Source: Minisyncoccota bacterium
Lineage (GTDB): Bacteria > Patescibacteriota > Minisyncoccia > Phycocordibacterales > UBA6065
Reading direction: 5' to 3'
Length of the DNA stretch: 64,000 nucleotides
Assembly (NCBI GenBank): GCA_036400935.1
Contig: DASWWW010000001.1
Location: 46,096 to 110,095 of the forward strand
Shown: positions 1-64,000 of the stretch, in pieces
How positions within the stretch are numbered: the first letter of the stretch is position 1
How the letters are laid out: each line of letters begins with the position of its first letter
Notes under the pieces: generated by a model
Databases searched by the model: none
Told to the model about the DNA's origin: nothing
The model's input: only the letters and a program-made list of their open reading frames with translations
Position numbers and translations under genes: made by a program

Positions 1-423
1 ACTTGCCGAAGGTAATGACTTCTACCTGGCAGCCGTTCATTTTTAGGTACTCTACGAGCGGCACGAAGTCGCCGTCGCCCGATGCGAGGACTATGACGTC
101 GAGCTTGTCGGCGAGCTTTACCGCGTCGATAGCGAGGCCGACGTCCCAATCAGCCTTCTTTGATCCGGACGAGAAGATCTGAAGATCCTTCGTTTTGGTC
201 TCGATGCCGATCTTGCCGAGCGCTTCGAAGAAGCTTTTCTCCTCTCCCGTCTCGGTGGTGATTACGTACGCGATCGCGCGCACGAGCTGGCGGTCCGCCA
301 ATGCGTCCGCGAGCACGTTCTCGAAGTTAACCCTTCCGTGATGGAGGTTCTTCGCGCTGTGATAGAGGTTCTGCGCGTCGATGAATACCCCGACTCGCTG
401 ATTTGAATGTTTAATTACTGACA
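1..423 (-). CDS. NYN/LabA-like (DUF88) domain protein, partial (C-terminus beyond window start)
   Basis: Reverse-complement translation from ATG at 421-423: MSVIKHSNQRVGVFIDAQNLYHSAKN...AIDAVKLADKLDVIVLASGDGDFVPLVEYLKMNGCQVEVITFG. The D..D/GDGDF pattern is typical of NYN/LabA nucleases. Confidence 0.6.
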
Positions 424-540
424 TAAAAGTTGCTGTTTAAAATATAAAACTGACTTGTCCCATGCGCTGCTTTGATATGAAAATGTTTCCCCGCAAAGCG
501 AAACGCCTACTTTGTTCAAAAGTAAGGCGTTTCGGTTTGA

Positions 541-810
541 CTACTTCTTCTTGAGGTCGAGCTTCTTTGCGATCTCCGAGTATCGCTTCGGGTGCTTCTT
601 GGCGAGATACTTCATGTGAGTCTGTCGATCGGCTACCATCGCGAGGAGGCCTCGTCGAGAGTGCTTGTCCTTATCGTGCTTCTTGAGGTGCTTTGCAAGT
701 TCCTCGATTCGAGCTGTAAGGAGTCCGATCTGAACTTCCGGAGAACCGGTATCCGTTGCGTGGACGCCGGCGTTCTTAATTACTTTTGTTTTCTTAATCG
801 TTGAAAGCAT
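541..810 (-). CDS. rpsO: 30S ribosomal protein S15
   Basis: ORF 541..822; GSPEVQIGLLTARIEELAKHLKKHDKDKHSRRGLLAMV is the canonical S15 core; start taken at the second Met (MLSTIKK). Confidence 0.9.
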   Translation of the reverse strand: MLSTIKKTKVIKNAGVHATDTGSPEVQIGLLTARIEELAKHLKKHDKDKHSRRGLLAMVADRQTHMKYLAKKHPKRYSEIAKKLDLKKK

Positions 811-933
811 GGTGTGATACATCTTAGCACATATCGTCTAAAATTGCAAGCCCCTGGCCGTATCTCGGGGAATGGGGCCGCGATTGGTCAAATTTGCTAT
901 AATATTGTGCGACACAGGGCTTCAAAATACATC

Positions 934-1863
934 ATGGCATCACTCAAAGAGCTAAAACAGCAGTTTCTCGAGTACACCGAGATCGAAAAGGGCCGAAGCA
1001 TCAATACGGTCAAGAATTATGATCGTTATTTGTCCCGTTTTGTCAGTTTTCTCAAGAAAGACGATCCGGCGGCCATAACTGACGCGTCCGTACGCGAATT
1101 CCGCCTGTGGCTTAACCGCCAGTCTACGGGAAACAATGCCAAAACCGGCGAAACCCTTAAAAAGAAGACCCAGAACTACTATCTGATCGCGCTGCGTGCG
1201 TTTCTCAAGTATTTGGCTCGCCAAGGAGTTAAATCGCTCGCGCCGGAGCGTATCGAGCTTGCCAAGGTGGGCGAGAGGCATATCGAATTCATGACGGATC
1301 AGGAGCTGCATAGGCTTTTGGAGGCTCCGAATGGCAGCGATTTGAAGAGCTTGCGCGATAGGGCCTTGCTTGCGACCCTGTTTTCTACCGGTTTGCGCGT
1401 CTCCGAGCTGTGCTCGCTGCCTCGGGATATAGATTTGTCCGTAGACGAGATGTCTATTCGCGGAAAAGGCGACAAGGTGCGCGTGGTTTTCTGGTCGGAT
1501 ACTGCGAAAAAGGCTGTAAAGGAGTACTTGGATAAGCGCGACGACATGGATGACATGCTTTTCGTAAAGGTTTCACTGGAAAAGCGGAACGGCGGTGACT
1601 CTTTGCCGCTGACCACCCGTTCCGTCGAACGAATAGTGAAACACTATGCCACAAAGGCTGGAATCGTATCGAAAAGGGTTACTCCGCACGTTATTCGCCA
1701 CTCATTTGCTACCGATCTGCTGTCTAACGGCGCCGATTTGCGCTCTGTGCAGGCTCTGCTTGGCCACGCAAACATCGGAACGACGCAGATTTACACCCAT
1801 GTAACCGACAAACATCTGCGGAACATACATAAGCAGTTTCACAACAAGAAGGGCAAGGAGTAA
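934..1863 (+). CDS. site-specific tyrosine recombinase, XerC/XerD family
   Basis: N-terminal SAM-like core-binding motif (FLEYTEIEKGRSINTVKNYDRYLSRF); C-terminal catalytic HVIRHSFATDLL...LLGHANIGTTQIYTHV (R..H..R..Y). Start set at MASLKEL (934) to avoid overlap with rpsO. Confidence 0.8.
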   Translation: MASLKELKQQFLEYTEIEKGRSINTVKNYDRYLSRFVSFLKKDDPAAITDASVREFRLWLNRQSTGNNAKTGETLKKKTQNYYLIALRAFLKYLARQGVKSLAPERIELAKVGERHIEFMTDQELHRLLEAPNGSDLKSLRDRALLATLFSTGLRVSELCSLPRDIDLSVDEMSIRGKGDKVRVVFWSDTAKKAVKEYLDKRDDMDDMLFVKVSLEKRNGGDSLPLTTRSVERIVKHYATKAGIVSKRVTPHVIRHSFATDLLSNGADLRSVQALLGHANIGTTQIYTHVTDKHLRNIHKQFHNKKGKE

Positions 1864-1971
1864 TCTTTCGAGTGCACGCATATCCGCCTGCTGGCGGATT
1901 GCTCCGCTCGCGCCGTCGCGCTGCGCGAGGCATCTCAAGACTATTTCTTGCCCCTTTGTTATGATTGCGAC

Positions 1972-2772
1972 ATGAAAATCATCGCTTGGAACGTTAACGG
2001 CATTCGCGCCAATATCAAAAAAGGTGCATTTGATTGGCTCTTGCAGCAGAAGGCGGATATTTTCTGCCTTCAGGAAACAAAGGCCGAGCCTTCGCAGTTG
2101 CCGGCAGAAGTCGTTACGCCGTTTGGCTATAAATCGTATTTCGACCACTCAAAGGGCCGTAAAGGATATAGCGGCGTGGCTATATATGTAAAAATCACTC
2201 ACGTTCCTTTGATTTCGAAAGTCGAATACGGTTTCGGATTGCCTGAATTAGATCAGGAAGGCCGTCAGATAAGCTTGTTTTTCAATACAAAAGCCGAAAA
2301 ACCCAATTTCTGCCTCATAAATACTTATTTCCCTAATGGCGGCGGCGGTCCTGAGCGACTGGCTTACAAATTGCGATATTATGACGCTTTTTTGACATAT
2401 ATAGAGAAGATTCGGAAGCAGGGCTATGAAATCGTCTTTACTGGCGACGTTAATACTGCCCATACCGAGATCGATCTTGCCCGGCCAAAGGAGAACATTG
2501 AGAACACAGGCTTCCTTCCTATCGAGCGGGCCTGGATAGACAGAGTTCTGGCGGCAAAATATATCGACACCTATCGCGCGGCAAATCCGGGAAAGACAGG
2601 CGCGTATACCTACTGGGACATGAAAACTTTTGCGCGAGAAAGGAATGTCGGATGGCGCATAGATTACTTTTTTGTAAGTGAAAACCTCTCGAAAAAAATC
2701 AAAAAAGCAGAAATTTTTTCCGATGTGCTCGGATCCGACCATTGTCCGATCGGTCTAGATGTCTCTTTGTAG
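1972..2772 (+). CDS. xth: exodeoxyribonuclease III
   Basis: MKIIAWNVNGIRA...CLQETK...GDVNTAHTEIDL...WRIDYFF...GSDHCPIGLDV, the ExoIII/AP endonuclease family signature set; start at internal ATG 1972. Confidence 0.85.
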   Translation: MKIIAWNVNGIRANIKKGAFDWLLQQKADIFCLQETKAEPSQLPAEVVTPFGYKSYFDHSKGRKGYSGVAIYVKITHVPLISKVEYGFGLPELDQEGRQISLFFNTKAEKPNFCLINTYFPNGGGGPERLAYKLRYYDAFLTYIEKIRKQGYEIVFTGDVNTAHTEIDLARPKENIENTGFLPIERAWIDRVLAAKYIDTYRAANPGKTGAYTYWDMKTFARERNVGWRIDYFFVSENLSKKIKKAEIFSDVLGSDHCPIGLDVSL

Positions 2773-3261
2773 AGCCGTTTTTCAAATTGTCTTTTATAAA
2801 GGACAAAAGAAAAATAGTTATCCACAACTAATGTCCTTTACATGTCTTTTATGGTTGATATTATTATCCCAGACCAGAAAAGATTTCTTCTCTTAGAAAA
2901 ATCCGGATCTGGAAAATGGTTCCTTCAAATAGTCGGTAATCGTTTAAGGTTTGGTCAAAACGTCAGTTAAGTTGTTATGTGTTTCTTCGCGGTGCTCAAC
3001 AATGTGTGCTTGAATCTCGAGCATAGATTGTTGAGCCTCGGAAGTCTCTCGCGTAACACGCGAGTCCTTCTCGGACTCAATATTGTGAGTATGCGACTCC
3101 TTAGGCGAACGTAGAGTTCACGCCTTCAATAAGGCACTAAATCATAGAATTTCGGCCCTCTATATGTTGGCCCTTTCTCCACGTTCACCCCAAGTAGTCC
3201 GTATTTACGAGCCGCTCGTGCATTTAGCCGGGCGGTTATTTGTACCCAAAAATCCGACGAA

Positions 3262-3290
3262 TTCAACAAAAACGGCTCAATAAGGCCGTT
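3262..3290 (-). terminator. rho-independent terminator downstream of cca (minus sense acggccttattgagccgttttt)
   Basis: GC stem plus T-run immediately 3' of the cca stop, read on the minus strand. Confidence 0.4.
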
Positions 3291-3299
3291 TTATCTTGC

Positions 3300-4796
3300 C
3301 TACTTTACGCCGTGCTTTCCGCGTATCTTTGCTATCTCGTCCTCCTCCGCCTTCATTTTCTTGTCCTTCCCTACTGCCGCGCGCTTTTTGAGGTCCTCGT
3401 CTGGCAGTTTCATAAGCTCCAAAGTCTGTCCTTCTAGATATTCGGCCGTGTTGAGTTTTGGATTTTCCAATACTTCTTCAAGAAGAGCATTCAGAATAAG
3501 ACCGATCTTTGGATTTGGAGGCATTTTGCTCACTTCCATGATTTTCTTGCCGTCTATTTTGAGCATTCCTACGGAGATCGGGTCGCGGAGGGCTTCTTCA
3601 ATCATGGCTTTGTATTTGCGTAGTCGATATGGATTCTCCTTTGGTCGGCCGGTGCCGATACGATCGCAGATGCGGACGTTCATAAGATTCCAGATGTGCT
3701 CCTTCCCTACGTTGGCGACCATACGACGTACGGCCGAGAGCGTTATTTGTTCCGTGTCCGAGAAAAACATGTGCCAACGAACGAGTTTCACGACGTTTTC
3801 GACAGTTTTTGTTGGGAAATTGAGGTTTCTTAGGATCTTTTCGGTCATTCGGGCGCCAACCACCTCGTGTCCGTAGAACGTGAACTGATTGGTTTCACGT
3901 GAAAAGCGTCGTGTCGCGGGCTTGCCGATGTCATGAAACAGCGCAGCGAGACGGATTTCGAGGGGATATTTCTTGTCTGCCGAATGCTGAAGCGTTCGCA
4001 GCAAATGCTCCCAAACATCGTATGAATGGGCCTGGTTCTGCTCTACGCCGTAGCTTTCCTCCAATTCCCTTGCAATGAACGGGACAATTCCCAATTCACG
4101 GCACATCATAAGGGCATTCATGGGCGTATCGGACATGAGAATGCGTACAAATTCGTCTCGGACACGCTCCTTGGCTATATGGGCCAAAAGCGGCGCATGG
4201 GTTTTGAGGGCCTCCAGAGTACCCTTTTCTATCGCAAAGCCCAGTTCGGCCGCAATACGGATGGCACGCATAATGCGCAAGGCGTCCTCGGAGAGGCGCT
4301 CGTGAGCGTCTCCAACCGTTCGTATAAGGCCGTCTTTGATGTCTGTTTGCCCGTTAAACAGGTCGATCATGTTTCCTGTGAAACTTCCCTCTCGTTCATC
4401 CTCAAGCTTCAATGCCAGGGCGTTTATCGTGAAATCGCGCCGCTTGAGATCGTCCTCAATGTTCTTGCTAAAGGACACAGCATCTGGACGTCGCTTGTCT
4501 GTATATGCTGATTCGAGTCGGAATGGGGTTACTTCGACCGTCTTGAGCCTTTCATCAGTAGCGAGATCGTTTACCACGCCGACCGTGCCGTATGAGTTTT
4601 CGTAGAACGTGTGCGGAAACACGGCAATGATCTGTTCGGGAGTCGCATCGGTCGTAACATCCCAGTCCTTTGGCTCCCTGCCGATTATGAGATCTCGGAC
4701 GCAGCCGCCTACCAGATATGCTTTAAAACCCTTATTTTCGAGGGTTTTCGTTACTTGTGAAACTTCAACGGGAACGATAAATGAAGCTTTTGCCAT
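3300..4796 (-). CDS. cca: CCA-adding tRNA nucleotidyltransferase / poly(A) polymerase family with HD domain and C-terminal extension
   Basis: GGCVRDLIIGREPKDWDVTT (PolyA_pol head), HD motif AALFHDIGKP, long Lys/Glu-rich C-terminal tail. Confidence 0.8.
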   Translation of the reverse strand: MAKASFIVPVEVSQVTKTLENKGFKAYLVGGCVRDLIIGREPKDWDVTTDATPEQIIAVFPHTFYENSYGTVGVVNDLATDERLKTVEVTPFRLESAYTDKRRPDAVSFSKNIEDDLKRRDFTINALALKLEDEREGSFTGNMIDLFNGQTDIKDGLIRTVGDAHERLSEDALRIMRAIRIAAELGFAIEKGTLEALKTHAPLLAHIAKERVRDEFVRILMSDTPMNALMMCRELGIVPFIARELEESYGVEQNQAHSYDVWEHLLRTLQHSADKKYPLEIRLAALFHDIGKPATRRFSRETNQFTFYGHEVVGARMTEKILRNLNFPTKTVENVVKLVRWHMFFSDTEQITLSAVRRMVANVGKEHIWNLMNVRICDRIGTGRPKENPYRLRKYKAMIEEALRDPISVGMLKIDGKKIMEVSKMPPNPKIGLILNALLEEVLENPKLNTAEYLEGQTLELMKLPDEDLKKRAAVGKDKKMKAEEDEIAKIRGKHGVK

Positions 4797-4833
4797 ATTT
4801 TAGTGGGACTAAACCCTATTTTAGACCGACAAG

Positions 4834-4908
4834 TGGTGCTCCCGGAGGGATTCGAACCCCCAACAACGGTTCCGAAGACCGGTATGATATCCATTTCACT
4901 ACGGGAGC
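4834..4908 (-). tRNA. tRNA-Arg (anticodon TCG), CCA encoded
   Basis: Hand-folded from revcomp: acceptor GCTCCCG/CGGGAGC, D stem GTGA/TCAT, anticodon arm CCGGT-CTTCGGA-ACCGT, T loop TTCGAAT, discriminator A, CCA. Confidence 0.7.
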
Positions 4909-4998
4909 GCTGACTTATCATACGCGAAACTCAATATAAATCAAAAGATTTCAAAAAAACTTTGAGTTTATATCGGTTTAGTGTATATTAATTCCACT

Positions 4999-5069
4999 GC
5001 GGGTATCGTTTAGTGGTAGGACACGTCCTTGCCAAGGATGAGGTGAGAGTTCGATTCTCTCTACCCGCA
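4999..5069 (+). tRNA. tRNA-Gly (anticodon GCC)
   Basis: Acceptor GCGGGTA/TACCCGC, anticodon loop TTGCCAA, T loop TTCGATT. Confidence 0.8.
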
Positions 5070-5079
5070 CAGGTAAACA

Positions 5080-5112
5080 AAAGCGCCCTTCTCTCGGGCG
5101 CTTTTGTTTTGT
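5080..5112 (+). terminator. rho-independent terminator after tRNA-Gly(GCC)
   Basis: aaaagcgcccttctctcgggcgcttttgtttt hairpin plus T-run. Confidence 0.5.
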
Positions 5113-5445
5113 CTAAAGGTATTGTGACGGACCAATTGTCTTAGACATTACAATTCTTTTTTATCAAATATTCCTTTAGACCTTGAGATAAATTTTTTAT
5201 AAAACGGCGTCAGATAAGGATTTTTGTACAAACTGTGGATAACTCTGGGGATAGTGTTTAAAAGACAGGTCTTTTTAAGGGCGGGTTTTCATGTCTTTTG
5301 TCCTTATAACCGCTTAACTGAGCCATTCTTCTGAAACCACGGTTCACTAACACAGAAATCCACAGTTTTGTTACATATGTAACATAATAATTGGTTTCAT
5401 GTGAAATTGATCTGTTATTTATGATTGCTTTATCTATGTTTTGCC

Positions 5446-5835
5446 ATGATTATGGCTATGAAAAGATTTACCTCAGCAAAACAAAAGATTGGTGAAAGGG
5501 GCGAGGCAATGGTTTGTATGCATCTTGAAAAACAGGATTACACGATCATTGAGCGCAATTTCACAAGAAAATGCGGAGAAATAGACATAATTGCTGGCAA
5601 GAATGGAATTACACACTTTATTGAGGTGAAGAGCGTTACACGTGAAAGCCAGTTCGGCCGACCGGAAGATAATATGCATAGTTTCAAGCAAAGGAAGTTC
5701 GCTCGAACGGTTAGGATGTATCTGGCATATAGGAAAGTAGGGCAATGGCAGTGCGATCTGGCTTGTGTCCTTTTGAATGACAAGGAGCGTAAGGCGGAAA
5801 TACGCATGATTCTGGATATAATCCTCGAAAATTAG
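5446..5835 (+). CDS. YraN family (UPF0102) endonuclease-like protein
   Basis: GERGEAMVCMHLEKQDYTIIERNF...GEIDIIAGKNGITHFIEVKS matches the UPF0102 restriction-endonuclease-like fold pattern; start uncertain (5446 or 5458). Confidence 0.6.
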   Translation: MIMAMKRFTSAKQKIGERGEAMVCMHLEKQDYTIIERNFTRKCGEIDIIAGKNGITHFIEVKSVTRESQFGRPEDNMHSFKQRKFARTVRMYLAYRKVGQWQCDLACVLLNDKERKAEIRMILDIILEN

Positions 5836-5880
5836 ATTTTTACCGACATTGTGCTAGTATGTGAAAGCTCACAAGAGTTT

Positions 5881-5953
5881 CGGGGCGTGGTGTAACGGCT
5901 AACATGCTTCACTTGGGATGAAGTGACTCCGGGTTCGAATCCCGGCGCCCCGA
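5881..5953 (+). tRNA. tRNA-Pro (anticodon TGG)
   Basis: C1:G72 acceptor (CGGGGCG/CGCCCCG), anticodon loop CTTGGGA, T loop TTCGAAT. Confidence 0.8.
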
Positions 5954-5956
5954 CAA

Positions 5957-5990
5957 AATGAAAAACCGCACATGTGCGGTTTTTCATTTT
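5957..5990 (+). terminator. rho-independent terminator after tRNA-Pro
   Basis: aaaaaccgcacatgtgcggttttt perfect hairpin. Confidence 0.5.
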
Positions 5991-6148
5991 GTCGGGGCGA
6001 GCGCGTCCAGAGGACGTGCGACCGGGATTCGAAAAGGTTTTCCCATATTTTCGAGCTTTCCAAGCGAGAAAATGGGAAACCTGTACTGGTCCTGTAAGGA
6101 CCGAATCCCGGCCCTGTCTTTTTTCTTTGTTTTGCATAGACTGTATCT

Positions 6149-6472
6149 ATGGACTCCAAAAAATTCACCCGCACTATAGAGGATTTCACGTGCGGCAACT
6201 GCGGCCTTGAGGTGAAGGGCAACGGCTATACCAATCATTGTCCTAAATGCCTCTGGTCAAAGCATGTCGACAAGAATCCCGGGGACAGACTCGAGGAATG
6301 CGGCGGATTGATGAAGCCGATCGCGATCGCCAAGGAGGGAAAAGATTTCGTGATCACTCACAGGTGCCTTCGGTGTGGTTTCGAGCGCCGCAAGAAGGTG
6401 GAGGAGGGCGATGACTTTGATGCGGTTATCAAAATATCGTCAAGCGCGGACGACAGCGCAACAAAAAAGTAG
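6149..6472 (+). CDS. RNHCP domain-containing protein (Cys-cluster zinc-ribbon)
   Basis: FTCGNCG...GYTNHCPKCLWSKHVD...HRCLRCG: the RNHCP motif with paired CxxC ligands. Confidence 0.7.
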   Translation: MDSKKFTRTIEDFTCGNCGLEVKGNGYTNHCPKCLWSKHVDKNPGDRLEECGGLMKPIAIAKEGKDFVITHRCLRCGFERRKKVEEGDDFDAVIKISSSADDSATKK

Positions 6473-6852
6473 AATTGACGGGATTTGCTACTGTGTCGAA
6501 ATTTGTTGGGGGTCTGAAAGAAAATTACCTGCCAATACGCTCCAATAGCCAATATTTCGATCGAGAAAAGTAAACGCGTCGAAAGTCGATTTGTGTCAAA
6601 TTTCTGAGAGTATTTTGACAGTACAAAACGGCTGTATCGCTTCGGTGGCGCGCTGGTGTTCGGGTGTATGCTAAATATACGAAAGAGGGCGAAAGCTTTC
6701 TTTCGGAAAAGATCTTTTACCAAAGATAATAAAAATACACCTATGAAATTCTCAGATCAGCCAAAGCCAGACCAGAAGCCTCGACCAGACCAGAAGCCGC
6801 CACAGCAGTAAACTAATTTATGAAAAACGGCGTCGCGATTGCTCGCGACGCC

Positions 6853-6972
6853 GTTTTTTGCTACTATCGCTTAGCACTAGTAGGGAACAGGCGGCACATA
6901 TGCGGGCGTGGTTTAATGGTAGAACGATTGCCTTCCAAGCAGTACGTCCGGGTTCGATTCCCGGCGCCCGCA
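6853..6972 (+). repeat. copy 1 of a ~120 bp direct repeat (promoter-region sequence plus tRNA-Gly TCC)
   Basis: gttttttgctactatcgcttagcactagtagggaacaggcggcacatatgcgggcg...cccgcac is identical to 11064-11183. Confidence 0.9.
6902..6972 (+). tRNA. tRNA-Gly (anticodon TCC), copy 1, no CCA encoded
   Basis: Acceptor GCGGGCG/CGCCCGC, anticodon arm ATTGC-CTTCCAA-GCAGT, T loop TTCGATT. Confidence 0.8.
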
Positions 6973-7081
6973 CAAACTCAAAAACTCCTATTTTATATGG
7001 CTTTCCAGAGCCGAGGAATTTTTGGTTAGAACCTCATAATAAAAAGAAGTTCCTTGTGAGAAACTTCTTATTGAATGGAGT

Positions 7082-7297
7082 CTAGTCATCCATAAACGGC
7101 CAAATATAATTATTGTTTCCTGCTGCGCCGCCAACCGCCCTTTCCGAGCGTCTGTGGGCTTCAGCACACGGCAGACCGGTTTCATCCATGATTCGTGCCG
7201 TTTCTTCTTGTCTTCTGGTTTCATAAGCCGACATCTGATGTTTGATTAGTTCATCATGACGATCAGCTAAACTTTTTAGTTTTTTCTTTTTTGACAT
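7082..7297 (-). CDS. hypothetical small basic protein (71 aa)
   Basis: ORF only; lies in a locally AT-rich segment immediately 3' of tRNA-Gly copy 1. Confidence 0.3.
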   Translation of the reverse strand: MSKKKKLKSLADRHDELIKHQMSAYETRRQEETARIMDETGLPCAEAHRRSERAVGGAAGNNNYIWPFMDD

Positions 7298-7436
7298 TGT
7301 TAACCTTTCCTAAAGTAATCTACAAAACCTTTTCTTGAACTTTAAGTAAAAAAAGTGAAATTCAAAATAGTGGCTAATACAATAGTTATTTTGTAAAAAA
7401 GTTGACAAAAATATTGTCATAAACAATATTGATAGT

Positions 7437-8225
7437 ATGAAATTACAAAAAGCAGAATTATCTTTTTTAAATCTTTCGAGCTTAGAGGCAAAAATACTGC
7501 AGACTATGTCTCCTGATGTTTCATTTACCGTAAGTGAGCTGTCGAGAGAAATTAAATTTCCAAGGACTTCCGTAGGTTTCACTTTAAATAGGTTAAAGTA
7601 TCGTGGCTTTGTAAAAAAAATTGGGGTTAAGAAACATACGGAATGGCGAGTCATTGCGATTGATTCCTTAGCCTCGAGGCTCCAATCTATTTCTCACCGG
7701 TTAAGTATCGATGAAGATAACAATAGAAGAAACAATTTATTTGTAAAAATCGGCTACGGTCAAGAGGGTTTCAAGAGGGCATATGAAAAGATGCTTCAAA
7801 TCCAATGTGACCGAGTTTACTTTATACAAGGCAATAAAGCGGCAGAAGCTGGTCTAAAAAAGATCAATTTTAGCTACTATGCTGATTTTCATAAAAAATT
7901 ACGGAAAAAAGACATCGTAATGGAGGCAATAGCAGGAGAAAGTATCTTGAAACGTCTAGAAAATCTGAGTAAAGAAGAGATAAGGGCACACAAAGATCGC
8001 CTAATCATTACTTACTTAATACCCGATCAATATATAGATTTCGATGTAGATATAATCATGTTAAATAAGCATCTGATTATTGTAGATCCCGTGAATGAAA
8101 TCTCACTTACAATAAATGAAGCTTCCATTTCGAAAGCTTTCCAGATAATATTTATTGGCCTTGCATCATTGGGAAGAAAATTCGATTTAAATGCTTTTAT
8201 AAGAGGTTCCAATTTCATTCACTAA
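7437..8225 (+). CDS. TrmB-like winged-helix transcriptional regulator (AT-rich, atypical codon usage)
   Basis: N-terminal HTH (LSSLEAKILQTMSPDVSFTVSELSREIKFPRTSVGFTLNRLKYRGFV); the C-terminal domain resembles that of the 18975..19736 protein (AISKAFQIIF vs IADSMRTWFQIIW). Confidence 0.5.
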   Translation: MKLQKAELSFLNLSSLEAKILQTMSPDVSFTVSELSREIKFPRTSVGFTLNRLKYRGFVKKIGVKKHTEWRVIAIDSLASRLQSISHRLSIDEDNNRRNNLFVKIGYGQEGFKRAYEKMLQIQCDRVYFIQGNKAAEAGLKKINFSYYADFHKKLRKKDIVMEAIAGESILKRLENLSKEEIRAHKDRLIITYLIPDQYIDFDVDIIMLNKHLIIVDPVNEISLTINEASISKAFQIIFIGLASLGRKFDLNAFIRGSNFIH

Positions 8226-8242
8226 TCTGCACCAACAAATGA

Positions 8243-8266
8243 AAAATCCCCGGAAGGGGATTTTTC
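8243..8266. terminator. hairpin aaaaatccccggaaggggattttt (also present at 11193-11218)
   Basis: Perfect GC-rich stem flanked by A/T runs; bidirectional terminator shape. Confidence 0.5.
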
Positions 8267-8275
8267 GTTGCGATC

Positions 8276-9058
8276 TTATTTTTTATTGCCACCAATCGTG
8301 CCCCATAGATTCTTGAAAAGCTCGCGCATGTTCTCGGCATAGACAGCGTCATGTATCTCAACCAAATAGTAGGGGTGCTGCTTTGTCATCATGAATACAA
8401 CGTATTCTCCTAGGGCCCATGTTGTTGCGGTGAATTTAAAATCCTCCTTCCAGAATTTGATTTGGCGGCGTTCCAGGTTTCTCGCTTGCATGTTTCGTTC
8501 GACGCTCGAATCATTTGAGATTATCTTTACGTCGAACTGCTGAGGGGCTCTTTTCCAATACCACTCGATCCACTCGAGATGCTCCTTCTTTTCAACCATC
8601 GTATGGTCTTGGAATCCCCACCACGTGAGATCTTTTGTTGCAGCCATGCTCGATTCCCAGATCGGCGTCTGGCTATAAAGAAAATCAGTCATGTTGTGCT
8701 CCTCGATGAATCGCATCTTGGGTACCGAATAGGATTTCGATTTAGGCACGCTCTCAAGCTTCGTCACGAGCTCTTGGGCTATTTTCCTTTTTTCCGAAAG
8801 CGCTCTTTCCTCGACTTGGAGCGCTTTCTCAAGATGCTCGAGGGGTAGGGCGACAAAATAGCCGTTTGGGCCATGTATGTCTTCAGCCATAACGCCCCTT
8901 TTGATGAGCTCTTTGCCGACGGAATACACGGTAGGTCTCTTGATATTGGTCAGGGAGGCGATTGCGGCGGGCGCTATTTTGCCATTTTCTAGTACGGTCA
9001 GATATACCTGAATCTCCTTATCGGTAAAGCCAAGTTTTTTGAGTAATTCATCGATCAT
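8276..9058 (-). CDS. TrmB family transcriptional regulator
   Basis: N-terminal TrmB HTH (FTDKEIQVYLTVLENGKIAPAAIASLTNIKRPTVYSVGKELIKRGV); C-terminal domain paralogous to the 13961..14758 protein (WWGFQDH conserved). Confidence 0.65.
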   Translation of the reverse strand: MIDELLKKLGFTDKEIQVYLTVLENGKIAPAAIASLTNIKRPTVYSVGKELIKRGVMAEDIHGPNGYFVALPLEHLEKALQVEERALSEKRKIAQELVTKLESVPKSKSYSVPKMRFIEEHNMTDFLYSQTPIWESSMAATKDLTWWGFQDHTMVEKKEHLEWIEWYWKRAPQQFDVKIISNDSSVERNMQARNLERRQIKFWKEDFKFTATTWALGEYVVFMMTKQHPYYLVEIHDAVYAENMRELFKNLWGTIGGNKK

Positions 9059-9337
9059 GGCTCTAGTATAACCAATCTCTAATTGTTGTCAATGTTAAAT
9101 CAACAGATAAATACCTTTATCTTATATAGATTATATCGATTTATCTAAATAAATCGTTGATTTTAAATTGACAATTAATAAAAACTGTGCAATACTTATA
9201 TAAGAAAGTAAAGTTCATTACATTGCGTTGGTTATGGAAACGGGCCCTATCTAGATATCGGCCCGACTCCGTAACCAATGCGACTGATAAGCTCCCTTCT
9301 TGGGATGACACGGTTGCTGAGGTGAGGAACATACGCC

Positions 9338-10090
9338 ATGAGTACCACTGATACAAGTGCTGGTGCGAAAAACGACGGACGGTTCGCTCACACGCTCGGG
9401 GAGGAGTACGAGTTGCTACTGAAATCGATGCCTCATTATAGCGAGGTTCAGTGGAGGATCGGCCAGATCATTGGGAAAAGGTTTGAGGGCAAACCCGTTT
9501 CTAAGGTCAAGGTCCTTGAAATCGGCTGCGGTACCGGTATCACTACGCGGGCGATTCTCGGGTGCGATGTGAGGACGGAGATCTGGGCTGTCGACAACGA
9601 GAAGGTGATGCTCGAGCAGGCAAGGGCCATGGTAAAGGGTCTGCGCGCCCAAAGCCGTGTTCATTTCGAGCAGCACGACATCTTGGTCTTCCTCGGGACG
9701 GTTCCGGATAGCTACTTCGATGTCGTCGCTTCTGCCTGGGTGCTCCATAACTTCGAGAATGGTTTACGTGAGGAAATCATGAAAGAAATCTATCGGGTGC
9801 TCAAGCCGGGAGGGCTTTTCGTGAACGGCGACAAGTATGCCCACGACGATCTCGCCGAGCGGGCATCGAGGCTCGCTGAGCAGATCCGACGCTTTGACGT
9901 CTACGATGGCATGGGCCGCTCGGACTACAAGGCGGAGTGGATCGCTCACTACGTGCAGGACGAGCGTCCGGAAGTGATCTGGATCGAAGGTGAGGCGAAG
10001 AAGCAGATGCACCGGCTCGGCTTCGAGATGGTTGGTCCGATTTATCGCTGCCTCATGGAGGCCGTGATGGTCGGGACCAAGCCGGTCTGA
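9338..10090 (+). CDS. class I SAM-dependent methyltransferase
   Basis: Motif I VLEIGCGTGITT; post-I acidic residue; VLKPGGLFVNGD motif. Confidence 0.7.
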   Translation: MSTTDTSAGAKNDGRFAHTLGEEYELLLKSMPHYSEVQWRIGQIIGKRFEGKPVSKVKVLEIGCGTGITTRAILGCDVRTEIWAVDNEKVMLEQARAMVKGLRAQSRVHFEQHDILVFLGTVPDSYFDVVASAWVLHNFENGLREEIMKEIYRVLKPGGLFVNGDKYAHDDLAERASRLAEQIRRFDVYDGMGRSDYKAEWIAHYVQDERPEVIWIEGEAKKQMHRLGFEMVGPIYRCLMEAVMVGTKPV

Positions 10091-10225
10091 GCTTATCAGG
10101 AGAGTTGGAAGACTCATTAAAACTTTCAGCCTGCATCTCGATCGATGCAGGTTCCTACGAGGCTTACGACGCAAGTGCGTCGCGGGTCTCCAGGAATAGG
10201 ACATTGAAATATTTCAGCTTTCTCT

Positions 10226-10975
10226 ATGAAAACGACACTGCTGCTAGTTGCTATCGCATCAGTCGCGCTCCTTTCGAGCGGGACTTCCGCTTCGGAGTCA
10301 AAAGGACCGAGCGTTACCGTAGGGACTTTGATTACTAACAAGTATCTGGCCTCGGGGACAGGCTCGACGCTGAGTCGGGATCCAGCGCTCCAGTCGGATC
10401 TATTCGTTATGTTTCCAAATGGCTTCTACGTAGATCTCTGGAATTCCAGAAGCCTTCGCGGCTCATGGGATGACGGAAGCCTTGGCAACGAGGTGGACTA
10501 CAGCGTTGGCTGGAAGGGCGCGGTTGCTGAGGGCGCAAGTCTGAACGTTGCCACGTCCTACTTCGACGAGCCGAGGGCTTTCGATCTTGGTAAAGGCGAC
10601 ATTCTCTATACACGCGCGTTTCTGACCAAGGGCTTCAAGCTCTTGCCTGTCACGATCGGGTATGAGAACTATGTCGCTATGCCTAGCTCGGGTTTCCGCG
10701 GCGGGAGCCTGGTTAGCCTGGGCTCGGGCAAGTCTTGGTCTGGGATCGAGAGCAAGATCTCGGCGCGCGTCTCGGCTGCTGCGGTGTATGACTTCGGCAC
10801 GCTAGGCACTTCGAGCGGAGTGATATTTCGAGGCGGCGCAGGCATTGACTGGAAAGCCTCGAAGCGTCTGACCGTCAATCTGATTGGAGCGAATTGGTTT
10901 GTTCCGGTAACTCCTCGGGATAAGCGATCATCAGACGTCGCTTTCTCTACTGGCGTTACGTGGAGTGTGAAATAG
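10226..10975 (+). CDS. secreted beta-rich protein of unknown function (signal peptide), paralog of 14891..15628
   Basis: MKTTLLLVAIASVALLSSGTSASE signal peptide; Gly/Ser/Tyr/Trp-rich alternating pattern; same length class and position in module as the 14891 gene. Confidence 0.5.
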   Translation: MKTTLLLVAIASVALLSSGTSASESKGPSVTVGTLITNKYLASGTGSTLSRDPALQSDLFVMFPNGFYVDLWNSRSLRGSWDDGSLGNEVDYSVGWKGAVAEGASLNVATSYFDEPRAFDLGKGDILYTRAFLTKGFKLLPVTIGYENYVAMPSSGFRGGSLVSLGSGKSWSGIESKISARVSAAAVYDFGTLGTSSGVIFRGGAGIDWKASKRLTVNLIGANWFVPVTPRDKRSSDVAFSTGVTWSVK

Positions 10976-11042
10976 TCGCTTTGTCAGATTCAAGCCCGCA
11001 TCATGAAAATGATGTGGGTTTTTATTTTGCTATGTGACAAAT

Positions 11043-11070
11043 AAAAAACCGCCCAGTGAGCGGTTTTTTT
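11043..11070. terminator. hairpin aaaaaaccgcccagtgagcggttttttt (near-identical copy at 11721-11751)
   Basis: Perfect stem with symmetric A/T runs; bidirectional. Confidence 0.5.
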
Positions 11071-11183
11071 GCTACTATCGCTTAGCACTAGTAGGGAACA
11101 GGCGGCACATATGCGGGCGTGGTTTAATGGTAGAACGATTGCCTTCCAAGCAGTACGTCCGGGTTCGATTCCCGGCGCCCGCA
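11064..11183 (+). repeat. copy 2 of the ~120 bp tRNA-Gly-containing direct repeat
   Basis: Identical to 6853-6972. Confidence 0.9.
11113..11183 (+). tRNA. tRNA-Gly (anticodon TCC), copy 2, followed by encoded CCA (11184-11186)
   Basis: Sequence identical to copy 1; 3' context gcaCCAacaa differs from copy 1 (gcacaaactc). Confidence 0.8.
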
Positions 11184-11192
11184 CCAACAAAT

Positions 11193-11218
11193 GGAAAATC
11201 CCCGGAAGGGGATTTTTC
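11193..11218. terminator. hairpin ggaaaatccccggaaggggatttttc (second copy)
   Basis: Identical stem-loop to 8243-8266. Confidence 0.5.
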
Positions 11219-11231
11219 ATTGCCAGCATTG

Positions 11232-11693
11232 CTAGACTTCCTCGTATTCAAACCCGATCATTTTCGTATCTTCCTCATTATAGAAAGCCTTTGCCTTGAT
11301 TCTCTTTCCCTTAAGCACAAGCTCGAGCCAGGCCCTATCTGAGTCCCACATCTTGTCGAAAGGAACCGCATCGAACGCGAACCAACGGGGAAGCGCCATC
11401 TCTTCTGTCTCGATAAAATCGCCTCGCCACGCGCGGACAAAGAATACGTGGCATTCGAATGTCGCTACGCCGCCTTTGGAAAAGCTAATAGTCGCCACCT
11501 TTTCTAGATCCTGCTCGTTCGCGGATATACCGCTTTCCTCATTGAGCTCGCGCATCGCAGCCGCCTCGACCCTTTCGCCCGTCTGGACCTTGCCTCCATA
11601 TCCGTTTAGACGCCCTGCGCCATGCCCGCGCCGCTTCTCGGAAAGCAGTATTTGACCGTCTTTGACAGGGAATACGATGGTGGCGACTTTCAT
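11232..11693 (-). CDS. NUDIX hydrolase (MutT-like)
   Basis: Nudix box GYGGKVQTGERVEAAAMRELNEESGI. Confidence 0.75.
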   Translation of the reverse strand: MKVATIVFPVKDGQILLSEKRRGHGAGRLNGYGGKVQTGERVEAAAMRELNEESGISANEQDLEKVATISFSKGGVATFECHVFFVRAWRGDFIETEEMALPRWFAFDAVPFDKMWDSDRAWLELVLKGKRIKAKAFYNEEDTKMIGFEYEEV

Positions 11694-11720
11694 GAGCTAA
11701 GTATAGCCCAGGTACCTGCA

Positions 11721-11751
11721 GCAAAAAACCGCCCAGTGGGCGGTTTTTTGC
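11721..11751. terminator. hairpin gcaaaaaaccgcccagtgggcggttttttgc
   Basis: Near-identical to 11043-11070 (tgag vs tggg loop); sits between the convergent NUDIX and HU genes. Confidence 0.5.
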
Positions 11752-11765
11752 AATTCTGATCAGAA

Positions 11766-12038
11766 TTATTTGACTGAGTCCTTGAGAGCCTTAGCTGCTC
11801 GGAACTTAGGAACCTTCATAGCTGGGACCGAGATGGTCTCGCCGGTTCGAGGATTTCGTGCCTGTCGAGCCTTTCGCATCTTCACTGAGAAGATACCGAG
11901 GCCTGCGATAGAAACTTCATCGCCCTTCTTGAGGCCTGCGACGATAGAGTCGAAAACCTTGTCGACTACCTGCTCTGCCTGTACCTTCGTTGTATTAAGA
12001 ACTCCGTGTACTGCTTCTACGATTGCTGCTTTGTTCAT
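11766..12038 (-). CDS. hup: DNA-binding protein HU
   Basis: MNKAAIVEAV...GDEVSIAGLGIFSVKMRKARQARNPRTGETISVPAMKVPKFRAAKALKD; full HU/IHF fold signature. Confidence 0.85.
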   Translation of the reverse strand: MNKAAIVEAVHGVLNTTKVQAEQVVDKVFDSIVAGLKKGDEVSIAGLGIFSVKMRKARQARNPRTGETISVPAMKVPKFRAAKALKDSVK

Positions 12039-12247
12039 GATATGGAAATTACCTTTAATAATACGAACTTACTTGCGCTGGATTTTCATCGAGCGCTTTC
12101 CACTCGGTAGTCGAGGGGTTGGTCTATATAGATTATATAAGAAGCCATTTTTTAGGCAAATAGCGAAAATATGGCTCTGTTGACAACTGTGGATAAGAAA
12201 AAAGTAGAAATAATAAAACGGCTCTGTTGAGCCGTTTTATTAGGTAT

Positions 12248-13777
12248 CTATCGGGCGAATTCCGTAATCCTATTTTCCCGAATTAGCGTGACTTTAATTT
12301 CTCCTGGGTACTTTAGATCCTGCTCTATCTTTTCAGCTACGGCGCGCGCCATGTTCTTTGCTTCGATATCCGAAACCTGATCTGGCTTCACAAAAATGCG
12401 GATTTCGCGACCGGCCTGGAGGGCGTACGCCTTCTCGACGCCGCTCATTCCCGTGGCGATTGCCTCCAAATCCTGCAATCGCTTGATGTAGTTCTCGACG
12501 CTGTCGTGTCGGGCTCCTGGTCGGGCTCCAGATATGGCGTCCGCCACCTGAACGATGATGGATTCGACGGTTTCGTACGGATATTCGTCGTGATGGGCCT
12601 GCATGGCCTTGATTATGGCCTCATCCGCGCCGAATTTCTGCAAAATACGGCGTCCGATCTCGACATGGGAGCCCTGAACCTCGTGGTCGAGGGCCTTTCC
12701 GATGTCGTGAACGAGGGCTCCGGCCTTTGCTACGGCCACATTTGCGCCCAATTCCTCGGCAATCATGCCTGCGACGTGCGCCATCTCAACGGAATGCTGC
12801 AAAACGTTCTGTCCATACGATGTTCGGAAGTAGAGGCGGCCTAAAATGGCTATGATTCGTGGATCGAGATTCATAACGCCCACTTCGTAGGCTGCCTGCT
12901 CGCCCTTTTCCTTGATTACTCTATTTATGTCCTCGCGAGCCTTCTCTACGAGCTTTTCGATCTTTGCTGGCTGTATGCGGCCATCTTTTATGAGCTCCTC
13001 GAGGGCCATTCGGGCGATCTGGCGGCGGATAGGGTCGAATGACGACAATATAATGGTGCCCGGGGTGTCGTCGACGATGACTTCTACGCCGGTAACTCGC
13101 TCAAAGCTCTTGATATTTCGGCCTTCCTTGCCGATGATCTTGCCCTTGATCTCGTCAGAGGCGATCGTGATAGAGGTGGAAAAAATATCAGAACCTACGG
13201 CGTTTCCGAGGCGGTGTATAGCGGTCGCGAGGATATCCTTGGCGCGGGCCTCGATCTTGTCCTGGTTGGCGCGCTCCAATTTCTGCATGCGCACGAGCAA
13301 ATCGTCGCTATACTTGTTCTCGGTTGTCTTTATGATCTCTTCTTTGGCCTGCTCCTGAGTGAGGCGGGCTGTTGTTTCGAGGGCATTCTGCCTGTCGGCA
13401 AGGAGCTTGTCGGCGCGCTCCTTGATAGAGCGGATTTCAGCGGCCTTGGCCTTGATGGATTCGACTTCGGAATCGAGGTCTGCCTGGCGTTTTTCGAGGG
13501 AATCCTCCTTCTTTATGAGGCGATCCTCGATTGCCTTTGCCTTTTCCTCCTTTTCTTTGACCTCCTGGCGCAATTCCTTCATCGTATCGGCGGCTTTCTG
13601 TTCCGCGTCGAGGACGATTTTCTTGGCCTGCTCTTCGGCGGTCAGAAGGGCGTGCTTGAGGTCTGTTTCGATAGATCGCTTCTTTGCGAGCGCGATCAAA
13701 AGACGCGCCCAATATCCAAGGGCCGCGCCTCCGATCATGGTCGCCGTAGCGAGCAAGAGGGCGTATATAAGTGACAT
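12248..13777 (-). CDS. rny: ribonuclease Y
   Basis: N-terminal TM, coiled coil, KH domain (IIGKEGRNIKSFERVTGVEVIVDD), HD domain (HSVEMAHVAGMIAEELG...VHDIGKA). Confidence 0.9.
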   Translation of the reverse strand: MSLIYALLLATATMIGGAALGYWARLLIALAKKRSIETDLKHALLTAEEQAKKIVLDAEQKAADTMKELRQEVKEKEEKAKAIEDRLIKKEDSLEKRQADLDSEVESIKAKAAEIRSIKERADKLLADRQNALETTARLTQEQAKEEIIKTTENKYSDDLLVRMQKLERANQDKIEARAKDILATAIHRLGNAVGSDIFSTSITIASDEIKGKIIGKEGRNIKSFERVTGVEVIVDDTPGTIILSSFDPIRRQIARMALEELIKDGRIQPAKIEKLVEKAREDINRVIKEKGEQAAYEVGVMNLDPRIIAILGRLYFRTSYGQNVLQHSVEMAHVAGMIAEELGANVAVAKAGALVHDIGKALDHEVQGSHVEIGRRILQKFGADEAIIKAMQAHHDEYPYETVESIIVQVADAISGARPGARHDSVENYIKRLQDLEAIATGMSGVEKAYALQAGREIRIFVKPDQVSDIEAKNMARAVAEKIEQDLKYPGEIKVTLIRENRITEFAR

Positions 13778-13960
13778 ATTTTTATAAAGCCGTCAGCTTT
13801 TAGGGTCTGTGTTGGGCGAAAGAGATTGAGAGATTTCTGAGTCGAAGGGAGGAGGAAAGGGGCGTCCAAGAGATCGTTGATGCGTCCGGCCGGAAATTAA
13901 AGGGGTAACGATTTCATACTACATACAAAGCGGGGGAGTGGCAAGGGTAAGCTGTCGGGC

Positions 13961-14758
13961 CTATGCGATTTTGCTCCCGGCCGAGGATTCGGTGAGCGAC
14001 CACAGCTTCTTGAAGACCTCACGCATGTTGTGGGCGAGCGTCACGTCGTGAATCTCTACCAGGTAGAAAGGGTGCTGCCTGGTTACTGCCATGACAAGAT
14101 AGTCGCCCGCGACCCACACGCTCGATGTGAAATTCATGCCGGGGAGGAAGCGTATGTCGCGCTTTTCTCGCGAAAGCGTGCGCTTCATCTTGTTCTCGAT
14201 GGGCGATATGTTGCTCAGCAGGTGGGCCTTTACTCGGGGGTCCTGATACTGCTTCTGATTCCATACCCACCTGATCCATTCCTCGTAATTCTCGACGAGG
14301 CTGTGATCCTGAAAGCCCCACCAGGTGAAGTCGATTGAGGATATGGCGTCTTGCCACTTGTGAAAATTTTCATAGAGGAAATTCTTGAGGCCGCTTTCCT
14401 CCACGAATCTGATTTTCGGCACGGGATACTCCTTTTCTGCCGTGACGACGCTGAGCTCGTCTATGAGCTTCTTTATAAGCGACTCCTTTTCCTCGAGCTC
14501 GCGGCGCGGCTTCTCGATTATCTGCTTGAGGCTTTCGAGGGGCAGGGGGCTTAGGTACAAGGTCTTTCCGCCCAAGTCTTCGGCAATGATCCCTTTGGTA
14601 AGCAGGCTGCGCGCGATATTGTAGACGGTTGGCCTGCTGATGCCGCAGATTTTGGATAGGGAGGTGGGGGTCATGCGCCCCTTCTTTATAAGGGCGAGAT
14701 AGACTTTTATTTCTTTAGCGTTGAGGCCGATATCGGCGAGTTTCTCATTTAGTGACAT
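13961..14758 (-). CDS. TrmB family transcriptional regulator, paralog of 8276..9058
   Basis: Start moved to MSLNEKLADIGL (14758) by analogy with the paralog; HTH LSKICGISRPTVYNIARSLLTKGI; shared C-terminal motif FTWWGFQDHSLVENYEEWIRWVW. Confidence 0.6.
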   Translation of the reverse strand: MSLNEKLADIGLNAKEIKVYLALIKKGRMTPTSLSKICGISRPTVYNIARSLLTKGIIAEDLGGKTLYLSPLPLESLKQIIEKPRRELEEKESLIKKLIDELSVVTAEKEYPVPKIRFVEESGLKNFLYENFHKWQDAISSIDFTWWGFQDHSLVENYEEWIRWVWNQKQYQDPRVKAHLLSNISPIENKMKRTLSREKRDIRFLPGMNFTSSVWVAGDYLVMAVTRQHPFYLVEIHDVTLAHNMREVFKKLWSLTESSAGSKIA

Positions 14759-14890
14759 AAATGCAGGATATTCTGTTGTCAGAGTTTTGTCAACAAAAGT
14801 CATACAAAAATTGACAATAATGGGGATATCGCTAGGGTTAATAGTTGAAACGTTCGTTCGGCAACCTTGAAAATTCAATATGGGCTTACT

Positions 14891-15628
14891 ATGAAATACC
14901 TGGTGCTTATCCTTAGTCTCACGCTCTGCGTATCCCGGCTGCAGGCCGCAGATTCCAAAATGTCCTGGTCGCTTACGACCAGCGTACTGTCTCAATATAT
15001 CGGGGAGGGCGGTAGCGTCTTTTCCGAAGATCCCGAGCTCATCACGGATCTAATCGCCTTTAAGGGCGACTGGTATGCGGGCTTGTGGGTAGCCACGGGC
15101 CTTAAGGGCGGTTCATATACCAAATCCTACGCCAATGATTACGATCCGTATGTCGGCTGGGCGCGCGCTTTCGGCCCGGTTAAGTACGAAATTACGGCGA
15201 TTTATTTCGCAATCAGCGATCTGCGGCTTATCCGCGACGATATCTGGGTCTTGGATCAGAAAGTCAGCTTTTCGAAATGTCCTGTCGTCCAGCCGTATAT
15301 AAAGGTGCGTTCCGCCTTTGAGATAGGCTCGAAAAGTTTCGAACGCGGGATGTTCGTCTGGGCGGGAATCGGCAAGTCCATCGCCTTGGGCGAATCAAAG
15401 CTGAGTCTCGACCTATCAACCGCGTATTCGGATGGGGCCTACGGAAAAGACTCGGGATGGATATTCGGCCGGGCATATGCCGGTCTGACTATGCCGCTGT
15501 CCAAGAATCTCTCCGTCATGCCCTCGTTCATGTATCAGGTCCCGGCTTCGGGCCAAAAGGGAAACCCTCGCGGGTTTACGAATGGCAATGAAGTCGTCGC
15601 CGGCATATCGATCACTCGCAAGTTCTGA
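14891..15628 (+). CDS. secreted beta-rich protein of unknown function, paralog of 10226..10975
   Basis: Signal peptide MKYLVLILSLTLCVSRLQAADS; similar Gly/Tyr/Trp-rich composition and length. Confidence 0.5.
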   Translation: MKYLVLILSLTLCVSRLQAADSKMSWSLTTSVLSQYIGEGGSVFSEDPELITDLIAFKGDWYAGLWVATGLKGGSYTKSYANDYDPYVGWARAFGPVKYEITAIYFAISDLRLIRDDIWVLDQKVSFSKCPVVQPYIKVRSAFEIGSKSFERGMFVWAGIGKSIALGESKLSLDLSTAYSDGAYGKDSGWIFGRAYAGLTMPLSKNLSVMPSFMYQVPASGQKGNPRGFTNGNEVVAGISITRKF

Positions 15629-15632
15629 CGCC

Positions 15633-16334
15633 ATGCATAACTTACCTCCAGCAGAAATCTATGAGCAGGAGTTCCGTTACATGTCGTGGGGAAAGCTCGT
15701 CGCACAGGTGGCAAAGCGCATCGTCAAAGATGTTCCGCGCGGAGGCAGCGTTCTCGACCTGTGCTGCGGTCCCGGCTACCTCCTCGGGCAGATAAAAAAT
15801 GATCGCCCGGACATTCGTTGCGTCGGCGTCGATCTCGATTCTGAGTTCATCGCTCATGCCCGAAAGCGTTACCCGTCGATAGACTTCGAGATAGGGGACG
15901 TGCTCGCTTGGGATGCAACAGAAAAGTTTGACGCGATCGCTTGCACCGCGGGAGTGCATCATATCCCTCTCGAGAGTCAGGAGAAATTCATCGCGCGCAT
16001 GTCGACCTTTTTTAAGGAAGGCGGCGACATGAAAAGCTTCGCAATTGTCGGCGACCCGTATATCGGCGATTACGAGACCGAGTCGGAGAGGCAGCTCGCG
16101 TCCCTGGAACTCGGTTGCGAGTATCTCGCGGAAGCGATCCGCAACAGCGCGCCGCCGGACGTGGTGAAAGCGGGAATCGGCATCCTGGAGAACGACCTGC
16201 TTCTCGTCGAATGGAAGACGTCGGTCAGAAAGCAGATCGCATGCTTCAGGAGGCACTTCGCCGTCGTCGAAGAGAATCACGTGTGGCCGATAGGGAAGAA
16301 TTTAGGCGACTACTATTTCGTCCTCGGTCGCTGA
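15633..16334 (+). CDS. class I SAM-dependent methyltransferase, second copy in the duplicated module
   Basis: VLDLCCGPGYLLG (motif I), VGVDLDSEF (post-I), FDAIACTAGVHHI; start set at MHNLPP just after the upstream stop. Confidence 0.6.
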   Translation: MHNLPPAEIYEQEFRYMSWGKLVAQVAKRIVKDVPRGGSVLDLCCGPGYLLGQIKNDRPDIRCVGVDLDSEFIAHARKRYPSIDFEIGDVLAWDATEKFDAIACTAGVHHIPLESQEKFIARMSTFFKEGGDMKSFAIVGDPYIGDYETESERQLASLELGCEYLAEAIRNSAPPDVVKAGIGILENDLLLVEWKTSVRKQIACFRRHFAVVEENHVWPIGKNLGDYYFVLGR

Positions 16335-16345
16335 AGCTCCAAAGC

Positions 16346-16379
16346 AAAACCGATCACTCGCAAGAGGATCGGTTTTTTT
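16346..16379. terminator. bidirectional rho-independent terminator between MTase and clpP
   Basis: aaaaccgatcactcgcaagaggatcggttttttt. Confidence 0.5.
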
Positions 16380-16398
16380 CTTTTCTATTTTTTCGAGA

Positions 16399-16977
16399 CT
16401 AGCTGAGTACCTTGTCGACGATGCCGTACTTCTTTGCCTCCTCCGCATCGAGGAAGAAGTCTCGGTCGACATCCTTCTCGATCTGGGCAAGCGGCTTGCC
16501 GGTGTTGTCCGAGAGAATCTTGTTCAGTCGCTCGCGCGTCTTCAGGATGTGCTTCGCGGTGATCGCGATATCGGCCGCCTGGCCCTCGACTCCTCCGAGC
16601 GGCTGATGGATCATGACCTCGGCGTTCGGGAGGACGTATCGCTTTCCTTTTTCTCCCGCAGAGAGAATAACCGCACCCATCGACGCCGCCATTCCAACGC
16701 AGACGGTCGACACGTCGTTCTTCACGTGATTCATCGTATCGATGATCGCGAGTCCCGCGGTAACCGATCCGCCTGGTGAGTTCACGTAGAGCGAGATGTC
16801 TTTTTTAGAATCTTCCGACTGGAGGAAGAGGAGCTGCGCGATCACGGTGTTCGCAACCGCGTCGTCGATCGGGCCTGAGAGGAAGATGATGTTTTCCTTG
16901 AGGAGGCGCGAGTAGATATCATAAGCGCGCTCGCCCATGGTTGTTTTCTCGATGACGGTTGGGATGAGTATAGACAT
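16399..16977 (-). CDS. clpP: ATP-dependent Clp protease proteolytic subunit
   Basis: [10 protein letters not shown]...[17 protein letters not shown]...[14 protein letters not shown]...MIHQPLGG; catalytic Ser-His-Asp context. Confidence 0.9.
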
Positions 16978-17106
16978 ACGTGTTGTGATTAAGGTTTCGA
17001 TAATTGCCCGCGACTGAGGGATAGCGAAACAATATACAAAAAGGCAGGGAAGCGCAATACGGGCGGGCGTGTTTCTTTTTCTGAGAAACTGCCTATACTG
17101 TTACAC

Positions 17107-17802
17107 ATGAGGTTACACCGTTTTTTTCTCACATCAAATATTTCTAAAGGAAAGATAAATTCTTTCTCAAGCCCCTCTCTCACGCACCAGTTGAGCCACG
17201 TTTTTAGGTTGCACGCCGGGGATACCGTCGTATTCTTCGATGGTACGGGCACGGATTACACCTGCGAGATTGTTTCACTCGAGAAGGCCGATGTGATGTT
17301 CCGCGTCGTTGAAACGTCGACCGTGAAACCGCTCTCTGAAACGAAATTGGCCTTGGCGGTCTCCCTTATCAAGAAGGACAACTTCGAATGGATCATTCAG
17401 AAGGGGACCGAGCTCGGCGTATCTGAGTTCATCCCCCTCATCTCTGAGCGCAGCGAGAAGAAGGGTTTCAACATGGAGCGAGCGAACAAGATTATGACCG
17501 AGGCGCTCGAGCAGTCCGGCCGAAGCGACATGGCGGTCGTGCGCGAGCCGATCGCCCTTGCCGATTTTCTCGAGAGTGAAAAGCGTCCGATCACGACGCT
17601 TCATCTGAGCGGCGAGTCTTTCAAGAATGAATTAGCGATCGCGGGAGAGATCGTCCTCTGTATCGGACCTGAGGGCGGATGGTCGGATAAGGAGATCGGC
17701 ATGTTCAAGGAAAAAGGAGCGTCCGTTATCAAACTCAATTCGCCCGTGTTGCGAGCCGAGACTGCGGCAGTCGCAGCGGCAACTTTGTTTCTTGTCCGTT
17801 AA
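17107..17802 (+). CDS. rsmE: 16S rRNA (uracil1498-N3)-methyltransferase
   Basis: C-terminal SPOUT motifs CIGPEGGWSDKEI and LNSPVLRAETAAVAAATL. Confidence 0.8.
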   Translation: MRLHRFFLTSNISKGKINSFSSPSLTHQLSHVFRLHAGDTVVFFDGTGTDYTCEIVSLEKADVMFRVVETSTVKPLSETKLALAVSLIKKDNFEWIIQKGTELGVSEFIPLISERSEKKGFNMERANKIMTEALEQSGRSDMAVVREPIALADFLESEKRPITTLHLSGESFKNELAIAGEIVLCIGPEGGWSDKEIGMFKEKGASVIKLNSPVLRAETAAVAAATLFLVR

Positions 17803-17899
17803 GATCTGTCCTTTAGATAAATTATTTCTAAAGAAAAAATAAAATATTTCTAAAACAAAAAGCTCCGCGATGCGGAGCTTTTTGTTTTCAGTATTTTGA

Positions 17900-18925
17900 T
17901 TATTTCTGCTTCTCGAGGAATTCGAACACTGCCTGATTCACGAAGATGTGCTCGAAGTACGAGCGAGCCCTCTCGGGATCAACTCCCTTGTGGTGCTCGG
18001 TCGCGTGCTTCACTTCGTCGTCGACCTTCTTCTTGTCGGCGACGATCTTCTCCTCCTTGGCGATGAGTGCGAGAGCGAGGTCGAGCTTTACGCGCTTCAC
18101 CGCATCCGTCCTCCACTCCTTCTTGAGATCGTCAGACGACTTCTTGAGGTGCTTGAGGTAGTCGTCGAACTTGAGTCCCATGCGCTCGATGTCCGCCTTC
18201 ATCTGCTCGGTCATTCGTCCGAGCTCCGAGTCGATGAGGACTTCGGGGATGACGACGTCGATCTCCGAGGTGAGGGAGTCGACGAGGGCGAGTCGCTTCT
18301 TCTCGTTTGTCTTGTGCTCCTTCTCCTTGGTCATGTTGTCTTTCAGCTTTGCCTTGAAGTCGGCGACTGAATCGAACTCTCCGAGTCCCTTTACGAACTC
18401 GTCGTTGAGCTCGGGTGCTTTCTCGCTCTTGTTTGCTTTCGCGAAATTCACGAGTATGCTCTCGATCGTCTTGTTCAACTCTTCGTCGCTGATTTCAACC
18501 GTCTCAGACTTCTTCGCATTCTCCTTTGCCGCGATCTTCTTGTAATCGAGCTTCTTCAGTTCGGGAACGACTGCGGTCGTGATCGTGAACTCAAGAGGGT
18601 TGCCCTCGGCGATCTTGGTGATCTCAACCTTTGGGTGGCCGATAGCGTCGATCTTCTCCGCGTCGAGAATGTGTCCGTATGCGTGAGAGATAGCGTGCTC
18701 AGCCGCCTCGCGGATAATTGCCGCCATGCCGATCTTCTCCTTGATCATCTTTTCAGGAGCGGTTCCTTTGCGGAATCCCGGGATGGTTACCTCCTTCTGG
18801 ATGTCAGAAAGCGAGTCGGCGATAGCCGCGTCGAATTCCTTGGCGCTGATTTCGCTCTTGATCTCAACTTCCGATGTCTCGGGAAGCTTCTTTATCGATG
18901 CCTTATATGTGTGATGTGATGCCAT
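17900..18925 (-). CDS. tig: trigger factor, short form (N-terminal ribosome-binding domain plus C-terminal arm; PPIase domain apparently absent)
   Basis: TIPGFRKGTAPEKMIKEKIG matches the TF signature GFRxGxxP; synteny with clpP. Confidence 0.6.
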   Translation of the reverse strand: MASHHTYKASIKKLPETSEVEIKSEISAKEFDAAIADSLSDIQKEVTIPGFRKGTAPEKMIKEKIGMAAIIREAAEHAISHAYGHILDAEKIDAIGHPKVEITKIAEGNPLEFTITTAVVPELKKLDYKKIAAKENAKKSETVEISDEELNKTIESILVNFAKANKSEKAPELNDEFVKGLGEFDSVADFKAKLKDNMTKEKEHKTNEKKRLALVDSLTSEIDVVIPEVLIDSELGRMTEQMKADIERMGLKFDDYLKHLKKSSDDLKKEWRTDAVKRVKLDLALALIAKEEKIVADKKKVDDEVKHATEHHKGVDPERARSYFEHIFVNQAVFEFLEKQK

Positions 18926-18974
18926 ATGTGGATATATGATGTGGAAGCAGTCTAGCCGGAAAGGTGCGGTTTGT

Positions 18975-19736
18975 CTATTGTTTTGGGCCGGACTTGTTTT
19001 CTTCCGGAGTTGCTTTCCAAATTATCTGGAACCAGGTACGCATGCTGTCGGCTATTGCCTTGTTGGCAATGACTGTATAGGTTGCCTTCTCGTCTATCTC
19101 GCCTGGCCGAATACTCGAGAATATGATGATGCGATCCTCTAGTATCTCGATGGCGGAATTCGTTGAAAGGTCGGGGCCAAAGAACTTGTTTGACGACATG
19201 CTCAGAACTGACGGTATGGCATGCCGTGCTTCGTGGTCAAAAATGGCGAAAAAGCGGATTTTCTTTCGTTTGGCCTCGCGCTCGAACTGCTCATAAAAGG
19301 ATGAGATGCGCTTGTCTCCCCAGGCGCCCTTCGCGCCCAGCGTATATATGTCGCCGCCGACGCGCAGAAGCTCTCTCATGTAGTTTTTCCAGCCTTCTAT
19401 GCCGCGATAGACATATATTGAGTCGTCACGTCGGGCTCCCTGGTAAAGGGATTCCAAGGAAGGAATTATCTTTTCGAGCTTAGACTCTTTTTCTTTTACT
19501 ATCTCCATGAGCTTTCGGGGATCAACGGCTTGGTAGCGATTTTCGGCGCCTTGAAGTATTTCAAATGCCACGCCCTTCTCTACGAGGCGATTTACTGAAT
19601 CGTACACATTGCGTCGGTTGATTCCGGCACGCACTGCAATTTTGCTTACCGGAAGCTCCCCATCAATAAGAAGAGTTTCATATATTTTAGCCTCGTTTTT
19701 CGAAAAATTAAGCTCTGTAAGGGTTTCTACAATCAT
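18975..19736 (-). CDS. TrmB-like winged-helix transcriptional regulator
   Basis: HTH FSKNEAKIYETLLIDGELPVSKIAVRAGINRRNVYDSVNRLVEKGV. Confidence 0.55.
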   Translation of the reverse strand: MIVETLTELNFSKNEAKIYETLLIDGELPVSKIAVRAGINRRNVYDSVNRLVEKGVAFEILQGAENRYQAVDPRKLMEIVKEKESKLEKIIPSLESLYQGARRDDSIYVYRGIEGWKNYMRELLRVGGDIYTLGAKGAWGDKRISSFYEQFEREAKRKKIRFFAIFDHEARHAIPSVLSMSSNKFFGPDLSTNSAIEILEDRIIIFSSIRPGEIDEKATYTVIANKAIADSMRTWFQIIWKATPEENKSGPKQ

Positions 19737-19829
19737 ATATTTATGTGGTACATATTACCACCATATGGCCATATATGCCACTCAAACAGTAATATATAGC
19801 TTGAGTTGGTCGGGATAATCTTTTAATCC

Positions 19830-20894
19830 ATGAAATATAAGATTTTTATTGCTTGTATCACGCTTTTGGCGCTTATCTGCGGGGCAGCTGCTTTCAGCAC
19901 CAAAGATAGCGAAGCCATCTCTATCGGCGTCATATCACCGCTCACTGGAGATGTTGCGTACTGGGGCGAGTCCGCTCGCGCGGGCTGGAACCTTGCGGTA
20001 AAGGACCTGTCCTCAGAAGGTATCAAGGTAAACATTATCGCGGAGGATGGCGGCCTTGATCCTGCAAAAGCGCTTAGTGCCGCGCAAAAGCTCGTGAATA
20101 TCGACGGCGTCAAAGCGCTGTACGTTGAATTCAATCCCGCTTCGATTTCAGTGAGCTCGTTCCTGAAAGACAAGGAGGTTGTCGAGATATATGACGCGAC
20201 GCCCGTTTCTCCTCTTGCGTTGAGCGGTAATTTCTTCAAGACGTACCTTAATTATAAGGAAAGCTGCGCGACTGCCGCGGAAGTCCTGAAAGAGAGGGGT
20301 TTCGCAAGGATTGGCATGCTGAAAATGAACCTCGAGCACGGTGATTTGTGCGTGAAAGGTGTGGCTTCGGTGTTTGGCGATGGCGTAATGGTCGAGCCTT
20401 ACAACCAAGGCACGACCGATTTCAGGACGGCTCTCTCCAAGCTTGCGGCTGCCAAGGCCGAAGTCGTCTTTCATTCGTCGTTTCAGCCTGAAACTCTGAT
20501 ATCGCTCGAGCAGATGCGAACACTCGGCATGAAGCAGCAGTTTGTTGCGCTTTCCGAGACCTTTACTCCGGATGTTGCGTCCGATAAAAAGCGACTGATA
20601 GAGGGCGCGATTACCTTCGGCCTTCCGTCGGTATCGCCAGAGCTCGTCGCGCGAATGAGCGCTGGCGGCGCGATTGTCGACGAGAATGCTGCGGCCCTCG
20701 CTTACCTGCACGTCATGCAGCTCGGCAGGGCGCTCTACTCATGCGATTCAGATATCACGTGTGTTCGCGACAGGCTCGCTTCTTCGCCGGCATTTCCGGA
20801 AGCGGGCTTTCAGGGATTCTTTGCCCGCGTCGCGCGCTTCGATACGCTGCTGGGCGAGTGGAGCGACGGATCGTTCAAGGAAATAGTTCGGTAG
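19830..20894 (+). CDS. ABC transporter substrate-binding protein, periplasmic-binding-protein type I (Liv-like)
   Basis: Lipoprotein-like signal (LALICGAAAF), ISIGVISPLTGDVAYWGESARAGWNLAV, the typical LivK-family N-terminus. Confidence 0.65.
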   Translation: MKYKIFIACITLLALICGAAAFSTKDSEAISIGVISPLTGDVAYWGESARAGWNLAVKDLSSEGIKVNIIAEDGGLDPAKALSAAQKLVNIDGVKALYVEFNPASISVSSFLKDKEVVEIYDATPVSPLALSGNFFKTYLNYKESCATAAEVLKERGFARIGMLKMNLEHGDLCVKGVASVFGDGVMVEPYNQGTTDFRTALSKLAAAKAEVVFHSSFQPETLISLEQMRTLGMKQQFVALSETFTPDVASDKKRLIEGAITFGLPSVSPELVARMSAGGAIVDENAAALAYLHVMQLGRALYSCDSDITCVRDRLASSPAFPEAGFQGFFARVARFDTLLGEWSDGSFKEIVR

Positions 20895-20895
20895 C

Positions 20896-20932
20896 GAAAA
20901 GGCGCTGGAACCGAAGGTTCCAGCGCCTTTTC
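20896..20932. terminator. bidirectional terminator gaaaaggcgctggaaccgaaggttccagcgccttttc
   Basis: 13-bp perfect stem between convergent genes. Confidence 0.5.
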
Positions 20933-20948
20933 AATCTTGCTTTGAATA

Positions 20949-21533
20949 CTATGCAAGCTTTGGAAGGTAGTCCTTGTTGTATCGCTCGATGCTTTCCTTG
21001 ACGATCTTTACGCCTTCCTCCGGACCCATGAAGTGCTCTACGATGCCGGTTCCTGGCTTCTTGAGCGCCTTGTAGTTCTCCCAGTAGTACTTGGTCTCGG
21101 TCTCGAAGTACGCGCCGAGGTCCTTGAAGGTCTTGATATGCTCTACGCGCTTGTCGCTTGCCAATACCGCGATGATCTTGTCGTCGATCTCGCCTCCGTC
21201 GATGAACTTCATCGCGCCGATAATGCGGGCCTCTACGAGGGATCCTGGAACGAGGGGCTCGGTGATGCCGACGATCTCGACGTCGAGAGGGTCGTTATCG
21301 AGGTCCCAGGTGGTAGGGATCGCTCCGTAGGTGAATGGGTAGGCGAGCGAAGAGTAGCCGACACGATCGAGCTTGAGCTGGCCTGATTCGGTAATGATCT
21401 CGTACTTGTTGATCGAGCCTGAGGATACTTCGACGATAACGTTGATGATGCCTTTCGACTCGTCAGCGAACGCTGGGAGGGCATGGATCAGGTTGTACAT
21501 GAACTTCGAAGGCTTCTGGTTGATGTTTGCCAT
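20949..21533 (-). CDS. ppa: inorganic pyrophosphatase (family I)
   Basis: NVIVEVSSGSINKYEI...DPLDVEIVGI...ARIIGAMKFIDGGEIDDKIIAV. Confidence 0.85.
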   Translation of the reverse strand: MANINQKPSKFMYNLIHALPAFADESKGIINVIVEVSSGSINKYEIITESGQLKLDRVGYSSLAYPFTYGAIPTTWDLDNDPLDVEIVGITEPLVPGSLVEARIIGAMKFIDGGEIDDKIIAVLASDKRVEHIKTFKDLGAYFETETKYYWENYKALKKPGTGIVEHFMGPEEGVKIVKESIERYNKDYLPKLA

Positions 21534-21558
21534 GGTGAGGTGCTTATTGAATAAGGGA

Positions 21559-22707
21559 CTATTCGGTCGCTGCTGACTCGTCTGCAGCAGGAGCCGCAGA
21601 TGAAGCGACTGGTCGGATATCGATCTTCCAGCCGGTGAGCTTTGCGGCGAGGCGCACGTTCTGGCCGCCCTTTCCGATAGCGAGAGACTGCTCAGAATCC
21701 TTTACCTCGACAGTGGCTGTCTTTGCTGTCTCGTCGAGAGTAATGTTGGTAGGCTTTGCTGGCGAGAGCGCATCAGTGATGAACTTCTTAGGATCTGCTG
21801 ACCACTCGATGATGTCGATTTTCTCGCCGCCGAGCTCCGACGTAACGGTCGTTACGCGAACGCCGCGCTGGCCGACGAGCGAGCCGATAGGGTCGATGTG
21901 CGAGTCGTTGGAAGTCACTGCGATCTTTGATCGCGAGCCTGCCTCTCGGGCTACGGCCTTTACTTCTACGGTCTTGTTGGCGATCTCAGGAGCCTCGATC
22001 TCGAAGAGCTTCGTGAGGAACTGAGGATGCGATCGCGAGAGCTTGAGGAATACGCCTCGAGGAGACTCCTCAACGCGGAAGAGGTATGCGCGGATTCGCT
22101 CGCCCTGCTTGAAGTGCTCGCTCCTGATCTGCTCCTCGAAAGGAAGCACGCCGGTGGCGCGGCCCATGTCGATGAAGATAGTGCCTCGCTCGATGCGCTG
22201 CACGGTGCCCGATACGATGTCGCCCTCTCGCTTGCCGTACTCGCCGAGGACAGAGACCTTCTCGGCCTCGCGGATCTTCTGGATGATGACCTGCTTCGCT
22301 GTCTGGGCGGCGATGCGGCCGAAGTCGTCCTTAGACTCGAGCGAGAAAAGGAGCTCCTCGTCGAGCGCTGCGCTCTTCTTGATCATGCGCGCCTCGTCGA
22401 GCCAGATGTGATGCTCTGGGTTGTATCGCACTCGCTCATCCTCCGGCGGAAGCTCGGGCATCTCCTCCTCTTCAGGGATGTCGATGACCTTCGAGTCGTC
22501 GACGACCGTCTTTACCTGGAAGAATTCGGTCGCGCCGGTGTCCACGTTGAAAGTGGCTCGGACGATCTGTCCGCGCTTGCCGTACTCTTTCTTGTAGGCG
22601 GTAGCGAGGGCCATCTCAATGGCCTCGATTATCTTCTCCTTCGGAATGCCTCGCTCTTCTTCGAGCTGGCCGAGTACCGAATGGATAACTTTAAGGTCGA
22701 ACATCAT
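21559..22707 (-). CDS. nusA: transcription termination/antitermination factor NusA
   Basis: NusA N-terminal domain, S1 (GDIVSGTVQRIERGTIFIDMG), two KH domains (IGSLVGQRGVRV...IGKGGQNVRLAAKLTGW). Confidence 0.85.
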   Translation of the reverse strand: MMFDLKVIHSVLGQLEEERGIPKEKIIEAIEMALATAYKKEYGKRGQIVRATFNVDTGATEFFQVKTVVDDSKVIDIPEEEEMPELPPEDERVRYNPEHHIWLDEARMIKKSAALDEELLFSLESKDDFGRIAAQTAKQVIIQKIREAEKVSVLGEYGKREGDIVSGTVQRIERGTIFIDMGRATGVLPFEEQIRSEHFKQGERIRAYLFRVEESPRGVFLKLSRSHPQFLTKLFEIEAPEIANKTVEVKAVAREAGSRSKIAVTSNDSHIDPIGSLVGQRGVRVTTVTSELGGEKIDIIEWSADPKKFITDALSPAKPTNITLDETAKTATVEVKDSEQSLAIGKGGQNVRLAAKLTGWKIDIRPVASSAAPAADESAATE

Positions 22708-22951
22708 AATAATTGTGTGTATTTGGGCTATTAAACAAGAAAGTCCGCCCGGAGGGCGAACTTACATGCATATATCATATATTTTCCACACATAAATGTC
22801 AAATAGCCCTAGTTTTCATTTCTCCCGGCACGCATAAAGGCCTGGTGGCCTTTTGCTCCGCTCAGCCCGTCGGCTTGTGCGAGGCCGTTTGAAATGAAAA
22901 CCAGGGCTACTCGGCAACTTACGTGTAAATATATACTGATATAATAAAGGT

Positions 22952-23170
22952 ATGAAAAAAATATTAATTTTGCTTGCGGTGATAGCTGTGGTGGCGTTTT
23001 TCTGGCCTAAGGAGTTTACTTCGTCGCCTGGATTCGTATCTCAGGAGACATATCAGCAGTTTGAGGCTACAAAGGCCGAGTGTTACGGGTTCGAGCGCCT
23101 TACCAATGCCGAGGCTATGGCGGCTGATGCCCCTGGCATCAGCCAGTGCTTTGGCTGGCTCGCCCGATAG
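22952..23170 (+). CDS. small membrane-anchored protein (72 aa)
   Basis: N-terminal TM MKKILILLAVIAVVAFFW; two Cys. Confidence 0.35.
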   Translation: MKKILILLAVIAVVAFFWPKEFTSSPGFVSQETYQQFEATKAECYGFERLTNAEAMAADAPGISQCFGWLAR

Positions 23171-23179
23171 GATATAGTA

Positions 23180-23680
23180 GTGCGCATGGACGCGAATATT
23201 CCATCAATTCACCCTCATCCTTGGCTCGAAGAAGACGTTGCGGCGCTTGAGGCCACGAAGAACTTCGCTGAGATAGGCGAAATCGTCAAAAATGTGGCCC
23301 TCAGGCTACCTCATAAGGTCGCTATGATTTCTGGACCGATGACTTCGGGAGGAAAAGGCTCGAATGCCGAGAATCTGGCCGCATATCAGAGGGCTATGGA
23401 GTATGTTCGGTCGCGAGGCCATTTCGTATTCGATCAGTTGCCGGGCGAAAGGGCCTTGAAAAAGCATTGGCATGCATGGAATGCCGCGCAGACAGTGCAG
23501 CCGCCCGGATATTGCTGGGAGCTTTTGCCGGGAGTATACGGGCCGATCTTCGAATCGGGGCAGATAAAGACGATATTCTTTATGCCAGATTGGAAAAGCT
23601 CGAAGGGCTCTGCCTGGGAGCATGAAATGGCGGAGAAGCTAGGCATTGAGAGGGTATATATCCCGCTTAATTGGGAATAG
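23180..23680 (+). CDS. hypothetical protein, possibly DUF4406 / nucleoside 2-deoxyribosyltransferase-like
   Basis: MISGPMTSGGKGSNAENLAAYQRAMEYVRSRGHFVFD resembles the DUF4406 N-terminus; weak. Confidence 0.35.
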   Translation: MRMDANIPSIHPHPWLEEDVAALEATKNFAEIGEIVKNVALRLPHKVAMISGPMTSGGKGSNAENLAAYQRAMEYVRSRGHFVFDQLPGERALKKHWHAWNAAQTVQPPGYCWELLPGVYGPIFESGQIKTIFFMPDWKSSKGSAWEHEMAEKLGIERVYIPLNWE

Positions 23681-23753
23681 CATCACTTGTAGAAGCATAG
23701 AAGAAAGCCGCGATCCAATGGTCGCGGCTTTCTTCTATTGATATACTAAATGC

Positions 23754-25955
23754 ATGAAAATGCACTTATTAAAAGCCGGATTCTTATCAGTCGTTTTATT
23801 GGCGGCGGTCGTTGGCGCGAGCAAGGCTGAGGCGCAGGTCTCTTGCCCTGCGGGAAGCCAGTGCGCGTGGATCAGCACGACGGATGTGACGCGCTTTGGC
23901 GTCCGCGCGTCTGCATCGGCGCAAGGTTTTTATAACGATCAGACGACCAAGGACAAGCTCTGCCAGCTCTCGGGCTACGAATCGAATCCTGGTACCGATT
24001 GGTCGGTCAGGCAGCTAAAGTGGAGCAAGTGCAACGCCGAATACCATGTCGATTGGCGCAACGGGGGATGGGATTCCCATAAGTGCGGAGGAGATTCATA
24101 CGTGAGCGAGGTGTACTGCGTCCGATCGGTGCCGGCCGCAGCGGAGCCTGTCGTCACCATCTCGGCGAGCCCTATGGCGGTCCGGCCTTTCAATAAGACT
24201 ACTCTCACGTGGAGCTCTCAGAATACGACATCGTGTACTGCCTCTGGCGATTGGAGCGGATCAAAGTCGACATCAGGCAGCGAGGAGTCGGGCACGCATA
24301 TTATCGGCGGCAAGACGTTCGTTCTTACCTGTACCGGTCCTGGCGGAACTGCGAGCGGGCAGGTAAATACCTCTCTCTATATATTGGCGAGCGCTCCTAC
24401 CGTAGCGTGGGTTTCCAATCCGGCAAGCAGCCCATCGGGTATTGCGTATGTTGTATCGGCAATCGGCACGGATTCTGATAAGGATCTCGATTCCATTATT
24501 ATCAAGAAGTCCGGAGTGACTTTTGCGACAGGCGGCGCCGGAGATGGGGAGCATTCGCTCGCCTCGGCGCAGTCTACCGATACCGGCCCGGCAACTATTA
24601 CCTATACCGCGATCGCCACTGATGCTACCGGCAGGACCTCTCCGGAAATCAGCCACACGGTCACTATCAATACGCCGTCTGTCACCGCTGTCACGCCTCT
24701 CGATGACGGGACGACTCCGCGAACGGGTCCAGCGCCCACGCTGAGCCCTATTGTCGCCACGGTTTCAGCGAGCCCGACCTGCGTCGCGCCGGGCGGAACT
24801 ATTTCGGTGAGCGGATCGGCAAGCGGAGGCGTTCTCAACGGAAACCCTACGATCACCTCGAACGTTTTGGAGAAGGATTCGAACAAGGACGGCGCATATG
24901 GAGCGATCGCGTCGCGTTCGGATGCAGGATCCAATTCGGCGACGGTAAGCGTGCCGTTTTCGGAGACAAGCAACCGCTATGATTTCAGGACGGTGGTTAA
25001 CGGCTCTGTATATAGCGCCGTTCAGAGCGTGACGGTCGATTCGGCCTGCGGCGCCCCTACGGGAATCTGCGCCCTCATTCCCGCATTGTGCGGGCAGCCG
25101 ACTGTTCCGGCTCAGCCGATTTCTCCGAGCGTATCGCTGTCGGTCGGCTCGACCTGCGTTCAGCCGGGATCGAGTGTGACGTTCCGCAGCACTGCAGGAG
25201 GGACCATCACTTCGCACGGCATCGAGAAGGATTCCAATCAGGATGGGGTGTATGGAGGCATGACGGGATTCGCGCCGGGCGCGGGAACACAGACGTACTC
25301 GTCGTCGTTCGGCGAAGGGCTCTATGACTTCAAATCGGTCGTAAACGGAAATATCTATTCGGCGCCTGTCCGAGTCAGCGTATCGCCGGCGTGCGCGCCG
25401 ACGGTCTTTAATCCAGGCATTCCTGGGGGCGGCACGGGCGGAACGGGAGGCGGCGGTTCGATGCTTCCTACATGTACTGGAGGCAAGATCTTGAGCGGCT
25501 CAACGTGCGTCTGCCCATCATCGACTGTTGATGCGGGATCGTTCTGCGCGACGCCGTCATTCACTCTCACGGCTAATCCGAGCACGGTAAAGGTCCGATC
25601 GATCGCCGGATACTCAGGCGTGACGGAGGAGGCGATCAATCTGTCGGTGAACCCATCGTTCTTCACTGCTCCTGTAACGATCGAGGTGGTCTCGGTTTCC
25701 GCCGGTCTTCAGCCGGAATTCTCATTCAATAACGGTGCGTTCGGCTCCTCGCTCATGTCGCCGTTTACCCTCAATAGCGGAGGATTGCAGTACTTACCGG
25801 TAAAGATCCGCTTTGCGGGCAAGCTCTCGAGCTCCGAGAATTACTCCATAACGTTCAGGGCTACCGGTGTGGATAGCAGGGTGGGCGCGATAGTGCAGAC
25901 TGCCACGGTCAATCTCGATTCGAAGCCGCTGTTTCCTGGATATATAGAGATATAG
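23754..25955 (+). CDS. large secreted Ser/Thr/Gly-rich surface protein with internal ~100-aa domain repeats
   Basis: Signal peptide; two homologous blocks (…CVAPGGTISVSGSASGG…YDFRTVVNGSVYSAVQSVTVDSACGAP / …CVQPGSSVTFRSTAGG…YDFKSVVNGNIYSAPVRVSVSPACAP); poly-Gly/Thr linker GGGTGGTGGGGS. Confidence 0.6.
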   Translation: MKMHLLKAGFLSVVLLAAVVGASKAEAQVSCPAGSQCAWISTTDVTRFGVRASASAQGFYNDQTTKDKLCQLSGYESNPGTDWSVRQLKWSKCNAEYHVDWRNGGWDSHKCGGDSYVSEVYCVRSVPAAAEPVVTISASPMAVRPFNKTTLTWSSQNTTSCTASGDWSGSKSTSGSEESGTHIIGGKTFVLTCTGPGGTASGQVNTSLYILASAPTVAWVSNPASSPSGIAYVVSAIGTDSDKDLDSIIIKKSGVTFATGGAGDGEHSLASAQSTDTGPATITYTAIATDATGRTSPEISHTVTINTPSVTAVTPLDDGTTPRTGPAPTLSPIVATVSASPTCVAPGGTISVSGSASGGVLNGNPTITSNVLEKDSNKDGAYGAIASRSDAGSNSATVSVPFSETSNRYDFRTVVNGSVYSAVQSVTVDSACGAPTGICALIPALCGQPTVPAQPISPSVSLSVGSTCVQPGSSVTFRSTAGGTITSHGIEKDSNQDGVYGGMTGFAPGAGTQTYSSSFGEGLYDFKSVVNGNIYSAPVRVSVSPACAPTVFNPGIPGGGTGGTGGGGSMLPTCTGGKILSGSTCVCPSSTVDAGSFCATPSFTLTANPSTVKVRSIAGYSGVTEEAINLSVNPSFFTAPVTIEVVSVSAGLQPEFSFNNGAFGSSLMSPFTLNSGGLQYLPVKIRFAGKLSSSENYSITFRATGVDSRVGAIVQTATVNLDSKPLFPGYIEI

Positions 25956-26026
25956 AAAATATAGGGAAGGTCCGGTGAGAAAAATGCCCGGCGCGCTTCG
26001 CGCGCCGGGCATTTTGCATCCTCGAT

Positions 26027-27019
26027 ATGAGTGATATGATATTGAGGATGAAATCTCTCTTTTTAAAGCTTGCTTTTATTTTCGCTCTCTCGATCTTGCC
26101 GTCGTTCGTCTCTGCTGACGGCGCTCAGAATGTCTCCGGTTTCGCTTGGTCTTCCAATATCGGCTGGATCAGCTTCAACTGCACTAATACAAGCACCTGC
26201 GGAACCGCCAACTACGGCGTTCACATGAATGCGTATGGCTGGCTTTCCGGAAACGAGGCTTCTTCCACTCCTGGATACGCCTGGTCCTCGAATATCGGCT
26301 GGATTCAGTTCGGTGGACTCTCGGGATTCCCAACGGGCAACGGAACATATGCGCAGAACGCTCAGGTCGTTTCAGGAAGCCTGCGCGGATGGGCCCGTGC
26401 CCTCTCGTATGGAGGTGGCTGGGATGGCTGGATCTCGCTTTCGGGAACCTCTCCTAATTACGGGGTGACGCTTTCAGGAAATGATTTCATGGGATATGCC
26501 TGGGGCTCCGATGTCGTAGGCTGGATGACGTTCAATCCCTCTACTGGAAACGGCGTCGTCACGAACGGGGTAGTGGATCCTGCCGCGTTTTCCCTTGGCC
26601 TCGATGAAAGCATCCGCGTAAAGCTTTTGCCTAACGGAACTTCAGAAACCGAGCAGAAAAATGTCACTCTGGGCTTTAATGGCGCCTTCGAAACGGCGGG
26701 AAACCCAGTAACCATAAGCATTCAGAGCTATCCGACCGTAGCAAGCACTACCTTCAGCTACTCGTTCGACGGCGGCCAGAATTACTACACGGCGCCGTCC
26801 GGCTCGCTCACAAAGACGATCCCAAAGGGTTCAAGCCCGTACTATACCGAGAATGTTGCCCTCAGGATTCGCATTAACCGCCTCGCTGGCGCTCCTTCGC
26901 TGACCTCTCCGATGGTCCAGGTGGTGCTCCGCGGCGTCGATTCTGTCGGGGGCACTTCTGACGAGAAGACCTTTACCATAATGCCCGTCACGTTCGATCC
27001 TCGATACGGGGAATTCTAA
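26027..27019 (+). CDS. secreted protein with tandem GYAWSSNIGWI(S/Q)F repeats
   Basis: Signal peptide; at least 4 repeats of aromatic S-N-I-G-W motif. Confidence 0.55.
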   Translation: MSDMILRMKSLFLKLAFIFALSILPSFVSADGAQNVSGFAWSSNIGWISFNCTNTSTCGTANYGVHMNAYGWLSGNEASSTPGYAWSSNIGWIQFGGLSGFPTGNGTYAQNAQVVSGSLRGWARALSYGGGWDGWISLSGTSPNYGVTLSGNDFMGYAWGSDVVGWMTFNPSTGNGVVTNGVVDPAAFSLGLDESIRVKLLPNGTSETEQKNVTLGFNGAFETAGNPVTISIQSYPTVASTTFSYSFDGGQNYYTAPSGSLTKTIPKGSSPYYTENVALRIRINRLAGAPSLTSPMVQVVLRGVDSVGGTSDEKTFTIMPVTFDPRYGEF

Positions 27020-27025
27020 TATCGT

Positions 27026-27319
27026 ATGAAAAAGATACTTATTATCGTAGCAATCATTATTCTCGCCGGAGCAGGCTTTTGGGCATACAAGCTCTGGAAC
27101 GCTCCAGCGCCAGCTCCCGTAGACTTCAAGCCTCTCACTCCTGAGCAAAAGGCGGCCCTTTTTGACGAGCTCGTAGAATCCTCATCCGAGCCGGCGCCGG
27201 CGGTTGAGGTCATTCACCAGTCATTCACCGAGCTCGAGGCGACTTCGGCGTCCTCGACGGTCACTGACAAGCAGAAGGCCGACATGTTCAAGGTGCTGGA
27301 GGAGTCGAGCGTCCGTTAG
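27026..27319 (+). CDS. small membrane-anchored acidic protein (97 aa)
   Basis: N-terminal TM MKKILIIVAIIILAGAGFWAY. Confidence 0.4.
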   Translation: MKKILIIVAIIILAGAGFWAYKLWNAPAPAPVDFKPLTPEQKAALFDELVESSSEPAPAVEVIHQSFTELEATSASSTVTDKQKADMFKVLEESSVR

Positions 27320-27373
27320 GCTTGTTCGGGCAAGTGTTGGTATACTAAAGGCAACATTATTCATCGAAACCAA

Positions 27374-35281: not shown

Positions 35282-36288
35282 ATTTTAAGAACTCACTTCT
35301 GATCGTCGCTGTCGCCGTTATGGCGATTGTCGTCGGATTTGAGTCGTATTTCCTTCTGAAAAACGACAAGCCTCAGGATCCCCTCAGAGCCCTATGGTCG
35401 GGCAATTTCACAAAGGAGCGCGAAGCTTGGAAGAAGCAAATCGACAGGGTTGGTACAGAAAAGGCGTATGAGGAATTCAGGGCAGAGACCCTCGCAAAGC
35501 CATTCGGCATCGGCCACACTCTCGCTCATATATTCGGCGAGCTTATTTACGACAAGGAGGGAGTGCCCGGCATCGCCTATTGCGACAGCTCGTTCTCGTA
35601 CGGCTGCTATCACAGCTTTTTCGGCAAGGCCATCAGCGAGCATGGCGTCGGAATCTTGCCCGACCTCGACAAGAAGTGTATAGGGCGCTGGGGCGAAGGG
35701 GGCCTGGGTTGCCAGCACGGCATTGGTCATGGACTTATGGGCTATCTTGGCGATGACAAGATAAACGAGGCCCTGGAATTGTGCGGGACCCTTACATGGA
35801 AAGGGGAATTGGGCGGCTGCTCGAGCGGAGTGTTTATGGAATACAATTTTCACACGATGCAGAGCCTGACGGGAATCGAGAATCGCCCATTCGACGCCAA
35901 AGATCCGCTCTACCCCTGCGAATCGGTCCCAAAGAAATACACACGATCCTGCTATTTTGAGCTCGCGGACTGGCTGGGCCAGGTATTTGCAAAGGATTAT
36001 ACGAAAGTGGGCGATATCTGCCGCACGGTCGCGGACAAGAATTCGCGGGACATTTGCTTCAAGGGCTTGGGCAATTCGCTTGCTGTAGCGGTATCGTTCG
36101 ACGTTGCGAAAGGGGTAAATGCCTGCTCGCGGCTCGATGGCGAGCAAGAGAATCTCCTTTGCAGGATAGGCGTCGGTTGGGCTTTCTATAGCGAGCCGAA
36201 TCTCAGGGAAAAATATCGGATGCTGTGCGGGGGTCTATCTACCACCGATCAGGCCACCTGCTTAAAAGAGGCAACGCTGCTAAAATAG
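35260..36288 (+). CDS. membrane-anchored Cys/His-rich extracytoplasmic protein, paralog 2 of 3
   Basis: GIGHTLAHIFGELIYD, CDSSFSYGCYHS, CQHGIGHGL, colinear with paralog 1. Confidence 0.5.
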   Translation: MQKRAYLNFKNSLLIVAVAVMAIVVGFESYFLLKNDKPQDPLRALWSGNFTKEREAWKKQIDRVGTEKAYEEFRAETLAKPFGIGHTLAHIFGELIYDKEGVPGIAYCDSSFSYGCYHSFFGKAISEHGVGILPDLDKKCIGRWGEGGLGCQHGIGHGLMGYLGDDKINEALELCGTLTWKGELGGCSSGVFMEYNFHTMQSLTGIENRPFDAKDPLYPCESVPKKYTRSCYFELADWLGQVFAKDYTKVGDICRTVADKNSRDICFKGLGNSLAVAVSFDVAKGVNACSRLDGEQENLLCRIGVGWAFYSEPNLREKYRMLCGGLSTTDQATCLKEATLLK

Positions 36289-36293
36289 TCTCA

Positions 36294-37466
36294 ATGAGGA
36301 ATATCGTTATCGCAATCGCGATCGTCGCAGCATTCATTGCCGGCGAGATCGTCTATTTGAAATCAGGCCCTTCATATGGAGGCTTGGACAAGCTCGCGAG
36401 CAAGATAATCTCCGACTGCGCCGATGCGCCATACAAGCCTACTTGTTACGAAGAGGAGATACCGAGGCTTATGAATAGGATTTCCATGGAGGACGCATTC
36501 AAAGTAACCCGTTTCGTCCAAAGCATGGATAGGACATATCAGTATTGCCATGTCTTGGGGCACAAGATCGCCGCAGCCGAGACGGCGACGGATCCTGCAC
36601 GCTGGCAGACCGTCATACAGCGCTGTCCGTCGGGCGTCTGCTCAAACGGCTGCATTCACGGAGCGTTTCAGGAACGCTTTAGGAAAGAATCGCTCACCGA
36701 CGATGAGATCTTAAAGCTCAAGCCGCAGCTCTCTTCTGTCTGTGAGAAGAAATCGGGCTTCAATCCGACCGGCCTCGAGCAGGGAAGCTGCTATCACGCT
36801 CTCGGACACCTTTTGATGTATATCACCGAGGCGGATGTACCAAAATCGCTCGCGCTGTGCAATGAGTTCAGCAAGAAGCCGACCCACGATTACTCGCACG
36901 TCTGCTATGACGGGGTATTCATGCAGATTTATCAGCCGCTCGAGCCAGACGACTTCAGCCTGATCGAGGGGAAGGAGGTTTCGCGCGAGGAAGTTTCCGC
37001 GTTCTGCGGCGCTTTCACGGGCGAGGAGGCCGGCTCGTGCTATTCGGAATCGTGGCCGCTCTTCTATGAGGATTTGCGAAAGCCTACCAATCTCCTGAAA
37101 TTCTGCGCAAAACCGGAGGGCGAAAAGGAGCAGCGAAGATGCTTCGACACTTTGATGTACGTCATGGCCGCTCAGTTTGCCTTCAATAATGAAAAAATAT
37201 TCGCGTACTGCGAGGCAATGCCTACCGATTTCCACAAGGCAACCTGCATGGCCCAGGCTGCCAACCGCATGATCGAAACCGACTACTCCAACGGCGAATT
37301 GGCAACAGCCGTCTGCGAGAGGGCGGAGGCGTATGACAAGGATCACATCTGCTTCAATGACCTGTTGAAGTATTCGACGTTCAATTTCCATAAGGGGTCT
37401 GAGCCCTGGAAAGCTTTTTGTAACGCTATGCCGGAGCCGTGGATGGCGCGATGTTTGAGCCGCTAG
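36294..37466 (+). CDS. membrane-anchored Cys/His-rich extracytoplasmic protein, paralog 3 of 3
   Basis: CHVLGHKIAA, CPSGVCSNGCIHGA, CYHALGHLL; start at MRNIVIAIAI. Confidence 0.55.
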   Translation: MRNIVIAIAIVAAFIAGEIVYLKSGPSYGGLDKLASKIISDCADAPYKPTCYEEEIPRLMNRISMEDAFKVTRFVQSMDRTYQYCHVLGHKIAAAETATDPARWQTVIQRCPSGVCSNGCIHGAFQERFRKESLTDDEILKLKPQLSSVCEKKSGFNPTGLEQGSCYHALGHLLMYITEADVPKSLALCNEFSKKPTHDYSHVCYDGVFMQIYQPLEPDDFSLIEGKEVSREEVSAFCGAFTGEEAGSCYSESWPLFYEDLRKPTNLLKFCAKPEGEKEQRRCFDTLMYVMAAQFAFNNEKIFAYCEAMPTDFHKATCMAQAANRMIETDYSNGELATAVCERAEAYDKDHICFNDLLKYSTFNFHKGSEPWKAFCNAMPEPWMARCLSR

Positions 37467-37489
37467 CGTTAGCTAGTATAATTCGGTAG

Positions 37490-37984
37490 ATGAAAAAGAT
37501 ACTCTTTGTGCTGCTGGTCGCAGCTGTTCCTGTATTCGCATCGGCTCATTATGGCATCGCCTCGCTCGAGAAGACGGTGGGGGAATATTTTTTTGACATC
37601 GGCTATAGCGCCGAATTCATTGCCGGCGACTTGATCAGGTTCGACCTCGCGGTCCTGGACGAGACTACGCGCGAAATCCTTCCGTTCTCGAATGTTTGGG
37701 TACGCATCAAGGAGGGTGACAGGCTCCTCTTTGCCGGCCCAATAGATTATGGCGAGTTTGGCAGGCCGGGATTCAGCTTCGTATTTCCTCGCGAGGGCGA
37801 GTACACGCTCTCGACCCGGTTCGAGACGCCGTCGCAGCAAATCCCGGAGCAGGATTTCTCTATAGCGGTTGTCCGCTCGCCGGAGGAATCGCGCTACGCC
37901 GAATGGCTCATACGCATCGCGGCGCTTGCGGCCGGCGCGGGCGTCGGAATCGCTTCGGTCCTAATTTTTAAGAAACATGCATAA
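37490..37984 (+). CDS. secreted protein with C-terminal TM anchor (164 aa)
   Basis: Signal peptide MKKILFVLLVAAVPVFASAHYG; C-terminal hydrophobic stretch. Confidence 0.4.
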   Translation: MKKILFVLLVAAVPVFASAHYGIASLEKTVGEYFFDIGYSAEFIAGDLIRFDLAVLDETTREILPFSNVWVRIKEGDRLLFAGPIDYGEFGRPGFSFVFPREGEYTLSTRFETPSQQIPEQDFSIAVVRSPEESRYAEWLIRIAALAAGAGVGIASVLIFKKHA

Positions 37985-38366
37985 GAAAACAATAATCATA
38001 TCGGCGGTCGTCGTGCTCGCGCTTGCTGCAATTGCGGCTCTTGTCTTTTCGAAAGGCGGTGACAAGGCGCCTGCTGCCGATATCGTGCCTACGGTCACTA
38101 TTTCCATGACAAAGGATGGCTTTTCGCCCAATACTTCATCCATAAAGCTCGGCGAGGCGGTCATGTTCCGAAACGATACGGCTTCTGATTTCTTTTGGCC
38201 GGCATCCGACCTTCATCCGACGCACGAACTCTATCCGGAATTCGATCCGCGCATGCCGATCGAGCCGGGCGGGAGCTGGACGTTCGTGTTCGAGCGAGTG
38301 GGCAACTGGAGCTATCATGATCATCTCTATGCTCGAAAGAAGGGGTTGATTACTGTAACCCAATAG
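37977..38366 (+). CDS. membrane-anchored cupredoxin-like domain protein
   Basis: Beta-sandwich-like pattern with His clusters (DLHPTHELY, SYHDHLY); no Cys ligand, so not a classic blue-copper site. Confidence 0.35.
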   Translation: MHKKTIIISAVVVLALAAIAALVFSKGGDKAPAADIVPTVTISMTKDGFSPNTSSIKLGEAVMFRNDTASDFFWPASDLHPTHELYPEFDPRMPIEPGGSWTFVFERVGNWSYHDHLYARKKGLITVTQ

Positions 38367-38399
38367 CGCGAAAAAACCGCCGCCGGCGGTTTTTTCGCG
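38367..38399. terminator. bidirectional terminator cgcgaaaaaaccgccgccggcggttttttcgcg
   Basis: Perfect palindrome between convergent genes. Confidence 0.5.
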
Positions 38400-38415
38400 C
38401 ATTCAGTTGCGCTGA

Positions 38416-39129
38416 TTATTTCTTTCCTAGGGCTGTATCGAACTTATCTTCGAGCGTCGCTGTGGTAGCTGCGCCCTTGATTGCCGTTGGGCCGTCTTTG
38501 GTAATGAGGACACTGTACGGCGTGCCCGATGCTCCCGCGACCGCGCCTTCCTTGATCGAGGCGTCGATTTTTGCCTTGTACTTGCCGCTCGTAAGGCATG
38601 AGTTGAATTTTGTCACATCGAGACCGACGTGCGCCGCGATCTTTGGGAGCTCTGCCGGATCAAGCTTGTTGTTGGTAGGAGAAATCTCGAATACGCGGTC
38701 TACGTATGCCCAGAATTTCGCGTTTCCGCCCTGCTCGGCTGCGCATTCTGCCGCTTCTGCTTCCTTGAATGCCTTATCGTGGAACGGGAGGGGGAACGGA
38801 CGATACACTACCGCTACGTCATCAGGGCTATATTTTGCGATAGCTGTTTTGATATTGCCGTGATACTGCTTGCAAAATGGACATTCGAGGTCCGTATAGA
38901 CAATAAGCTTTACCTTTGCGGCTGGATTTCCGAGAACATGATCCGCGCTCGTCACCGGGGCGATCTTGATGCCGGTATTTGCCACGGCGGCAGGGTTCGC
39001 CGAAGCGGTTGCGACGCCTCCGCCGCTAATTTCCCGCGCGCCCATGTAAATGCTCGCTCCGATAAGCGCTCCCGCGATAATGACCGATACGGGCAGCGTC
39101 AACCACTCCTGATTATTTATATGCGTCAT
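38416..39129 (-). CDS. DsbA-family thiol:disulfide oxidoreductase (membrane-anchored)
   Basis: Thioredoxin fold with CPFC active site (YTDLECPFCKQYH). Confidence 0.75.
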   Translation of the reverse strand: MTHINNQEWLTLPVSVIIAGALIGASIYMGAREISGGGVATASANPAAVANTGIKIAPVTSADHVLGNPAAKVKLIVYTDLECPFCKQYHGNIKTAIAKYSPDDVAVVYRPFPLPFHDKAFKEAEAAECAAEQGGNAKFWAYVDRVFEISPTNNKLDPAELPKIAAHVGLDVTKFNSCLTSGKYKAKIDASIKEGAVAGASGTPYSVLITKDGPTAIKGAATTATLEDKFDTALGKK

Positions 39130-39173
39130 GCTTTAAATGGGATATACTTAAAGCACGATTATATCACGCTCCT

Positions 39174-40910
39174 ATGCACATCGAAGAACAACAGCTCAAG
39201 GCTTTCATAAACGATTCGGGTCTCGTATCGCGCGGCGACGTCGCAGACGCGGAGAGGGAAGCCAAGGAGAAAAGGCTGAGCCTCGGCGAGATTCTCGTCA
39301 ATCGGGGAAAGCTTTCTGAAGACGACCTTCGCAAGATGAAGGCGTACATTCTCGGCATTCCGTATATCGATCTCAAGGGCCACAAGATAGACTTCTCCGT
39401 GCTCTCTCTCGTGCCTGAGCCGATCGTCCGCAGCCACAACGTCGTGGCGTTCAAGAGGGGCGAGGGTACCCTGGAGGTCGCGATGCTCAATACTGGCGAC
39501 TTGGCCGTTATTGATTTCATCCAGAAGAAGGTCGGCGTAAAGATATTGCCTCGCCTGACCGACTCCGACTCGATCAAGTCGGCTCTCGTCCAGTATCAGA
39601 AGGGGCTCAAGTCCGAATTCGGCGACCTTATCAGGCAGGAGACGGCCTCGATCAAGCAGATTTCCGGCGATCTCAAGAAAATTACCGAGGATCTTTCCGT
39701 CATTCGCATCGTCGACACCCTCCTGAAGCACGCCATTATCCAGGGCGCGTCCGATATTCATCTGGAGCCTCTCGAGAAGGAGCTTCTGGTGCGCTATCGC
39801 ATCGACGGTCGCCTGCACGACGCCATGGTTCTCCCAAAGGATGCTGAGAATGCAGTCATCGCACGCATAAAGATGCTCTCGAGCCTCAAGCTCGACGAGA
39901 AACGCCTGCCGCAGGACGGCCGTTTCAAGATCGAGATGAACGGCGAGAAGATCTCGCTGCGCGTTTCCGTGCTGCCCATGTTCTATGGCGAGAAAATCGT
40001 CATGCGCCTTCTCCGCGAGAGCGTTTCCGGCTTTACCCTCGAGCATTTGGGCTTTCACGGCGAGGCTCTCGAGCGCATCCATGCCGCGACAAAGCTTTCT
40101 GCCGGCATGATCCTCGCTACCGGCCCCGCTGGCTCCGGAAAATCGACGGCCCTCTACACTCTGCTCGATATTTTGAATACTCCCGACGTAAACATCTCCA
40201 CAGTCGAGGATCCTGTTGAATATCAGATGGCCCGCGTCAATCAGATGCAGGTCAGGCCGGATATCGGGTTCACGTTCGCTTCCGGATTGCGCAGCATCGT
40301 CCGTCAGGACCCCGATATCATCATGGTGGGGGAGATCCGCGACAATGAGACCGCGTCGCTCGCGACCAATGCGGCCCTTGCCGGGCGCCTCGTGCTCTCG
40401 ACGCTTCCTGCCAAATCGGCGTCGAGCGCCATCTCGCGAATGATCGAGATGAAGACCGAACCATTCCTCCTTGCGTCTACCGTCTCAGTCGTTATCGGAC
40501 AGAGGCTCGTCCGCAGGCTCTCTGACGCGTCAAAGGACCGCAGGGCGCTCACAAAGGGGGAATTGGCCGCATTGTCCAAGGTCATAGATTTGGATCGCAT
40601 GCTGGGCTTTTTAAAGGCAGAGAAGGTTATCGGCCCGAAAGACGGATGGGACAAGGTCATGTTTGGCGCCCCTGTAGTTACAAAGGATTCGGATGGCTAC
40701 AAGGGACGCATCGGCATACACGAAGTGCTCAAGATGACTCCGACGCTCAAGGAACTGGTGCTTAAGGGATCGACAGCTGCTGCTATTGAGGCTCAGGCAA
40801 AGAAGGAGGGAATGATGACGCTTCTGGAAGACGGAATATTCGTAGCGGCGCAGGGATTGACCGCAATCGAGGAAGTCCTGCGGGTCGTTTCAGAAGAGAA
40901 GGCAAAATAA
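39174..40910 (+). CDS. type IV pilus assembly / type II secretion ATPase PilB/GspE
   Basis: N1 domain, Walker A ATGPAGSGKST, Asp box, Walker B DPDIIMVGEIRD, His box. Confidence 0.85.
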   Translation: MHIEEQQLKAFINDSGLVSRGDVADAEREAKEKRLSLGEILVNRGKLSEDDLRKMKAYILGIPYIDLKGHKIDFSVLSLVPEPIVRSHNVVAFKRGEGTLEVAMLNTGDLAVIDFIQKKVGVKILPRLTDSDSIKSALVQYQKGLKSEFGDLIRQETASIKQISGDLKKITEDLSVIRIVDTLLKHAIIQGASDIHLEPLEKELLVRYRIDGRLHDAMVLPKDAENAVIARIKMLSSLKLDEKRLPQDGRFKIEMNGEKISLRVSVLPMFYGEKIVMRLLRESVSGFTLEHLGFHGEALERIHAATKLSAGMILATGPAGSGKSTALYTLLDILNTPDVNISTVEDPVEYQMARVNQMQVRPDIGFTFASGLRSIVRQDPDIIMVGEIRDNETASLATNAALAGRLVLSTLPAKSASSAISRMIEMKTEPFLLASTVSVVIGQRLVRRLSDASKDRRALTKGELAALSKVIDLDRMLGFLKAEKVIGPKDGWDKVMFGAPVVTKDSDGYKGRIGIHEVLKMTPTLKELVLKGSTAAAIEAQAKKEGMMTLLEDGIFVAAQGLTAIEEVLRVVSEEKAK

Positions 40911-40967
40911 TCAATTTTTAGACAAGAAAAAACCGGACATCGTCCGGTTTTTTCTTGCTACAGGATA

Positions 40968-41753
40968 TTACTTAATTGAGTAAGTAATCGTTACGTTAGA
41001 GACGATCTTGCTTTCGCCTGCTGGAAGCTCAGGAGCCATTGCCGCGCCTCCGTTGGCTACCGATGCAGATATCATAGCGTCCTTCGCGTAGTACATAGGC
41101 TGGTAAGGGCTTGATTCGTAGAAGCTTGTGATAGAGCCGAGTCGTACGCCGAGTGCGTTAGCGAGCTTCTTGGCCTGATCTCGAGCGTCGGTAATCGCCT
41201 TGTCTCGGGCGTCTCGCATGAGGTCTTCCTGCTTGTCTACTGAGAACGAAAGGCCGGAGATGTTGTCTGCGCCGTACTCGCCGATGCTTGTAAGGAGGGT
41301 GCCTGCTGTCTCAAGCTTTCGGACCTTGACCTCGACTGTCTGCGACACTACGTAGCCAGCGAGAATCTGCTTGCCGGGGACGTAGATCGATGAGCTCTGG
41401 TAGTCGTAGCGAGGGTAGATGTTGTACGAAGTCGTCTTGATATCCTTGTCCTCGATGCCTGCTGCCTTGATCTGGGCGAGGATAGCGTTGGACTTGTCGG
41501 TCGCCTTCTTCTGGGCGTCGCTTACGACGAGCGCCTCTTCGCTGACGGTGTAGCTAAAAGTGGCGATATCTGGGGTGGCGAGAACCTCGCCCTTTCCTGA
41601 GACGGTGATCATGTTCTGCATGTTCTCAGGGGCGCCGACGTACGAGATTTCCTTTGACTCTCGAACGATCCTGACCGCTACGAGAGCGATGAGGAGGATT
41701 GCGAGCACTATGGCCGCGTTCTTGAATCGTGGATTGGTGGTAAGAGTTTCCAT
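40968..41753 (-). CDS. SIMPL domain (DUF541) protein
   Basis: TM anchor followed by the SIMPL pattern (ITVSGKGEV...PDIATFSYTVSE...YNIYPRYDY). Confidence 0.65.
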   Translation of the reverse strand: METLTTNPRFKNAAIVLAILLIALVAVRIVRESKEISYVGAPENMQNMITVSGKGEVLATPDIATFSYTVSEEALVVSDAQKKATDKSNAILAQIKAAGIEDKDIKTTSYNIYPRYDYQSSSIYVPGKQILAGYVVSQTVEVKVRKLETAGTLLTSIGEYGADNISGLSFSVDKQEDLMRDARDKAITDARDQAKKLANALGVRLGSITSFYESSPYQPMYYAKDAMISASVANGGAAMAPELPAGESKIVSNVTITYSIK

Positions 41754-41780
41754 TGTGTGTTTATGAGTTGCTAATGGGGC

Positions 41781-42644
41781 CTATTTCGCGGCACTTCTCT
41801 CTGCCGAGACTATAAGGTTATCAAATAATGATAGAACAGTCATTGGGCCGACTCCTCCAGGCACGGGACTTATGGCTTTGACAAGAGGGGAGACGGCCGC
41901 GAAGTTCACGTCGCCCGCAATAGCTTTGCCCGTAGAGCTTTTTCGGCCTTCAGGAAGCGTGCTTATGCCCACGTCTATGATGACGCTGCCGGCTTTCACG
42001 TATGACGCGTCGATGAGTTCCGGCTTGCCGATGGCGGCGACGACGATGTCGGCCTGGGTCGAGACGGCGCGCGGGTCGGCTGTCTGGCTGTTGCACACCG
42101 AAACGCTTGCCCCGCGCGCCGACAAGAGGCTCGCTATCGGCCCGCCGACAAGGCGCGATCTGCCGAATACGACGGCTTTCTTTCCCTTGATCTCGATTCC
42201 GTAAAAATCGAGGAGGCTCATCACTCCCTTTGCCGTCGCGGGTACGAGGTTCGGCGTGCCTGCCTCGAGGAGCCTCTGATTCGCGTCCGTCAGTCCGTCA
42301 ACGTCCTTTGCGGGATCGATCATCTCGATCAGGCTGTGCTTGTCGAAGCCCGCAGGAAGGGGGAGCTGGATGATGATGCCATGTATGTCGGCTCGCGCAT
42401 TGAGGGATCGGATTGCCATCTCGACATCGGAAATCTTCGCTTCCGACTTGAACTGAATATGCTCTACGCGAGCGTCGATCGTCCGGGCAAAGCGCTTCTT
42501 CTGCTCGATATAGATCGCCGATTCCTTGTTGTCGCCTATCTGGATCAGGGCGAGCGTCGGCCGCGCAAAAAGGCGCTTTGAGCGCTCAATCAGGCCTTTC
42601 GTATAGCTGTCACGGGCAATTTTCCCGTCGAGAATGTCTGCCAT
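41781..42644 (-). CDS. folD: bifunctional methylenetetrahydrofolate dehydrogenase/cyclohydrolase
   Basis: ILDGKIARDSY...LALIQIGDNKESAIYIEQKKR...HGIIIQLPLP...VVFGRSRLVGGPIASLL. Confidence 0.85.
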   Translation of the reverse strand: MADILDGKIARDSYTKGLIERSKRLFARPTLALIQIGDNKESAIYIEQKKRFARTIDARVEHIQFKSEAKISDVEMAIRSLNARADIHGIIIQLPLPAGFDKHSLIEMIDPAKDVDGLTDANQRLLEAGTPNLVPATAKGVMSLLDFYGIEIKGKKAVVFGRSRLVGGPIASLLSARGASVSVCNSQTADPRAVSTQADIVVAAIGKPELIDASYVKAGSVIIDVGISTLPEGRKSSTGKAIAGDVNFAAVSPLVKAISPVPGGVGPMTVLSLFDNLIVSAERSAAK

Positions 42645-42659
42645 GCAGAGACTATAGCA

Positions 42660-43214
42660 TTAGAACGCCCTCGCGACGAATCCGATCGCGACGATGCCGA
42701 TAAAGTTGAATGTGTACGAGATGGCTGCGAATTTCACAGTCGACATCTTCGAGAGGCCCATGAGGGTGAGGCCGAGCTCGTCGGGAAGGGGCGAGGCGAT
42801 GATTATCGCGCCGACGATCGCCATGGACCATCGCATGAAGCGGTGATGAAACACGTGTTTCATACGCTTTGACTTCGCTTGCGACAAAAGGTAGGTAATG
42901 TCTTCCGAGATGTGGCCCCTGATGAATGAGAATATGACGTAATCTCCGATCAGCGCTCCAAGGGCGCCGAAGACAGCGACAGTGATTGGGGGATAGATTG
43001 CGCAGAGGCTGCCGAGGGCGACCATTGCAGGAGCGGTGGTGAATACCGATGTAAAGAAGAGTCCCGCCACGAATGCGCTCAGCATGTAGAGGCTCGCATT
43101 TGCCGTAACGATGCTTTGTACGAGATTGCTTTGGACCAGAAATCCGGCGGCAAAAATGCTTACGGCTATTATTCCGAGATCTATAAGTATCCTTTTGCGT
43201 CGCGCTCGATCCAT
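42660..43214 (-). CDS. polytopic membrane protein of unknown function (184 aa)
   Basis: About five hydrophobic segments; the overlapping 42652..43329 frame is Arg-rich and judged spurious. Confidence 0.45.
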   Translation of the reverse strand: MDRARRKRILIDLGIIAVSIFAAGFLVQSNLVQSIVTANASLYMLSAFVAGLFFTSVFTTAPAMVALGSLCAIYPPITVAVFGALGALIGDYVIFSFIRGHISEDITYLLSQAKSKRMKHVFHHRFMRWSMAIVGAIIIASPLPDELGLTLMGLSKMSTVKFAAISYTFNFIGIVAIGFVARAF

Positions 43215-43282
43215 ATATGGGCTCTATTGTAGCAGAAATAAAAAAGCCGGCCCGTGAGGGCCGGCTTTCGATAGAGGAGAGA

Positions 43283-43939
43283 CTAGAGAGTGATCTCCTT
43301 TGCTGAGTTGAAGATACCGTCTTCAACAACGAGGATCTTTGTGTGAGCCTCAGTTGGCTTTGAAGCGAGAGCTTCGCCCTTTGCGTGTCCGAGGTATGAG
43401 ACAGAGACTACGACGCTCTGTGCTCCCTTTGCGTCAGCTACGACGTCCGCTCGGACTCCGTTGATGACGACTCGGTCGCCGATGAGCGAGTATGACTTGT
43501 CAGTGAGAGTACCGTTCTTGTCCTCGAAGAGAACGACATACTTGTATGTGCCGCTGCCGCCTGAGTTAACAGAAAGGGTAGCGATAACGTACTTGTTTCC
43601 GCCGACAGATGTCTCTACGGCTACGTCGCCGAGAGTGATGGTTCCGCTGACATCGCCGTCAGAGAACTTTGCTGTTCCGTTAGCCAATGCTACGCGAGTA
43701 CCTGTTTCTGCAGCCGCTACAGAAGCGACCTTGAGTCGTCCGAGAAGGGTAGTGTTCGTAGAATCCTTGGTAACTGGAGCGAAATCGTCCTTCGTAGAGC
43801 CAGTGTTAGAAGTGCTGCCCGTAGTCGTCGAATTCGAGTTGTTGTTTACCGACGTGCTTGAAGTGCCGCCCCAGATAACGTAGGCGACGATTGCCAAGAT
43901 GACGATAATGACCAAACCGAGAATACCTTTCTTATTCAT
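43283..43939 (-). CDS. membrane-anchored Ser/Thr/Asn-rich secreted protein
   Basis: N-terminal TM; low-complexity S/T/N linker. Confidence 0.4.
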   Translation of the reverse strand: MNKKGILGLVIIVILAIVAYVIWGGTSSTSVNNNSNSTTTGSTSNTGSTKDDFAPVTKDSTNTTLLGRLKVASVAAAETGTRVALANGTAKFSDGDVSGTITLGDVAVETSVGGNKYVIATLSVNSGGSGTYKYVVLFEDKNGTLTDKSYSLIGDRVVINGVRADVVADAKGAQSVVVSVSYLGHAKGEALASKPTEAHTKILVVEDGIFNSAKEITL

Positions 43940-43995
43940 ATATGAATTTAGCTATTTATACAGTATAAAGCCGATAACCCGTCGATTATATCACG

Positions 43996-45084
43996 CTATT
44001 TAATGTTAGTCTCGAGCTTTTCGGTACCGTTCGATGTCTTGATATCGAATGTCAAACGGCCTATAAGCTGGCCTCGTGGCGTGGCTACGTCCACCCGCCA
44101 CCTGCCCGGGAAGATGTTCTCTCGGGACGAGTAGGTCCTGAATCCTCCGTCGCGGCCTCCGACGATGCCGAGCTTTACGGTATCGGCGACAGTCCAGGCC
44201 CTGTCAGTGTCGTCGTAGTACTGCCATGTGTGCACGATATCGGTCTTGAGGTTAGTCGGCGCGAATACGGAGCTCAAAAGGTAGAGCGGCTCTCCCGGAA
44301 CGATATGAAGCACCGGATCGTCAGAAATGAGGCTGAACCATTCCTGCTCCTCGCCTTGTACGAGGTATGTGCCGTCAGGCAGGCGCGAGAGCGATCGGTA
44401 TATGCCGGCCTCCTTGAGGGCGAGAGGGATCGGCGGGATAAGGTTGGTGAAATAGAGGATGTTGATGCCTCCGAAAAGCAGAACCACCGCCGTAACCATT
44501 ATTTTTGCGCCGTCTTTTACCCTCTGAGGCGCGAACCATGATAGGACATATATGAATATGCCCGTGATCATGAGGCTCGCGATGCCGGCGAGGAGGAAGA
44601 TCGAGTCTCCCATTTGGCCGAGGATGATAGGGAGGAAGAAGATGAGGTATGAGAAGAGCGCGGTAAAGAATACCGATATCTGGAAGCCGAGGAGGACGTA
44701 GTGCTTTCGGAAAAGCTCGTTGCCGATAACGTAGGCGAAGATCATGAGGAGGAACGGCCAGCTCGCGATGACCGCGCCCGATTTCGAATAGAAGAGGAAT
44801 GACGCGCTGAAGAGGCCTCCGAGGCAGAACTGCATGAGGAAGATGAGCGTTATATGGAAGGTCTCGGATCGTCGCGCCTCCTCGCGCGTCTGATGCACGT
44901 TGAGGAGGAGGATCGAGAGGGCCGAGACGGAAAGGTAGCCGATGAGGAGGGCGTTCGAGAAGAGGACGTCGATGCGGCGGAGCATGATCGAGTCAAAGAT
45001 AAAGCCGGTTACCAGGGTTACGGGCGACACATAGCGTTCGTATTTTCTGAAAAACTGACGGCCTTTCTCTATCATGGCTATCAT
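43996..45084 (-). CDS. polytopic membrane protein with C-terminal extracytoplasmic domain (possibly DUF2914-like)
   Basis: About seven TM segments then a globular C-terminus (HTWQYYDDTDRAWTV...GRWRVDV). Confidence 0.45.
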   Translation of the reverse strand: MIAMIEKGRQFFRKYERYVSPVTLVTGFIFDSIMLRRIDVLFSNALLIGYLSVSALSILLLNVHQTREEARRSETFHITLIFLMQFCLGGLFSASFLFYSKSGAVIASWPFLLMIFAYVIGNELFRKHYVLLGFQISVFFTALFSYLIFFLPIILGQMGDSIFLLAGIASLMITGIFIYVLSWFAPQRVKDGAKIMVTAVVLLFGGINILYFTNLIPPIPLALKEAGIYRSLSRLPDGTYLVQGEEQEWFSLISDDPVLHIVPGEPLYLLSSVFAPTNLKTDIVHTWQYYDDTDRAWTVADTVKLGIVGGRDGGFRTYSSRENIFPGRWRVDVATPRGQLIGRLTFDIKTSNGTEKLETNIK

Positions 45085-45142
45085 TATGACACAGACACCC
45101 CCTTATACGAAAAATTCCGGACAATTCCGGAATTTTTCTCTG

Positions 45143-45646
45143 CTACTGCTTTGTCGTCGTGGCTGTCGAGGTCGCCGTCTCCGTCGGCTGGAGGAGAGGG
45201 GATACCGTTCCGGCTGGGCATCCGTAGAGCTCGTTGAGCTTGTCGATCGTGCTGTTCTCGACGATGCCGGTGAGGCCGAGCTTGTGCTTCTTCTGGAACT
45301 CCTTGAGGGCCGATGCCGTCGAAGGCCCATAGAATGCGGCGTAGTAGATCTTGCCTCCGGTAGATTCGAGAGGGTCGATATAGAATCCTTCGCGAGCAAG
45401 GGCGGTCTGGAGCGCGGGCACTTCAGGGATGTAATATGTCATGCCGTTGAGCGCCTGATAGCCGGTGTTCGAAGGGTTCGCAATAGTTCGGTCTCCGAAT
45501 ACGGTGTCATGGGCGAAGGTAAAGCAGAAAGGCGCCTCGCTGTGCTTCTGATACCAGAATACGCCGCCTGCAATCGCGATAATGGCGACTGCCAAGACAA
45601 TGACGATGGCGGCCTTGCTGGTCTTTGGTGTGGTTGTTGGTTCCAT
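45143..45646 (-). CDS. membrane-anchored peptidoglycan-binding (PG_binding_1) domain protein
   Basis: ASALKEFQKKHKLGLTGIVENSTIDKL (PGRP-like PG-binding repeat). Confidence 0.55.
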   Translation of the reverse strand: MEPTTTPKTSKAAIVIVLAVAIIAIAGGVFWYQKHSEAPFCFTFAHDTVFGDRTIANPSNTGYQALNGMTYYIPEVPALQTALAREGFYIDPLESTGGKIYYAAFYGPSTASALKEFQKKHKLGLTGIVENSTIDKLNELYGCPAGTVSPLLQPTETATSTATTTKQ

Positions 45647-45676
45647 ATGTTTGTGAGGCTTAGATTAGCAGAGATG

Positions 45677-46615
45677 CTAGTAGGCGGCAATGTTCGTATT
45701 CAGGCTTGTGCTGTCGGTGCCGTTGTACGCCCAGATGCTGTAGGTTCCCGCGCTCATATTGCTCGTGAGGCTGAAGATGAGCACCTTTCCGTCAGGGGAG
45801 ACGTACTGCTTTGTCGTGCGGATGTTGAACGGGCCGTTTAGGTATATCGATGTCGCATCGTTGAAGCCCGAGCCGTAGATGACGATCGGCGTCTCGTCGC
45901 TTGAGGAGACGGTCTTTGGGTAGATCATGTTTGCCGCTACTGGCTGCGCCTCCAGGGTAAAGACCGCGCTTTGCGGATCGTCCGCCGAAGTTCCGGCATA
46001 GGTATTCCTGATGCGGATCTTGTACTCGCCTGGGGCGACCACCGTGTTCTTCTGGCTCTCGGTCGAATAGACCTCGCCGGCCTTCCATTCGAATTGGGTT
46101 CCGCCCAATCGGGTGATTGCGATATATCCTACCGATATGCCGTTCTTGTCCTCGAGGATGATGCTGTAGGTCGATTTTATCTCCGATGCCCATCGGATGA
46201 TCTGGGTCTTTCCGATGGTGACTACCGCCCCGGCCTTGGGGGAGCTTATGAGAGGGGCCTTCGCGGGTACATTTGTCTGCGAGCCGCTCGAGCCTGAGGC
46301 GGTCGGTGTTGTCGCGCAGCTTTTCGCCTTTATGAAGGCACGGGTCGTCGGGCCGACGAAGCCGGTCGAGCTTATGCCGTTTGCCGCCTGAAATTTCTTG
46401 GCTGCTGCCAGCGTTGCCGGTCCGAATACTCCGTTGGGAGTAGCGGTCAGGTAGCCTGCTTCTGCCAGATATACTTGGAGCCTGGTTACGTTGCTGCCGG
46501 TCGAGCCCGATCCGATATCCGCCGCTATGTCCGTGCATGCGGCGAGGGCGGGAGTGGCGACCGAGAGGAGGGACAGGATGCCGATCGCGTAGGTGATCTT
46601 CTTCATGGCTCGCAT
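45677..46615 (-). CDS. secreted PG_binding_1 plus Ig-like domain protein
   Basis: Signal peptide; LQVYLAEAGYL...LAAAKKFQAANGISSTGFVGPTT; beta-rich C-terminal repeats. Confidence 0.55.
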   Translation of the reverse strand: MRAMKKITYAIGILSLLSVATPALAACTDIAADIGSGSTGSNVTRLQVYLAEAGYLTATPNGVFGPATLAAAKKFQAANGISSTGFVGPTTRAFIKAKSCATTPTASGSSGSQTNVPAKAPLISSPKAGAVVTIGKTQIIRWASEIKSTYSIILEDKNGISVGYIAITRLGGTQFEWKAGEVYSTESQKNTVVAPGEYKIRIRNTYAGTSADDPQSAVFTLEAQPVAANMIYPKTVSSSDETPIVIYGSGFNDATSIYLNGPFNIRTTKQYVSPDGKVLIFSLTSNMSAGTYSIWAYNGTDSTSLNTNIAAY

Positions 46616-47445
46616 TAGTCCATGAATACGTTAAAGACCATCTGCTTGCCGTCGGCTCCCGTGAGAGTAAGGGTGCTGCCGGACTGGGCGAGCGTGCCGT
46701 TCGCCATGATCGAGCCAAAGGCACTCTCGTATGCCATGACATTAGCCGGCTCCGCACAATACATGAGCGTGCCTATGAGGTTCGCCTTTATGTTGCCGTT
46801 CTTGAGTGTGTACTCTCCGCCCATGCCGTTACAGAATTTGGCGCTCACCTTGCCGCTCTCAAACGTTACGGTGTATTTTTCGCTCGTTGGAATTGCAGTG
46901 CCGTTGTATGAGGCGAGGCGGAACGTAGAGCCGTTGAGGTTTACGGGAGTGCTTGTCGCGATTGTCTCGGCAGGCTTTGTTTCTGCGGATTCTGCGCGGG
47001 CAAAGATCATCGTGCCTGAATCCTTGAGAAGTTTGATGCGGAGCTCGTCGCCCTCGATGACATGCGAGGTTGCGCGGGAAAGCTCCTGAGCGTATTCCGA
47101 TTCATGCACTGCGTCATTGCAGAACATCTTGGTCATGGCGACGGGGCCGATGCTGAGGATTTCGCCGTCCGCTACGTACCCTCCGCTCATCCTGTTGCAG
47201 TCGCTCGAGCTGCTGAAGGTCTTGTCCGCATTGAATACGATCTCGAAGCGGCTCGGATCCTTCGGGACGATCTCCTTGCCGTCGGCAAATACCGTCTTCT
47301 GCCATGTCCATGCGGTATCGATTATCGACGTCGAAGTTCCGGGTGTGGACGGATTCGCATCCATTTTTGGCCTCAGATAGAGGCAGACGGCCGCGACGAC
47401 GATAGCCGCCACGATGAAGGTTATGAGTATGTTGTTTTTATTCAT
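46615..47445 (-). CDS. membrane-anchored tandem META/HslJ-like (DUF306) domain protein
   Basis: Two repeats each containing CNxxxG...L...G.M.C (DCNRMSGGY...TKMFCN; FCNGMGGEY...TLMYCAEP). Confidence 0.55.
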   Translation of the reverse strand: MNKNNILITFIVAAIVVAAVCLYLRPKMDANPSTPGTSTSIIDTAWTWQKTVFADGKEIVPKDPSRFEIVFNADKTFSSSSDCNRMSGGYVADGEILSIGPVAMTKMFCNDAVHESEYAQELSRATSHVIEGDELRIKLLKDSGTMIFARAESAETKPAETIATSTPVNLNGSTFRLASYNGTAIPTSEKYTVTFESGKVSAKFCNGMGGEYTLKNGNIKANLIGTLMYCAEPANVMAYESAFGSIMANGTLAQSGSTLTLTGADGKQMVFNVFMD

Positions 47446-47528
47446 GGGAATTTTTGATTAGCCACTCTATTGTAACAGGCCGACCGCTGGCCCGTCCTTA
47501 TTACGACAGCAATTAACCAATCAAACGC

Positions 47529-47678
47529 ATGTTAACTACAATCGCAGCCATTTTGATCGTCTTGTGGATCCTCGGACTTGTCACTTCCTATACCATCGGC
47601 GGATTTATTCACGTGCTTCTCGTGATCGCCATCATTATGGTATTGGTTCGACTCATCAGGGGAGAAAGGGTGGTGTAA
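47529..47678 (+). CDS. lmo0937-family small membrane protein (49 aa), not in the supplied ORF track
   Basis: MLTTIAAILIVLWILGLVTSYTIGGFIHVLLVIAIIMVLVRLIRGERVV: the conserved single/dual-TM micro-protein pattern (LW.LG...GG.IH.LLV.A.I..L..LI.G); followed by a terminator hairpin at 47695-47720. Confidence 0.6.
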   Translation: MLTTIAAILIVLWILGLVTSYTIGGFIHVLLVIAIIMVLVRLIRGERVV

Positions 47679-47764
47679 GGCAATACAGGCAGCAAAAAGC
47701 CGCTCTCGGGCGGCTTTTGCTTGTGTTCTATATGGGCATAAAAAACCCGCCTTCCAAAGACGGG

Positions 47765-48118
47765 CTAGAGGCCGCATGCCTCAGCGAATCCGAACGTGCG
47801 GATGTGCTGGATATGCGGGATATAGTGGGTCGCGAGGACGTAAATAAAGAACAAGGTCGAGGCGGTAAGCACGATCTGGTGCAATCTACTCTTGCGCATA
47901 TGGGGCTTCTTCCAGAACTTGTAGTGAGACCAGCCGAGCGCTGGAACCGCTACGAGTGGCAGGAGTACTGTCATAAGAAAGAGACCCATCACGCTGCCAG
48001 ACAGCCCCAGGACGACGAGCGTCGAGGGTATGAAGCAGCATGATTTTGATGCAATGAGAGAAAGGACCGAAAGCGTCGCCGGAACCGTACTTGATGGCGG
48101 GATACGAGCGGTATTCAA
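47765..48118 (-). CDS. hypothetical membrane protein
   Basis: ORF with three hydrophobic segments; weak. Confidence 0.3.
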   Translation of the reverse strand: MNTARIPPSSTVPATLSVLSLIASKSCCFIPSTLVVLGLSGSVMGLFLMTVLLPLVAVPALGWSHYKFWKKPHMRKSRLHQIVLTASTLFFIYVLATHYIPHIQHIRTFGFAEACGL

Positions 48119-48156
48119 GTTGGAAAGGGGACCAGTAAAGTATAAGTGAAGCGCGA

Positions 48157-48669
48157 TTAGAAAGTAAGCAGCATCGCGATCGCCATTGCTGCCATGAGGA
48201 TGTCCTCAAAGACGGTGAACCAGGTGATTGGGATTTTGAAGAAGCCGCCAAGGCACGCGCATTGCAAATCTTCGTTTTGGGCGAGCTTGATCCAAACGGA
48301 ATATGCCTTGAGCGACATGAGCAGGAATACGAAAATATTGATATAGGTCGAATCTATGCCGGCAATGTATGTGGCTCCGAGGGCGAGCTCGACGAAAGGG
48401 TAGATATAGCCCCATGCCTTGTTCTCGCGGGCGAGGATGTCGTACTGGGCGTACGATTTTGCGAAGCTGCGCACGTTTATGGCCTTGAGTAAGCCAAAGA
48501 GCAGGAAGTACGCTCCCATAAAATCCATCATCGCCACATGCGTGGCAAAAGTTCCCAGGGCAAATTGGCCGTAGATGGTGTACGTGATGACGAGCGCGAA
48601 CATTATCACCAGAGGTGCGAACTTTTTTATCTTGCTCTCTGGCTCACAGTGGCAGGTTTCCATTTCCAT
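48157..48669 (-). CDS. MauE/DoxX-like polytopic membrane protein
   Basis: Four TM segments, N-terminal Cys-His cluster (METCHCEPE); family call tentative. Confidence 0.4.
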   Translation of the reverse strand: MEMETCHCEPESKIKKFAPLVIMFALVITYTIYGQFALGTFATHVAMMDFMGAYFLLFGLLKAINVRSFAKSYAQYDILARENKAWGYIYPFVELALGATYIAGIDSTYINIFVFLLMSLKAYSVWIKLAQNEDLQCACLGGFFKIPITWFTVFEDILMAAMAIAMLLTF

Positions 48670-48724
48670 GACGAAATGATATCAGGTTGGAATACAAAAA
48701 GCTCCCACGAGGGAGCTTTTTGCG

Positions 48725-48810
48725 AATGGGTCGAGAACTCGCGGCGATTAGAACTTTGGTCATCGAATTCCTGGCATAAAAAAGCTCGTCGCGGTGAAGC
48801 GACGGGCTCG
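48725..48810 (-). repeat. cassette array T-arm copy 0 (core aatgggt, then cgagaactc...gattagaactttggtcatc...ctggcataaaaaag plus terminator hairpin)
   Basis: Aligned by eye with 49405-49512 and 50119-50216. Confidence 0.7.
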
Positions 48811-48814
48811 ACTG

Positions 48815-49264
48815 TTATTCGGACAGGTCCTTTGGACTGTAGCCCTTCCTCCTCAGGGCGACGTAGATCGGCAGATAGAAGGCGACGAACTCCTTGTCCC
48901 ACGCTTCGCCTTCAAGTGAGGTCAACGACAGGTACTTGGCCCCCATCTTTTCGGGCGTGAAGCCGAGGCTTCCAATCGTCTCGTCGAGCTGTGTGTAGAA
49001 TTGGCGATTCGTCTGGCTCAGCCTGAGAGGGCTCTCTCTCCAATCTAGTGGATCCTCGTCAGAAACCTCTGAGATCGGGACATTGTCCCATAACCCCTGT
49101 GTCTCGACGAGCTTCCTGTAGTACCCGCGACCGCCCACGTCGGCGGTCTGAGGGAAATGCAGGTGGAGATTGCCAATGAGCGCGACGAGCGTCCGTTTGG
49201 GATCGGTCGGCCGATAGCCGCCTTCTGGCAGTGCGGTCAGTTCGGGAATTTCATCCATGTTCAA
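48815..49264 (-). CDS. cassette gene A: hypothetical acidic 149-aa protein
   Basis: Paralog of gene B (MN(M)DEIPELTALP.G.YR.TD...S.LRLSQTNR.F...LPIYVALRRKGYS..DL). Confidence 0.5.
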   Translation of the reverse strand: MNMDEIPELTALPEGGYRPTDPKRTLVALIGNLHLHFPQTADVGGRGYYRKLVETQGLWDNVPISEVSDEDPLDWRESPLRLSQTNRQFYTQLDETIGSLGFTPEKMGAKYLSLTSLEGEAWDKEFVAFYLPIYVALRRKGYSPKDLSE

Positions 49265-49345
49265 TACAGAGTCAATTGTTTCAGTTGCAGGTTTAAAGAG
49301 CGTTGCACTTATATTGCAACTAATTTATTTATTGTCAAATACATA
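49265..49345 (-). promoter_or_regulatory. cassette promoter A: TTGACA-N17-TATAAG with flanking TTGCAA/TGCAAC palindromes (minus sense)
   Basis: Minus-sense gtatgtaTTTGACAataaataaattagttgcaaTATAAGtgcaac. Confidence 0.55.
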
Positions 49346-49361
49346 CTAGTTCCAATTCCCC

Positions 49362-49512
49362 TTAGGGGTCTGATTCTGAACGGCCTTGTTGAGCCGAAAA
49401 ACTAAATGGGTCGAACTCTTATCAATTAGAACTTTAATCGTCGAGTCTTGCGAATAAAAAAGCCCGAGACACGCTGCCGTGTCTCGGGCTTGTGGGTAAC
49501 TTGGCCACAGGG
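49362..49512 (-). repeat. cassette array C-arm 1 plus T-arm 1 (junction core aatgggt at 49405-49411) including terminator hairpin
   Basis: ttaggggtctgattctgaacggccttgttgagccgaaaaactaaatgggt | cgaactcttatcaattagaactttaatcgtc... Confidence 0.7.
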
Positions 49513-49962
49513 CTAAATCGCCAAATCCCTGCGGCTGTAACCTTTCTTCCTCAGGACAATGTATATGGGAAGAAATTTTTTCTCGTATTCTTCTGCCCAC
49601 GCCTTCCCAGTCAGCCGCCCTAAAGCGAGGTTCGCCTCTTTGATTGATTCGAGGGCTATTCCAGCCTCGCAGACGGCCCGATCAATCGCGGCAAAGAATT
49701 CACGATTGGTCTGACTTAGTCTTAATTGACTGTACTCCCATCCGGGGCGGCTTCCATCTTTGGCCCATTTCTCTGAAATTCTCTCGTCCCAGATACCAAG
49801 TTCATCGACGTTATAGCGACTACGCCCTAAGTCTGGAGCAACGTCGACGCTTCCGGGAAAGCGCAAGCAGAGATTGTTGAGAACACCAACGACACCTCGA
49901 TGATCGTCAGTGGCTCGATATGTGCCGTCAGGCAAAGCGGTTAGTTCAGGAATATCGTTCAC
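49513..49962 (-). CDS. cassette gene B: hypothetical 149-aa protein, paralog of A
   Basis: About 35% identity to A over full length, with conserved N- and C-terminal motifs. Confidence 0.5.
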   Translation of the reverse strand: MNDIPELTALPDGTYRATDDHRGVVGVLNNLCLRFPGSVDVAPDLGRSRYNVDELGIWDERISEKWAKDGSRPGWEYSQLRLSQTNREFFAAIDRAVCEAGIALESIKEANLALGRLTGKAWAEEYEKKFLPIYIVLRKKGYSRRDLAI

Positions 49963-50060
49963 AACGAAAATCGGGTTGATTGTTTGTTTGGGTCAGGTTC
50001 AAAGAACGTGCAATTACTATATTGCAATCAAAAACTGAACTGTCAAATGCAAAGGTGCAC
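49963..50060 (-). promoter_or_regulatory. cassette promoter B: TTGACA-N17-TATAGT with TTGCAA...TTGCAC palindromes
   Basis: Minus-sense cctttgcaTTTGACAgttcagtttttgattgcaaTATAGTaattgcac. Confidence 0.55.
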
Positions 50061-50075
50061 CAGTTCTAACTCCCG

Positions 50076-50216
50076 TTAGGGGTCTGATCCTGAATGGCTT
50101 TATTGAGCCAAGAAATAAATGGGTCGAGAACTCTTATCGATTAGAACTTTGGTCATCAAATTTCTGGCATAAAAAAGCCCTCCGCAATGGTGCAGAGGGC
50201 TCGAGGCGTCGGCGTA
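50076..50216 (-). repeat. cassette array C-arm 2 plus T-arm 2 (core at 50119-50125) including terminator hairpin
   Basis: ttaggggtctgatcctgaatggctttattgagccaagaaataaatgggt | cgagaactcttatcgattagaactttggtcatcaaatttctggcataaaaaagc... Confidence 0.7.
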
Positions 50217-50858
50217 TCACCGAAAATACACCAGTGAGGGGTGCTGGTCCGACAGCTTGTCGTTTCGGAGGTTCAGCATTATAACCTGTCCGTTCTTCGA
50301 CAGAGTTGGCAAGCGGGGCTGACCTTCGGGATCTCTGACGACGGCACCCCCGAAGACCAGAGAATCTATACGTGGATCGGCGAAGAATCTGTCCACGAGA
50401 AGGCGATTCCTCGACAACGTCACGAATACCGACCAGTCGGGCCGCACAAAGCCCGTTCCGTCCCATGTGCTTGCGACCCTTTCTTTGCAGGTCTCTGACG
50501 AGCTACTGCCGAATCGAACGAAAAGCCTGTTCGCTTCGAGAATCTCGATATTCAGAGATTTTGGATCTTGGAGGTCTTTCCCTTTAAGGCCGCTTCCTTC
50601 AATAGGCCCTTTCCATATCGTCCAGTCGCCATGGAAAAAACGTTTGGTGTCCGTAGTTCCGCGGTCGATGTTAATGAACGGGGGCGGGGACATCTTCGCT
50701 CCGTTTTCCAGGAACCTGCTGAACTCTTTTCCCGCATCCGCAGGATTTTGAAACACCCGCTCCGCGGTGCTATTCGTAACTCGGTCCAGACAGACGTTGG
50801 TTACCAGAGTGCCGAGCATTCTTGCGGCCCTCGTGGAGTCTATGATTGGCTGACTCAT
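50217..50858 (-). CDS. cassette gene C: hypothetical 213-aa protein (unrelated to A/B)
   Basis: ORF with no recognisable domain; same promoter/terminator context as A and B. Confidence 0.45.
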   Translation of the reverse strand: MSQPIIDSTRAARMLGTLVTNVCLDRVTNSTAERVFQNPADAGKEFSRFLENGAKMSPPPFINIDRGTTDTKRFFHGDWTIWKGPIEGSGLKGKDLQDPKSLNIEILEANRLFVRFGSSSSETCKERVASTWDGTGFVRPDWSVFVTLSRNRLLVDRFFADPRIDSLVFGGAVVRDPEGQPRLPTLSKNGQVIMLNLRNDKLSDQHPSLVYFR

Positions 50859-50989
50859 AAGAGCTGACCTTTCTTTGTTGATGGACGCTGACCAAGGGGC
50901 TCTGACGAGGCCCTCGGCTGACGTTCTGGGCGTTTTGCCTCAGAACACAAGGGTCTTAGACCCCTCTGTTCTGAGGCAAACTAAGTGGA

Positions 50990-51060
50990 CAATATCAAAG
51001 AGCTTGCAATGCATATATTGCAATTAAAAATTAAATTGTCAAACGTAAAGACGCACCCGC
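50990..51060 (-). promoter_or_regulatory. cassette promoter C: TTGACA-N17-TATATG with TTGCAA-N8-TTGCAA palindromic hexamers
   Basis: Minus-sense gtctttacgTTTGACAatttaatttttaattgcaaTATATGcattgcaagc. Confidence 0.55.
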
Positions 51061-51070
51061 TCTAAGTATC

Positions 51071-51120
51071 GTTAGGGGTCTGATCTTGAATGGCTTTATT
51101 GAGCCGAGAAACTAAATGGG
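51071..51120 (-). repeat. cassette array C-arm 3, abutting the tRNA-His 3' end through the same aatgggt core
   Basis: ttaggggtctgatcttgaatggctttattgagccgagaaactaaatgggt followed directly by the tRNA. Confidence 0.7.
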
Positions 51121-51190
51121 TGCCTAGAGGGAATCGAACCCTCGACAGCGGGACCACAATCCGCTGTTTTACCACTAAACTATAGGCACC
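51118..51190 (-). tRNA. tRNA-His (anticodon GTG) with encoded G-1 and CCA; acceptor position 1-72 is a G-A mismatch as read
   Basis: GGTGCCTA TA GTTT AGTGGTA AAAC A GCGGA TTGTGGT CCCGC TGTC GAGGG TTCGATT CCCTC TAGGCAA C CCA. Confidence 0.7.
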
Positions 51191-51251
51191 ATCGTCGTCT
51201 GTTTTCTTAAGAGAAATGGCGGGCGGCGAAGCCGCCCGCCATTTCTCCATG

Positions 51252-51333
51252 TGCGCGGAAGAGGACTTGAACCTCCATGCCTTACGGCGCTACCACCTCA
51301 AGGTAGTGTGTCTGCCAATTCCACCATCCGCGC
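51252..51333 (-). tRNA. tRNA-Leu (anticodon GAG), long variable arm
   Basis: Acceptor GCGCGGA/TCCGCGC, anticodon arm CTACC-TTGAGGT-GGTAG, variable arm CGCCGTAAGGCATGG, T loop TTCAAGT. Confidence 0.8.
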
Positions 51334-51501
51334 ATTGGCCAAGAATAAGCTTTCTTTTTCTTGTTCGCACATCATACATAAAGTTGGCCGTATTTTCAAC
51401 TTTTTCGGTCAGACAAAGCAAAACCGCTCCTTGCGGAACGGTTTTGATCCTCAGCCTTACCATGTGCCTATGATAGGCGATCAGGGAATCCTTTTCAAGT
51501 A

Positions 51502-51571
51502 TGGACATGACGGGGATCGAACCCGCGTTCCTCAGATGGTAAGGCTGAGGACCTAGGCCACTAGCATGCCC
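51502..51571 (-). pseudogene. tRNA-like element: canonical acceptor stem and T arm but an aberrant D arm and a 9-nt anticodon loop (CCTTACCAT); possible pseudo-tRNA or att remnant
   Basis: GGGCATG...GCGGG TTCGATC CCCGT CATGTCC A; a 16-nt segment (cctcagccttaccatg) is repeated in inverted orientation at 51448-51463. Confidence 0.35.
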
Positions 51572-51724
51572 AAGACGTCGGACTACCAATCCTTCGTCTA
51601 TTTCAGGATATGAAAATGCGGCTCAAGATTTTGCTAAGAAATCATAAAGTTTCCCTGAATTTGTGGACAAGCCCGGCATTCAAGCAACAAAAAAACCCCG
51701 CGAGCGCGGAGTTCTTGTTTTGAA

Positions 51725-52171
51725 TTATTTGGTCTCAGCCGGCTTTGCTTCTGCTGCAGCCTCTGGCTTCTCAACCTTCGTGCCCTTCTTGACGACGTCG
51801 GTATTTCCGCCTTTCTCTGCTCGGAGGTTTCGCATCTGGCGTCGGATCTCCTTTGTAGCCTTCTCTCGTACGAAGTAGAGCTTTGAGCGTCGGACCTTAG
51901 ACTTTCGGACGGTCTCGATCTCGTCGATCATAGGGGAGTAGAGAGGGAAGATTCGCTCTACGCCTACGCCGTCCACTACCTTTCGAACGGTGAAGGTTCC
52001 GCCGGCCTCATTGCCGTGCTTTCGGGAAAGGATGAGTCCCTCGAATGCCTGGAGGCGAGTCTTGTCGCCTTCCTTGATCTTCTGCCATACGCGAACAGTG
52101 TCGCCGGCGCGAAGGGCGAGCTTTGCTCGAGCCTCCATATCTATAGGTGAAGTGATTACTTTGCTTTCCAT
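51725..52171 (-). CDS. rplS: 50S ribosomal protein L19 with Lys/Ala/Glu-rich C-terminal extension
   Basis: [44 protein letters not shown]...ERIFPLYSP. Confidence 0.85.
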
Positions 52172-52298
52172 ATGAATGTATTAACGTGGTCGTCAATGTA
52201 ACACGGAGGGCGAAAATGAGCAAGTATTATGCCGTATTTCTTGAAAAAAGGGCGGGAATGGGGTATTGTGGCTCTTGTCGGCAGAAAATTGAATATAT

Positions 52299-52371
52299 GC
52301 GCCCTTAGCTCAGTTGGTAGAGCAGCTCATTTACACTGAGAAGGTCGGGGGTTCAAGTCCCTCAGGGCGCA
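52299..52371 (+). tRNA. tRNA-Val (anticodon TAC), CCA encoded after
   Basis: Acceptor GCGCCCT/AGGGCGC, anticodon loop TTTACAC, T loop TTCAAGT; terminator hairpin at 52379-52404. Confidence 0.8.
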
Positions 52372-52411
52372 CCAAATGAAAAAACCAGCAATCGCTGGTT
52401 TTTTCATTTGG

Positions 52412-52483
52412 TCCCCTCGGTTGGAATCGAACCAACATAACCGGCTTAGAAGTCCGGTGTTCTATCCATTGAACTACAAGGGG
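52412..52483 (-). tRNA. tRNA-Arg (anticodon TCT), CCA encoded
   Basis: Acceptor CCCCTTG/CGAGGGG, D stem GTTC/GAAC, anticodon loop CTTCTAA, T loop TTCGATT. Confidence 0.7.
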
Positions 52484-52527
52484 CTTAGCCTTTGAGGGCT
52501 AAAGAGAGGATAGCAGGAAAGGGGGAA

Positions 52528-53160
52528 TTATTCGAGCGGAACGATCGTCGCCTTGCTCTTTCTCTTCTCTCGAATGAACTCGATGATAACGGGAAGGATC
52601 GAGAGGAATATGATGCCGAGGATGATAGCCTCGAGATGGTCCTTGATGCCAGGGAAGAGAGTGCCGAGGAAGTATCCCGCGAGCGATACGCTAAAGATCC
52701 AGGTTACGCCTCCGATGATGTTATAGGTGAGGAATGTCTTGTACGGCATGTTGCCGATGCCCGCTACGATAGGGGCGAAGGTACGCACGACAGGGACAAA
52801 TCGGGCGATGACGATGGTCTTTGTGCCGTACTTGTCATAGAAATTCTTGGCTCTGATAGCGTGCTTCTTGTGAAAGAGGAGGGAGTCCTCGCGCGAGAAG
52901 AGCCGTGGGCCCGCTTTCTTGCCGAAAGCGTAGCCGACGCTGTCGCCGACGATTGCCGCGATCGTTCCGCCGATGAGGAGTCCTGTAAGCGACAGGTGCC
53001 CCTGCGAAGCGAATAGTCCCGCGGTGAAGAGCAGGGAGTCGCCCGGCAGGAAGAATCCGAAAAAGAGGCCGGATTCGGCGAATATTACGGAAAGGATGCC
53101 GATAAGGCCGAGCGTCGATACGATTGCCTGAGCGTCCGTGAGATTTGATAGGTATTCCAT
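52528..53160 (-). CDS. DedA/TVP38 family membrane protein
   Basis: GLFFGFFLPGDSLLFTAGLFASQGHLSL, the DedA signature [F/Y]xxxR...G plus TM pattern. Confidence 0.75.
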   Translation of the reverse strand: MEYLSNLTDAQAIVSTLGLIGILSVIFAESGLFFGFFLPGDSLLFTAGLFASQGHLSLTGLLIGGTIAAIVGDSVGYAFGKKAGPRLFSREDSLLFHKKHAIRAKNFYDKYGTKTIVIARFVPVVRTFAPIVAGIGNMPYKTFLTYNIIGGVTWIFSVSLAGYFLGTLFPGIKDHLEAIILGIIFLSILPVIIEFIREKRKSKATIVPLE

Positions 53161-53232
53161 ATGCTTACTGTAGCATTAAATGACGCTCCCGATCTAATTG
53201 CATTACAGTTGCATTTGATGTACCATCATTTC

Positions 53233-53655
53233 ATGATCGATAGCATCAAGACTCAGCTTCGAGACTCCGGTCTCAAGGCAACCCCGGTTAGGCAGGCGGT
53301 CCTCGCGCTTCTTTCCCGCTCGGGCAAGCCGTTTACGGCAAAGGAGATCGTGGCAAAGCTCTCCATAAAGATAAAAGGCCTCGACACTGTGACCGTGTAC
53401 CGTACCCTCCATTCGTTCGAAAAAGAGGGGATCGTCCGCTCCATCTCTTTGGGCAAGGACGCCCTCTCGTACGAAGTTCCGTCGCATCACCATCATCACA
53501 TCGTCTGCACGGACTGCTCGCATATAGAGGATTTCGAAGCCTGCGCCTTCGACTCGCTCAAGGATAGCGTCCTCAAGCACTCAAAATCGTTTACGGATAT
53601 CACGAAGCACTCGTTCGAGCTTTTCGGCTTGTGCAAAGCGTGTTCTAAGCGATAA
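53233..53655 (+). CDS. Fur family transcriptional regulator (Fur/Zur/PerR)
   Basis: LKATPVRQAVLALL...FTAKEIVAKL...VTVYRTLHSFEKEGIV...HHHHIVCTDCSHIED...CKACS (metal sites). Confidence 0.75.
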   Translation: MIDSIKTQLRDSGLKATPVRQAVLALLSRSGKPFTAKEIVAKLSIKIKGLDTVTVYRTLHSFEKEGIVRSISLGKDALSYEVPSHHHHHIVCTDCSHIEDFEACAFDSLKDSVLKHSKSFTDITKHSFELFGLCKACSKR

Positions 53656-53685
53656 GCGCCCTTGTCTGGGTGATATAATCACCTC

Positions 53686-54459
53686 ATGGCAAAGACAAAA
53701 AAATTCACGATAGTAGGCAATTGGAAGATGAATCCCGACACGCTCGACGCTGCAAAGGCTTTGTTCGGCGCCCTTTCGCGCAAGAGCGCTAAAGTTCCGC
53801 AAGTTTCAGTAATAATCGTCCCTCCAGCTCCGTTCGTTCCGGCCCTTTCAGGCAAGAAGAATCAGACCATAGCCATTGGCGCGCAGGACGTCTCCGTCGA
53901 GGAGCGCGGCGCATTTACCGGCTCCGTCTCTGCGACTCAGATCGCTACCTCGGGCGCTACGTACGCCCTCGTCGGCCATAGCGAGCGCCGCAATGCGGGC
54001 GATACCGACGCGATCGTCGCCCAGAAAGCCGTTCGCGCCATCAATGCGGGCATGAAGATCATCCTCTGCGTAGGCGAGAAGGAGCGTGACCAGAACGCTC
54101 ATTATCTCCGAGCTATCCGCGAACAGATCCTTACCGTATTCAACGCAATTACCGACAAGAAGCAGATCAAATCAGTCATCATCGCATATGAGCCTGTCTG
54201 GGCAATCGGCAAGAGCTTCGCCCTCGCTCCAAAGCCTGCCGACATTCACGAGATGTCTCTCTATATAAAGAAAGTCGCCATCGAGGCATTGGGCAAGAAT
54301 GACGGCCTCAAGATGCAGGTCCTCTACGGTGGCTCAGTAAACAGCGAGAATGCAGAGGGCATGCTCCGCGACGGCGCTATCGACGGCCTTCTCATCGGCC
54401 GGCAGTCTCTCGAGGCAGAGGCTTTCTCAACCATCATCGACTATGCCGCAAACATTTAA
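53686..54459 (+). CDS. tpiA: triosephosphate isomerase
   Basis: VGNWKMN...ALVGHSERR...IAYEPVWAIG (active-site Lys/His/Glu contexts). Confidence 0.9.
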   Translation: MAKTKKFTIVGNWKMNPDTLDAAKALFGALSRKSAKVPQVSVIIVPPAPFVPALSGKKNQTIAIGAQDVSVEERGAFTGSVSATQIATSGATYALVGHSERRNAGDTDAIVAQKAVRAINAGMKIILCVGEKERDQNAHYLRAIREQILTVFNAITDKKQIKSVIIAYEPVWAIGKSFALAPKPADIHEMSLYIKKVAIEALGKNDGLKMQVLYGGSVNSENAEGMLRDGAIDGLLIGRQSLEAEAFSTIIDYAANI

Positions 54460-55579
54460 GAAGCTCGCTGACGTCGCGGCAAAGGATCTCCGCGGCAAGC
54501 GCGTCCTTCTGCGCCTCGATCTGAACGTGCCTATCGTCGGGGAAGAGGTGCGCGACGATTTCCGCATCAAGCGATCTCTGCCGACACTCCAGTTCTTGCG
54601 AGAGGCAGGCGCAAAGACGATCGTCATCAGCCATTTGGAGAGCGATACGACCGACTCACTCTCTCTCATTGCCGAATACATCGGCAAGAAGATGCCGATT
54701 CAGGGCTTCGTGTCCGATTACTCCAAAGCTCCTGCCGCTATCTCATCCATGAAGGACGGCGACATCATTATTCTCGAGAATCTCCGCCGCGATGCGGGCG
54801 AGAAGGCGAATGATGCTGCTTTCGCTGCTCGATTGGCTTCTTTTGGCGACATATATGTGAACGATGCCTTCGCCGTTTCGCACAGAGCGCATGCGTCGAT
54901 CGTCGGCGTGACAAAGCTCCTGCCTTCGTATGCCGGCCTCCTGCTTGCAACCGAGATCGAAGAGCTTTCAAAGGCATTCAATCCCGAGCATCCGTTCGTA
55001 TTCCTCCTTGGTGGTGCTAAATTCGACACTAAATTGCCCCTCATCGAGAAATTCCTCGGCATTGCGGACAGTGTGTTCGTCGGCGGAGCGCTCGCTAACG
55101 ATATTTTCAAGGAAAAGGGATACGAGGTCGGCGCATCGCTCGTCTCGAAGGTTCCTGTGGACCTCAAAAGCATTGCTGCCAATCCGAAATTGATCGTCGC
55201 GTCGGATGTCGCGGTCATGGGTGCGAAGGGCAAGGCGATAAAAGCTGCCAATGCAGCGCTTCCTGGCGAAAGGATCTTGGACACGGGACCACAGACCATC
55301 GCGCAGCTCGCCGTCTTGCTCAAGGAAGCGAAGTTCGTCCTTTGGAACGGTCCTGTTGGGGACTATGAGAAGGACGGTTTTGCGCAGGGCACCGAGGACC
55401 TCGCTCGCGCTGTGGTCGCGAGTGGCGCTCAGACCGTCCTCGGAGGAGGGGACTCGATCGCAGTTATTGCCAACATCGGCCTTTTGGACAAGTTCAGCTT
55501 TGTCTCTACCGGCGGCGGCGCGATGCTCGAGTTTTTGGCGAAAGGCACGTTGCCAGGCATAGAGGCCCTAAAAGCCTAG
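54443..55579 (+). CDS. pgk: phosphoglycerate kinase
   Basis: RVLLRLDLNVPI...ISHLESD...LENLRRDAGE...FLLGGAKFDTKLPLIE...; start at MPQTFKK, overlapping the tpiA stop. Confidence 0.9.
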   Translation: MPQTFKKLADVAAKDLRGKRVLLRLDLNVPIVGEEVRDDFRIKRSLPTLQFLREAGAKTIVISHLESDTTDSLSLIAEYIGKKMPIQGFVSDYSKAPAAISSMKDGDIIILENLRRDAGEKANDAAFAARLASFGDIYVNDAFAVSHRAHASIVGVTKLLPSYAGLLLATEIEELSKAFNPEHPFVFLLGGAKFDTKLPLIEKFLGIADSVFVGGALANDIFKEKGYEVGASLVSKVPVDLKSIAANPKLIVASDVAVMGAKGKAIKAANAALPGERILDTGPQTIAQLAVLLKEAKFVLWNGPVGDYEKDGFAQGTEDLARAVVASGAQTVLGGGDSIAVIANIGLLDKFSFVSTGGGAMLEFLAKGTLPGIEALKA

Positions 55580-55594
55580 TTAAATACTCAAAAC

Positions 55595-55621
55595 GAAAGA
55601 GCGCCTTGCGGCGCTCTTTTG
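55595..55621. terminator. bidirectional terminator aaagagcgccttgcggcgctctttt
   Basis: Perfect stem between convergent pgk and HIT genes. Confidence 0.5.
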
Positions 55622-55981
55622 CTATAAGGCTTTGCGGATTTTCTCGGCGTTGCCGGCGAAATCAGTCTTGTCTCCAGCGACGTCCTTGTCTGGATATACC
55701 CAGATGTGAGCGTGAGGGACTTCTTCACCCATGATTTTCGATATAACGAGATCGGTTCCAAATGCTTTCTTCTGAGCGAGGGCGATTTTCTGCGCCGCTT
55801 CAAAGTATTTTCCTGCATTCGGCACGTCCCATACCCATCGGTAATGCTGCCTTGGTATGACGAGGGCGTGGCCTGGCGATTCTGGCCTAATATCGAGGAT
55901 TGCCATGAAGTCCGAGTCCTCGTAGACCTTGTGCGAAGGGATTTCGCCTTTGACTATTTTGCAGAATACGCAATTTTCCAT
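55622..55981 (-). CDS. HIT family (histidine triad) protein
   Basis: MENCVFCKIVKGEIPSHKVYEDSDFMAILD...VPHAHIWVYP (HxHxHxx). Confidence 0.8.
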   Translation of the reverse strand: MENCVFCKIVKGEIPSHKVYEDSDFMAILDIRPESPGHALVIPRQHYRWVWDVPNAGKYFEAAQKIALAQKKAFGTDLVISKIMGEEVPHAHIWVYPDKDVAGDKTDFAGNAEKIRKAL

Positions 55982-55987
55982 ATCGAG

Positions 55988-57739
55988 ATGATAGCACGTG
56001 ATAGAATGTCGTCTATGAAATACTCTCTGCGCGATGCTGGCGCGCCAAAGCCGGCCGAATTTGCCGCGTTCTCGGATACGCTGTCGTCGCTTTTGGTCGG
56101 GCGCGGCGTCAAAACGCTGGCGGAGGCGCAGGATTTTCTCGCGCCCGACTATGACAGCCATACGCACGATCCTTTCTTGATGAAAAACATGGACAAGGCC
56201 GTCGAGAGGGTATATCAGGCGATCAAGAATAATGAGTTCATCTCGATCTTTACCGATTACGACGCGGACGGCATTCCGGGCGGCGTGATCCTGTACGATG
56301 CGATCCGAAAGACGGGATACAAGAACTTCGAGGTCTATATTCCGCATCGCCATGATGAGGGATTCGGTTTGAGCATGCATGCGATCGATGGATTTAAGGC
56401 AAAGGGAGCGAAGCTCATCATCACGATCGACTGCGGCATCGCCGACATAGAGGAGGTTGCCTATGCGCAATCCCTCGGCATCGACGTCATTGTTACCGAT
56501 CACCATATGCCGCATACCAAAGAAGGGGATCCGACGCAGCATCTCCCTCCGGCGCATGCCATCCTCAATCCAAAGCTTGCCGACTGCCAGTATCCTGAAA
56601 AGATGCTTTGTGGCTCGGGCGTCATATTCAAATTCGTCCAGGCTTTCTACCAGAAGCACGGCGCCGAGTTCGGCGTGAAGCCAGGCTGGGAAAAGTGGTT
56701 CCTCGATATGGTCGGCATCGCAACGCTTTCGGACATGGTGCCTTTGGTGGGCGAGAATCGCGTATTTGCCGTGTACGGATTGAAGGTCCTCAAGAAGACC
56801 GCGCGCCCGGGCCTGTCCCAGCTTTTTTCGAAACTGCGCGTGAGCCGGGAGCACCTCTCGGAGGACGATATCGGATTCACAATCACGCCGCGCATCAACG
56901 CAGCGTCCCGTATGGGCGAGCCAATGGCCGCTTTCAATATGCTCTCGACCGATGATCAGGCCTTGGCCGGAGTCTATGCGGACGCATTGGAGAGCGTGAA
57001 CAACGAGCGAAAGGGGACCGTGGCGTCCCTCGTAAAGGAGGTAAAGAAAATACTCAGCGAGCGGGACATCACGGACAAGAAAGCGATCGTCCTCGGCAAT
57101 CCTTCGTGGAGGCCTGCGCTTTTGGGACTTGTCGCCAATACTTTGGCTGAAGAATACAACCGCCCGGCATTCCTCTGGGGCAGGGATGGTGAGGGAATCA
57201 TAAAGGGCTCGTGCCGATCAGGCGGAACGACGAGCGTCCTGGCCATCATGCAGAAAACTCCCGCATCGTTCATCGCATTCGGCGGACATGCTGCGTCGGG
57301 AGGCTTCGAGGTCGCGAACGATGCCGTGCATCTGCTCGCCGAATCCTTGGAAAAGGCTGCGCATGACCTTGGCGGCGTCATCGAGGAGAAGGAAGAGTTC
57401 GTGGATGGCCATATAGGACTCGATGAGGTCTCGTGGAATCTGTATCGGGACATCGAAAAGCTCGCTCCGTACGGTACAGGCAATGCAAAGCCGGTCTTTT
57501 TGATAAAAGGAGCCCATATCGATACGATCAAATCGTTCGGCAAGGAGAAGAATCACACAGAGATCGTGTTTTTGGACAAGAATAACCGCAAGATCTCCGC
57601 TATCCAGTTTTTCGCCTCGACCGACTCGCTGCCGGCTCATGCCAAGGCGCAGTCAAAAGTGGATGTCGTGGCCCATCTTGAGAAATCAACCTTCAAGAAT
57701 TATCCCGAATTGCGCCTGCGCATAGTTGAGGTACTATAA
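55988..57739 (+). CDS. recJ: single-stranded-DNA-specific exonuclease RecJ
   Basis: DHH motifs (IFTDYDADGIPG; ITIDCGIAD; VIVTDHHMP) and DHHA1 (GGHAASGGF); start at first ATG after the HIT gene. Confidence 0.8.
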   Translation: MIARDRMSSMKYSLRDAGAPKPAEFAAFSDTLSSLLVGRGVKTLAEAQDFLAPDYDSHTHDPFLMKNMDKAVERVYQAIKNNEFISIFTDYDADGIPGGVILYDAIRKTGYKNFEVYIPHRHDEGFGLSMHAIDGFKAKGAKLIITIDCGIADIEEVAYAQSLGIDVIVTDHHMPHTKEGDPTQHLPPAHAILNPKLADCQYPEKMLCGSGVIFKFVQAFYQKHGAEFGVKPGWEKWFLDMVGIATLSDMVPLVGENRVFAVYGLKVLKKTARPGLSQLFSKLRVSREHLSEDDIGFTITPRINAASRMGEPMAAFNMLSTDDQALAGVYADALESVNNERKGTVASLVKEVKKILSERDITDKKAIVLGNPSWRPALLGLVANTLAEEYNRPAFLWGRDGEGIIKGSCRSGGTTSVLAIMQKTPASFIAFGGHAASGGFEVANDAVHLLAESLEKAAHDLGGVIEEKEEFVDGHIGLDEVSWNLYRDIEKLAPYGTGNAKPVFLIKGAHIDTIKSFGKEKNHTEIVFLDKNNRKISAIQFFASTDSLPAHAKAQSKVDVVAHLEKSTFKNYPELRLRIVEVL

Positions 57740-58001
57740 GAGCGTATGAGTGCTCATTCTGATCGAAATCGAGTGGGCGCGAAGGACGACGGCAGGCTCG
57801 GTGGCAATGGCAGGGAGCCTCGCTTCGTAACGGTCGAGCGGTTGCTATGGACCGGAACCAGTCTCTCTCCCAAGAAGCTTAAAGCTCTCGTCATGAGCGT
57901 GCCTCGTCGGCCAATTCGCAGCATCATTCGAAAGAAATAATCGCAGCCGCGACAGCGCGGTTTTTTTATCCGGTCGGGAGCCCATTTGCTATACTCTATC
58001 C

Positions 58002-58724
58002 ATGTCTATCACCATATTTACTGACGGATCGTCCCGAGGAAATCCCGGACCAGGCGGCTGGGGCGCTATTGTCCGCACGGAATCGAAAGTCACCGAGCTC
58101 GGTGGGCGGGAGGATCATACGACGAACAATCGCATGGAGCTTTTAGCGGCCATCAGCGCATTGGATTCCGTAGTTTCGCAGAAAATCAGCGGCAAGAAGA
58201 TCCTCGTGCAGAGCGATTCTAAATACGTCATTCAGGGAATTACTTCTTGGGTCTCTGGCTGGAAGAGGAACGGCTGGATCACTGCCGGCAAGAAAGAGGT
58301 GGGGAATCGCGATCTATGGGAGGCGCTTTCGGGCGCTGTCGCATCGGTTGGCGCTGCTGGCAATGCGGTCTCTTGGAAATACGTCGAGGGGCATGCTGGC
58401 CATCCTGGGAACGAGCGCTGCGACGAGATCGCGACGACGTTTGCCGACAAGTCTCCGACCGACCTGTATGCGGGCGCCCGCGACAGCTATCCGATAGACC
58501 TCGACGCCGCACCTGCCGCGGGCGCCCAGGCCGCCAATGCTAAAAAGAAATCCTCCTCATCGGTCAAAGCCTATTCATATCTGTCGCTCGTGGACGGCGT
58601 CCTTCAGATTCACAAGACCTGGGCCGAATGCGAGGCTCGCGTAAAAGGAGTGCGAGGAACAAAATTCAAGAAATCTATTTCCGCCGCAGACGAGGCAGCC
58701 ATCAGGAAGGAGTGGGGAGTGTAG
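58002..58724 (+). CDS. rnhA: ribonuclease HI with C-terminal extension
   Basis: IFTDGSSRGNPGPGGWGAIV...TNNRMELLAAISAL...VQSDSKYVIQGI...WKYVEGHAGHPGNERCDEIA. Confidence 0.8.
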   Translation: MSITIFTDGSSRGNPGPGGWGAIVRTESKVTELGGREDHTTNNRMELLAAISALDSVVSQKISGKKILVQSDSKYVIQGITSWVSGWKRNGWITAGKKEVGNRDLWEALSGAVASVGAAGNAVSWKYVEGHAGHPGNERCDEIATTFADKSPTDLYAGARDSYPIDLDAAPAAGAQAANAKKKSSSSVKAYSYLSLVDGVLQIHKTWAECEARVKGVRGTKFKKSISAADEAAIRKEWGV

Positions 58725-58762
58725 CGTTCGAATGAATACGGAGAGGAATAAAAAGCCCGCAT

Positions 58763-59403
58763 CTAGCATGCGGGCTGTCCCGTTATGGCGATGATCTTTT
58801 CATGGACCAGTACCAGTTGGCGGATTAAATCGTGATTTGCTAAGTCGCTGGGGGTCGCTGAAGGATTCGTCAATCTCCATTCCCGAATTCGATCCTCGAG
58901 TTGAGCCTTTCTATTGAATAGTGCTCTTATGAGAATCTCTTCATGATTTCTGCTTTTGGCTCCAGAAGACTTCAGCATAGTCTGAACGAAGCTGGAAAGG
59001 GGCATTTGCAAACACGATATCACGGGCCAAATAAAAAACGAACTGCCTATTCGGGCGGTTCGTGACATTCGACGGGGCGCAAGGATGCGTGAAGATCCTG
59101 AAGAGCGGTTCTCTTGCCGGCAGCCATCCTTTTGTTGAACTTGAGGCAGGCCATGAGAAGCTTTAGCTCGGTCTGAATAAACCATTGGCGGTGCCGGTGC
59201 TCGATGTCGTGGAAAGGATTCTTTGCCTCCCAGGACCTCCTCCTTTCGACGAACTGCTCGTATCTCGCTAGGGTGGCCCACCTGAGCGCCTTTCTCACTT
59301 TTCTGTTCATCAGTACCCCTTTCAGGTACCAGAATACTCCGTTGCAGATACACGCCGCCGCTAGAATCAAAAAGAATATACACACTGGACTGGGCATGTG
59401 CAT
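58763..59403 (-). CDS. hypothetical protein, possibly frameshifted (two overlapping minus-strand frames, 59047..59403 and 58763..59383)
   Basis: N-terminal TM plus a basic region in one frame and a C-terminal region in the other; no family recognised. Confidence 0.25.
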
Positions 59404-59464
59404 TTGAAGCTACCTTATCACGCTCTTTATGATTTGTTTATTGTCCTGTGTATAAGCTGTCGGG

Positions 59465-60808
59465 ATGGGCAATCGCGCTTTTTACGTAATCTTTCTCTCC
59501 TTTTTCGGCTGCGTATTCGTATTCACGATGGCGGATTCAAAATTTGGCATTCTTGATGACGGCGTTCATCCCCTCGATCAACTTGTCGGCACGAAGGTTT
59601 CCGTAACGGGCATCGTATGCGCCGAGCCCGAAGCTCGCGACGCTTCATTGAAATTTTGCTTTGAGTCGGAGCGGGGAGGAAAGCGAATTTTGGTTACAGC
59701 AGCGCGCTATCCGGAATATTCGTACGGTGATGAACTGATCCTGTCAGGCAAGCTGGAATTTCCGGAGATTATCGAATCCGAGGACGGCAGCCCGCCGTTT
59801 GATTACCCGAGGTATCTGGCGAAAGACGGCATTCGCTATCTCATGTCCCGTCCGACGGTAGAGGATACGGGCGAGAATAAGGGAAATAGGCTGATCGTCA
59901 TGCTGTTTGCGCTCAAGTCGGCCTTTACAGGCCTGATGCAGGATCTTTTTCCTGAGCCTGAATCGTCGCTCCTCGCAGGAATCCTTTTGGGCGAGAAATC
60001 GGGTCTGTCGCCGGAGCTTACGGACCAATTTCGCAATGCGGGGCTCGTCCACATACTCGTCCTCTCGGGCTCGAACGTGACAGTCGTCGCCGAAGGGTTG
60101 ATGAAGACGTTCGCATTCCTGCCCGCAGCCTTGTCGCGGATATTCGGCGCCGGATCGATCATCTTGTTCGCCCTTATGACTGGAGCGTCGGCGACGACCG
60201 TACGCGCGACTATCATGGCGCTTATCGTCATATTGGCGAAATCCTCGGCCCGACGCTACGACGTGACGCGGGCGCTCGTGCTGGCGGCCTTCGGTATGAC
60301 GCTCGAAAATCCACAGATCCTGGCATTCGATGCCTCATTCCAGCTTTCGTTCCTGGCTACGCTCGCGCTCATATATGTCGCGCCCATCGTCGAAGAGAAG
60401 CTGTCGTGGGTGACGGACCGATTCAAGCTGCGCGAGATGCTGGCGACGACGATCGGCACTCAGATACTGACGACACCCCTGATACTGCACATGTCGGGAA
60501 ATCTCTCAATTGTGTCGCTGCCGCCGAACTTGCTCGTCCTGCCGCTCGTACCCTTGTCGATGCTCGGTGGCTTCGTGGCAGTAATGGTCGGTTTCGTAAG
60601 CGAGACCTTGGCCCTGCCTTTCGCGTGGGGAACGTCGCTCGTCCTTTCGTACATTATAAAAGTGACCGTATTCTTTGGCGGTTTGCCATTTGCCGCCGTA
60701 GAAATGAGAATGAGCGCTTCCGCGCTCACGATCTCATACACCGCTATCGTCTGGTATCTGGTTATTTATTGGCGTCGGCGAAATTCTTTGCCGCAGTCTC
60801 CCAATTGA
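59465..60808 (+). CDS. ComEC/Rec2 family DNA-uptake channel protein, membrane part (DUF4131 plus Competence domains)
   Basis: OB-like N-terminal region, then ILLGEKSGLSPELTDQFRNAGLVHILVLSGSNV...FQLSFLATLALI, the ComEC competence-domain signature. Confidence 0.7.
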   Translation: MGNRAFYVIFLSFFGCVFVFTMADSKFGILDDGVHPLDQLVGTKVSVTGIVCAEPEARDASLKFCFESERGGKRILVTAARYPEYSYGDELILSGKLEFPEIIESEDGSPPFDYPRYLAKDGIRYLMSRPTVEDTGENKGNRLIVMLFALKSAFTGLMQDLFPEPESSLLAGILLGEKSGLSPELTDQFRNAGLVHILVLSGSNVTVVAEGLMKTFAFLPAALSRIFGAGSIILFALMTGASATTVRATIMALIVILAKSSARRYDVTRALVLAAFGMTLENPQILAFDASFQLSFLATLALIYVAPIVEEKLSWVTDRFKLREMLATTIGTQILTTPLILHMSGNLSIVSLPPNLLVLPLVPLSMLGGFVAVMVGFVSETLALPFAWGTSLVLSYIIKVTVFFGGLPFAAVEMRMSASALTISYTAIVWYLVIYWRRRNSLPQSPN

Positions 60809-61355
60809 GGTTCGCGAAGAAATCCTCGACGTACTGTTTCTTGCCCGAAGGCTGATAGTCGGCGACGAACGAGTGCTCCCACATGTCGAGCATGAGGACA
60901 GGGGAGATGCCTGTGAGGTGCCCGAGATGCTGCTCGTCTATCCATGCGTTGACGAGACGGCCGTTCGCATTGTCAAAATAGAGCACTGCCCAGCCGATAC
61001 CGCGAGTCATGGCGACTGCCTTGAATCGGGCAAGCCACGCGTCGAACGATCCCCATTCTGCGGCGATCGCTTGTGAGAGAGCACTGTCTGATGAAAGCGC
61101 CTTTGCGCCGCCTTCGAGGTGGGAGAAATAGAACTCATGGTTCCTCATGCCGTCGAACTCAAAGCCGAAGCGTCGCTGCATCTCGCCGACAGCGTAGGCG
61201 TTCTTCTCGTCTTTTGCCATCTCGTCGATCTTCTCGATGATGAGGTTGGCGTGCTTCACGTATCCTGCGTAGAGCTTGAGATGCTCCTCGATGCTTTTTG
61301 CTGAGATTCCCTTGAGCGCGGGGATATTGAATTTCCTTTCTTCGAATTTTTTCAT
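60762..61355 (-). CDS. Fe/Mn superoxide dismutase
   Basis: FNIPALKGISAKSIEEHLKLYAGYV; FGFEFDGMRNHEFYF; DMWEHSFVADYQ (metal ligands His/His/Asp/His); start at MKKFEERKF. Confidence 0.85.
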   Translation of the reverse strand: MKKFEERKFNIPALKGISAKSIEEHLKLYAGYVKHANLIIEKIDEMAKDEKNAYAVGEMQRRFGFEFDGMRNHEFYFSHLEGGAKALSSDSALSQAIAAEWGSFDAWLARFKAVAMTRGIGWAVLYFDNANGRLVNAWIDEQHLGHLTGISPVLMLDMWEHSFVADYQPSGKKQYVEDFFANLNWETAAKNFADANK

Positions 61356-61415
61356 AGCGGTTCTGAAATTAGCTGATATATACCTATTATACGCATTGTG
61401 AGTATAATTTCTTGC

Positions 61416-62177
61416 ATGCATCCGAATATCAAAGCATTGCGGCAGGCGTTGGCAGAGACGGGCGTGGCTTTTTCGTCTGTAGAGGGCTTTGAGGATATCG
61501 TCATGGTCGCTGGCCATCCGTTCATGTACGCTCTGACACCGTTCAATACCCATTCGGGTTCGGCGGTCTGTCTCGACAAGGCAATGCTGTTCAAGCTGCT
61601 TGAAGGCAGGGTCCGCATGCCCCGTACGGTAAGTATCGTCGACCCTAACGGCGACTATCCTAAGCATATTAAGGTCGATGGCCTTGAGGAATCCTTTAAG
61701 AAAGCTTCAGGCATTCCTTATCCCCTCATCGTTAAGATGAATGCGGGCGACGCCGGCCGAAACGTGTACAAGGTGGACACCGAAGTCGAGGCGAGAGACG
61801 GCATCGCGGCTATTTTTAACAAAGCGTCGAAAAACTATGATTTTATCGCCCTTGTTCAAGAATACATAAAGCCCGTTCGCGAGATCCGCGCGGTTATCGT
61901 GAACGGCAAGTTCTCCTTTGCCTATGACAGGAAGGGCGCTGACATGTTGTCTGGAGAGGTTGCCGATGAAGTCAGCCGGCTTTCAAAAATCATTCTCGGT
62001 ACTGTTTCACTGTCATGGTGTGCCCTCGATTTCATCGAATCGGAATCCGGCGAGCTCTATTTCCTCGAGGCGAATACCCGGCCGGGATTCGAAGGCTTCC
62101 TTGCCCGCCATGGCGACAGGCTTTTGGTCGATGCGTATAAAGATGCCTTGAAGTCTTTCCTTGAGATATGGAGATAA
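61416..62177 (+). CDS. ATP-grasp domain protein (RimK/GshB-like ligase)
   Basis: PLIVKMNAGDAGRNVYKV...ALVQEYIKPVREIRAVIVNGK...YFLEANTRPGFEG. Confidence 0.6.
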   Translation: MHPNIKALRQALAETGVAFSSVEGFEDIVMVAGHPFMYALTPFNTHSGSAVCLDKAMLFKLLEGRVRMPRTVSIVDPNGDYPKHIKVDGLEESFKKASGIPYPLIVKMNAGDAGRNVYKVDTEVEARDGIAAIFNKASKNYDFIALVQEYIKPVREIRAVIVNGKFSFAYDRKGADMLSGEVADEVSRLSKIILGTVSLSWCALDFIESESGELYFLEANTRPGFEGFLARHGDRLLVDAYKDALKSFLEIWR

Positions 62178-63025
62178 TCACCCAACATTTTCGTAAGGTG
62201 GTGCTCGCGACGCTTACGTGCGTCGCTTTTGCTGTCTGTATCGCTTATTTCATGGAACGAAACTCGGGTCTGCTTCACGTGTACTTCCTTGACGTGGGGC
62301 AGGGCGATGCCATTTACATTCGCACGCCTAACGGCCGTGACATGCTCATTGACTCTGGTCCTAATCGCGCCGTGGTTCAGAGGCTGTCGGAAGTAATGCC
62401 GTGGTATGACAAGTCTATCGATGTGGCTCTCGAGACGCATCCCGATGCCGATCATATTGGTGGGTTCCCTCAAATACTGGAACGGTACAAGATCGGCGTA
62501 TTTGTGGAACCGGGCGTCGAATCCGCGAATGCCGTAGATGATGAGATCCGAAGTCTGCGTGCCGAGAAGGCCGTCGCCGGCGAGATCGCGCGGCGCGGTA
62601 TCCGCATTGATTTCGGCGACGGCGCCCATTTCGACATCCTGTACCCCGACACCGATCCGTCAAAGATGGAAACGAACGACGCGTCGATCATCGGCAGGCT
62701 TGTGTACGGCTCGACGTCGGTGATGCTTACGGGCGACGCGCCGAAATCGGTAGAGAATAGGCTCCACATGCTCGACGGCGAACGGTTGGCGAGCACTATC
62801 CTGAAGGCAGGGCATCACGGATCTAAAGGCTCTTCAGGAGAATCGTTCGTGAGAGCGGTCGGCCCTCTGTTTGGCGTCATCTCGGCGGGCAGAAAGAATC
62901 GCTACGGCCATCCGCATAAGGAGGTCATGGATATCTTGGCCGCCGGGCGGGTCGAAGTATCGCGAACCGATATGGAGGGAACGATCGGCTTCGTATCCGA
63001 TGGCAAAGCCTTCTTCAAGGAATAA
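62168..63025 (+). CDS. ComEC C-terminal metallo-beta-lactamase domain protein (separate gene)
   Basis: YFLDVGQGDAIYIRTPNGRDMLIDSG...HPDADHIGG...LKAGHHGSKGSS (MBL HxHxDH plus ComEC-type motifs), N-terminal TM. Confidence 0.7.
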   Translation: MEIITQHFRKVVLATLTCVAFAVCIAYFMERNSGLLHVYFLDVGQGDAIYIRTPNGRDMLIDSGPNRAVVQRLSEVMPWYDKSIDVALETHPDADHIGGFPQILERYKIGVFVEPGVESANAVDDEIRSLRAEKAVAGEIARRGIRIDFGDGAHFDILYPDTDPSKMETNDASIIGRLVYGSTSVMLTGDAPKSVENRLHMLDGERLASTILKAGHHGSKGSSGESFVRAVGPLFGVISAGRKNRYGHPHKEVMDILAAGRVEVSRTDMEGTIGFVSDGKAFFKE

Positions 63026-63046
63026 AAAAGAACGGCCAATGCCGTT

Positions 63047-63589
63047 CTAGGGGATCGATAGCTCGTCCACGATCCTCAAATCGGTTTCGGAGAGTATGAC
63101 CTTCATGTTCTGATCGCGAACCATGACGCCTTCGATCTTCTTGCCGCTAAAAATGGTCTCTATTACCCACGGATCGCCGTCTATCATTGGCGCTGGAAGC
63201 TCTGTCGGCTTCCACCAGCCTGGACGGGTCATTTCTCTTGACGGCATCGGCTGCGCGTTCGGGATTCTGACGATATAGATATGGCACTCGCAATCCTCGA
63301 CGCCTTCGCGCCGATAGGTAATGATGGCCATTTTTTGCATCTGATTAGGCTGGGCCATGACCTCGCTTTCCTCGTAGAGCTCGCGCCGGGCGGCGAAGTC
63401 TATCGTGGGGTCGCTGGTCTCGACTTTGCCTCCGTAGGTTGTCCATTTCCAGTGCAGCTTGCGTCTTTCTGCGCTCGGGGTCTTCTCTTTCCAGGCAAAG
63501 CACACTTCTAGGAAGCCTTGCAGGTCGCGAGCGAGATAGCAGATCGTAGCTCGCGGGGTAACTGTGACTGTAGGGGAGGGCTGGTTCAT
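63047..63589 (-). CDS. NUDIX hydrolase
   Basis: Nudix box YGGKVETSDPTIDFAARRELYEESEV. Confidence 0.6.
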   Translation of the reverse strand: MNQPSPTVTVTPRATICYLARDLQGFLEVCFAWKEKTPSAERRKLHWKWTTYGGKVETSDPTIDFAARRELYEESEVMAQPNQMQKMAIITYRREGVEDCECHIYIVRIPNAQPMPSREMTRPGWWKPTELPAPMIDGDPWVIETIFSGKKIEGVMVRDQNMKVILSETDLRIVDELSIP

Positions 63590-63724
63590 CTGCCCTCGAT
63601 ACTAGTACTTTGCCGTTTCTTTGCAAGGTCATAATCGCAAAGCAAAAGCCGCTCCTTGCGGAGCGGCTTTTTAGGAAAATAATGAGCTTTGGCGAATATA
63701 TTTCCCTTATCCTTCTTAGGCGGT

Positions 63725-63967
63725 TTAGATGATTCCGGCCTTCTTGAGAGTTGCGTAAGCGCCGTTCTTGTTGATCGTCTTGATCGCGCGGGTCGAGATG
63801 GTGAGGCGGATCGACTTCTTCAACTCAGGGATGTAGATCTTCTTGTTCTGAAGATTTACGTATCGGCGAGTCTTGCCGATAGGGTTGAACTGGGTCGCAC
63901 GGGTGGCGTTTGAGTAGCCGCCGCCGACGATCGATGTTTTCTTTGTGATTGGGCAGATTCGTGCCAT
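63725..63967 (-). CDS. rpmB: 50S ribosomal protein L28
   Basis: MARICPITKKTSIVGGGYSNATRATQF...QNKKIYIPEL... Confidence 0.85.
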   Translation of the reverse strand: MARICPITKKTSIVGGGYSNATRATQFNPIGKTRRYVNLQNKKIYIPELKKSIRLTISTRAIKTINKNGAYATLKKAGII

Positions 63968-64000
63968 AAAATTGATGTGTGAGAGGTACGGGCCATGCTA

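Follow-up and report, generated by a model that had tools for sequence, protein, structure and literature searches.

The tRNA-Gly(TCC)/HU locus of the window, the window being the whole 64,000-nucleotide stretch of DNA that was analysed, on balance appears to be a composite islet without an integrase, assembled at a tRNA-Gly/HU hot spot by at least two recombination events. The best reading of its formation is tRNA-anchored recombination with microhomology joins, the main rival being an integrase that was lost or acted in trans. The convergent gap between tRNA-Gly(TCC) and HU is a flexible recombination hot spot in Paceibacteria (CPR), and the locus is a well-documented, fairly ordinary instance of tRNA-linked genome plasticity. 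Its features, in window coordinates, are as follows.

6823-6858, plus strand: terminator hairpin term1, upstream of tRNA copy 1, a perfect 16-nt inverted repeat (I11)
6854-6973, plus strand: repeat copy 1, a 48-nt upstream (putative promoter) region and the complete tRNA-Gly(TCC)
6974-8228, no strand: island A, AT-rich insert of 1,255 bp with GCAC on both sides (6970-6973, 8229-8232)
6998-7023, plus strand: terminator-like hairpin and T-run, 25 nt 3' of tRNA copy 1 (terminator scan)
7044-7069, minus strand: terminator-like hairpin 3' of the 71-aa gene (terminator scan)
7082-7297, minus strand: o71, Lys-rich protein of 71 aa; one homologue, signs of purifying selection
7402-7419, plus strand: putative operator-like palindrome TTGACAAAAATATTGTCA in front of TrmBins, sharing bases with a -35-like TTGACA (promoter scan)
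7437-8225, plus strand: TrmBins, TrmB/TrmBL2-like DNA-binding protein of 262 aa (PF01978 at residues 8-66)
8229-8271, plus strand: displaced native tRNA 3' flank, consisting of GCA+CCA, ACAAATG and a terminator hairpin
8276-9058, minus strand: TrmB2, TrmB-like regulator of 260 aa (PF01978), first gene of cassette B
9338-10090, plus strand: SAM-dependent methyltransferase of 250 aa (Methyltransf_25/11/31), cassette B
10226-10975, plus strand: Gcw_chp-like protein of 249 aa (weak PF09694 match, below cut-off), cassette B
10992-11021, plus strand: terminator hairpin of the Gcw-like gene (terminator scan), with a homologous hairpin in relative L076
11043-11069, no strand: HU terminator copy (HUterm'), joined directly to repeat copy 2 at its left edge; proposed allele-fusion junction
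11065-11184, plus strand: repeat copy 2, upstream region and tRNA-Gly(TCC)
11181-11223, plus strand: native 3' flank and terminator hairpin of copy 2 (terminator scan, repeat comparison)
11232-11693, minus strand: NUDIX hydrolase of 153 aa (PF00293), cassette N, 62% identical to the NUDIX of relative L072
11721-11751, no strand: real bidirectional HU terminator (inverted repeat I20)
11766-12038, minus strand: HU, conserved protein of 90 aa, right border of the hot spot

Comparison of the window sequence with itself demonstrated an exactly identical run of 120 nt at 6854-6973 and 11065-11184, as an earlier sequence-only reading had claimed with coordinates one base too low. ARAGORN and Rfam place tRNA-Gly(TCC) at 6902-6973 in copy 1, which has no encoded CCA, and at 11113-11186 in copy 2, in which CCA is encoded and is followed, as already noticed, by the hairpin AAAATCCCCGGAAGGGGATTTT at 11195-11216. 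Copy 1 ends with ...GCCCGCAC, and unrelated sequence (AAACTC...) starts right after it. On the left flank of copy 1 the RNHCP gene is syntenic, the same in all relatives, and the left edge of the repeat is formed by the T-run and GCT of term1; at the equivalent position upstream of the tRNA, L003 and L004 have a terminator hairpin and then the conserved TTTTTTG(C/T)TACTATCG. The 48-nt upstream region varies among species and is identical in both window copies, which points to a within-lineage origin of the copies. Three Logan unitigs match the window exactly (5970-6883, 6944-11094 and 11155-22038), the second of them recorded as an identical contig in 12 samples, and they end 30 nt into the repeat, which is what k=31 predicts. 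The junctions between tRNA and insert and between the HU terminator copy and the tRNA upstream region are thus real DNA and not the artefact of one assembly.

The segment behind copy 1 was correctly recognized from the letters as AT-rich and about 1.26 kb long. Island A has a GC content of 0.347, compared with a window mean of 0.521 (sd 0.040, 1,251-bp windows), is the lowest-GC 1,251-bp window of the entire 64 kb and occurs in it as a single copy; a search for terminal inverted repeats of the island found none. This composition supports a foreign origin, and the claim of foreign DNA at a tRNA 3' end agrees with an outlier bounded by a short tRNA-end repeat (GCAC), although a 4-nt repeat is weak evidence by itself. 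The tRNA flank and hairpin do reappear beyond the island, starting at 8229 and not, as had been read, at 8233: positions 8229-8271 (GCACCAACAAATG and hairpin) are 41/43 identical to 11181-11223 (D3), with the two mismatches on opposite stem arms and one wobble pair preserving each stem. In type this displaced flank matches the flanks of L003, L072 and L076. The hairpin at 6998-7023, standing in place of the native tRNA hairpin, is 84% conserved in the tRNA-Gly 3' flank of L007.

Island A is a conserved two-gene module, consisting of the 71-aa protein and a regulator with a predicted TrmBL2 fold. The 71-aa ORF is present as first reported; its GC3 is 0.375 (z = -2.4), and one homologue was found, P0152, with 72% identity. 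Since 26 of 50 identical residues are encoded by different codons (nucleotide identity 64%), purifying selection is indicated, and o71 is a real gene; searches of Pfam, PHROG and PADLOC gave no match for it. The atypical codon usage of the TrmB-like gene was borne out, the GC3 of TrmBins (0.319, z = -3.0) being the lowest among 63 genes. Its stop codon (8223-8225) lies 3 nt ahead of the junction GCAC, where the earlier reading had the gene end exactly at the junction. TrmBins is full length in alignment with its homologues (a family of 284 representatives, top identity 41%), and its AlphaFold model (pLDDT 93) gave full-length Foldseek matches to TrmBL2 (5bqt, 5bpd, 5box; E about 2e-10) and TrmB (3qph), suggesting a TrmBL2 fold and not a recombinase fold. 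It shares with these archaeal proteins the PF01978 winged helix and with TrmBL2 the length of 262 aa, but differs in its low identity (13-14%), its bacterial (CPR) host and its pairing with a 71-aa gene, itself conserved, and with the operator-like palindrome. Similar palindromes upstream of TrmBins-homologous genes in L083 and L070 are consistent with a candidate operator. Relatives of the two proteins, for which the sequence-only reading had suggested a search of mobile-element databases, were not found among viral contigs.

Counterparts of island A are found in two further relatives. At the equivalent site L007 carries a deleted scar whose left and right ends match the island: over its first 57 nt island A shares 84% identity with the native trailer of tRNA-Gly in L007, and its last 17 nt together with CTGCACC are also present there. 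In L083 the module is located between ruvB and yebC, with an o69 72% identical to o71 and a TrmB-like protein 26% identical to TrmBins, at a GC content of 0.43 compared with 0.51 in the flanks. The scar argues that island A was not a one-off arrival. The earlier idea of a foreign insertion is upheld by the absence of the segment from the closest relatives (L003, L004, L072 and L076), but has to be revised in view of the L007 scar and of the homology of the first ~60 nt to the L007 tRNA 3' flank.

To the right of island A the window holds in tandem two sets of cargo that occur separately in relatives. Cassette B has a native base composition, and its proteins resemble those of L076: TrmB2 is 68% identical to the L076 gene (62% to that of L007 and 40% to a paralogue at 13961-14995), the methyltransferase 64% and the Gcw-like protein, which has a paralogue at 14867-15628, 71%. 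The order in L076 is tRNA 3' end, hairpin, TrmB2, methyltransferase, Gcw-like gene, Gcw terminator, HU terminator and HU, with neither NUDIX nor tRNA among these genes; the L076 sequence ends inside the tRNA palindrome. In L072 the order is tRNA, hairpin, NUDIX, HU terminator and HU. HUterm' matches the real HU terminator (11723-11749) with 96% identity (D8), and in L076 a hairpin matching it sits between the Gcw-like gene and HU. Furthermore, the HU terminator and the tRNA upstream start of the window share GTTTTTTGC, a microhomology of 9-10 nt (GTTTTTTGC(T)), and the HU terminators of L076, L072 and L003 share GTTTTTTGCT with the tRNA upstream start. A copy of the HU terminator ahead of the second tRNA thus indicates a tandem fusion of two alleles at this microhomology. 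The segmental duplication proposed earlier holds for the block itself, but it is not a plain one, as the tRNA copies separate cargo sets that are alternatives in relatives.

Synteny of RNase Y, HU and tRNA-Gly(TCC), in this order and with a single tRNA copy in each case, extends over about 50 species of related Paceibacteria, and the HU protein is 100% identical in L003, L072, L075, L076 and L079. The HU-to-tRNA gap ranges from 62 to 4,964 bp and contains heterogeneous cargo (PIG-L, trypsin-like protease, MscS, TrmB-like genes and others), from which it is clear that empty sites exist; in L005, L029, L030, L034, L060, L068 and L079 the site is essentially empty, with HU 62-79 bp from the tRNA. 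Flexible genomic islets, or replacement hot spots between conserved core genes, have been described for many free-living bacteria. The present locus resembles them in that its core borders, tRNA-Gly and HU, are fixed, alternative cargos are numerous across species, empty alleles occur and the cargo consists of ordinary accessory genes; it differs in that two alternative alleles stand one behind the other, separated by a duplicated tRNA. Uniform composition or one arrangement shared by all relatives would have spoken against the sequence-only reading; instead, the composition is uneven (lowest GC window; GC3 outliers), and relatives without the segment and empty-site relatives both exist.

In the preferred reading, alleles B (tRNA, hairpin, TrmB2, methyltransferase, Gcw-like gene, HU terminator) and N (tRNA, hairpin, NUDIX, HU terminator) would have been joined head to tail. 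The left crossover may have relied on homology within the tRNA or in the sequence upstream of it, and the right side on an illegitimate join in the GTTTTTTGC(T) common to the HU terminator and the tRNA upstream start, which would have duplicated the 120-nt block of upstream region and tRNA. In another event the AT-rich two-gene module with its shared divergent control region would have been placed directly after the last tRNA bases, carrying its own tRNA-trailer terminator and leaving GCAC at both sides; copy 1 would thereby have been parted from its encoded CCA and native hairpin, with the tRNA body intact. The route behind the observed anatomy, relatives' alleles and microhomologies would be transformation and RecA: DNA from related cells may have been taken up, the conserved tRNA serving as homology anchor with a microhomology join opposite, i.e. 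by homology-facilitated illegitimate recombination or, equivalently, by one crossover with a fragment that had become circular. Such recombination, with joins at 3-10-bp microhomologies, is known from natural transformation in Acinetobacter baylyi, Streptococcus pneumoniae and Pseudomonas stutzeri (PMC6382021). The com genes are conserved across CPR, and comEC-dependent natural transformation with homologous recombination has been demonstrated in Saccharibacteria (PMC10633639); genes for a PilB-type ATPase and RecJ lie in the window. As in the known cases, each event has one side in conserved homologous sequence (tRNA and upstream region) and the other at a 4-nt (GCAC) or 9-10-nt join, and mobility genes are unneeded; the difference from them is that for Paceibacteria the process is deduced from a footprint alone.

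A possible but less probable alternative is that one or two integrative elements entered at the tRNA 3' end by means of a tyrosine (or serine) recombinase that was later deleted or acts in trans, being encoded at another place in the genome or on a co-resident element, the present locus being decayed cargo with att remnants. Like tRNA-gene islands of the tyrosine-integrase type (e.g. P4-like), the insertion lies exactly at the tRNA 3' end with the tRNA body restored, the far side carries a short repeat of the tRNA end, the composition of island A is atypical, presence is polymorphic among relatives and the site is reused within the clade. The reconstructed attP and attB have C-GCAC-AAC in common (8/10). 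In L033, L051 and L021, direct repeats of 20-34 nt of the tRNA 3' part, lying 2.3-3.3 kb downstream and bounding cargo, resemble classical attL/attR remnants and speak against the preferred reading. So does the L007 scar, which shares the island boundaries and GCAC(C) with the window despite different right-hand neighbours: recurrence at one base is expected from a site-specific recombinase and not from independent illegitimate joins, unless recombination within its own flanks spread the island, or it was inherited. However, no mobility gene was detected by Pfam, PHROG or PADLOC among all ORFs in 6974-11693, no integrase, excisionase or transposase at the locus, and no recombinase in or beside the variable segments of the window or the inspected gaps of relatives. 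The sole nearby tyrosine recombinase (814-1863) is syntenic in at least 27 relatives with 54-92% identity, which marks it as a core Xer-like gene. Moreover, for a tRNA-gene island the locus is very small, with 1.26 kb or, taken as a whole, 4.2 kb, its inner repeat spans only 4-5 nt, and the island A proteins are without relatives in viral contigs. Unlike an att site, the outer repeat is 120 nt long, comprises the whole tRNA with 48 nt upstream and begins within the T-run of a terminator, joined to a terminator copy from the adjacent HU gene, all of which allele fusion explains directly; cassette B, native in composition, is an allele of this locus in a sister lineage. As no recombinase was found, the earlier reading as a footprint of inserted DNA stands as one of two live mechanisms and not as the only one.

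Improbable is the alternative that slippage or unequal exchange at GTTTTTTGC duplicated the whole tRNA-to-HU-terminator unit in tandem and in situ within a single ancestor, that the two copies then lost complementary genes and that island A was inserted later. The junction within direct microhomology between the two ends of the unit and the identity of the upstream-plus-tRNA copies would fit it, but it requires an ancestor with cassette B and NUDIX in a single unit, followed by two precise reciprocal deletions; that combination occurs in no relative, each cargo standing alone beside HU (L076, L072), and the hairpin flanks differ at 2/43 positions while the 120 nt are identical. Least probable of all is an artefact of assembly or topology, in which the 4,211-bp unit (repeat copy, island A and cassette B) would be a separate circle or DNA of a co-occurring strain and the chromosome would have a single tRNA followed by hairpin and NUDIX: De Bruijn unitigs break at the 120-nt repeat, the 4,151-bp unitig being the inter-repeat segment with 30 nt per end, and do not distinguish the integrated state from a circle plus empty site, but in the deposited 206-kb MAG contig the path through the repeat follows the integrated order, the junction of HUterm' with the upstream region lies within a single unitig and could not be made by a strain mixture from a 9-10-nt overlap, the unit has no replication gene, and a circle, if present, would be an excision product of the same structure. 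Between perfect direct repeats of 120 nt, RecA-mediated loss of the 4.2-kb segment should be possible, and the arrangement is expected to be metastable.

The exact duplication of tRNA-Gly(TCC) noticed in the sequence was confirmed, with an identical run of 120 nt, consisting of 48 nt of upstream sequence and the full tRNA, found at positions 6854-6973 and again at 11065-11184. Copy 1 is a complete tRNA (70.4 bits with Rfam), and the Rfam search of positions 4500-12300 returned tRNAs and chance matches, nothing else. Copy 2 is followed by CCA, ACAAATGG and the hairpin AAAATCCCC-GGAA-GGGGATTTT. The match of copy 1 to copy 2 ends after ...GCCCGCAC, and directly there begins the AT-rich insert, designated island A. 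As had also been read from the sequence, the displaced flank, i.e. GCACCAACAAATG and the hairpin, is found again behind the insert at 8229-8271 and is identical to the flank of copy 2 in 41 of 43 positions, the two mismatches lying on opposite stem arms so that pairing is kept. The features of the locus are as follows.

814-1863, plus strand: Xer-like tyrosine recombinase (Phage_int_SAM_1 and Phage_integrase domains), ~5 kb from the tRNA cluster
3300-4796: CCA-adding enzyme
6012-6115, plus strand: structured element, following tRNA-Pro
6998-7013: terminator-like hairpin within the left end of island A
7082-7297, minus strand: o71, a 71-aa reading frame of island A with one detectable homologue (72% identity)
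7402-7419: operator-like palindrome TTGACAAAAATATTGTCA (TTGACAA-N5-TTGTCA), overlapping a -35-like hexamer in the shared control region of island A
8276-10975: cassette B, with TrmB2 (8276-9058), a methyltransferase (9338-10090) and a Gcw_chp-like gene (10226-10975)
10992-11021: Gcw terminator, the same terminator behind the Gcw-like gene as in the related locus L076
11043-11069: HUterm', a 96% copy of the HU terminator, the real one being at 11721-11751
11232-11693: cassette N, a NUDIX gene
GCACCAACAAATGAAAAATCCCC: sequence that would be joined directly to the tRNA in an allele without island A

Three independent Logan unitigs, the middle one recorded in 12 samples, match the window exactly, each ending 30 nt inside the 120-nt repeat; the junctions of the locus are therefore independent of any one assembler, but since the repeat is longer than k, these unitigs cannot separate an integrated from an excised state. 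A species-level DNA search of JGI metagenomes with a 35-nt pattern of upstream region plus tRNA gave no matches and no strain-level empty or filled alleles. Copy 1 has lost its encoded CCA, but 5 of the 9 tRNAs of the window have none; given the CCA-adding enzyme encoded there, copy 1 is probably still functional. Perfect direct repeats of 120 nt predict a RecA-mediated loop-out of 4,211 bp.

Island A (6974-8228; 1,255 bp) has a GC content of 0.347 against a mean of 0.521 (sd 0.040), with the lowest-GC 1,251-bp window of the entire 64 kb, and its TrmB-like gene has the lowest GC3 (0.319) among 63 genes, so that both the AT-richness and the atypical codon use claimed for this segment were borne out. 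The island consists of two divergent genes with a shared control region. Among the residues that o71 has in common with its homologue, 26 of 50 use different codons, at a nucleotide identity of 64%, and o71 is therefore a real gene under selection. The protein of 262 aa encoded by the second gene matches the winged helix PF01978 with 33.3 bits, above the cut-off of 25.6; its family, found by exhaustive HMMER search, comprises 284 cluster representatives (best 41% identity), and a word-indexed protein search returned only the query protein. Foldseek matched its structure model (pLDDT 93.2) to TrmBL2 at E 2.4e-10 (256-271 columns) and to TrmB at E 1.1e-8; the global TM is low (0.37-0.40), perhaps because the two domains are placed differently relative to each other. 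With an N-terminal winged helix, a coiled-coil, a C-terminal alpha/beta domain and full-length fold likeness, it is predicted to be a DNA-binding regulator of the TrmB/TrmBL2 family with the full-length archaeal fold. A role as mobility enzyme was ruled out by structure prediction and fold search, which gave a TrmBL2 fold and no recombinase. No paper linking TrmB and CPR was found in the literature. Palindromes similar to the operator-like one are present upstream of the homologous genes in L083 and L070 (L-numbers denote loci in related Paceibacteria genomes). In L083, a divergent pair of o69 and a TrmB-like gene (26% identical) lies between ruvB and yebC in a module AT-richer than its surroundings (0.43 vs 0.51), and from this recurrence it follows that the o71/TrmB-like pair behaves as a portable two-gene module.

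The regulator gene had been described as ending exactly at the right junction; it does end near it, but the stop codon is 3 nt away, and despite this closeness the protein is complete when compared with its homologues. The tetranucleotide GCAC flanks island A at 6970-6973 and 8229-8232 (4 nt, or 5 if the next C in L007 is counted), and no terminal inverted repeats were found at the ends 6974 and 8228. Over its first 57 nt (6976-7032), island A shares 84% identity with the native tRNA-Gly(TCC) trailer of L007 (SMAG_U3078), whose RNase Y is 77% identical to that of the window. The final codons of the 262-aa gene are furthermore matched 17/17 by GGTTCCAATTTCATTCA in the tRNA-HU gap of L007 (298 bp; GC 0.41 vs 0.54 for its locus), where a stop codon and CTGCACC follow as in the window. 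From these matches at the left and right ends, L007 carries the scar of a deleted island A whose site and boundaries are the same. Island A is a single copy in the window and, apart from this scar, absent from 80 related loci. The presence/absence pattern to be looked for among relatives was thus found: the island is missing in the closer relatives L003, L004, L072 and L076, in which the series tRNA-CCA-(A/C)ATG-hairpin is unbroken, and near-empty sites occur in L005, L068, L079 and others. The left ~60 nt of island A are accordingly a tRNA trailer carried along with the module, the product expected if recombination took place within the tRNA or at its end. As the ends are shared with L007 and found in none of the closer relatives, the distribution is patchy, and island A either moved between lineages or was repeatedly lost.

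With RNase Y (12248-13777) as anchor, 67 loci were collected from species-representative genomes. The order RNase Y, HU, gap, tRNA-Gly(TCC) is conserved, and beyond the tRNA the closer relatives continue with RNHCP, tRNA-Pro, UPF0102, tRNA-Gly(GCC), tRNA-Arg and the CCA-adding enzyme. tRNA-Gly(TCC), single in every relative locus, and HU are convergent, with 62 bp at the least and 4,964 bp at the most between them. Lengths of 62-79 bp, the shortest, occur in L068, L029, L034, L005, L030 and L060, with 69 bp in L079; the gap of L005 is one shared terminator only. The cargo comprises a PIG-L deacetylase (L004), a trypsin-like protease (L021, L033 and L051, in L033 together with an MscS channel), several TrmB-like genes and, by sequence inspection, apparent desaturase and transporter genes and a RarA-like ATPase. 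None of the tRNA-HU gaps inspected showed an integrase. Varied cargo and short gaps, with no integrase among those inspected, identify the tRNA-Gly(TCC)-HU gap as a clade-wide flexible hot spot with empty alleles. Direct repeats of 20-34 nt of the tRNA 3' part occur in L033 (tRNA 16101-16174), L051 (14643-14714) and L021 (10086-10157), 2.3-3.3 kb downstream of the intact tRNA and near HU, with the conserved trypsin-like protease and no integrase between them. The gap of L003, the closest relative, holds an odd 78-nt 'tRNA-Tyr(GTA)' called by ARAGORN (12440-12517, corresponding to L073 10700-10777), absent from the window and other relatives, which may be a pseudo-tRNA or tRNA-like fragment.

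Two further loci, found by looking up contigs encoding the identical HU protein, each carry one half of the arrangement in the window. L072 (JGI 3300001199; RNase Y 86% identical) has tRNA-Gly, a palindromic hairpin, NUDIX (62% identical), the HU terminator and HU, which is the context of tRNA copy 2. L076 (Logan SRR23479351; HU DNA 87% identical) starts with the tRNA 3' end, a palindromic hairpin and a small ORF and continues with TrmB2 (68%), the methyltransferase (64%), the Gcw-like gene (71%), the Gcw terminator, the HU terminator and HU, with neither NUDIX nor tRNA between the Gcw-like gene and HU. Behind HUterm' in the window, the tRNA upstream region stands in place of HU, and at this join there is a microhomology of GTTTTTTGC(T), with the shared string GTTTTTTGCT: the HU terminators of L076, L072 and L003 read ...CGGTTTTTTGCT and then TTCG, the start of the tRNA upstream region ...CCGTTTTTTGCT and then ACTATCG, and the window's own HU terminator shares 9 nt with the latter. 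The 48-nt upstream region is unlike among the window, L003 and L004 and identical in both window copies, so both copies come from one lineage or population or were homogenised later. Taken with the two half-arrangements, this microhomology allows a single event to explain the duplicated-tRNA structure. Of the proposed older segmental duplication, the exact repeat stands, but the structure reads as a tandem fusion of two alleles: the second tRNA would mark the joining of a B-type and an N-type allele, brought into tandem by an illegitimate join at the 9-10-nt microhomology, with the other crossover presumably within the homologous tRNA or upstream region. The composition of cassette B is native (GC 0.506). 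A paralogous TrmB, Gcw-like and methyltransferase trio is located at 13961-16334, across RNase Y-HU from cassette B. In both modules a TrmB-like regulator is divergent from a SAM-methyltransferase and a Gcw_chp-like gene, the last two in different order; TrmB2 shares 40% identity with TrmB3, and between the Gcw paralogues the match has E 2e-15. In L007, the TrmB2-methyltransferase pair is at the other position, on the far side of RNase Y.

The locus thus presents a hot spot with two parental alleles and with a microhomology of 4 nt at one novel joint and of 9-10 nt at the other, together with no mobility gene and a core recombinase. The likely route is homology-facilitated illegitimate recombination anchored at the tRNA, in which DNA from related cells would pair by homology at the conserved tRNA or upstream region and the opposite side would be closed by an illegitimate join at a microhomology; a circularised fragment integrated through a single crossover would be equivalent. 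On the side of the anchor, the window, L003 and L004 have one and the same tRNA sequence (100% identity) and the upstream block TTTTTTG(C/T)TACTATCG is conserved. Joints of such recombination show microhomologies of 3-10 bp (PMC6382021), the size of GCAC at the right junction of island A and of the string between HUterm' and the upstream region. Recombination of this kind depends on RecA and on a naturally competent host. The route gains plausibility, indirectly, because com genes are conserved across CPR (PMC10633639), because comEC-dependent transformation by homologous recombination has been demonstrated in Saccharibacteria (PMC10633639), and because a PilB-type ATPase and RecJ are among the proteins encoded in the window itself.

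The main rival is a classical integrase, since lost or acting in trans. As in tRNA-targeting integrative islands, the insertion is at the 3' end with the tRNA regenerated, and island A has atypical composition and is variably present, cassette B not being atypical. Such islands, however, carry an integrase beside the att site, and no integrase, recombinase or transposase domain was found in any ORF of 6974-11693; their tRNA 3' att repeats are usually well over 10 nt, whereas island A has GCAC only, and the outer repeat of 120 nt, unlike att repeats of tRNA 3' segments, includes 48 nt upstream of the tRNA. The foreign DNA footprint proposed by the sequence-only reading therefore holds for position and composition; of the defining features of an integrase-type island, the locus lacks both the integrase and proper att repeats. 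Mobile-element databases lent it nothing either: neither island A protein (262 aa, 71 aa) had relatives among IMG/VR viral contigs, and PHROG and PADLOC scans of six proteins of the locus yielded weak winged-helix, generic methyltransferase and NUDIX matches, none of them meaningful and none a marker of phage or defence. An integrase would account for the identical island A boundary in L007, and the repeats of L033, L051 and L021, by contrast with the window, are 20-34 nt long and resemble old att sites; they may equally be decayed second tRNA copies. The tyrosine recombinase at 814-1863 is a core gene, syntenic in at least 27 related species (54-92% identity), and was rejected as an element-borne island integrase, although it might still act on the island in trans. 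An unlikely alternative is recombinase-independent or host-enzyme-dependent site-specific insertion at the extreme 3' ends of Paceibacteria tRNAs, perhaps in connection with the long palindromes that take in the acceptor 3' strand; island A would then have entered independently at the same base with the same GCAC duplication in the window and L007, and the ~100-nt structured elements in several tRNA trailers (window, L003, L006, L042) would be small passengers. A transposon or MITE is dismissed, as island A is a single copy lacking terminal inverted repeats and any transposase, where insertion sequences and MITEs have such repeats with a transposase or multiple copies.

In its workings the locus resembles a tRNA-linked genomic islet or flexible hot spot, and its footprint agrees with microhomology-assisted recombination. 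Loci of this type are little described in Paceibacteria; as genome plasticity, this one is of an ordinary kind. How genes flow in CPR/Patescibacteria is poorly understood, since the genomes are tiny, recognisable mobile elements few and cultures almost absent. The locus is a compact natural record of accessory-gene movement in CPR, in which a fixed tRNA-Gly(TCC)-HU hot spot occurs with alternative cassettes, as an empty allele and as a tandem double allele, along with a scar and integrase-free microhomology joins. If tRNA-anchored recombination is the true route, natural transformation and not classical mobile elements would shape these flexible regions, and the tRNA-HU gap would be a candidate neutral insertion site for Paceibacteria genetic tools.

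Directly behind some tRNAs and their palindromic terminators, a structured element of ~95-110 nt was observed. Besides the copy in the window, it is found at the following positions.

L003 12540-12642, 13563-13675 and 14550-14589, minus strand: following tRNA-Gly(TCC), tRNA-Pro and (partially) tRNA-Gly(GCC), respectively
L006 12125-12228, minus strand: structured element
L042 16218-16320, minus strand: structured element

Of the 30 pairs that RNAalifold gave on 5 copies, 13 show compensatory double changes, and the motifs ATCGAAAAGG and CTGTACTGG are conserved; with no Rfam match at E<=0.1, the element may be an undescribed small RNA or tRNA-trailer repeat. Long perfect or near-perfect palindromes with 27-nt arms are present in the window (5946-5999), L003 (~12660-12715), L072 (~10855-10915) and L076 (3577-3636). 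They form terminator hairpins, and because their left arm includes the acceptor 3' strand of the tRNA, the trailer holds a copy of the 5' acceptor sequence. De Bruijn unitigs are interrupted at these palindromes, and as possible fragile sites they could favour rearrangement at tRNA 3' ends; together with the structured element they may be relevant to trailer plasticity here. tRNA-Pro(TGG) and tRNA-Gly(TCC), ~1 kb apart in direct orientation, have similar trailers and a near-identical T-arm and acceptor 3' strand, TCCGGGTTCGA(A/T)TCCCGGCGCCC (compared at 5928-5966 against 6947-6985 and 11158-11196), a likeness that is a possible substrate for trailer swapping between both genes; the structured element is behind tRNA-Pro in the window and behind tRNA-Gly in L003. 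A Pro/Lys-rich short ORF (6656-6811; MKFSDQPKPDQKPRPDQKPPQQ; C-terminal part 6745-6811) has a tandem repeat of 18 nt (6767-6802); it lies immediately before the terminator and upstream region of tRNA-Gly(TCC) and is conserved there in L003 (~12873-12941), L004 and L005 (~12293-12367).

Follow-up and report, generated by a model that had tools for sequence, protein, structure and literature searches.

Two modules, each with a TrmB regulator divergent from genes for a methyltransferase and a secreted protein, lie within one 64-kb stretch of DNA (the window), part of a Candidatus Paceibacterota (CPR) contig. What are these modules for? Do the three proteins form one system, or are they only neighbours? 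All six open reading frames on which a sequence-only reading of the window had built this picture are present, with their coordinates unchanged:

8276–9058, minus strand: TrmB_A, TrmB family regulator of the 'TWWGFQDH' subfamily (PF01978, 47.5 bits)
9338–10090, plus strand: MT_A, class I SAM methyltransferase whose large family resembles CmoA, MM_2633 and CysG
10226–10975, plus strand: POR_A, TorF/Gcw_chp-like putative porin with a signal peptide and a 12-stranded outer-membrane-type β-barrel
13961–14758, minus strand: TrmB_B, TrmB_A paralog from a distinct orthogroup (PF01978, 53.6 bits)
14891–15628, plus strand: POR_B, divergent POR_A paralog that carries a signal peptide and ends in ...TRKF
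15633–16334, plus strand: MT_B, class I SAM methyltransferase of another subfamily, weakly Tam/CalS10/ToxA/TylM1-like

Genes for NUDIX, HU and RNase Y do separate the two copies, and ClpP, RsmE and trigger factor follow just past module B. The module is real and conserved, an MT_A-like gene being found in six of the eight orthologous A-type modules. The permuted gene order is also genuine, with both orders existing among close relatives: regulator, methyltransferase, porin in the window, L101 and L002, and regulator, porin, methyltransferase in L102, L018 and L032. Is each component a clear paralog of its counterpart, as had been proposed? For two of the three it is. The regulators are 40% identical over 257 aa (E 3e-73) and have the WWGFQDH motif in common, as TWWGFQDH, and the secreted proteins are 33% identical over 219 aa (E 3e-15). 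The methyltransferases, by contrast, align at 24% over 127 aa (E 1e-4) in the SAM-binding core only, a similarity at the level of the class; they belong to different subfamilies, and an HMM of the MT_A family gives 335 bits to MT_A vs 18 bits to MT_B.

The secreted proteins

The exported protein had been described as having an unknown fold, with a β-barrel prediction suggested as a check. POR_A matches the TorF/Gcw_chp porin models (TIGR02001, E 1.5e-9 and 37.8 bits with a cut-off of 47.15; PF09694, 22.7 bits with a cut-off of 24), and its AF2 model (pLDDT 86.8) is a confident 12-stranded barrel of the outer-membrane type. Both POR_A and POR_B score under the curated TorF cut-offs; the secreted protein stands at the periphery of this putative porin family. 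Foldseek matches of the model include FapF, OmpG, PcoB, KdgM, NanC and Tsx, and the strands are amphipathic, with one face at +1.51 and the other at −0.55, a lipid-facing/polar alternation. The barrel has no cysteine, and 13 of 26 family members end in an aromatic residue. The porin family extends to 1044 representative clusters at E ≤ 1e-3. POR_B scores 222 bits against the family HMM, itself being one of the 26 training sequences; with the porins adjoining TrmB_B orthologs in L049 and L089 it shares 37% identity, and a word-indexed search returned no closer relative.

The TrmB regulators and their partners

What do the regulators control? Members of the subfamily consist of a wHTH, a coiled coil and a C-terminal domain carrying TWWGFQDH, and solved TrmBL2/TrmB structures match the family profile at residues 1–106 only. 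Orthologs of TrmB_A (61–68% identity) are found in L003, L004, L015–L019 and L032, and those of TrmB_B (66–76%) in L049, L089, L082, L094, L060 and L093. The former pair with POR_A-like porins and the latter with POR_B-like porins; the TrmB–porin pair is an old duplication. The idea of a regulator subfamily dedicated to the module fails: SBP_bac_3 ABC operons lie opposite these genes at 11 loci, porins at nine and Peripla_BP_6 binding proteins at three, besides other genes. The partners of TrmB_A orthologs, and equally those of TrmB_B orthologs, alternate between porin and binding protein, and the same pattern appears in the window a third time, in TrmB_D and its Peripla_BP_6 partner. Since 33 of the 62 first divergent neighbours are unclassified, the label 'uptake' is a tendency and not a rule.

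Promoters and a candidate operator

How might this control be exerted? TTGACAA repeats in the divergent promoter regions had been put forward as TrmB operators. They lie at 9086–9092 (minus), 9168–9174 (plus), 14787–14793 (minus) and 14811–14817 (plus), and the window holds 11 copies vs 5.7 expected. Three of the four are first hexamers of top-scoring promoter-like sites, and the repeats are primarily the −35 hexamers of divergent σ70-type promoters. What stands of the proposal is the TrmB-side box, which falls within a conserved 22-bp dyad, TGTTGA-N8-TGACAACA, with the core TGTTG-N12-CAACA. The promoters and dyads are:

9065–9092, minus strand: TrmB_A promoter, TTGACA-16-TATACT, 6 nt from the end of the −10 to the ATG
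9084–9105, minus strand: dyad O_A1, TGTTGATTTAACATTGACAACA, candidate TrmB operator that overlaps the TrmB_A −35
9155–9176, plus strand: dyad O_A2, CGTTGATTTTAAATTGACAATT, weaker, overlapping the MT_A/porin −35
9168–9196, plus strand: MT_A–POR_A operon promoter, TTGACA-17-AATACT, with TG upstream
14765–14793, minus strand: TrmB_B promoter, TTGACA-17-TATCCT, 6 nt from the end of the −10 to the ATG
14774–14795, minus strand: dyad O_B, TGTTGACAAAACTCTGACAACA, candidate operator over the TrmB_B −35 and spacer
14811–14838, plus strand: probable POR_B–MT_B promoter, TTGACA-16-TAGGGT, with a weak −10

The TrmB_A promoter is the best promoter-like site between 6000 and 17200, matching 11 of 12 positions. 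Its mRNA is probably leaderless; among 77 related upstream regions, 45 have the same 6-nt distance from −10 to ATG. On the divergent side, six A-type modules have TTGACA...TGCAATACTTA...AGAAAGTAAAG in conserved form, regardless of whether a methyltransferase or a porin comes first, and the putative POR_B–MT_B site fell below the threshold of the promoter scan.

The exact dyad occurs at just two sites in the window, one in each module, where 0.2 would be expected by chance even with two mismatches allowed, and the exact core at three (0.00 expected). Among 102 loci, 41 contain the exact core once and one more contains it twice, nearly always at the TrmB promoter. A relaxed form gives 160 matches in 545 kb vs 8–21 in shuffles, 70 of them directly upstream of subfamily genes, and because it precedes 66 of 77 related TrmB genes the dyad is the likely TrmB operator, with the −35 hexamer alone accounting for part of its conservation. 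The half-sites remain constant although promoter geometry varies across related loci, which favours a site bound by a protein over a promoter element. O_B lies 16 bp from the POR_B −35, and its layout recurs in TrmB_B orthologs; second dyads laid out like O_A2 adjoin the divergent gene in L029, L033, L036, L069, L087, L089, L093 and L094. In the window this second dyad, on the target-gene side, is weak: module A has 3 mismatches in it, and in module B its left half fits poorly. As the dyad overlaps the regulator's own −35 and adjoins, or is repeated at, the divergent −35, binding of TrmB would repress both transcripts.

The methyltransferases and their transcripts

Could these be standard ubiquinone/menaquinone methyltransferases, unrelated to their neighbours? 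The UbiE/MenG model gives the two proteins 46.9 and 26.4 bits vs a cut-off of 158, and the linkage of MT_A to its neighbours extends to many genomes. All Pfam and NCBIfam matches of MT_A are under equivalog cut-offs, and its relatives at E ≤ 1e-10 number 445, in CPR, DPANN, methanotrophs and Nitrosococcus. Its model (pLDDT 92) has CysG/BelI, MM_2633 and CmoA/YecO as nearest folds (TM 0.70–0.76), so that MT_A, as modelled, resembles small-molecule methyltransferases. The invariant H137-N138 of MT_A aligns with the His-His of the CysG metal site (PMC11408123); a best guess for the reaction would be carboxyl O-methylation.

Module A also carries three RNA elements:

9222–9284, plus strand: long hairpin in the MT_A 5′ leader (leader 9203–9345 folds at −50.5 kcal/mol, z = −4.1)
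10091–10225, plus strand: structured MT_A–POR_A junction element, folding at z = −4.6
10992–11021, plus strand: terminator-like hairpin 3′ of POR_A, a 13-pair stem followed by a T-run

The leader hairpin is kept in L101 with pair-preserving changes and matched no Rfam family. The junction element aligns with L101 and L018 on either side of their hammerhead ribozyme, with homologous flanks; a GC-rich hairpin replaces the ribozyme core in the window, where a search found no hammerhead. A hammerhead adjoins the MT_A-like gene in four of the six A-type modules that carry this gene.

Is the methyltransferase acting on the barrel? The sequence-only reading saw an integrated three-component system, duplicated as a unit and then shuffled in order, in which the enzyme would work on, or strictly with, the exported protein, for instance through methylation prior to export. 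The retention of the methyltransferase in most A-type modules and its presence in module B fit this, as do the recruitment of two unrelated methyltransferases next to paralogous porins and the single conserved junction element with both gene orders around it. We nevertheless find it very improbable: MT_A lacks a signal peptide, its closest structures are small-molecule enzymes, and TrmB and porin are kept in L003 and L004 with the methyltransferase absent. MT_A-like genes also occur in ABC or binding-protein clusters (L056, L098 and L099) and beside unrelated small proteins, where a porin is absent, and the family is widespread in organisms without such linkage, its proteobacterial homologs showing none to porin or TrmB.

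Origin of the two modules

Module A is bracketed by repeats, its left flank being made of copy 1 together with 8229–8271, a 43-nt stretch 95% identical to 11181–11223:

6854–6977, plus strand: direct repeat copy 1, 124 nt, 99% identical to 11065–11188, with tRNA-Gly(TCC) at 6902–6973
11065–11223, plus strand: direct repeat copy 2, the right flank of module A, with tRNA-Gly(TCC) at 11113–11186 and a terminator hairpin

Module A would have stayed in the ancestral place, next to HU and tRNA-Gly, and module B would be an insertion between RNase Y and ClpP, since these two genes are adjacent in L005 and L007. The TrmB–porin pair duplicated long ago, and each copy would then have recruited a different methyltransferase.

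Are the methyltransferases only passengers in a recombination hot spot with cassette turnover, tied to the porin by nothing but a common promoter? The tRNA-Gly repeats and an adjoining low-GC insertion would suit such a history. So would the varying placement of the cassette on a conserved backbone (XerC/Exo_endo_phos in L100, HU and tRNA-Gly for module A, RNase Y/ClpP for module B), the binding protein in the porin slot of L099, and MT_B, which had no homolog in any fetched locus and is unique there to the genome of the window. Still, at least 12 distinct CPR loci combine an MT_A-like gene with uptake genes, far more than would be expected of a gene in roughly single copy; MT_B begins 4 nt past the stop codon of POR_B, which suggests translational coupling; and the conserved junction element and hammerheads bind both cistrons together. 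We regard this loose association as unlikely.

A possible uptake cassette and the envelope

What, then, would the modules do? To us it seems about an even chance that they are autoregulated uptake cassettes, in two paralogous copies, joining a channel to a small-molecule methyltransferase. The regulator would be made from a leaderless mRNA, and its dimer most likely binds the 22-bp dyad that overlaps −35 and spacer in the regulator's promoter. Repression may end once a small-molecule ligand binds the C-terminal domain of TrmB. The divergent operon would then supply a Sec-exported, 12-stranded TorF/Gcw_chp-type channel, which would admit a solute, and a cytoplasmic SAM methyltransferase, whose substrate is probably that solute or a closely related metabolite.

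But in which membrane would the channel sit? CPR cells lack an outer membrane in cryo-TEM (bioRxiv 10.1101/2020.05.14.094862) and are counted among the monoderm lineages that have lost porins (bioRxiv 10.1101/2021.05.31.446380), a point against the uptake reading. One proposal is that the barrel is a putative secreted effector inserting not into the cell's own envelope but into a Gram-negative host's outer membrane, so that the episymbiont draws metabolites through it. CPR cells are attached to two-membrane hosts, POR_A shows in its sequence every hallmark of an outer-membrane protein embedded in the membrane, the regulator exchanges the barrel gene for nutrient-binding proteins, and no outer-membrane biogenesis gene, BamA-like or other, was found among the window ORFs scanned. 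That scan covered 64 kb of the genome, however, and a BamA homolog may lie elsewhere; some Paceibacteria may also have an unrecognised outer layer. We consider a host-targeted barrel rather doubtful. The uptake cassette would be of a type typical of Paceibacteria (CPR), under a TrmB subfamily that appears CPR-specific, and a porin-like cassette is an oddity in such tiny symbiotic bacteria, which are thought to live without an outer membrane.

Two copies of a regulator–porin cassette

The locus is a duplicated, apparently autoregulated TrmB–porin cassette; a methyltransferase recurs as its partner, but the enzymes of the two copies are not orthologous. All six open reading frames (ORFs) described in the sequence-only reading are present at the coordinates it gave:

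Module A
8276-9058, minus strand: TrmB_A, TrmB-family regulator
9338-10090, plus strand: MT_A, class I SAM methyltransferase
10226-10975, plus strand: POR_A, secreted TorF/Gcw_chp-like barrel protein
Module B
13961-14758, minus strand: TrmB_B, TrmB-family regulator
14891-15628, plus strand: POR_B, secreted TorF/Gcw_chp-like barrel protein
15633-16334, plus strand: MT_B, class I SAM methyltransferase

But is each component really a paralog of its counterpart, as had been claimed? This holds for the regulators and the secreted proteins but not for the methyltransferases, which are two subfamilies filling one slot.

Pairwise comparison of the components of modules A and B
TrmB_A vs TrmB_B: 40% identity over 257 aa, E 3e-73; motif TWWGFQDH common to both
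POR_A vs POR_B: 33% identity over 219 aa, E 3e-15
MT_A vs MT_B: 24% identity over 127 aa, E 1e-4; confined to the SAM-binding core

An HMM of the MT_A family gives 335 bits for MT_A and 18 bits for MT_B, and the best matches of the two enzymes diverge (CmoA, MM_2633, CysG and CpaM-like proteins for MT_A; Tam, CalS10, ToxA and TylM1-like proteins for MT_B). Because of the pairwise comparisons and the family HMM, two of the three components are regarded as true paralogs. The genes beside and between the modules are those for NUDIX, HU and RNase Y, as reported before, plus ClpP, RsmE and trigger factor, and these neighbours have orthologs with 66-81% identity in Taylorbacteria, Minisyncoccia and Paceibacterota MAGs. 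POR_A is identical to a GenBank protein encoded on a 206-kb contig of a Candidatus Paceibacterota MAG. The remaining window ORFs that were scanned form a typical CPR set, including NusA, a PilB-like ATPase, ComEC, RecJ, FolD, TIM and SOD.

The secreted proteins as membrane barrels

POR_A and POR_B had been presented as exported proteins of unknown fold. They belong instead to a membrane-barrel family, with no new fold involved. POR_A matches TIGR02001 (TorF family putative porin; E 1.5e-9, 37.8 bits, below the cut-off of 47.15) and PF09694 (Gcw_chp; 22.7 bits, below the cut-off of 24), while POR_B matches neither. PF09694 is carried by 12 of 25 close POR_A homologs, one of which is named TorF family putative porin at NCBI, and for this reason both proteins are placed as peripheral TorF-family members. 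They share with that family a length of ~245 aa and a signal peptide, and POR_A also an HMM match over the N-terminal half; they depart from it in the scores just given and in a host lineage regarded as having no outer membrane. We know of no demonstrated function for the TorF family. Among 1.84 billion representatives, a profile search recognises 1044 relatives at E ≤ 1e-3, a number that falls to 85 at E ≤ 1e-30; of 52 relatives sampled, 22 match TIGR02001, and a word-indexed search for closer relatives of POR_B returned POR_B itself alone.

Are these proteins β-barrels of the membrane or lipocalin-like, the two options to be checked? The AlphaFold2 model of POR_A (26 sequences, pLDDT 86.8) has an N-terminal signal helix followed by 12 long β-strands, a barrel that is not lipocalin-like. 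Foldseek against the PDB retrieves outer-membrane barrels only (FapF, OmpG, PcoB, KdgM, NanC and Tsx; E 1e-7 to 1e-5), with which POR_A shares its predicted barrel of 12 long strands and TM-scores up to 0.56, but a sequence identity of just 8-14%. Over the 12 strands, the mean family Kyte-Doolittle value is +1.51 on the hydrophobic face and -0.55 on the polar face, and the strand analysis finds no cysteine. For the C-terminal β-signal of outer-membrane barrels, which ends in an aromatic residue, the picture is mixed: a C-terminal Phe is present in 13 of 26 family members, and POR_B ends in ...TRKF but POR_A in ...TWSVK.

The TrmB regulators and their partners

TrmB regulates solute-uptake genes via a palindromic operator at the promoter. 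The TrmB-type winged helix-turn-helix (wHTH; PF01978) is recognised in both window regulators (TrmB_A 47.5 bits, TrmB_B 53.6 bits; gathering cut-off 25.6) and is followed by a coiled-coil arm: positions 6-106 of a profile of 81 subfamily members align to TrmBL2 residues 10-110 (E 5e-7), and the same profile aligns to TrmB 3QPH (E 1e-4). The N-terminal wHTH with its arm is thus common to the archaeal TrmB/TrmBL2 of Thermococcales (3QPH, 5BOX), as is a length of ~260 aa in the case of TrmBL2 and, probably, the control of uptake genes from a palindromic promoter operator. The window subfamily differs in being bacterial (CPR), in its dyad (TGTTG-N12-CAACA), in an mRNA that is probably leaderless and in a C-terminal domain whose sequence does not match the TrmB sugar-binding domain. 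Past the N-terminus of TrmB_A and TrmB_B Pfam gives no match, neither to a sugar-binding effector domain of the TrmB/TrmBL1 type nor to any other, the PDB profile search with the subfamily matches within the N-terminal 106 positions only, and NCBIfam equivalogs reach 19-29 bits against cut-offs of 500-650.

What do these regulators face in other genomes? A metagenome scan with an alignment of the TWWGFQDH subfamily, i.e. the CPR TrmB regulators sharing that C-terminal motif, found 152 relatives, and 80 loci were kept (L-numbers below denote related loci fetched from genomes or metagenomes). Divergent partners were tallied for 62 assessable subfamily genes, with at most three divergent genes each.

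Divergent partners of 62 TWWGFQDH-subfamily genes
SBP_bac_3 ABC operon: 11 loci
TorF-like porin: 9 loci
c3 family (a protein cluster), with signal peptide: 6 loci
MT_A-like methyltransferase: 5 loci in the tally; L018 and L056 added by six-frame scan
Peripla_BP_6 binding protein: 3 loci

The first divergent neighbour is unclassified for 33 of the 62 genes, and 30 of the 62 first neighbours start with an N-terminal hydrophobic stretch. Exported uptake hardware is therefore a tendency among the partners, not a rule.

Proteins of 190-240 aa with a signal peptide lie opposite subfamily genes in the c3 cluster (L028, L031, L035, L055, L075) and in L024 and L036. They look β-rich by sequence, their last residue is aromatic or Leu, and neither a Pfam match nor homology to the TorF-like family is detectable; hhalign of the porin family against the signal-peptide clusters c3, c17 and c29 gives probabilities <4%. 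From these traits they may be additional CPR barrel families. The window also contains a fourth TrmB-family gene, of another subfamily (18975-19736, minus strand), which faces a Peripla_BP_6 binding protein (19830-20894, plus strand). Between them lies a perfect palindrome, GTGGTA-N5-TACCAC (19745-19761), which may be the operator of this regulator.

Promoters and a candidate operator

The TTGTCAA/TTGACAA inverted repeats proposed as TrmB operators do occur in both divergent promoter regions (9085-9092 with 9168-9175; 14779-14815), but they do not stand alone and a larger dyad takes their place. As a stand-alone operator the TTGACAA repeat was rejected, since three of its four copies serve as -35 hexamers in the σ70-like promoters that score highest.

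Promoters of the two modules, the best σ70-like sites of the region
9092-9065, minus strand: TrmB_A promoter, TTGACA-16-TATACT
14793-14765, minus strand: TrmB_B promoter, TTGACA-17-TATCCT
9168-9196, plus strand: MT_A operon promoter, TTGACA-17-AATACT, with TG upstream

In TrmB_A and TrmB_B the -10 element ends 6 nt before the ATG, as it does in 45 of 77 related upstream regions, which implies leaderless TrmB mRNAs.

Alignment of 77 distinct upstream regions of the subfamily yields the dyad consensus TGTTGA(C)-N-(T)CAACAAC or TGACAACA, with the core TGTTG-N12-CAACA. Within the window, the exact 22-mer TGTTGA-N8-TGACAACA occurs at 9084-9105 and 14774-14795 only, where chance would give 0.2 sites even with two mismatches, and the exact core occurs at three sites against 0.00 expected. 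Of 102 fetched loci, 42 contain the exact core (41 a single copy, L025 two), and nearly all copies lie at the TrmB promoter. A relaxed scan for the two half-sites gives 160 matches in 545 kb against 8-21 in shuffles; 70 of these are directly upstream of subfamily genes, and the others are mostly the same palindrome on the opposite strand or a second site beside the divergent gene. Could the dyad simply reflect the conserved promoter? Its half-sites are constant while their distance to the -35 and -10 elements varies among TrmB orthogroups, and this shifting geometry argues for a regulator-binding site that merely contains the -35. The 22-bp dyad is thus put forward, from this conservation pattern, as the candidate TrmB operator, and the subfamily's TrmB gene appears to be autoregulated. 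Module A has a second, weaker dyad at 9155-9176 (three mismatches); the -35 of the MT_A promoter forms its right half. Module B has one dyad, 16 bp from the POR_B -35.

The third exact TGTTG-N12-CAACA dyad (27335-27356, TGTTGGTATACTAAAGGCAACA) lies 18 nt upstream of an ORF at 27374-27937 (plus strand) encoding a signal peptide and a Peptidase_S74 (endosialidase chaperone) domain; this ORF may be a further member of the TrmB regulon. At 27954-28745 follows a gene for a secreted 263-aa protein with ~14 tandem 8-residue repeats, (Y/S)SEGYYPP(A/V/T/S), and Cys-rich ends, for which Pfam gives no match.

The methyltransferases

The concern that the methyltransferases might be standard ubiquinone/menaquinone enzymes is dispelled by their scores against the UbiE/MenG model TIGR01934 (46.9 bits for MT_A and 26.4 for MT_B, vs 158.35). 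At E ≤ 1e-10 the MT_A family has at least 445 members, from CPR, DPANN archaea, methanotrophs and Nitrosococcus, which are frequently auto-annotated as CmoA. MT_A was rejected as a CmoA carboxy-SAM synthase (TIGR00740, 49.4 bits vs 193.3), although the fold aligns full-length, and it misses every curated equivalog cut-off. MT_B was rejected as the trans-aconitate methyltransferase Tam (NF010703, 41.8 bits vs 320; NF002463, 37.9 vs 297).

The substrate class was approached by structure comparison. The MT_A model (pLDDT 92) is nearest to CysG/BelI, MM_2633 and CmoA/YecO, with TM-scores of 0.70-0.76 but ~20% identity. CysG and BelI are Ca-dependent 3-alkylmalate carboxyl O-methyltransferases. In a profile alignment the invariant H137-N138 of the MT_A family falls on the metal-binding His-His of CysG (PMC11408123), and a Lys aligns near Arg22, the N-terminal basic residue that contacts the carboxylate of the substrate. 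MT_A differs in having His-Asn where CysG/BelI have His-His; an H123N variant is reported to be still active (PMC11408123). The third residue of the HHD motif, Asp, lies outside the profile alignment. MT_A probably acts on a small molecule tied to the transported solute, and our best guess for the reaction would be carboxyl methylation.

The surroundings of the gene are related to transport in several CPR loci: MT_A-like genes lie within Peripla_BP_6 arrays (L098), adjoin a Peripla_BP_6 gene at the position of the porin of L100 (L099), or end an amino-acid ABC operon (L056). No porin or TrmB gene is found near the proteobacterial homologs of MT_A (Methylomonas, Nitrosococcus). No MT_B homolog was detected in the fetched loci, in which the contigs with module B relatives stop directly after the porin.

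Gene order and history of the modules

A genome scan with the porin alignment found 13 loci, all in the Paceibacteria/Parcubacteria part of CPR. Orthologs of module A (A-type modules) were compared by six-frame HMM scan and gene calls.

Gene orders of A-type modules (T, TrmB; M, MT_A-like gene; P, porin; HH, hammerhead)
Window: T, M, P
L101: T, M, HH, P, HU
L002: T, HH, M, P
L102: T, P, HH, M
L018: T, P, HH, M
L032 (= L100): T, P, M
L003: T, P
L004: T, small ORF, P

Six of eight modules contain an MT_A-like gene, so the three-gene form is the majority. Both gene orders occur even where the module proteins are 59-71% identical to those of the window, and the target promoter is conserved regardless of which gene comes first. 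How old is the duplication? Orthologs of TrmB_B (66-76% identity) are paired with POR_B-like porins in L049 and L089 and with Peripla_BP_6 in L060 and L093, and orthologs of TrmB_A with POR_A-like porins or, in L016, an SBP_bac_3 ABC operon; the regulator–porin pair was therefore duplicated before these genomes diverged. The cassette, with its well-defined candidate operator, is located in a flexible part of the CPR genome. In L005 and L007 RNase Y lies next to ClpP; judged by this gene order, module B is an insertion between the two genes.

Several arrangements around the modules were also recorded. The backbone of XerC-like integrase, Exo_endo_phos, CCA-adding enzyme and tRNA array is conserved (window 814-4796; L099, L100); its XerC/Exo_endo_phos slot holds TrmB, porin and methyltransferase genes in L100, Peripla_BP_6, MT_A and methyltransferase genes in L099, and is empty in the window (85-nt gap). 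Module A is flanked by two direct ~160-nt copies with tRNA-Gly(TCC) and a terminator hairpin (6854-6977 vs 11065-11188, 99% identity; 8229-8271 vs 11181-11223, 95%) and is inverted between the tRNA-Gly copies relative to L007 (HU, TrmB, porin, tRNA-Gly), which points to rearrangement or gene conversion in the recent past. A 1.25-kb low-GC insertion (6978-8228) begins precisely where tRNA-Gly copy 1 ends (3' side), with a TrmB-like gene (7437-8225; GC 0.34 vs about 0.53 for the genome), a 71-aa ORF (7082-7297, minus strand) and no integrase; it looks like the remnant of a small mobile element carrying another TrmB-family gene. A perfect 27+27-nt palindrome directly after tRNA-Pro (5946-5999) and the 27-nt hairpin AAAAAACCGCCCAGTGAGCGGTTTTTT on both sides of the NUDIX gene (11043-11069, 11723-11749) look like bidirectional terminator-like elements.

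RNA elements

Type III hammerhead ribozymes (RF00008) lie directly beside the MT_A-like gene in related loci, either before it or between methyltransferase and porin.

Hammerheads in related loci (RF00008 gathering score 48.5 bits)
L101: 2284-2338, 48.6 bits
L052: 3981-4036, minus strand, 50.5 bits
L002: 4976-5031, 43.3 bits
L102: 2172-2226, 42.4 bits
L018: 3895-3918, minus strand, catalytic core

No RF00008 covariance-model match is found in the window, not even when the module is searched by itself at E ≤ 10, and the core CUGAUGAG...CGAAAC is absent from it. Unlike these operons, it has a GC-rich hairpin (about 10158-10190) at the homologous junction where its relatives hold the ribozyme core. 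The junction (10091-10225) is itself a structured element (z = -4.6), also present in L101 (2228-2370) and L018 (about 3860-4016), and is kept between methyltransferase and porin genes in either order. The 5' leader of MT_A (9203-9337, ~135 nt), which is conserved in L101, forms a very stable long hairpin (9222-9284, z = -4.1); downstream of the hairpin, CUGAUAAG...GACAC looks like a hammerhead core in which two catalytic positions are altered. A riboswitch or other known RNA was rejected for both leader and junction, with no Rfam match even at E ≤ 10.

Porin-like barrels without an outer membrane?

The cassette is a variant of an already known type, the divergent regulator–uptake operon; outer-membrane-type barrels are unexpected here, since the lineage is regarded as having no outer membrane. 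CPR are listed among the monoderm clades that lost porins (bioRxiv 10.1101/2021.05.31.446380), and CPR cells from groundwater, imaged by cryo-TEM, have an S-layer but lack an outer membrane, while the hosts to which they are attached have two membranes (bioRxiv 10.1101/2020.05.14.094862). Among the window ORFs scanned, no outer-membrane biogenesis genes, including Omp85/BamA, were seen. The literature searched describes neither porins or β-barrels in Patescibacteria/Parcubacteria nor such a TrmB regulator with its candidate operator, nor the recurrent partnership of uptake hardware with a small-molecule methyltransferase.

Where, then, would such barrels be inserted? A bold scenario, which we consider improbable, is that CPR Paceibacteria, held to be monoderm and porin-less, make genuine outer-membrane-type channels. 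These would lie either in an outer lipid layer of the bacteria that has so far escaped notice, or in the outer membrane of a Gram-negative host, where the bacteria would insert them to draw on host metabolites. A CPR-specific, ligand-sensing TrmB repressor would switch the channels via the 22-bp operator, a SAM methyltransferase coupled to them would chemically trap or detoxify the solute that enters, and the intercistronic hammerheads of relatives would tune the product ratio. If the barrels are porins of an overlooked outer layer, what is left is a plain regulator–transporter pair and the interest shrinks to the envelope.

CPR bacteria account for much of bacterial diversity and live off other cells; to our knowledge, little is understood of their uptake of metabolites. 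With this locus comes a regulatory unit that can be tested: a TrmB subfamily specific to CPR, whose sharply defined candidate operator recurs in dozens of metagenomic loci and which is linked to uptake hardware in the form of ABC binding proteins and porin-like barrels. The barrel family is sizeable, with about 1000 clusters at 50% identity in a lineage imaged without an outer membrane, and it bears both on the debate about the CPR envelope and on the ways in which episymbionts may breach host cells or exploit them.

Follow-up and report, generated by a model that had tools for sequence, protein, structure and literature searches.

Three small, self-contained gene units lie head-to-tail at the 3' end of tRNA-His in an uncultured member of the Paceibacterota (CPR). 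Because a clade of large serine recombinases (LSRs) in relatives inserts DNA exactly at the 3' end of tRNA-His, the array is most likely a "miniature cassette chromosome", in which three recombinase-less integrative units of 0.7–1.0 kb probably accreted at the extreme 3' end of the tRNA gene.

Architecture of the array

The three minus-strand genes (g1, g2, and g3) share a common frame consisting of a C-arm, a TTGACA promoter-like box with TTGCAA palindromes, the gene, a terminator, and a T-arm. Every junction of the array passes through the sequence ACCCATT, which overlaps the 3' end of tRNA-His. A first-pass annotation had already described three cassettes beside this tRNA gene, and all of its genes, arms, terminators, and cores were found in place. 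Within the window (the whole 64-kb stretch of DNA that was analysed), the features are arranged as follows, starting at the tRNA gene:

51118–51189, minus strand: tRNA-His (GTG); ARAGORN and Rfam tRNA model (64 bits)
51115–51121, minus strand: core copy J0, where tRNA-His meets C-arm 3 (gene sense, ACCCATT); read from the sequence
51047–51114, minus strand: C-arm 3, with the conserved 34-nt block TTAGGGGTCTGAT..TTGAGCC; repeat family D1, pattern with 3 matches versus 0 expected
51000–51043, minus strand: promoter-like box of cassette 3, TTTGACA-N13-TTGCAATAT, and a second TTGCAA that makes a palindrome; repeat search
50859–50999, minus strand: structured 5' leader of g3 with two hairpins; inverted repeat I1
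50217–50858, minus strand: g3 (213 aa), cargo of cassette 3; open reading frame, homologues P0003 and P0004
50175–50202, minus strand: terminator of cassette 3; terminator scan
50125–50174, minus strand: T-arm 3, with AGTTCTAA-N16-ACCC; repeat families D3 and D4
50118–50124, minus strand: core copy J1; sequence and repeat search
50051–50117, minus strand: C-arm 2; repeat search and degenerate pattern
50005–50047, minus strand: promoter-like box and palindrome of cassette 2; repeat search and degenerate pattern
49513–49962, minus strand: g2 (149 aa), member of an unnamed family of ~150 aa; open reading frame, homologue search, and AF2 model
49460–49491, minus strand: terminator of cassette 2; terminator scan and inverted repeat I4
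49412–49459, minus strand: T-arm 2, in which a 2-nt deletion shortens the spacer from 16 to 14 nt; repeat search and degenerate pattern
49405–49411, minus strand: core copy J2; read from the sequence
49337–49404, minus strand: C-arm 1; repeat search and degenerate pattern
49300–49339, minus strand: promoter-like box and palindrome of cassette 1; repeat search and degenerate pattern
48815–49264, minus strand: g1, paralogue of g2; open reading frame and protein comparison
48787–48804, minus strand: terminator of cassette 1; terminator scan
48732–48786, minus strand: T-arm 1, the outermost arm; repeat search and degenerate pattern
48725–48731, minus strand: core copy J3 at the distal end of the array, where the homology to the other junctions ends; sequence and repeat search
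48696–48724, minus strand: hairpin and T-run immediately past the distal core; read from the sequence

A repeat search of the 64 kb recovered three copies each of the C-arm (72–77% identity), the T-arm (70–82% identity), and the promoter box. Degenerate patterns of all three elements match only these three places in the window, compared with 0.00–0.01 matches expected in shuffled sequence. The possibility that the arms are REP-like repeats, which the first-pass annotation had considered fatal to its proposal, did not materialize within the window, where the arms occur at this single locus and not in the manner of dispersed repeats (REP, BIME, or MITE). Searches of viral, phage, and plasmid collections yielded no matches to the arms, and an Rfam E-value search of arms and leaders returned only tRNAs and chance matches but no known RNA family.

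The homology among the units begins immediately past the 3' end of tRNA-His and ends exactly at the ACCCATT core; the DNA beyond the terminator hairpin is unrelated. The tandem units are delimited by direct repeats of the tRNA-His 3' end, present as four copies of ACCCATT (AATGGGT on the opposite strand), although the core common to the units comprises only 5–7 bp. This geometry supports the earlier proposal of a site-specific insertion, with the 3' end of tRNA-His (..GGCACCC) as the chromosomal half of the attachment site. The hairpin beyond the distal core, which is followed by a MauE-like gene, may be the native terminator of the tRNA operon and would then represent the chromosomal B' flank; analogous hairpins follow the distal core in two relatives (L003 and L032). 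The same non-coding frame surrounds the unrelated g3 and the paralogues g1 and g2, which have diverged to 44% amino acid identity. The junctions of g1 and g2 are 65.5% identical overall (arms, 70–82%), compared with 55% nucleotide identity between the coding sequences.

LSR elements at tRNA-His in relatives

The syntenic locus of a relative (L003) comprises rplS, followed by the tRNA genes for Arg, Val, Leu, and His and by a 501-aa LSR whose stop codon falls inside tRNA-His. Past the LSR gene lie AGTTCTAA-N16-ACCCA, a promoter box, and a homologue of g3; a second cassette consists of AGTTCTGA-N16-ACCCA, a promoter box, and a 231-aa gene and is followed by another AGTTCTAA-N16-ACCCA and a hairpin. 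At the tRNA-proximal junction, the inverted motif TTAGAACT is located 12 nt past the core, which is the layout expected of an LSR attP. In the C-arms of the window, ~49 nt separate the core from an inverted TTAGAACT-like motif, an ill fit to a compact LSR attP of ~50 bp.

The LSR clade of the relatives is a strong candidate for the recombinase that the first-pass annotation had missed beside the array. The LSR gene is convergent with tRNA-His and overlaps its 3' end in all five homologues examined (L003, L031, L034, L036, and L041), each of which combines Resolvase, Recombinase, and Zn-ribbon domains with a position adjacent to attL; identities among the homologues examined are 40–46%. The outer attachment arm of the LSR elements bears the T-arm motif of the window (AGTTCTAA-N16-ACCC). 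In L032, the far end of a 4.8-kb LSR element reads AAGTTCTAAT-N15-ACCCCA before the hairpin, so that the arm motif AGTTCTRA-N16-ACCC(C)A is common to the T-arms of the window and the LSR-distal ends in L003 and L032. The best curated-family matches of the L003 enzyme are CcrB and CcrC, both well under the family cut-offs; at 115 bits, compared with the 900 that CcrB requires, the enzyme is no orthologue of Ccr.

The content of the cassettes at tRNA-His varies among lineages, as the proposal of serial insertion had predicted. While the window carries g3, g2, and g1, L003 carries the LSR element, the g3 homologue, and the 231-aa gene, and a third lineage (L015) has a two-cassette array of 97-aa and 244-aa genes, whose arms are unrelated but whose parts follow the same order. 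In L016, the arms are degenerate, the core is reduced to ACCA, and the next unit lacks both core and palindrome. The promoter-like box of the window cassettes is present also in L003, L015, and L016. In metagenomes, the promoter-box pattern matched 17 loci, all unrelated except L015, L016, and L022 (the contig of L003); among the contigs of species-representative genomes, from which the lineage is evidently absent, the same pattern gave chance matches only. Viral contigs searched for promoter box, C-arm, T-arm, and LSR contained nothing relevant, and BLAST searches of phages and plasmids found nothing.

The window itself appears to be devoid of an LSR (tblastn), and no recombinase was seen within ~10 kb on either side of the array, which agrees with the first-pass annotation. 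Among the LSR homologues listed, none bears the locus tag of this MAG. The window encodes a single tyrosine recombinase, an enzyme of the Xer type (814–1863) located 47 kb from the array, whose scores against the integron-integrase models of NCBIfam are far under the cut-offs.

Origin of the units

The array probably formed by serial site-specific accretion of recombinase-less mini-elements at tRNA-His, served in trans by a tRNA-His-specific LSR. Each unit consists of a left C-arm, its own promoter-like box and palindrome, one gene with its terminator, and a right T-arm (AGTTCTAA-N16), whose end (ACCCA(TT)) would restore the final bases of tRNA-His once the unit has inserted. The recombinase would most likely belong to the clade seen in related Paceibacterota and could be encoded by a full-size element elsewhere in the genome or have been lost since. 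Such an LSR presumably moved these particular units, which may still be able to move. Canonical LSRs recombine attP with attB only, so the building of an array would require a relaxed choice of partners.

LSR-built tandem arrays that include recombinase-less units have precedents in the ssrA islands of Dehalococcoides (PMC3146451) and in composite islands of the staphylococcal cassette chromosome (SCC) containing PsiSCC (bioRxiv 10.1101/336396), and by analogy, the array is best read as working like these islands and not like an integron. In the ssrA islands, the 3' end of a tRNA-like gene likewise serves as the target, with an LSR gene (DsiB) on the reverse strand directly beside attL. Direct repeats of this 3' end mark the limits of several tandem islands, each repeat is immediately preceded by a conserved motif, and many of the islands have no integration module and were proposed to be cis-mobilizable (PMC3146451). 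However, their target is the tmRNA gene with a 20-bp repeat instead of tRNA-His with a core of 5–7 bp, they comprise several kb with rdhA operons, and no equivalent of their second small serine recombinase (DsiA) was seen beside the LSR in L003. In SCC composite islands, a conserved gene likewise receives cassettes at its 3' end from LSRs (CcrAB or CcrC), in tandem and including units without ccr genes (bioRxiv 10.1101/336396), but these units measure 3–60 kb, insert at rlmH (orfX), and share no promoter module. In contrast to the ssrA islands, the units of the window are single genes of 0.7–1 kb within a uniform promoter/terminator frame.

Other systems share individual traits with the array. 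Tycheposons of Prochlorococcus (bioRxiv 10.1101/2020.12.28.424599) also occur in streamlined genomes, where successive insertions at one tRNA gene displace older elements outward, partial tRNA copies separate the elements, degenerate remnants occur, and a minority of elements use LSRs. By contrast, most of them encode tyrosine recombinases, replication modules, and multi-gene cargo, and uniform single-gene promoter/terminator cassettes have not been described for them; the units of the window carry neither integrase nor replication genes, and their tRNA repeat comprises only 5–7 bp. Phage morons have a promoter–gene–terminator module per unit, but the units of the window are not located inside a prophage: their neighbours are tRNA and housekeeping genes, and the cargo has no PHROG matches. 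CIMEs (cis-mobilizable elements) resemble the array in their att-like flanks and the absence of a recombinase (PMC3146451), but by definition they are mobilised by accreting with an ICE, and no conjugation or ICE genes were seen in the window.

The resemblance to an integron noted in the first-pass annotation is reduced to an analogy. Integron arrays are also ordered series of mostly single-gene units, bounded by recombination sites beside a fixed insertion point, but the array has no IntI and no folded attC, and its insertion point is the 3' end of a tRNA gene. Whereas integron cassettes are mostly promoterless and driven by a promoter of the platform, each unit of the window has its own TTGACA box and terminator. 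An attC-like folded site was rejected as a candidate, because single-stranded DNA folds of two junctions gave only short local stems without an arm-to-arm hairpin (z-scores from −2.3 to +0.7, both strands). The C-arm was also considered as a coding remnant of a recombinase C-terminus, with a plus-strand frame (RGLILNGFIEPRN-stop) in which five of eight differences are synonymous. This candidate was discarded because all eight differences are transitions with a non-significant split among codon positions (4/3/1), the codons upstream show no conservation, and a tblastn search with the LSR gave no match in the C-arm.

More tentatively, Paceibacterota may possess an LSR-run, integron-like platform for gene capture with the 3' end of tRNA-His as a fixed insertion point, at which single-gene cassettes of <1 kb would be stockpiled, exchanged, and possibly reshuffled. 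The cassettes of such a platform would each bring their own co-regulated promoter/operator, a terminator, and a half-site from which the end of the tRNA gene is restored.

It seems rather unlikely that the units are fixed remnants, i.e., attR-proximal stumps of complete LSR elements that lost the recombinase and core genes by deletion and were never mobile as single-gene units; the array would then be a record of earlier integrations. The absence of a recombinase beside the array and the degenerate arms of L016 would fit such an origin, and similar remnants have been described for tycheposon islands (bioRxiv 10.1101/2020.12.28.424599) and ssrA islands (PMC3146451). The only other samples available for this organism show 100% identity across 8 kb and an invariant copy number and therefore provide no evidence of recent mobility. 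The g3 cassette and its counterpart in L003 (72% nucleotide identity) have diverged about as much as rplS (71%), as would be expected of old units passed on vertically and not of a recent transfer. However, all three units share a left end that can be aligned from the C-arm through the promoter box. Since independent deletions would not give identical endpoints, the reduced unit itself must have propagated or swapped its cargo. Moreover, conservation is higher in the arms than in the paralogous coding sequences, an argument for continued constraint, and L015 repeats the same uniform small-unit design with unrelated arms.

It is improbable that the units were moved by a tyrosine recombinase, either the host Xer (as on IMEX or pdif modules) or an unseen integrase, with the 7-bp core as overlap region. 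A stretch of 7 identical bp is the overlap length typical of these enzymes, tyrosine integrases are known to target the asymmetric 3' end of tRNA genes, the sole recombinase in the window is of the Xer type, and the arms (~50–70 nt on each side) are closer to arm-type sites than to a compact LSR site. However, the sequences beside the core (AGTTCTCG and AGTTTCTCG) are direct repeats and not inverted, dif-like arms, the ends of LSR elements bear the same T-arm motif, and none of the relatives examined showed a tyrosine integrase beside tRNA-His. Tandem duplication, on the spot, of a terminator–spacer–promoter expression module with subsequent gene replacement and divergence, in which the match between ACCCATT and tRNA would be coincidental and the repeats only regulatory spacers, would explain the adjacent paralogues g1 and g2 by a plausible unequal crossing-over between arms and the regulatory look of the boxes, but it is very unlikely because g3 is unrelated, the homology ends exactly at the tRNA 3' end and the core, LSR elements of two further lineages have the arm motif at their ends, precisely this site is the target of the LSR clade, and the design recurs in L015 with different sequences.

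How CPR/Patescibacteria, with their very small genomes, gain genes is poorly understood. If the reading as LSR-served accretion is correct, a stack of tiny self-expressing units at one tRNA gene would be a compact way to gain and keep accessory genes, and the tRNA-His-specific LSR clade with its predictable attachment sites would be useful for genome engineering. A capture platform would open a route to accessory genes for tiny-genome bacteria with few other mobile elements.

Expression modules and cargo

The promoter TTGACA-N17-TATAxx of the first-pass annotation was correct in its −35 box, which is perfect in all three cassettes, but not in its spacing: the TATAxx hexamer is located 19 nt downstream (off by 2), and the hexamer at N17 reads AATATA. 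A consensus promoter scanner called none of the three promoter-like boxes; the terminators of all three cassettes were called by a terminator scanner. The units have the promoter box, the palindrome, and a TCTTTGA box in common, all of which look regulatory. Judging from the sequence, the cassettes appear to drive their own expression; the promoter-like boxes probably fire, and the palindrome may be the operator of a common repressor.

The annotation had considered the genes "unrelated or paralogous" and without detectable family. The former is true in both senses, because g1 and g2 are paralogues (E = 2e-40) and g3 is unrelated to either; the latter applies to g3 but not to g1 and g2, which belong to an unnamed family of ~150-aa proteins with 163 cluster representatives (E ≤ 1e-3) and the signature LNNF...KGYSxxDL. 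The true start of g1 is likely the ATG at 49258 (147 aa) rather than the TTG that yields 149 aa. Pfam, PADLOC, PHROGs, and NCBIfam assign no family to g1, g2, g3, or the cargo of L003, L015, and L016. A profile search of PDB sequences with the cargo returned nothing, and an exact-sequence look-up of g2 found no record. The AF2 model of g2 is confident (pLDDT 92.9), and the family model has no neighbour among solved structures. Three homologues of the g1/g2 family (P0131, P0132, and P0126) stand alone, with housekeeping genes, a type III restriction-modification system with DUF3800, or the gene of a HicA toxin as neighbours; none of the three loci is at tRNA-His or has the arm motifs. If the accretion reading is correct, both this family and that of g3 with its structured leader RNA would be mobile cargo with candidate roles in defence or host interaction.

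The homologues of g3 are P0003 (70% identity) and P0004 (37%); its structural model is unusable (pLDDT 41). The g3 leader includes a hairpin with 23-nt arms (50934–50980) and shares 87.8% nucleotide identity with L003, compared with only 71.9% for the coding sequence; seven compensatory pairs occur across three homologues.

Cassette architecture

In a region from a Candidatus Paceibacterota MAG, a single frame of non-coding sequence is used three times downstream of tRNA-His, as documented by the alignment of the four inter-unit regions and by a repeat finder. The features of the array are the following:

51251-51333, minus strand, tRNA-Leu
51118-51189, minus strand, tRNA-His, upstream of g3, g2, and g1
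50217-50858, minus strand, g3 (213 aa)
49513-49962, minus strand, g2 (149 aa; protein on record, VGE35_00530)
48815-49264, minus strand, g1 (probably 147 aa, with the ATG at 49258)

The genes g1 and g2 are paralogues (44% amino acid identity); g3 is unrelated to them. In gene sense, each frame starts with the core ACCCATT and a left arm (C-arm) of about 68 nt, which includes a block of 34 nt with 91-100% conservation. This is followed by TTTGACA-N13-TTGCAATAT with a second TTGCAA-like hexamer, a TCTTTGA box, the gene, and a GC-rich hairpin with a T-run; the right arm (T-arm) terminates in AGTTCTAA-N16-ACCCATT. The first copy of the core overlaps the final bases of tRNA-His, and all similarity ends at the fourth copy (48725-48731), directly past which lie a hairpin with a T-run and a MauE-like gene. 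Within the 64 kb, degenerate patterns for the C-arm, T-arm, promoter box, and T-arm/core match at the array only (0.00-0.01 matches expected from shuffled sequences), and the array is a real, non-random feature.

The three-cassette array, with a putative promoter/operator and a terminator in each unit and an AATGGGT core, is confirmed as the first-pass annotation described it, apart from the promoter spacing. The N17 given there is slightly off because TATAnn sits 19 nt after TTGACA; at 17 nt, the sequence reads AATATA instead. The same spacing explains why a scanner that called the cassette terminators made no call for the promoters.

Related arrays and serine recombinases at tRNA-His

The corresponding loci in two further samples of this organism (L001 and L002) are 100% identical over 8 kb and therefore uninformative on variation; the informative comparisons come from three other lineages. 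The locus L003 (JACCDR011709926.1) shares the synteny of the window (rplS, then tRNA-Arg, -Val, -Leu, and -His) and carries, directly after tRNA-His and on the opposite strand, a gene for a 501-aa large serine recombinase (LSR; Resolvase, Recombinase, and Zn-ribbon domains), whose stop codon falls within tRNA-His. Its top matches among curated families are CcrB and CcrC, far under their cut-offs. Beyond the LSR lie a superinfection-immunity-like protein, small ORFs, a 960-aa DUF4365 protein, and a membrane protein, followed by three motif-bounded junctions:

Junction 1: AGTTCTAA-N16-ACCCA-tcg-TTTGACA..TTGCAATAT, then a g3 homologue (70% amino acid identity)
Junction 2: terminator, AGTTCTGA-N16-ACCCA-aca-TTTGACA..TTGCAATAT, then an unrelated 231-aa gene
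Junction 3: terminator, AGTTCTAA-N16-ACCCA, then a hairpin

An inverted motif (TTAGAACT) is located 12 nt past the core at the junction nearest the tRNA. The reconstructed site, AGTTCTAA-N16-ACCCA-N12-TTAGAACT, is thus laid out as inverted repeats in the manner of a serine-integrase attP. The coding sequence of g3 has diverged from its counterpart in L003 as much as that of rplS (72% and 71% nucleotide identity, respectively), which indicates that the cassette common to both loci is old. The L003 contig ends (11695-11714), about 150 nt past the distal core, in 20 nt that repeat the 3' end of tRNA-His (cgattccctctaggcaccca); the assembly may branch at this point, or another element with a longer tRNA repeat may follow.

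A third lineage with tRNA-Leu/His synteny (L015; Ga0172380_10025209) has a two-unit array at tRNA-His. After tRNA-His..CCCCA, the first unit has a left arm of 60 nt, TTTGACA..TTGCAATAT, a 97-aa gene, terminators, and a right arm; after another CCCCA, the second has the repeated left arm, a promoter, a 244-aa gene, a terminator, and the repeated right arm, followed by CCCA and the flank. Its arms have no sequence relationship to the window arms, but the design of the two arrays is identical. A more decayed frame, with no tRNA in view, is present in another relative (L016, 470-1280), where AGTTCCCA..ACCA, a promoter box, a 161-aa gene, a terminator, and AGTTCTAC.. precede a second unit with a plain promoter and a 97-aa Cys-rich gene, and then host genes (photolyase, copper ATPase).

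The closest homologues of the L003 LSR (40-46% identity) were looked up in their genomic context. P0006 (L031-33), P0009 (L034), P0012 (L036), and P0015 (L041) are all encoded convergently to a tRNA-His gene, with an overlap of 12-65 nt at the 3' end of the tRNA, so that tRNA-His is overlapped by all five LSRs examined, L003 included. The element at L032 spans 4.8 kb, and its far end consists of AAGTTCTAATagctgtccgaatgcgACCCCA and a hairpin, with the arm motif and spacing of the window T-arms.

The absence of an adjacent recombinase, pointed out in the first-pass annotation, holds: tblastn found no LSR in the 64-kb window, and Pfam scans of the remaining long ORFs and the gene table of L001 revealed none besides a Xer-type tyrosine recombinase (814-1863, plus strand, 349 aa). 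This enzyme exceeds the NCBIfam cut-off only for an archaeal-type XerA / integron-integrase-like model. The likeness to an integron proposed there is functional only; an integron is ruled out by the lack of IntI and of an attC-like fold and by the promoter-like box and terminator of each unit.

Origin of the cassette stack

The homology boundary coincides exactly with the tRNA 3' end in three lineages and with two unrelated arm sets. Because of this recurrence, the position of the LSR clade, and the arm motif common with the outer ends of recombinase elements, site-specific accretion at tRNA-His would best explain the sequences. The window array is best read as a recombinase-less stack of mini-cassettes at the tRNA-His attachment site of a CPR serine-recombinase element family. 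Any inserting DNA would have to rebuild tRNA-His at its discriminator base and the first part of its CCA end, which would explain the conservation of ACCCA. An older cassette of L003 is separated from the tRNA by the LSR element, suggesting that new insertions occur at the tRNA-proximal site also with a cassette promoter, in place of the native flank, as the far half-site, which would explain the growth of stacks. A weaker, only suggestive point concerns the tRNA T-loop (GGTTCGAT), which matches AGTTCTAA at five of eight positions and lies 11 nt from ACCCA versus 16 nt in the T-arm. This fits the offset in serine-integrase structures attributed to Rutherford et al. in 2013, where the zinc-ribbon motif of attB is reportedly displaced by about 5 bp toward the centre relative to that of attP.

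Canonical LSRs accept only particular partner sites, and the C-arm of the window, with about 49 nt from the core to a TTAGAACT-like inverted motif, does not fit a compact attP. Together with the missing LSR and the age of the g3 cassette, this leaves two less probable alternatives. The units may be fixed stumps of larger elements, as the missing LSR and the old cassette would allow, but all three have the same left end throughout, and their arms are more conserved than the paralogous coding regions. Alternatively, a tyrosine recombinase may have acted on the 7-bp core, which would agree with the Xer-type enzyme as the sole recombinase of the window and with a C-arm spacing unlike that of LSR sites. 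Plain tandem duplication cannot account for the data, because it leaves both the unrelated g3 and the comparative evidence unexplained.

Site-specific accretion has precedents in the ssrA islands of Dehalococcoides (PMC3146451) and in SCC composite islands with PsiSCC elements (10.1101/336396), where LSR systems build tandem arrays that include recombinase-less units, the same stacking behaviour as inferred for the window cassettes; tRNA islands in general are covered by the tycheposon study (10.1101/2020.12.28.424599). Accretion of these types is already known, and the array would rate as a variant thereof. What stands out are the very small, uniform, and, judging from their promoter-like boxes, self-expressing single-gene units.

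Cargo genes and regulatory features

The cargo had been considered to lack any detectable family. This is not true of g1 and g2, which belong to a real, unnamed family (163 cluster representatives at E<=1e-3; motifs LNNFxxxFP, SxxxLxQTxRxF, and PxYxxLRxKGYSxxDL); g3 has only three homologous clusters. Pfam and PDB sequence searches with the g1/g2 family gave no match. Structure prediction, which the same annotation had proposed, yielded a confident, mostly helical AlphaFold model for this family (pLDDT 92.9), with no significant neighbour among solved or viral structures, and an unusable model for g3. None of the cargo matches a defence, phage, or toxin family. Outside the array, genes of the g1/g2 family stand alone, with housekeeping genes, a restriction-modification system, or a HicA toxin gene as neighbours. 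The gene of one homologue (P0132; L038 and L039) lies at the edge of a variable segment, which contains a type III restriction-modification system and DUF3800 in one contig and a sigma factor, with a tRNA-Asn gene about 900 nt upstream, in the other; the family therefore tends toward accessory regions.

Upstream of g3 and its homologues, the 5' leader is a structured RNA that is conserved (window 50859-50999, minus strand; L003 9818-9965; 1258-1416 in L004, which has a more distant homologue). It forms two hairpins, and TCTTTG at its 5' end is paired with CAAAGA immediately before the Shine-Dalgarno sequence. Window and L003 leaders are 87.8% identical (coding sequence 72%), and the leader is recognisable even before a homologue of only 37% amino acid identity. 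Compensatory changes affect 7 of the 44 predicted pairs (three sequences), and Rfam gave no match, making it a candidate for a new cis-regulatory leader.

A TCTTTGA/TCTTTAA box about 11-13 nt past TTGCAATAT is common to cassettes of unrelated cargo in several lineages (all three of the window and those of L003, L004, L015, and L016) and may mark a conserved transcript 5' end. The common promoter, palindrome, and box on unrelated genes suggest that the whole stack is co-regulated. Four TrmB-family winged-helix regulators are encoded in these 64 kb of a small genome (7437-8225, 8276-9058, 13961-14995, and 18975-19736) and are candidates for putative binders of the TTGCAA palindromes.

Between rplS and tRNA-Leu, a tRNA-like element (51499-51571, minus strand) that ARAGORN does not call folds into a cloverleaf whose acceptor stem is GGGCAUG/CAUGUCC, with a normal T-arm and an anticodon stem of 7 bp that carries a 9-nt loop. 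It scores 22.8 bits (E 2e-6) against the Rfam tmRNA model and may be a pseudogene, an unusual tRNA, or what remains of a tRNA-like element. tRNA-Gly(TCC) is present twice (6902-6973 and 11113-11186), and its copies flank a 4.1-kb segment (6902-11186) with a low-GC stretch (0.36), two TrmB-like regulators, a methyltransferase, and a 249-aa protein without known family, which may represent a second tRNA-flanked island.

Follow-up and report, generated by a model that had tools for sequence, protein, structure and literature searches.

ComEC encoded as two polypeptides in a Patescibacteria genome, with a superoxide dismutase gene and an ATP-grasp ligase gene between its halves

Bacterial transformation universally relies on ComEC as the gate through which DNA enters. 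In its canonical, fused form (ComEC/Rec2; DUF4131-Competence-Lactamase_B), represented by the solved full-length structure 30bt_A and by the cryo-EM ComEC of PMC13539106, the OB fold, the channel domain and the metallo-beta-lactamase (MBL) nuclease domain follow one another on a single polypeptide, and the nuclease domain carries an H-x-D-x-D-H metal motif (PMC12455585). A cryo-EM study of 2026 has located the transmembrane (TM) helices TM10 and TM11 at the periphery of the channel, joined via a short cytoplasmic helix; TM11 is mobile, and the MBL domain is positioned by its contact with the OB fold over a small, conserved interface (PMC13539106). In vitro, the lone MBL domain of ComEC is a poor nuclease with very low DNA affinity, and its performance improves when the OB fold is part of the same chain (PMC12455585); recent structural work has argued that the ComEC nuclease is efficient only in that same-chain setting.

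Channels without an active nuclease domain of their own have also been described: in the Streptococcus pneumoniae system of ComEC and EndA, and in ComEC of the Helicobacter pylori type, the degradation of the strand, if any, is carried out by a separate membrane-bound protein (PMC12455585). In the CPR bacteria, where one cultivated Saccharibacterium has been shown to depend on ComEC for its transformation (PMC10633639), the fusion of ComEC with the MBL domain is essentially absent, as reported by Méheust et al. (2019, Nat Commun, PMC6744442). The ComEC family of that study is the same phenomenon as the one described here, at the level of protein families; the passage concerned reports the absence of the fusion only, while the MBL partner, the break point, the superoxide dismutase (SOD) wedge and the ATP-grasp insertion come from the present analysis. 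In the literature, we have found neither the retained MBL partner gene described nor the genes inserted between the halves.

The window that we have analysed is a stretch of 64,000 nucleotides from the genome of a Minisyncoccota bacterium (contig DASWWW010000001.1); the host is an ultra-small bacterium of Candidatus Paceibacterota. In this genome, ComEC is two polypeptides, each half being encoded by its own gene: the channel subunit, ComEC-N, at 59465..60808 (plus strand, 447 aa), and the nuclease subunit, an MBL protein, at 62168..63025 (plus strand, 285 aa). The gap from the stop of ComEC-N to the start of the MBL gene is 1,359 nt, and between the halves are a Fe/Mn SOD gene on the minus strand (60762..61355) and a short ATP-grasp ligase gene on the plus strand (61416..62177). 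The sequence-only reading had reported these four ORFs with their domains, and the channel and the nuclease as separate ORFs about 1.36 kb apart; profile searches agree for all four, with revised starts for the SOD and ATP-grasp genes. The window pair has the same three domains in the same order as canonical ComEC, whereas it differs in consisting of two polypeptides, cut before the last TM helix, in its shorter N-terminal TM region, and in the distance between its genes, with two unrelated genes lying between them. The difference from EndA is that the separate nuclease is the MBL domain of ComEC itself, together with the C-terminal TM helix of ComEC.

ComEC-N matches the Competence domain over practically the entire profile (PF03772, E = 1.2e-48, profile positions 1-269 of 270), preceded by a match to the OB-fold domain DUF4131 (PF13567, E = 1.6e-10, scoring 41.4 bits where the cut-off is 31.6) at residues 5-130; the first 29 positions of the latter profile, which we read as the first TM helix, are unmatched. 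Hydropathy and the Pfam matches agree on a layout of one N-terminal TM helix, the OB fold and a multi-helix Competence domain, and the protein ends in a basic tail, YWRRRNSLPQSPN. The counterpart in the related lineage L083 is 91% identical.

The MBL protein matches PF00753 (E = 6e-14), and the H-x-D-x-D-H nuclease domain is present on this separate polypeptide. In an alignment of 20 homologs, residues H91-P-D93-A-D95-H96, H216, H217 and H248 are invariant, as are 49 columns outside the metal-binding motif, while the C-terminus is not conserved. Its N-terminal TM segment, as the sequence-only reading had noted, is a single hydrophobic helix (residues 11-29, approximately 62198-62254), and its counterpart in fused ComEC is the last TM helix. 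The dN/dS ratio of the MBL gene against its closest relative is 0.039, similar to those of the neighbouring RNase H (0.046) and L28 (0.030) genes, with dS being saturated in the remaining comparisons. From the invariance of the catalytic residues and this ratio, both ComEC halves look functional. The best 120 homologs of the MBL protein are all standalone proteins of 227-309 aa. Downstream, the MBL gene converges with a NUDIX gene, and the 21-nt spacer that separates them contains a terminator-like hairpin (63029..63048, minus strand), found by a consensus scan in which such sites are no more numerous in the region than expected from shuffled sequence.

The two ORFs match complementary parts of the ComEC profile TIGR00361, ComEC-N covering positions 83-413 and the MBL protein positions 424-663, and together they tile the 801-aa ComEC 30bt_A: residues 84-440 of ComEC-N align with 141-496, and residues 7-280 of the MBL protein with 507-789 (E = 1.9e-33). 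Individually, neither ORF reaches the equivalog cut-off of 190 bits (83.2 and 135.2 bits), and the ComEC domains do not share one polypeptide, the ORFs being separated by a gene on the opposite strand. The break point is located at a short basic loop that precedes the last TM helix of canonical ComEC, between YWRRRN and HFRK. Basic residues flank the break on both sides, i.e. WRRRN in the tail of ComEC-N and HFRK at the start of the MBL protein, ahead of its single hydrophobic helix, and the positive-inside rule would place the break on the cytoplasmic side of the membrane. Since the break falls in the basic loop before the last TM helix, each half should insert with its native topology.

The SOD gene encodes 197 aa, and its start is the ATG at 61355, as also called on other contigs; a mechanical ORF of 60762-61667 was over-extended and has been rejected in favour of this start. 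The protein matches PF02777 (E = 1.9e-22, 79.7 bits), while its PF00081 score (26.1 bits) lies just below the cut-off of 27, and its best match among solved structures is the Fe-SOD 1coj_A (E = 4.7e-26). The alignment with 1coj_A pairs EEH with EPH, NHEFYF with LHELYF and DMWEH with DTYEH, motifs which we take to contain the four metal ligands (His, His, Asp, His) of Fe/Mn SODs. The SOD gene had been described as convergent with ComEC-N, which it is, but the 3' ends of the two genes also overlap by 47 nt (60762..60808). Overlaps of 47-73 nt occur in eight other lineages too (L006, L010, L030, L032, L083, L084, L085 and L087); in other lineages, the overlaps are shorter, the genes abut, or small gaps separate them. 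The 60-nt region between the divergent SOD and ATP-grasp genes (61356..61415) is the likely promoter site for both genes, and promoter-like hexamers, as consensus matches only, occur at 61363-61390 on the plus strand and at 61432-61404 on the minus strand. The divergent layout is shared by relatives that lack the ATP-grasp gene, in which 27-168 nt lie between the end of the SOD alignment and the MBL alignment downstream of it.

The start of the ATP-grasp gene is most likely the ATG at 61416, giving a protein of 253 aa, although the upstream GTG at 61398 is also possible. Its matches to PF08443 and TIGR00768 are weak and fall under the curated cut-offs (66.2 bits for the latter, against 143.4), its scores with the specific equivalog models are far under every cut-off, and among solved structures the profile search matches generic ATP-grasp enzymes best (E = 2e-7). 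The AlphaFold2 model (pLDDT 90.9) has its best Foldseek matches in LysX, ArgX, RimK and Ddl, with a probability of 1.00, query-normalised TM-scores of 0.55-0.68 and approximately 20% identity, and the residues that are invariant in the family alignment include K107, Q148, E149, E156, R158, D205, E218 and N220. The model and the alignment thereby predict an ATP-grasp fold with ATP- and Mg-binding residues; this fold is shared with RimK/LysX/ArgX and the D-Ala-D-Ala ligases, whereas the N-terminal domain of the window protein is shortened relative to theirs.

The ATP-grasp stop (TAA, 62175-62177) was said to overlap the MBL start (ATG, 62168), and it does so by 10 nt (62168..62177). In six lineages (the window, L083, L084, L085, L087 and L088), the MBL gene is immediately preceded by the ATP-grasp gene; across these, the identity of the ligase falls to 40%, and the two genes overlap in five of them: by 4 nt in L083, L084 and L088, and by 29 nt in L087, while in L085 a gap of 99 nt separates the genes. 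The overlap and the conserved adjacency are consistent with the co-transcription that the sequence-only reading had suggested, and that we also predict.

The relatives have been compared at 80 loci, which are the best matches in species-representative genomes to an alignment derived from Paceibacteria, with Microgenomatia, true Saccharimonadia and Gracilibacteria lying outside the sample. Taxon labels were taken from the record titles and may be unreliable, since many of the loci labelled “uncultured Candidatus Saccharibacteria” share the Paceibacteria synteny. ComEC is split at 41 of the 80 loci and fused at 21; another 18 have no ComEC-N in the flank, which was stored up to 10 kb and includes several short contigs. 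All 21 fused ComECs belong to Chloroflexota or Gemmatimonadota, while the Patescibacteria-labelled loci are split, with none fused. At 12 of the latter, the halves are neighbouring cistrons that no gene separates, and overlaps occur at several of these junctions; at least 17 representative genomes have the SOD gene between the halves and lack the ATP-grasp gene. The order RNase H, ComEC-N, SOD, MBL, L28 recurs in many split loci, and in other lineages unrelated genes occupy the gap between the halves or that between the SOD and MBL genes. In L003, L020 and L035, the halves are 3-8 kb apart, and in L091 and L092 ComEC-N, the SOD and the ATP-grasp genes are kept while the MBL gene is absent at the locus; from these cases and the 18 loci without ComEC-N, the halves do not appear to be obligatorily linked. 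Judging by this distribution, the split is an old, clade-wide trait and not a local event.

We have arrived at a reading, with a probability of about 0.68, in which ComEC became a two-polypeptide system through an ancient fission, the SOD gene and then the ATP-grasp gene being inserted later. The sequence-only reading had offered a two-polypeptide system or a fission or insertion event: two polypeptides are encoded, and conserved, whereas the inserted SOD/ATP-grasp pair does not hold as the cause, since the adjacent halves at 12 loci, several of them overlapping, are better explained by a split that predates both insertions. Nor do the two genes behave as one inserted pair: in the MBL tree, which is neighbour-joining, midpoint-rooted, effectively unrooted and compatible with both fission and fusion, the ATP-grasp loci form one clade nested inside the SOD clade, and this nesting, together with the SOD-only wedges, indicates that the two genes arrived at different times. 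The predicted course begins with a fission in Patescibacteria that would have left the halves as neighbouring cistrons, in several cases with the stop of the first overlapping the start of the second; an SOD gene would then have entered the gap on the opposite strand in a subclade of Paceibacteria, leaving the nuclease gene beside a compact, divergent promoter region; finally, the short ATP-grasp gene would have entered between the SOD and nuclease genes in a smaller subclade that includes this genome, and the nuclease gene would thereby have become the downstream, overlapping member of a new unit of two genes. At the level of the proteins, the channel subunit is expected to carry the extracytoplasmic OB fold and the DNA channel, and the nuclease subunit the last TM helix of canonical ComEC and the extracytoplasmic MBL domain; the latter would redock onto the former in trans, through its peripheral TM helix and the interface between the OB fold and the MBL domain, and would then degrade the non-transported strand. 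Against this reading speak the poor in vitro activity of the MBL domain off the chain of the OB fold (PMC12455585) and the relatives in which the halves are distant or one of them is missing from the locus.

The alternatives differ in what they would make of the same observations. The MBL protein may no longer be part of ComEC, acting as an independent, membrane-anchored extracellular nuclease, for example in nucleotide salvage, beside a nuclease-less channel. The loose linkage of the halves described above, the unrelated insertions tolerated between them and the retention of ComEC-N without the MBL gene in L091 and L092 would all fit, as would the in-trans precedent of EndA and the transformable species without an MBL domain (PMC12455585), and the scavenging of DNA as a source of nucleotides has been suggested for CPR bacteria (PMC6744442). 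We consider this unlikely, however, as the MBL protein retains the homolog of the last ComEC TM helix, is syntenic with ComEC-N over most of the clade, overlaps ComEC-N by stop and start in several adjacent-gene lineages and, in isolation from the OB fold, would belong to a domain type of very low DNA affinity and low activity (PMC12455585). A little less probable again is that the genes were never fused, the adjacent two-gene state being ancestral in Patescibacteria and the fusion having occurred later in other phyla: in the reconstruction of Pimentel and Zhang (2018, PMC6299819), the ancestor had the Competence domain only, and Lactamase_B was gained several times afterwards, and the effectively unrooted MBL tree cleanly separates fused from split proteins, but the closest MBL relatives outside Patescibacteria (Chloroflexota) are fused, and so are the solved ComECs of the Terrabacteria type. 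That the MBL protein starts exactly at the last TM helix is expected of a cut loop, although fusion would give the same boundary; the matter concerns history only and leaves the two-subunit reading unaffected.

It is very doubtful that the ATP-grasp ligase is a functional partner that modifies the nuclease or an uptake component, or makes a small product that they need. Its position upstream of the MBL gene in six diverged lineages, the invariance of its catalytic residues and the ligation of amino acids to protein C-termini by its nearest folds (LysX, ArgX and RimK) speak for such a role; against it, L091 and L092 retain the ligase though the MBL gene is gone, the C-terminus of the MBL protein is not conserved, and the MBL domain is extracytoplasmic, while the ligase has neither a signal peptide nor a TM segment. 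Family members at about 30% identity are found beside GreA and an aminotransferase, beside enolase, or in surroundings that resemble those of a cyanobacterium, and none of these places has a ComEC gene nearby, and no ATP-grasp homolog was found in the 80 representative loci, from which most split ComECs would work without one. With distant members elsewhere and the ligase kept where the MBL gene is absent, the inherited adjacency is probably not functional, and the SOD and the ligase are most likely passengers without a role in DNA uptake. An artefact or decay, whether through a chimeric assembly, a frameshift in sequencing or the pseudogenisation of ComEC, can be set aside: six contigs, assembled independently from different sequencing runs, and one NCBI MAG show the identical arrangement, a gene on the opposite strand lies between the halves, the arrangement is conserved over dozens of genomes, and purifying selection is strong, with the catalytic residues intact. 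A fused ComEC in all relatives, with a chimera confined to this locus, is contradicted on both counts. The one suspicious case, a 249-aa ComEC-N call in L083, is due to a run of N in the scaffold.

If the two-polypeptide reading is correct, a radiation with a separate, membrane-anchored nuclease offers a natural experiment, in which the last TM helix and the MBL domain are detachable from the channel; the site before that helix would be a candidate place to split ComEC for biochemistry, and where surveys record a “loss of the Lactamase_B domain”, the domain may in some cases be encoded by a gene of its own. In Patescibacteria, which cannot make nucleotides, a separate regulation of DNA uptake and degradation is conceivable. 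Quite improbable, in our estimate, is the further step in which the nuclease is a free-standing, separately regulated subunit with a dual role, i.e. docking to the channel and salvage, its expression driven by the promoter shared with SOD and by the ATP-grasp cistron; DNA degradation and uptake would then be tied to oxidative or metal status, and many of the “nuclease-less” ComECs of surveys would actually be supplied in trans. The SOD wedge and the ATP-grasp insertion serve mainly as synteny markers of nested Paceibacteria clades.

The arrangement that the sequence-only reading had described, with the channel half of ComEC (ComEC-N) and its metallo-beta-lactamase nuclease half (MBL) on separate open reading frames and an Fe/Mn superoxide dismutase (SOD) gene and an ATP-grasp ligase gene located between them, is confirmed by the ORF list and by domain scans. 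ComEC-N is located at 59465-60808 on the plus strand and encodes 447 aa, with the DUF4131/OB fold (1.6e-10) and the Competence domain (1.2e-48), covering positions 83-413 of the 663 positions of the ComEC/Rec2 model TIGR00361; MBL is located at 62168-63025 on the plus strand and encodes 285 aa, with the PF00753 domain (6e-14), covering positions 424-663 of the model. The SOD gene occupies 60762-61355 on the minus strand (197 aa), with the ATG at 61355, which is also called on other contigs, taken as the real start; a mechanical ORF that runs to 61667 is rejected as over-extended. The ATP-grasp gene is located at 61416-62177 on the plus strand, with the ATG at 61416 being its most likely start and the GTG at 61398 a possible one. 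ComEC-N and SOD converge and share 47 nt at their 3' ends (60762-60808), and the overlap claimed between the ATP-grasp stop and the MBL start is also present, with 10 nt being shared between the MBL start (ATG, 62168) and the ATP-grasp stop (TAA, 62175-62177).

The two separate proteins correspond to the two parts of one ComEC: residues 84-440 of ComEC-N align with residues 141-496 of the solved full-length structure 30bt_A (801 aa) and residues 7-280 of MBL align with residues 507-789 of the same chain, leaving only about 10 residues of the fused protein unaccounted for. ComEC-N ends with the basic tail YWRRRNSLPQSPN. MBL has MEIITQHFRK as its first residues and, immediately after them, its only strongly hydrophobic helix (residues 11-29); the positive-inside rule would put the break on the cytoplasmic side of the membrane. 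The cryo-EM structure of ComEC has 11 TM helices, with a short cytoplasmic helix between TM10 and TM11; these two helices are peripheral to the channel, TM11 is mobile, and the MBL domain is kept in position by contacts with the OB fold across a small, conserved interface (PMC13539106). The cut would thus correspond to the TM10-TM11 loop, freeing a "TM11 + nuclease" module. Across 20 aligned homologs, the metal-binding residues of MBL (H91-P-D93-A-D95-H96, H216, H217 and H248) show no variation, and they fit the H-x-D-x-D-H motif of the ComEC nuclease (PMC12455585).

The sequence-only reading had also considered that the locus might be an assembly chimera, which is not borne out: the identical MBL protein, which NCBI names as being from a Candidatus Paceibacterota bacterium, occurs on six separately assembled contigs, among them two from Logan assemblies of different runs that share the gene order, and both a chimera and a frameshift are ruled out by the six independent contigs and by the presence of an opposite-strand gene between the halves. 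The loci are referred to below by handles with L, of which L001 and L002 are the arrangement of the window itself; in the closest relative, L083 (GCA_964368565.1), whose MBL is 82% identical, all four genes are present and their order is unchanged. The short call of ComEC-N in L083 (249 aa) results from a stretch of N in the scaffold; pseudogenisation is rejected, the frame being intact on both sides.

All four genes are kept by selection. In the comparison with L083, finite dN/dS values are obtained only for MBL (0.039), RNase H (0.046) and L28 (0.030), while dS is saturated for ComEC-N, SOD and ATP-grasp, with dN values of 0.06, 0.23 and 0.21, respectively. The alignment of SOD with the solved Fe-SOD 1coj_A pairs EEH with EPH, NHEFYF with LHELYF and DMWEH with DTYEH, which we take to comprise the four metal ligands, all of them conserved.

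In order to place the split among relatives, 80 loci from species-representative genomes were fetched by means of an MBL alignment, homologs of the window proteins were placed by tblastn and the ORFs were traced; the 80 loci are the best matches to a Paceibacteria-derived alignment, with other CPR classes being outside the sample. ComEC-N and MBL are separate ORFs in 41 of the 80 loci, mostly of Patescibacteria (the raw tally, 43 of 82, includes L001 and L002), and form a single fused ORF in 21 (785-868 aa in the complete cases), of which 20 are from Chloroflexota and one is from Longimicrobium; in the remaining 18 loci, of mixed labels, ComEC-N is not found within the available flank. A fused ComEC in all relatives, which would have spoken against the split, is thus not what is seen, and no fused form occurs in the Patescibacteria-labelled loci among the 80. 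The taxon labels are those of the record titles, and many records titled "uncultured Candidatus Saccharibacteria" show Paceibacteria synteny. The best 120 MBL homologs are all standalone proteins of 227-309 aa; where a source is named, it belongs to Paceibacterota or Patescibacteria (with Taylorbacteria and Zambryskibacteria among them), and the annotation "ComEC/Rec2 family competence protein" is attached to several of these homologs. In 12 Patescibacteria-labelled loci the halves are adjacent cistrons, e.g. in L046 (Giovannonibacteria), L076 (Kerfeldbacteria), L077 (Moranbacteria), L005, L023 and L052, with overlapping junctions in five of them (4 nt in both L023 and L046, and 8, 14 and 26 nt in L052, L080 and L005, respectively); this pattern does not derive from sequencing frameshifts, since it is consistent across lineages.

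The order ComEC-N (plus), SOD (minus), MBL (plus) is found in at least 17 loci, one of which, L030, is a complete Paceibacterota chromosome of 644 kb. In most of these loci, 27-168 nt separate the end of the SOD alignment from the MBL alignment downstream of it, with the two genes being divergent, while RNase H is located upstream of ComEC-N and L28 downstream of MBL; in L017, L019 and L038, 0.7-1.8 kb of extra DNA is located between the SOD and MBL alignments. SOD still adjoins MBL in L003 and L013, where ComEC-N is 2.6-7.9 kb away, as well as on four short contigs (L008, L015, L016 and L041). In the window, L006, L010, L030, L032, L083, L084, L085 and L087, ComEC-N and SOD share 47-73 nt where they converge; elsewhere, the overlaps are shorter, the genes abut or small gaps occur. 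The overlap places the coding sequence of the cytoplasmic tail of ComEC-N antisense to that of the conserved SOD C-terminus, which could help to hold the two genes together. The synteny of RNase H and ComEC-N is kept in most relatives; the RNase H gene of the window (58002-58724) carries a C-terminal extension of about 90 aa, with a weak match to the "RNase H1 N-terminal" hybrid-binding domain PF01693 at residues 203-224 (E = 2.8e-4), which, if real, reverses the domain order that is implied by the name of the Pfam family.

The two intervening genes had been regarded as a pair inserted together, a claim that falls: SOD occurs without ATP-grasp in at least 17 loci, all 80 representative loci lack an ATP-grasp homolog, and the loci that have the gene form a nested clade. 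In a neighbour-joining tree of MBL, the fused forms group together, the adjacent-split Patescibacteria form separate deep branches, and the SOD-wedge loci form a nested group, inside which the six ATP-grasp loci (the window, L083, L084, L085, L087 and L088) are one clade. The simplest order of events would be fission, followed by the insertion of SOD and then by that of ATP-grasp. The main historical rival is that the ComEC-N and MBL genes were never fused; the tree, which is rough and midpoint-rooted, supports the nesting and not the direction of this first step.

The slot that separates the two parts of ComEC, or SOD from MBL, acts as a site where insertions recur. Judged by eye on the translations, it holds a 382-aa ORF resembling NAD-dependent malic enzyme in L038 (8279-9427), an RNase III-like ORF in L033 (7128-7844) and an opposite-strand, multi-helix, DedA-like membrane protein in L021 (3979-4569); small membrane proteins are located there in L017, L085 and L087, and ORFs without assignment in L016 (189 aa, 1541-2110) and L019. 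Since unrelated genes occupy the slot, co-transcription of the two halves is not required.

A word-indexed search has returned 14 relatives of the ATP-grasp protein, and in all those with usable context the gene is located directly upstream of MBL, in the same slot, overlapping it by 4 nt in L083, L084 and L088 and by 29 nt in L087, with a gap of 99 nt in L085. The identities of ligase and MBL to those of the window fall in step (71/82% in L083, 52/65% in L084 and 41/54% in L088), which fits a vertical co-inheritance of the two genes since a single insertion. Two MAG loci, L091 (GCA_028866595.1, 1-3400) and L092 (GCA_028871755.1, 490-4500), hold a ligase of 38% identity, with ComEC-N, SOD and ATP-grasp in place, without MBL at the locus. 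A tblastn search of these two loci for an MBL remnant was empty, and the short contigs fit either loss or relocation of the gene. At the MBL position, these loci, one lineage within the ATP-grasp subclade, have a minus-strand ORF of 69-86 aa. When 1.84 billion cluster representatives were scanned in full with an HMM, 166 ATP-grasp clusters were found at E <= 1e-30, some in unrelated contexts, and the family is not confined to the ComEC slot: members of about 30% identity occur in a cyanobacterium-like contig (L090), between an aminotransferase and GreA (L093), and next to enolase (L095).

The predicted structure of the ligase is a confident ATP-grasp fold (pLDDT 90.9) with invariant ATP- and Mg-binding residues. 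Its closest structural matches, which share about 20% identity with it, are LysX, ArgX, RimK and D-Ala-D-Ala ligases, and the protein scores below every curated family cut-off, so no substrate can be assigned. The ligase is probably a passenger: the co-transcription of ATP-grasp and MBL that had been proposed is likely, together with coupled translation, given their overlap, while a shared function is not likely.

A two-subunit ComEC is the best-supported reading of the split; its assembly in trans, its enzymatic activity and its transcripts are those that we infer. The channel subunit would bear the OB fold, and the second subunit would cross the membrane once, with a cytoplasmic N-terminus and an extracytoplasmic nuclease domain; it would dock by way of its TM helix and of the OB/MBL interface described for fused ComEC, and would degrade the non-transported strand. 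As the chief functional alternative, the nuclease would now be independent of ComEC, e.g. in nucleotide scavenging. For a two-subunit ComEC, the two genes would have separate promoters, with ComEC-N having its own and the nuclease being the second cistron behind ATP-grasp, transcribed from the 60-nt divergent region common with SOD. Promoter-like matches in this region weakly suggest such promoters; the counts of promoter-like and terminator-like sites exceed the shuffled expectation barely or not at all. A terminator-like, GC-rich hairpin with a T-run is located at 62207-62226, 40 nt into the MBL coding region, among the codons of the TM helix; it is probably coincidental, since terminator-like sites of the region do not exceed the shuffled expectation. 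No structured RNA was found in the intergenic regions with Rfam (one chance-level match, E = 0.33).

The unfused state of ComEC is already known, both from the "ComEC/Rec2 family" database names of standalone proteins and from Méheust 2019 (PMC6744442), the nearest prior report, which gives the ComEC-MBL fusion as essentially absent in CPR bacteria. Pimentel and Zhang 2018 (PMC6299819) treat ComEC without Lactamase_B as domain loss or gain, with the words "split" and "separate" being absent from the text, and recent structural papers say only that domain-less variants of ComEC exist (PMC12455585). Our full-text literature searches have found no prior description of a split ComEC, of a retained, TM-anchored nuclease partner gene, of the exact break point, of the conserved SOD wedge with overlapping 3' ends or of the nested ATP-grasp insertion.

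Elsewhere in the window, a block of about 15 kb (23754-38366) consists of mostly plus-strand ORFs, including ones of 733, 330, 263, 566, 404, 342 and 413 aa, most with signal-peptide-like or TM N-termini; the seven large ORFs that were scanned have no Pfam match at E <= 1e-5, and no classical pilin motif is seen in the block. A PilB/T2SSE-type ATPase gene (39174-40910) is located downstream, and the block may represent a cluster of clade-specific surface or pilus genes that is relevant to DNA uptake.

A direct repeat of 124 nt (6854-6977 and 11065-11188, 99% identity, copies 4,211 nt apart) comprises tRNA-Gly(TCC) and about 48 nt of its upstream flank. Two TrmB-like HTH genes, a SAM methyltransferase gene and a 249-aa ORF are located between the copies, and a hairpin-like repeat of 43 nt follows the first TrmB gene (8229-8271) and the second tRNA copy (11181-11223); the arrangement could be a tRNA-integrated element or a segmental duplication. 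A tyrosine recombinase gene of the XerC/D or phage-integrase type (814-1863; PF00589, 3.4e-42) is located a few kb from the tRNA gene cluster at 4834-6973.
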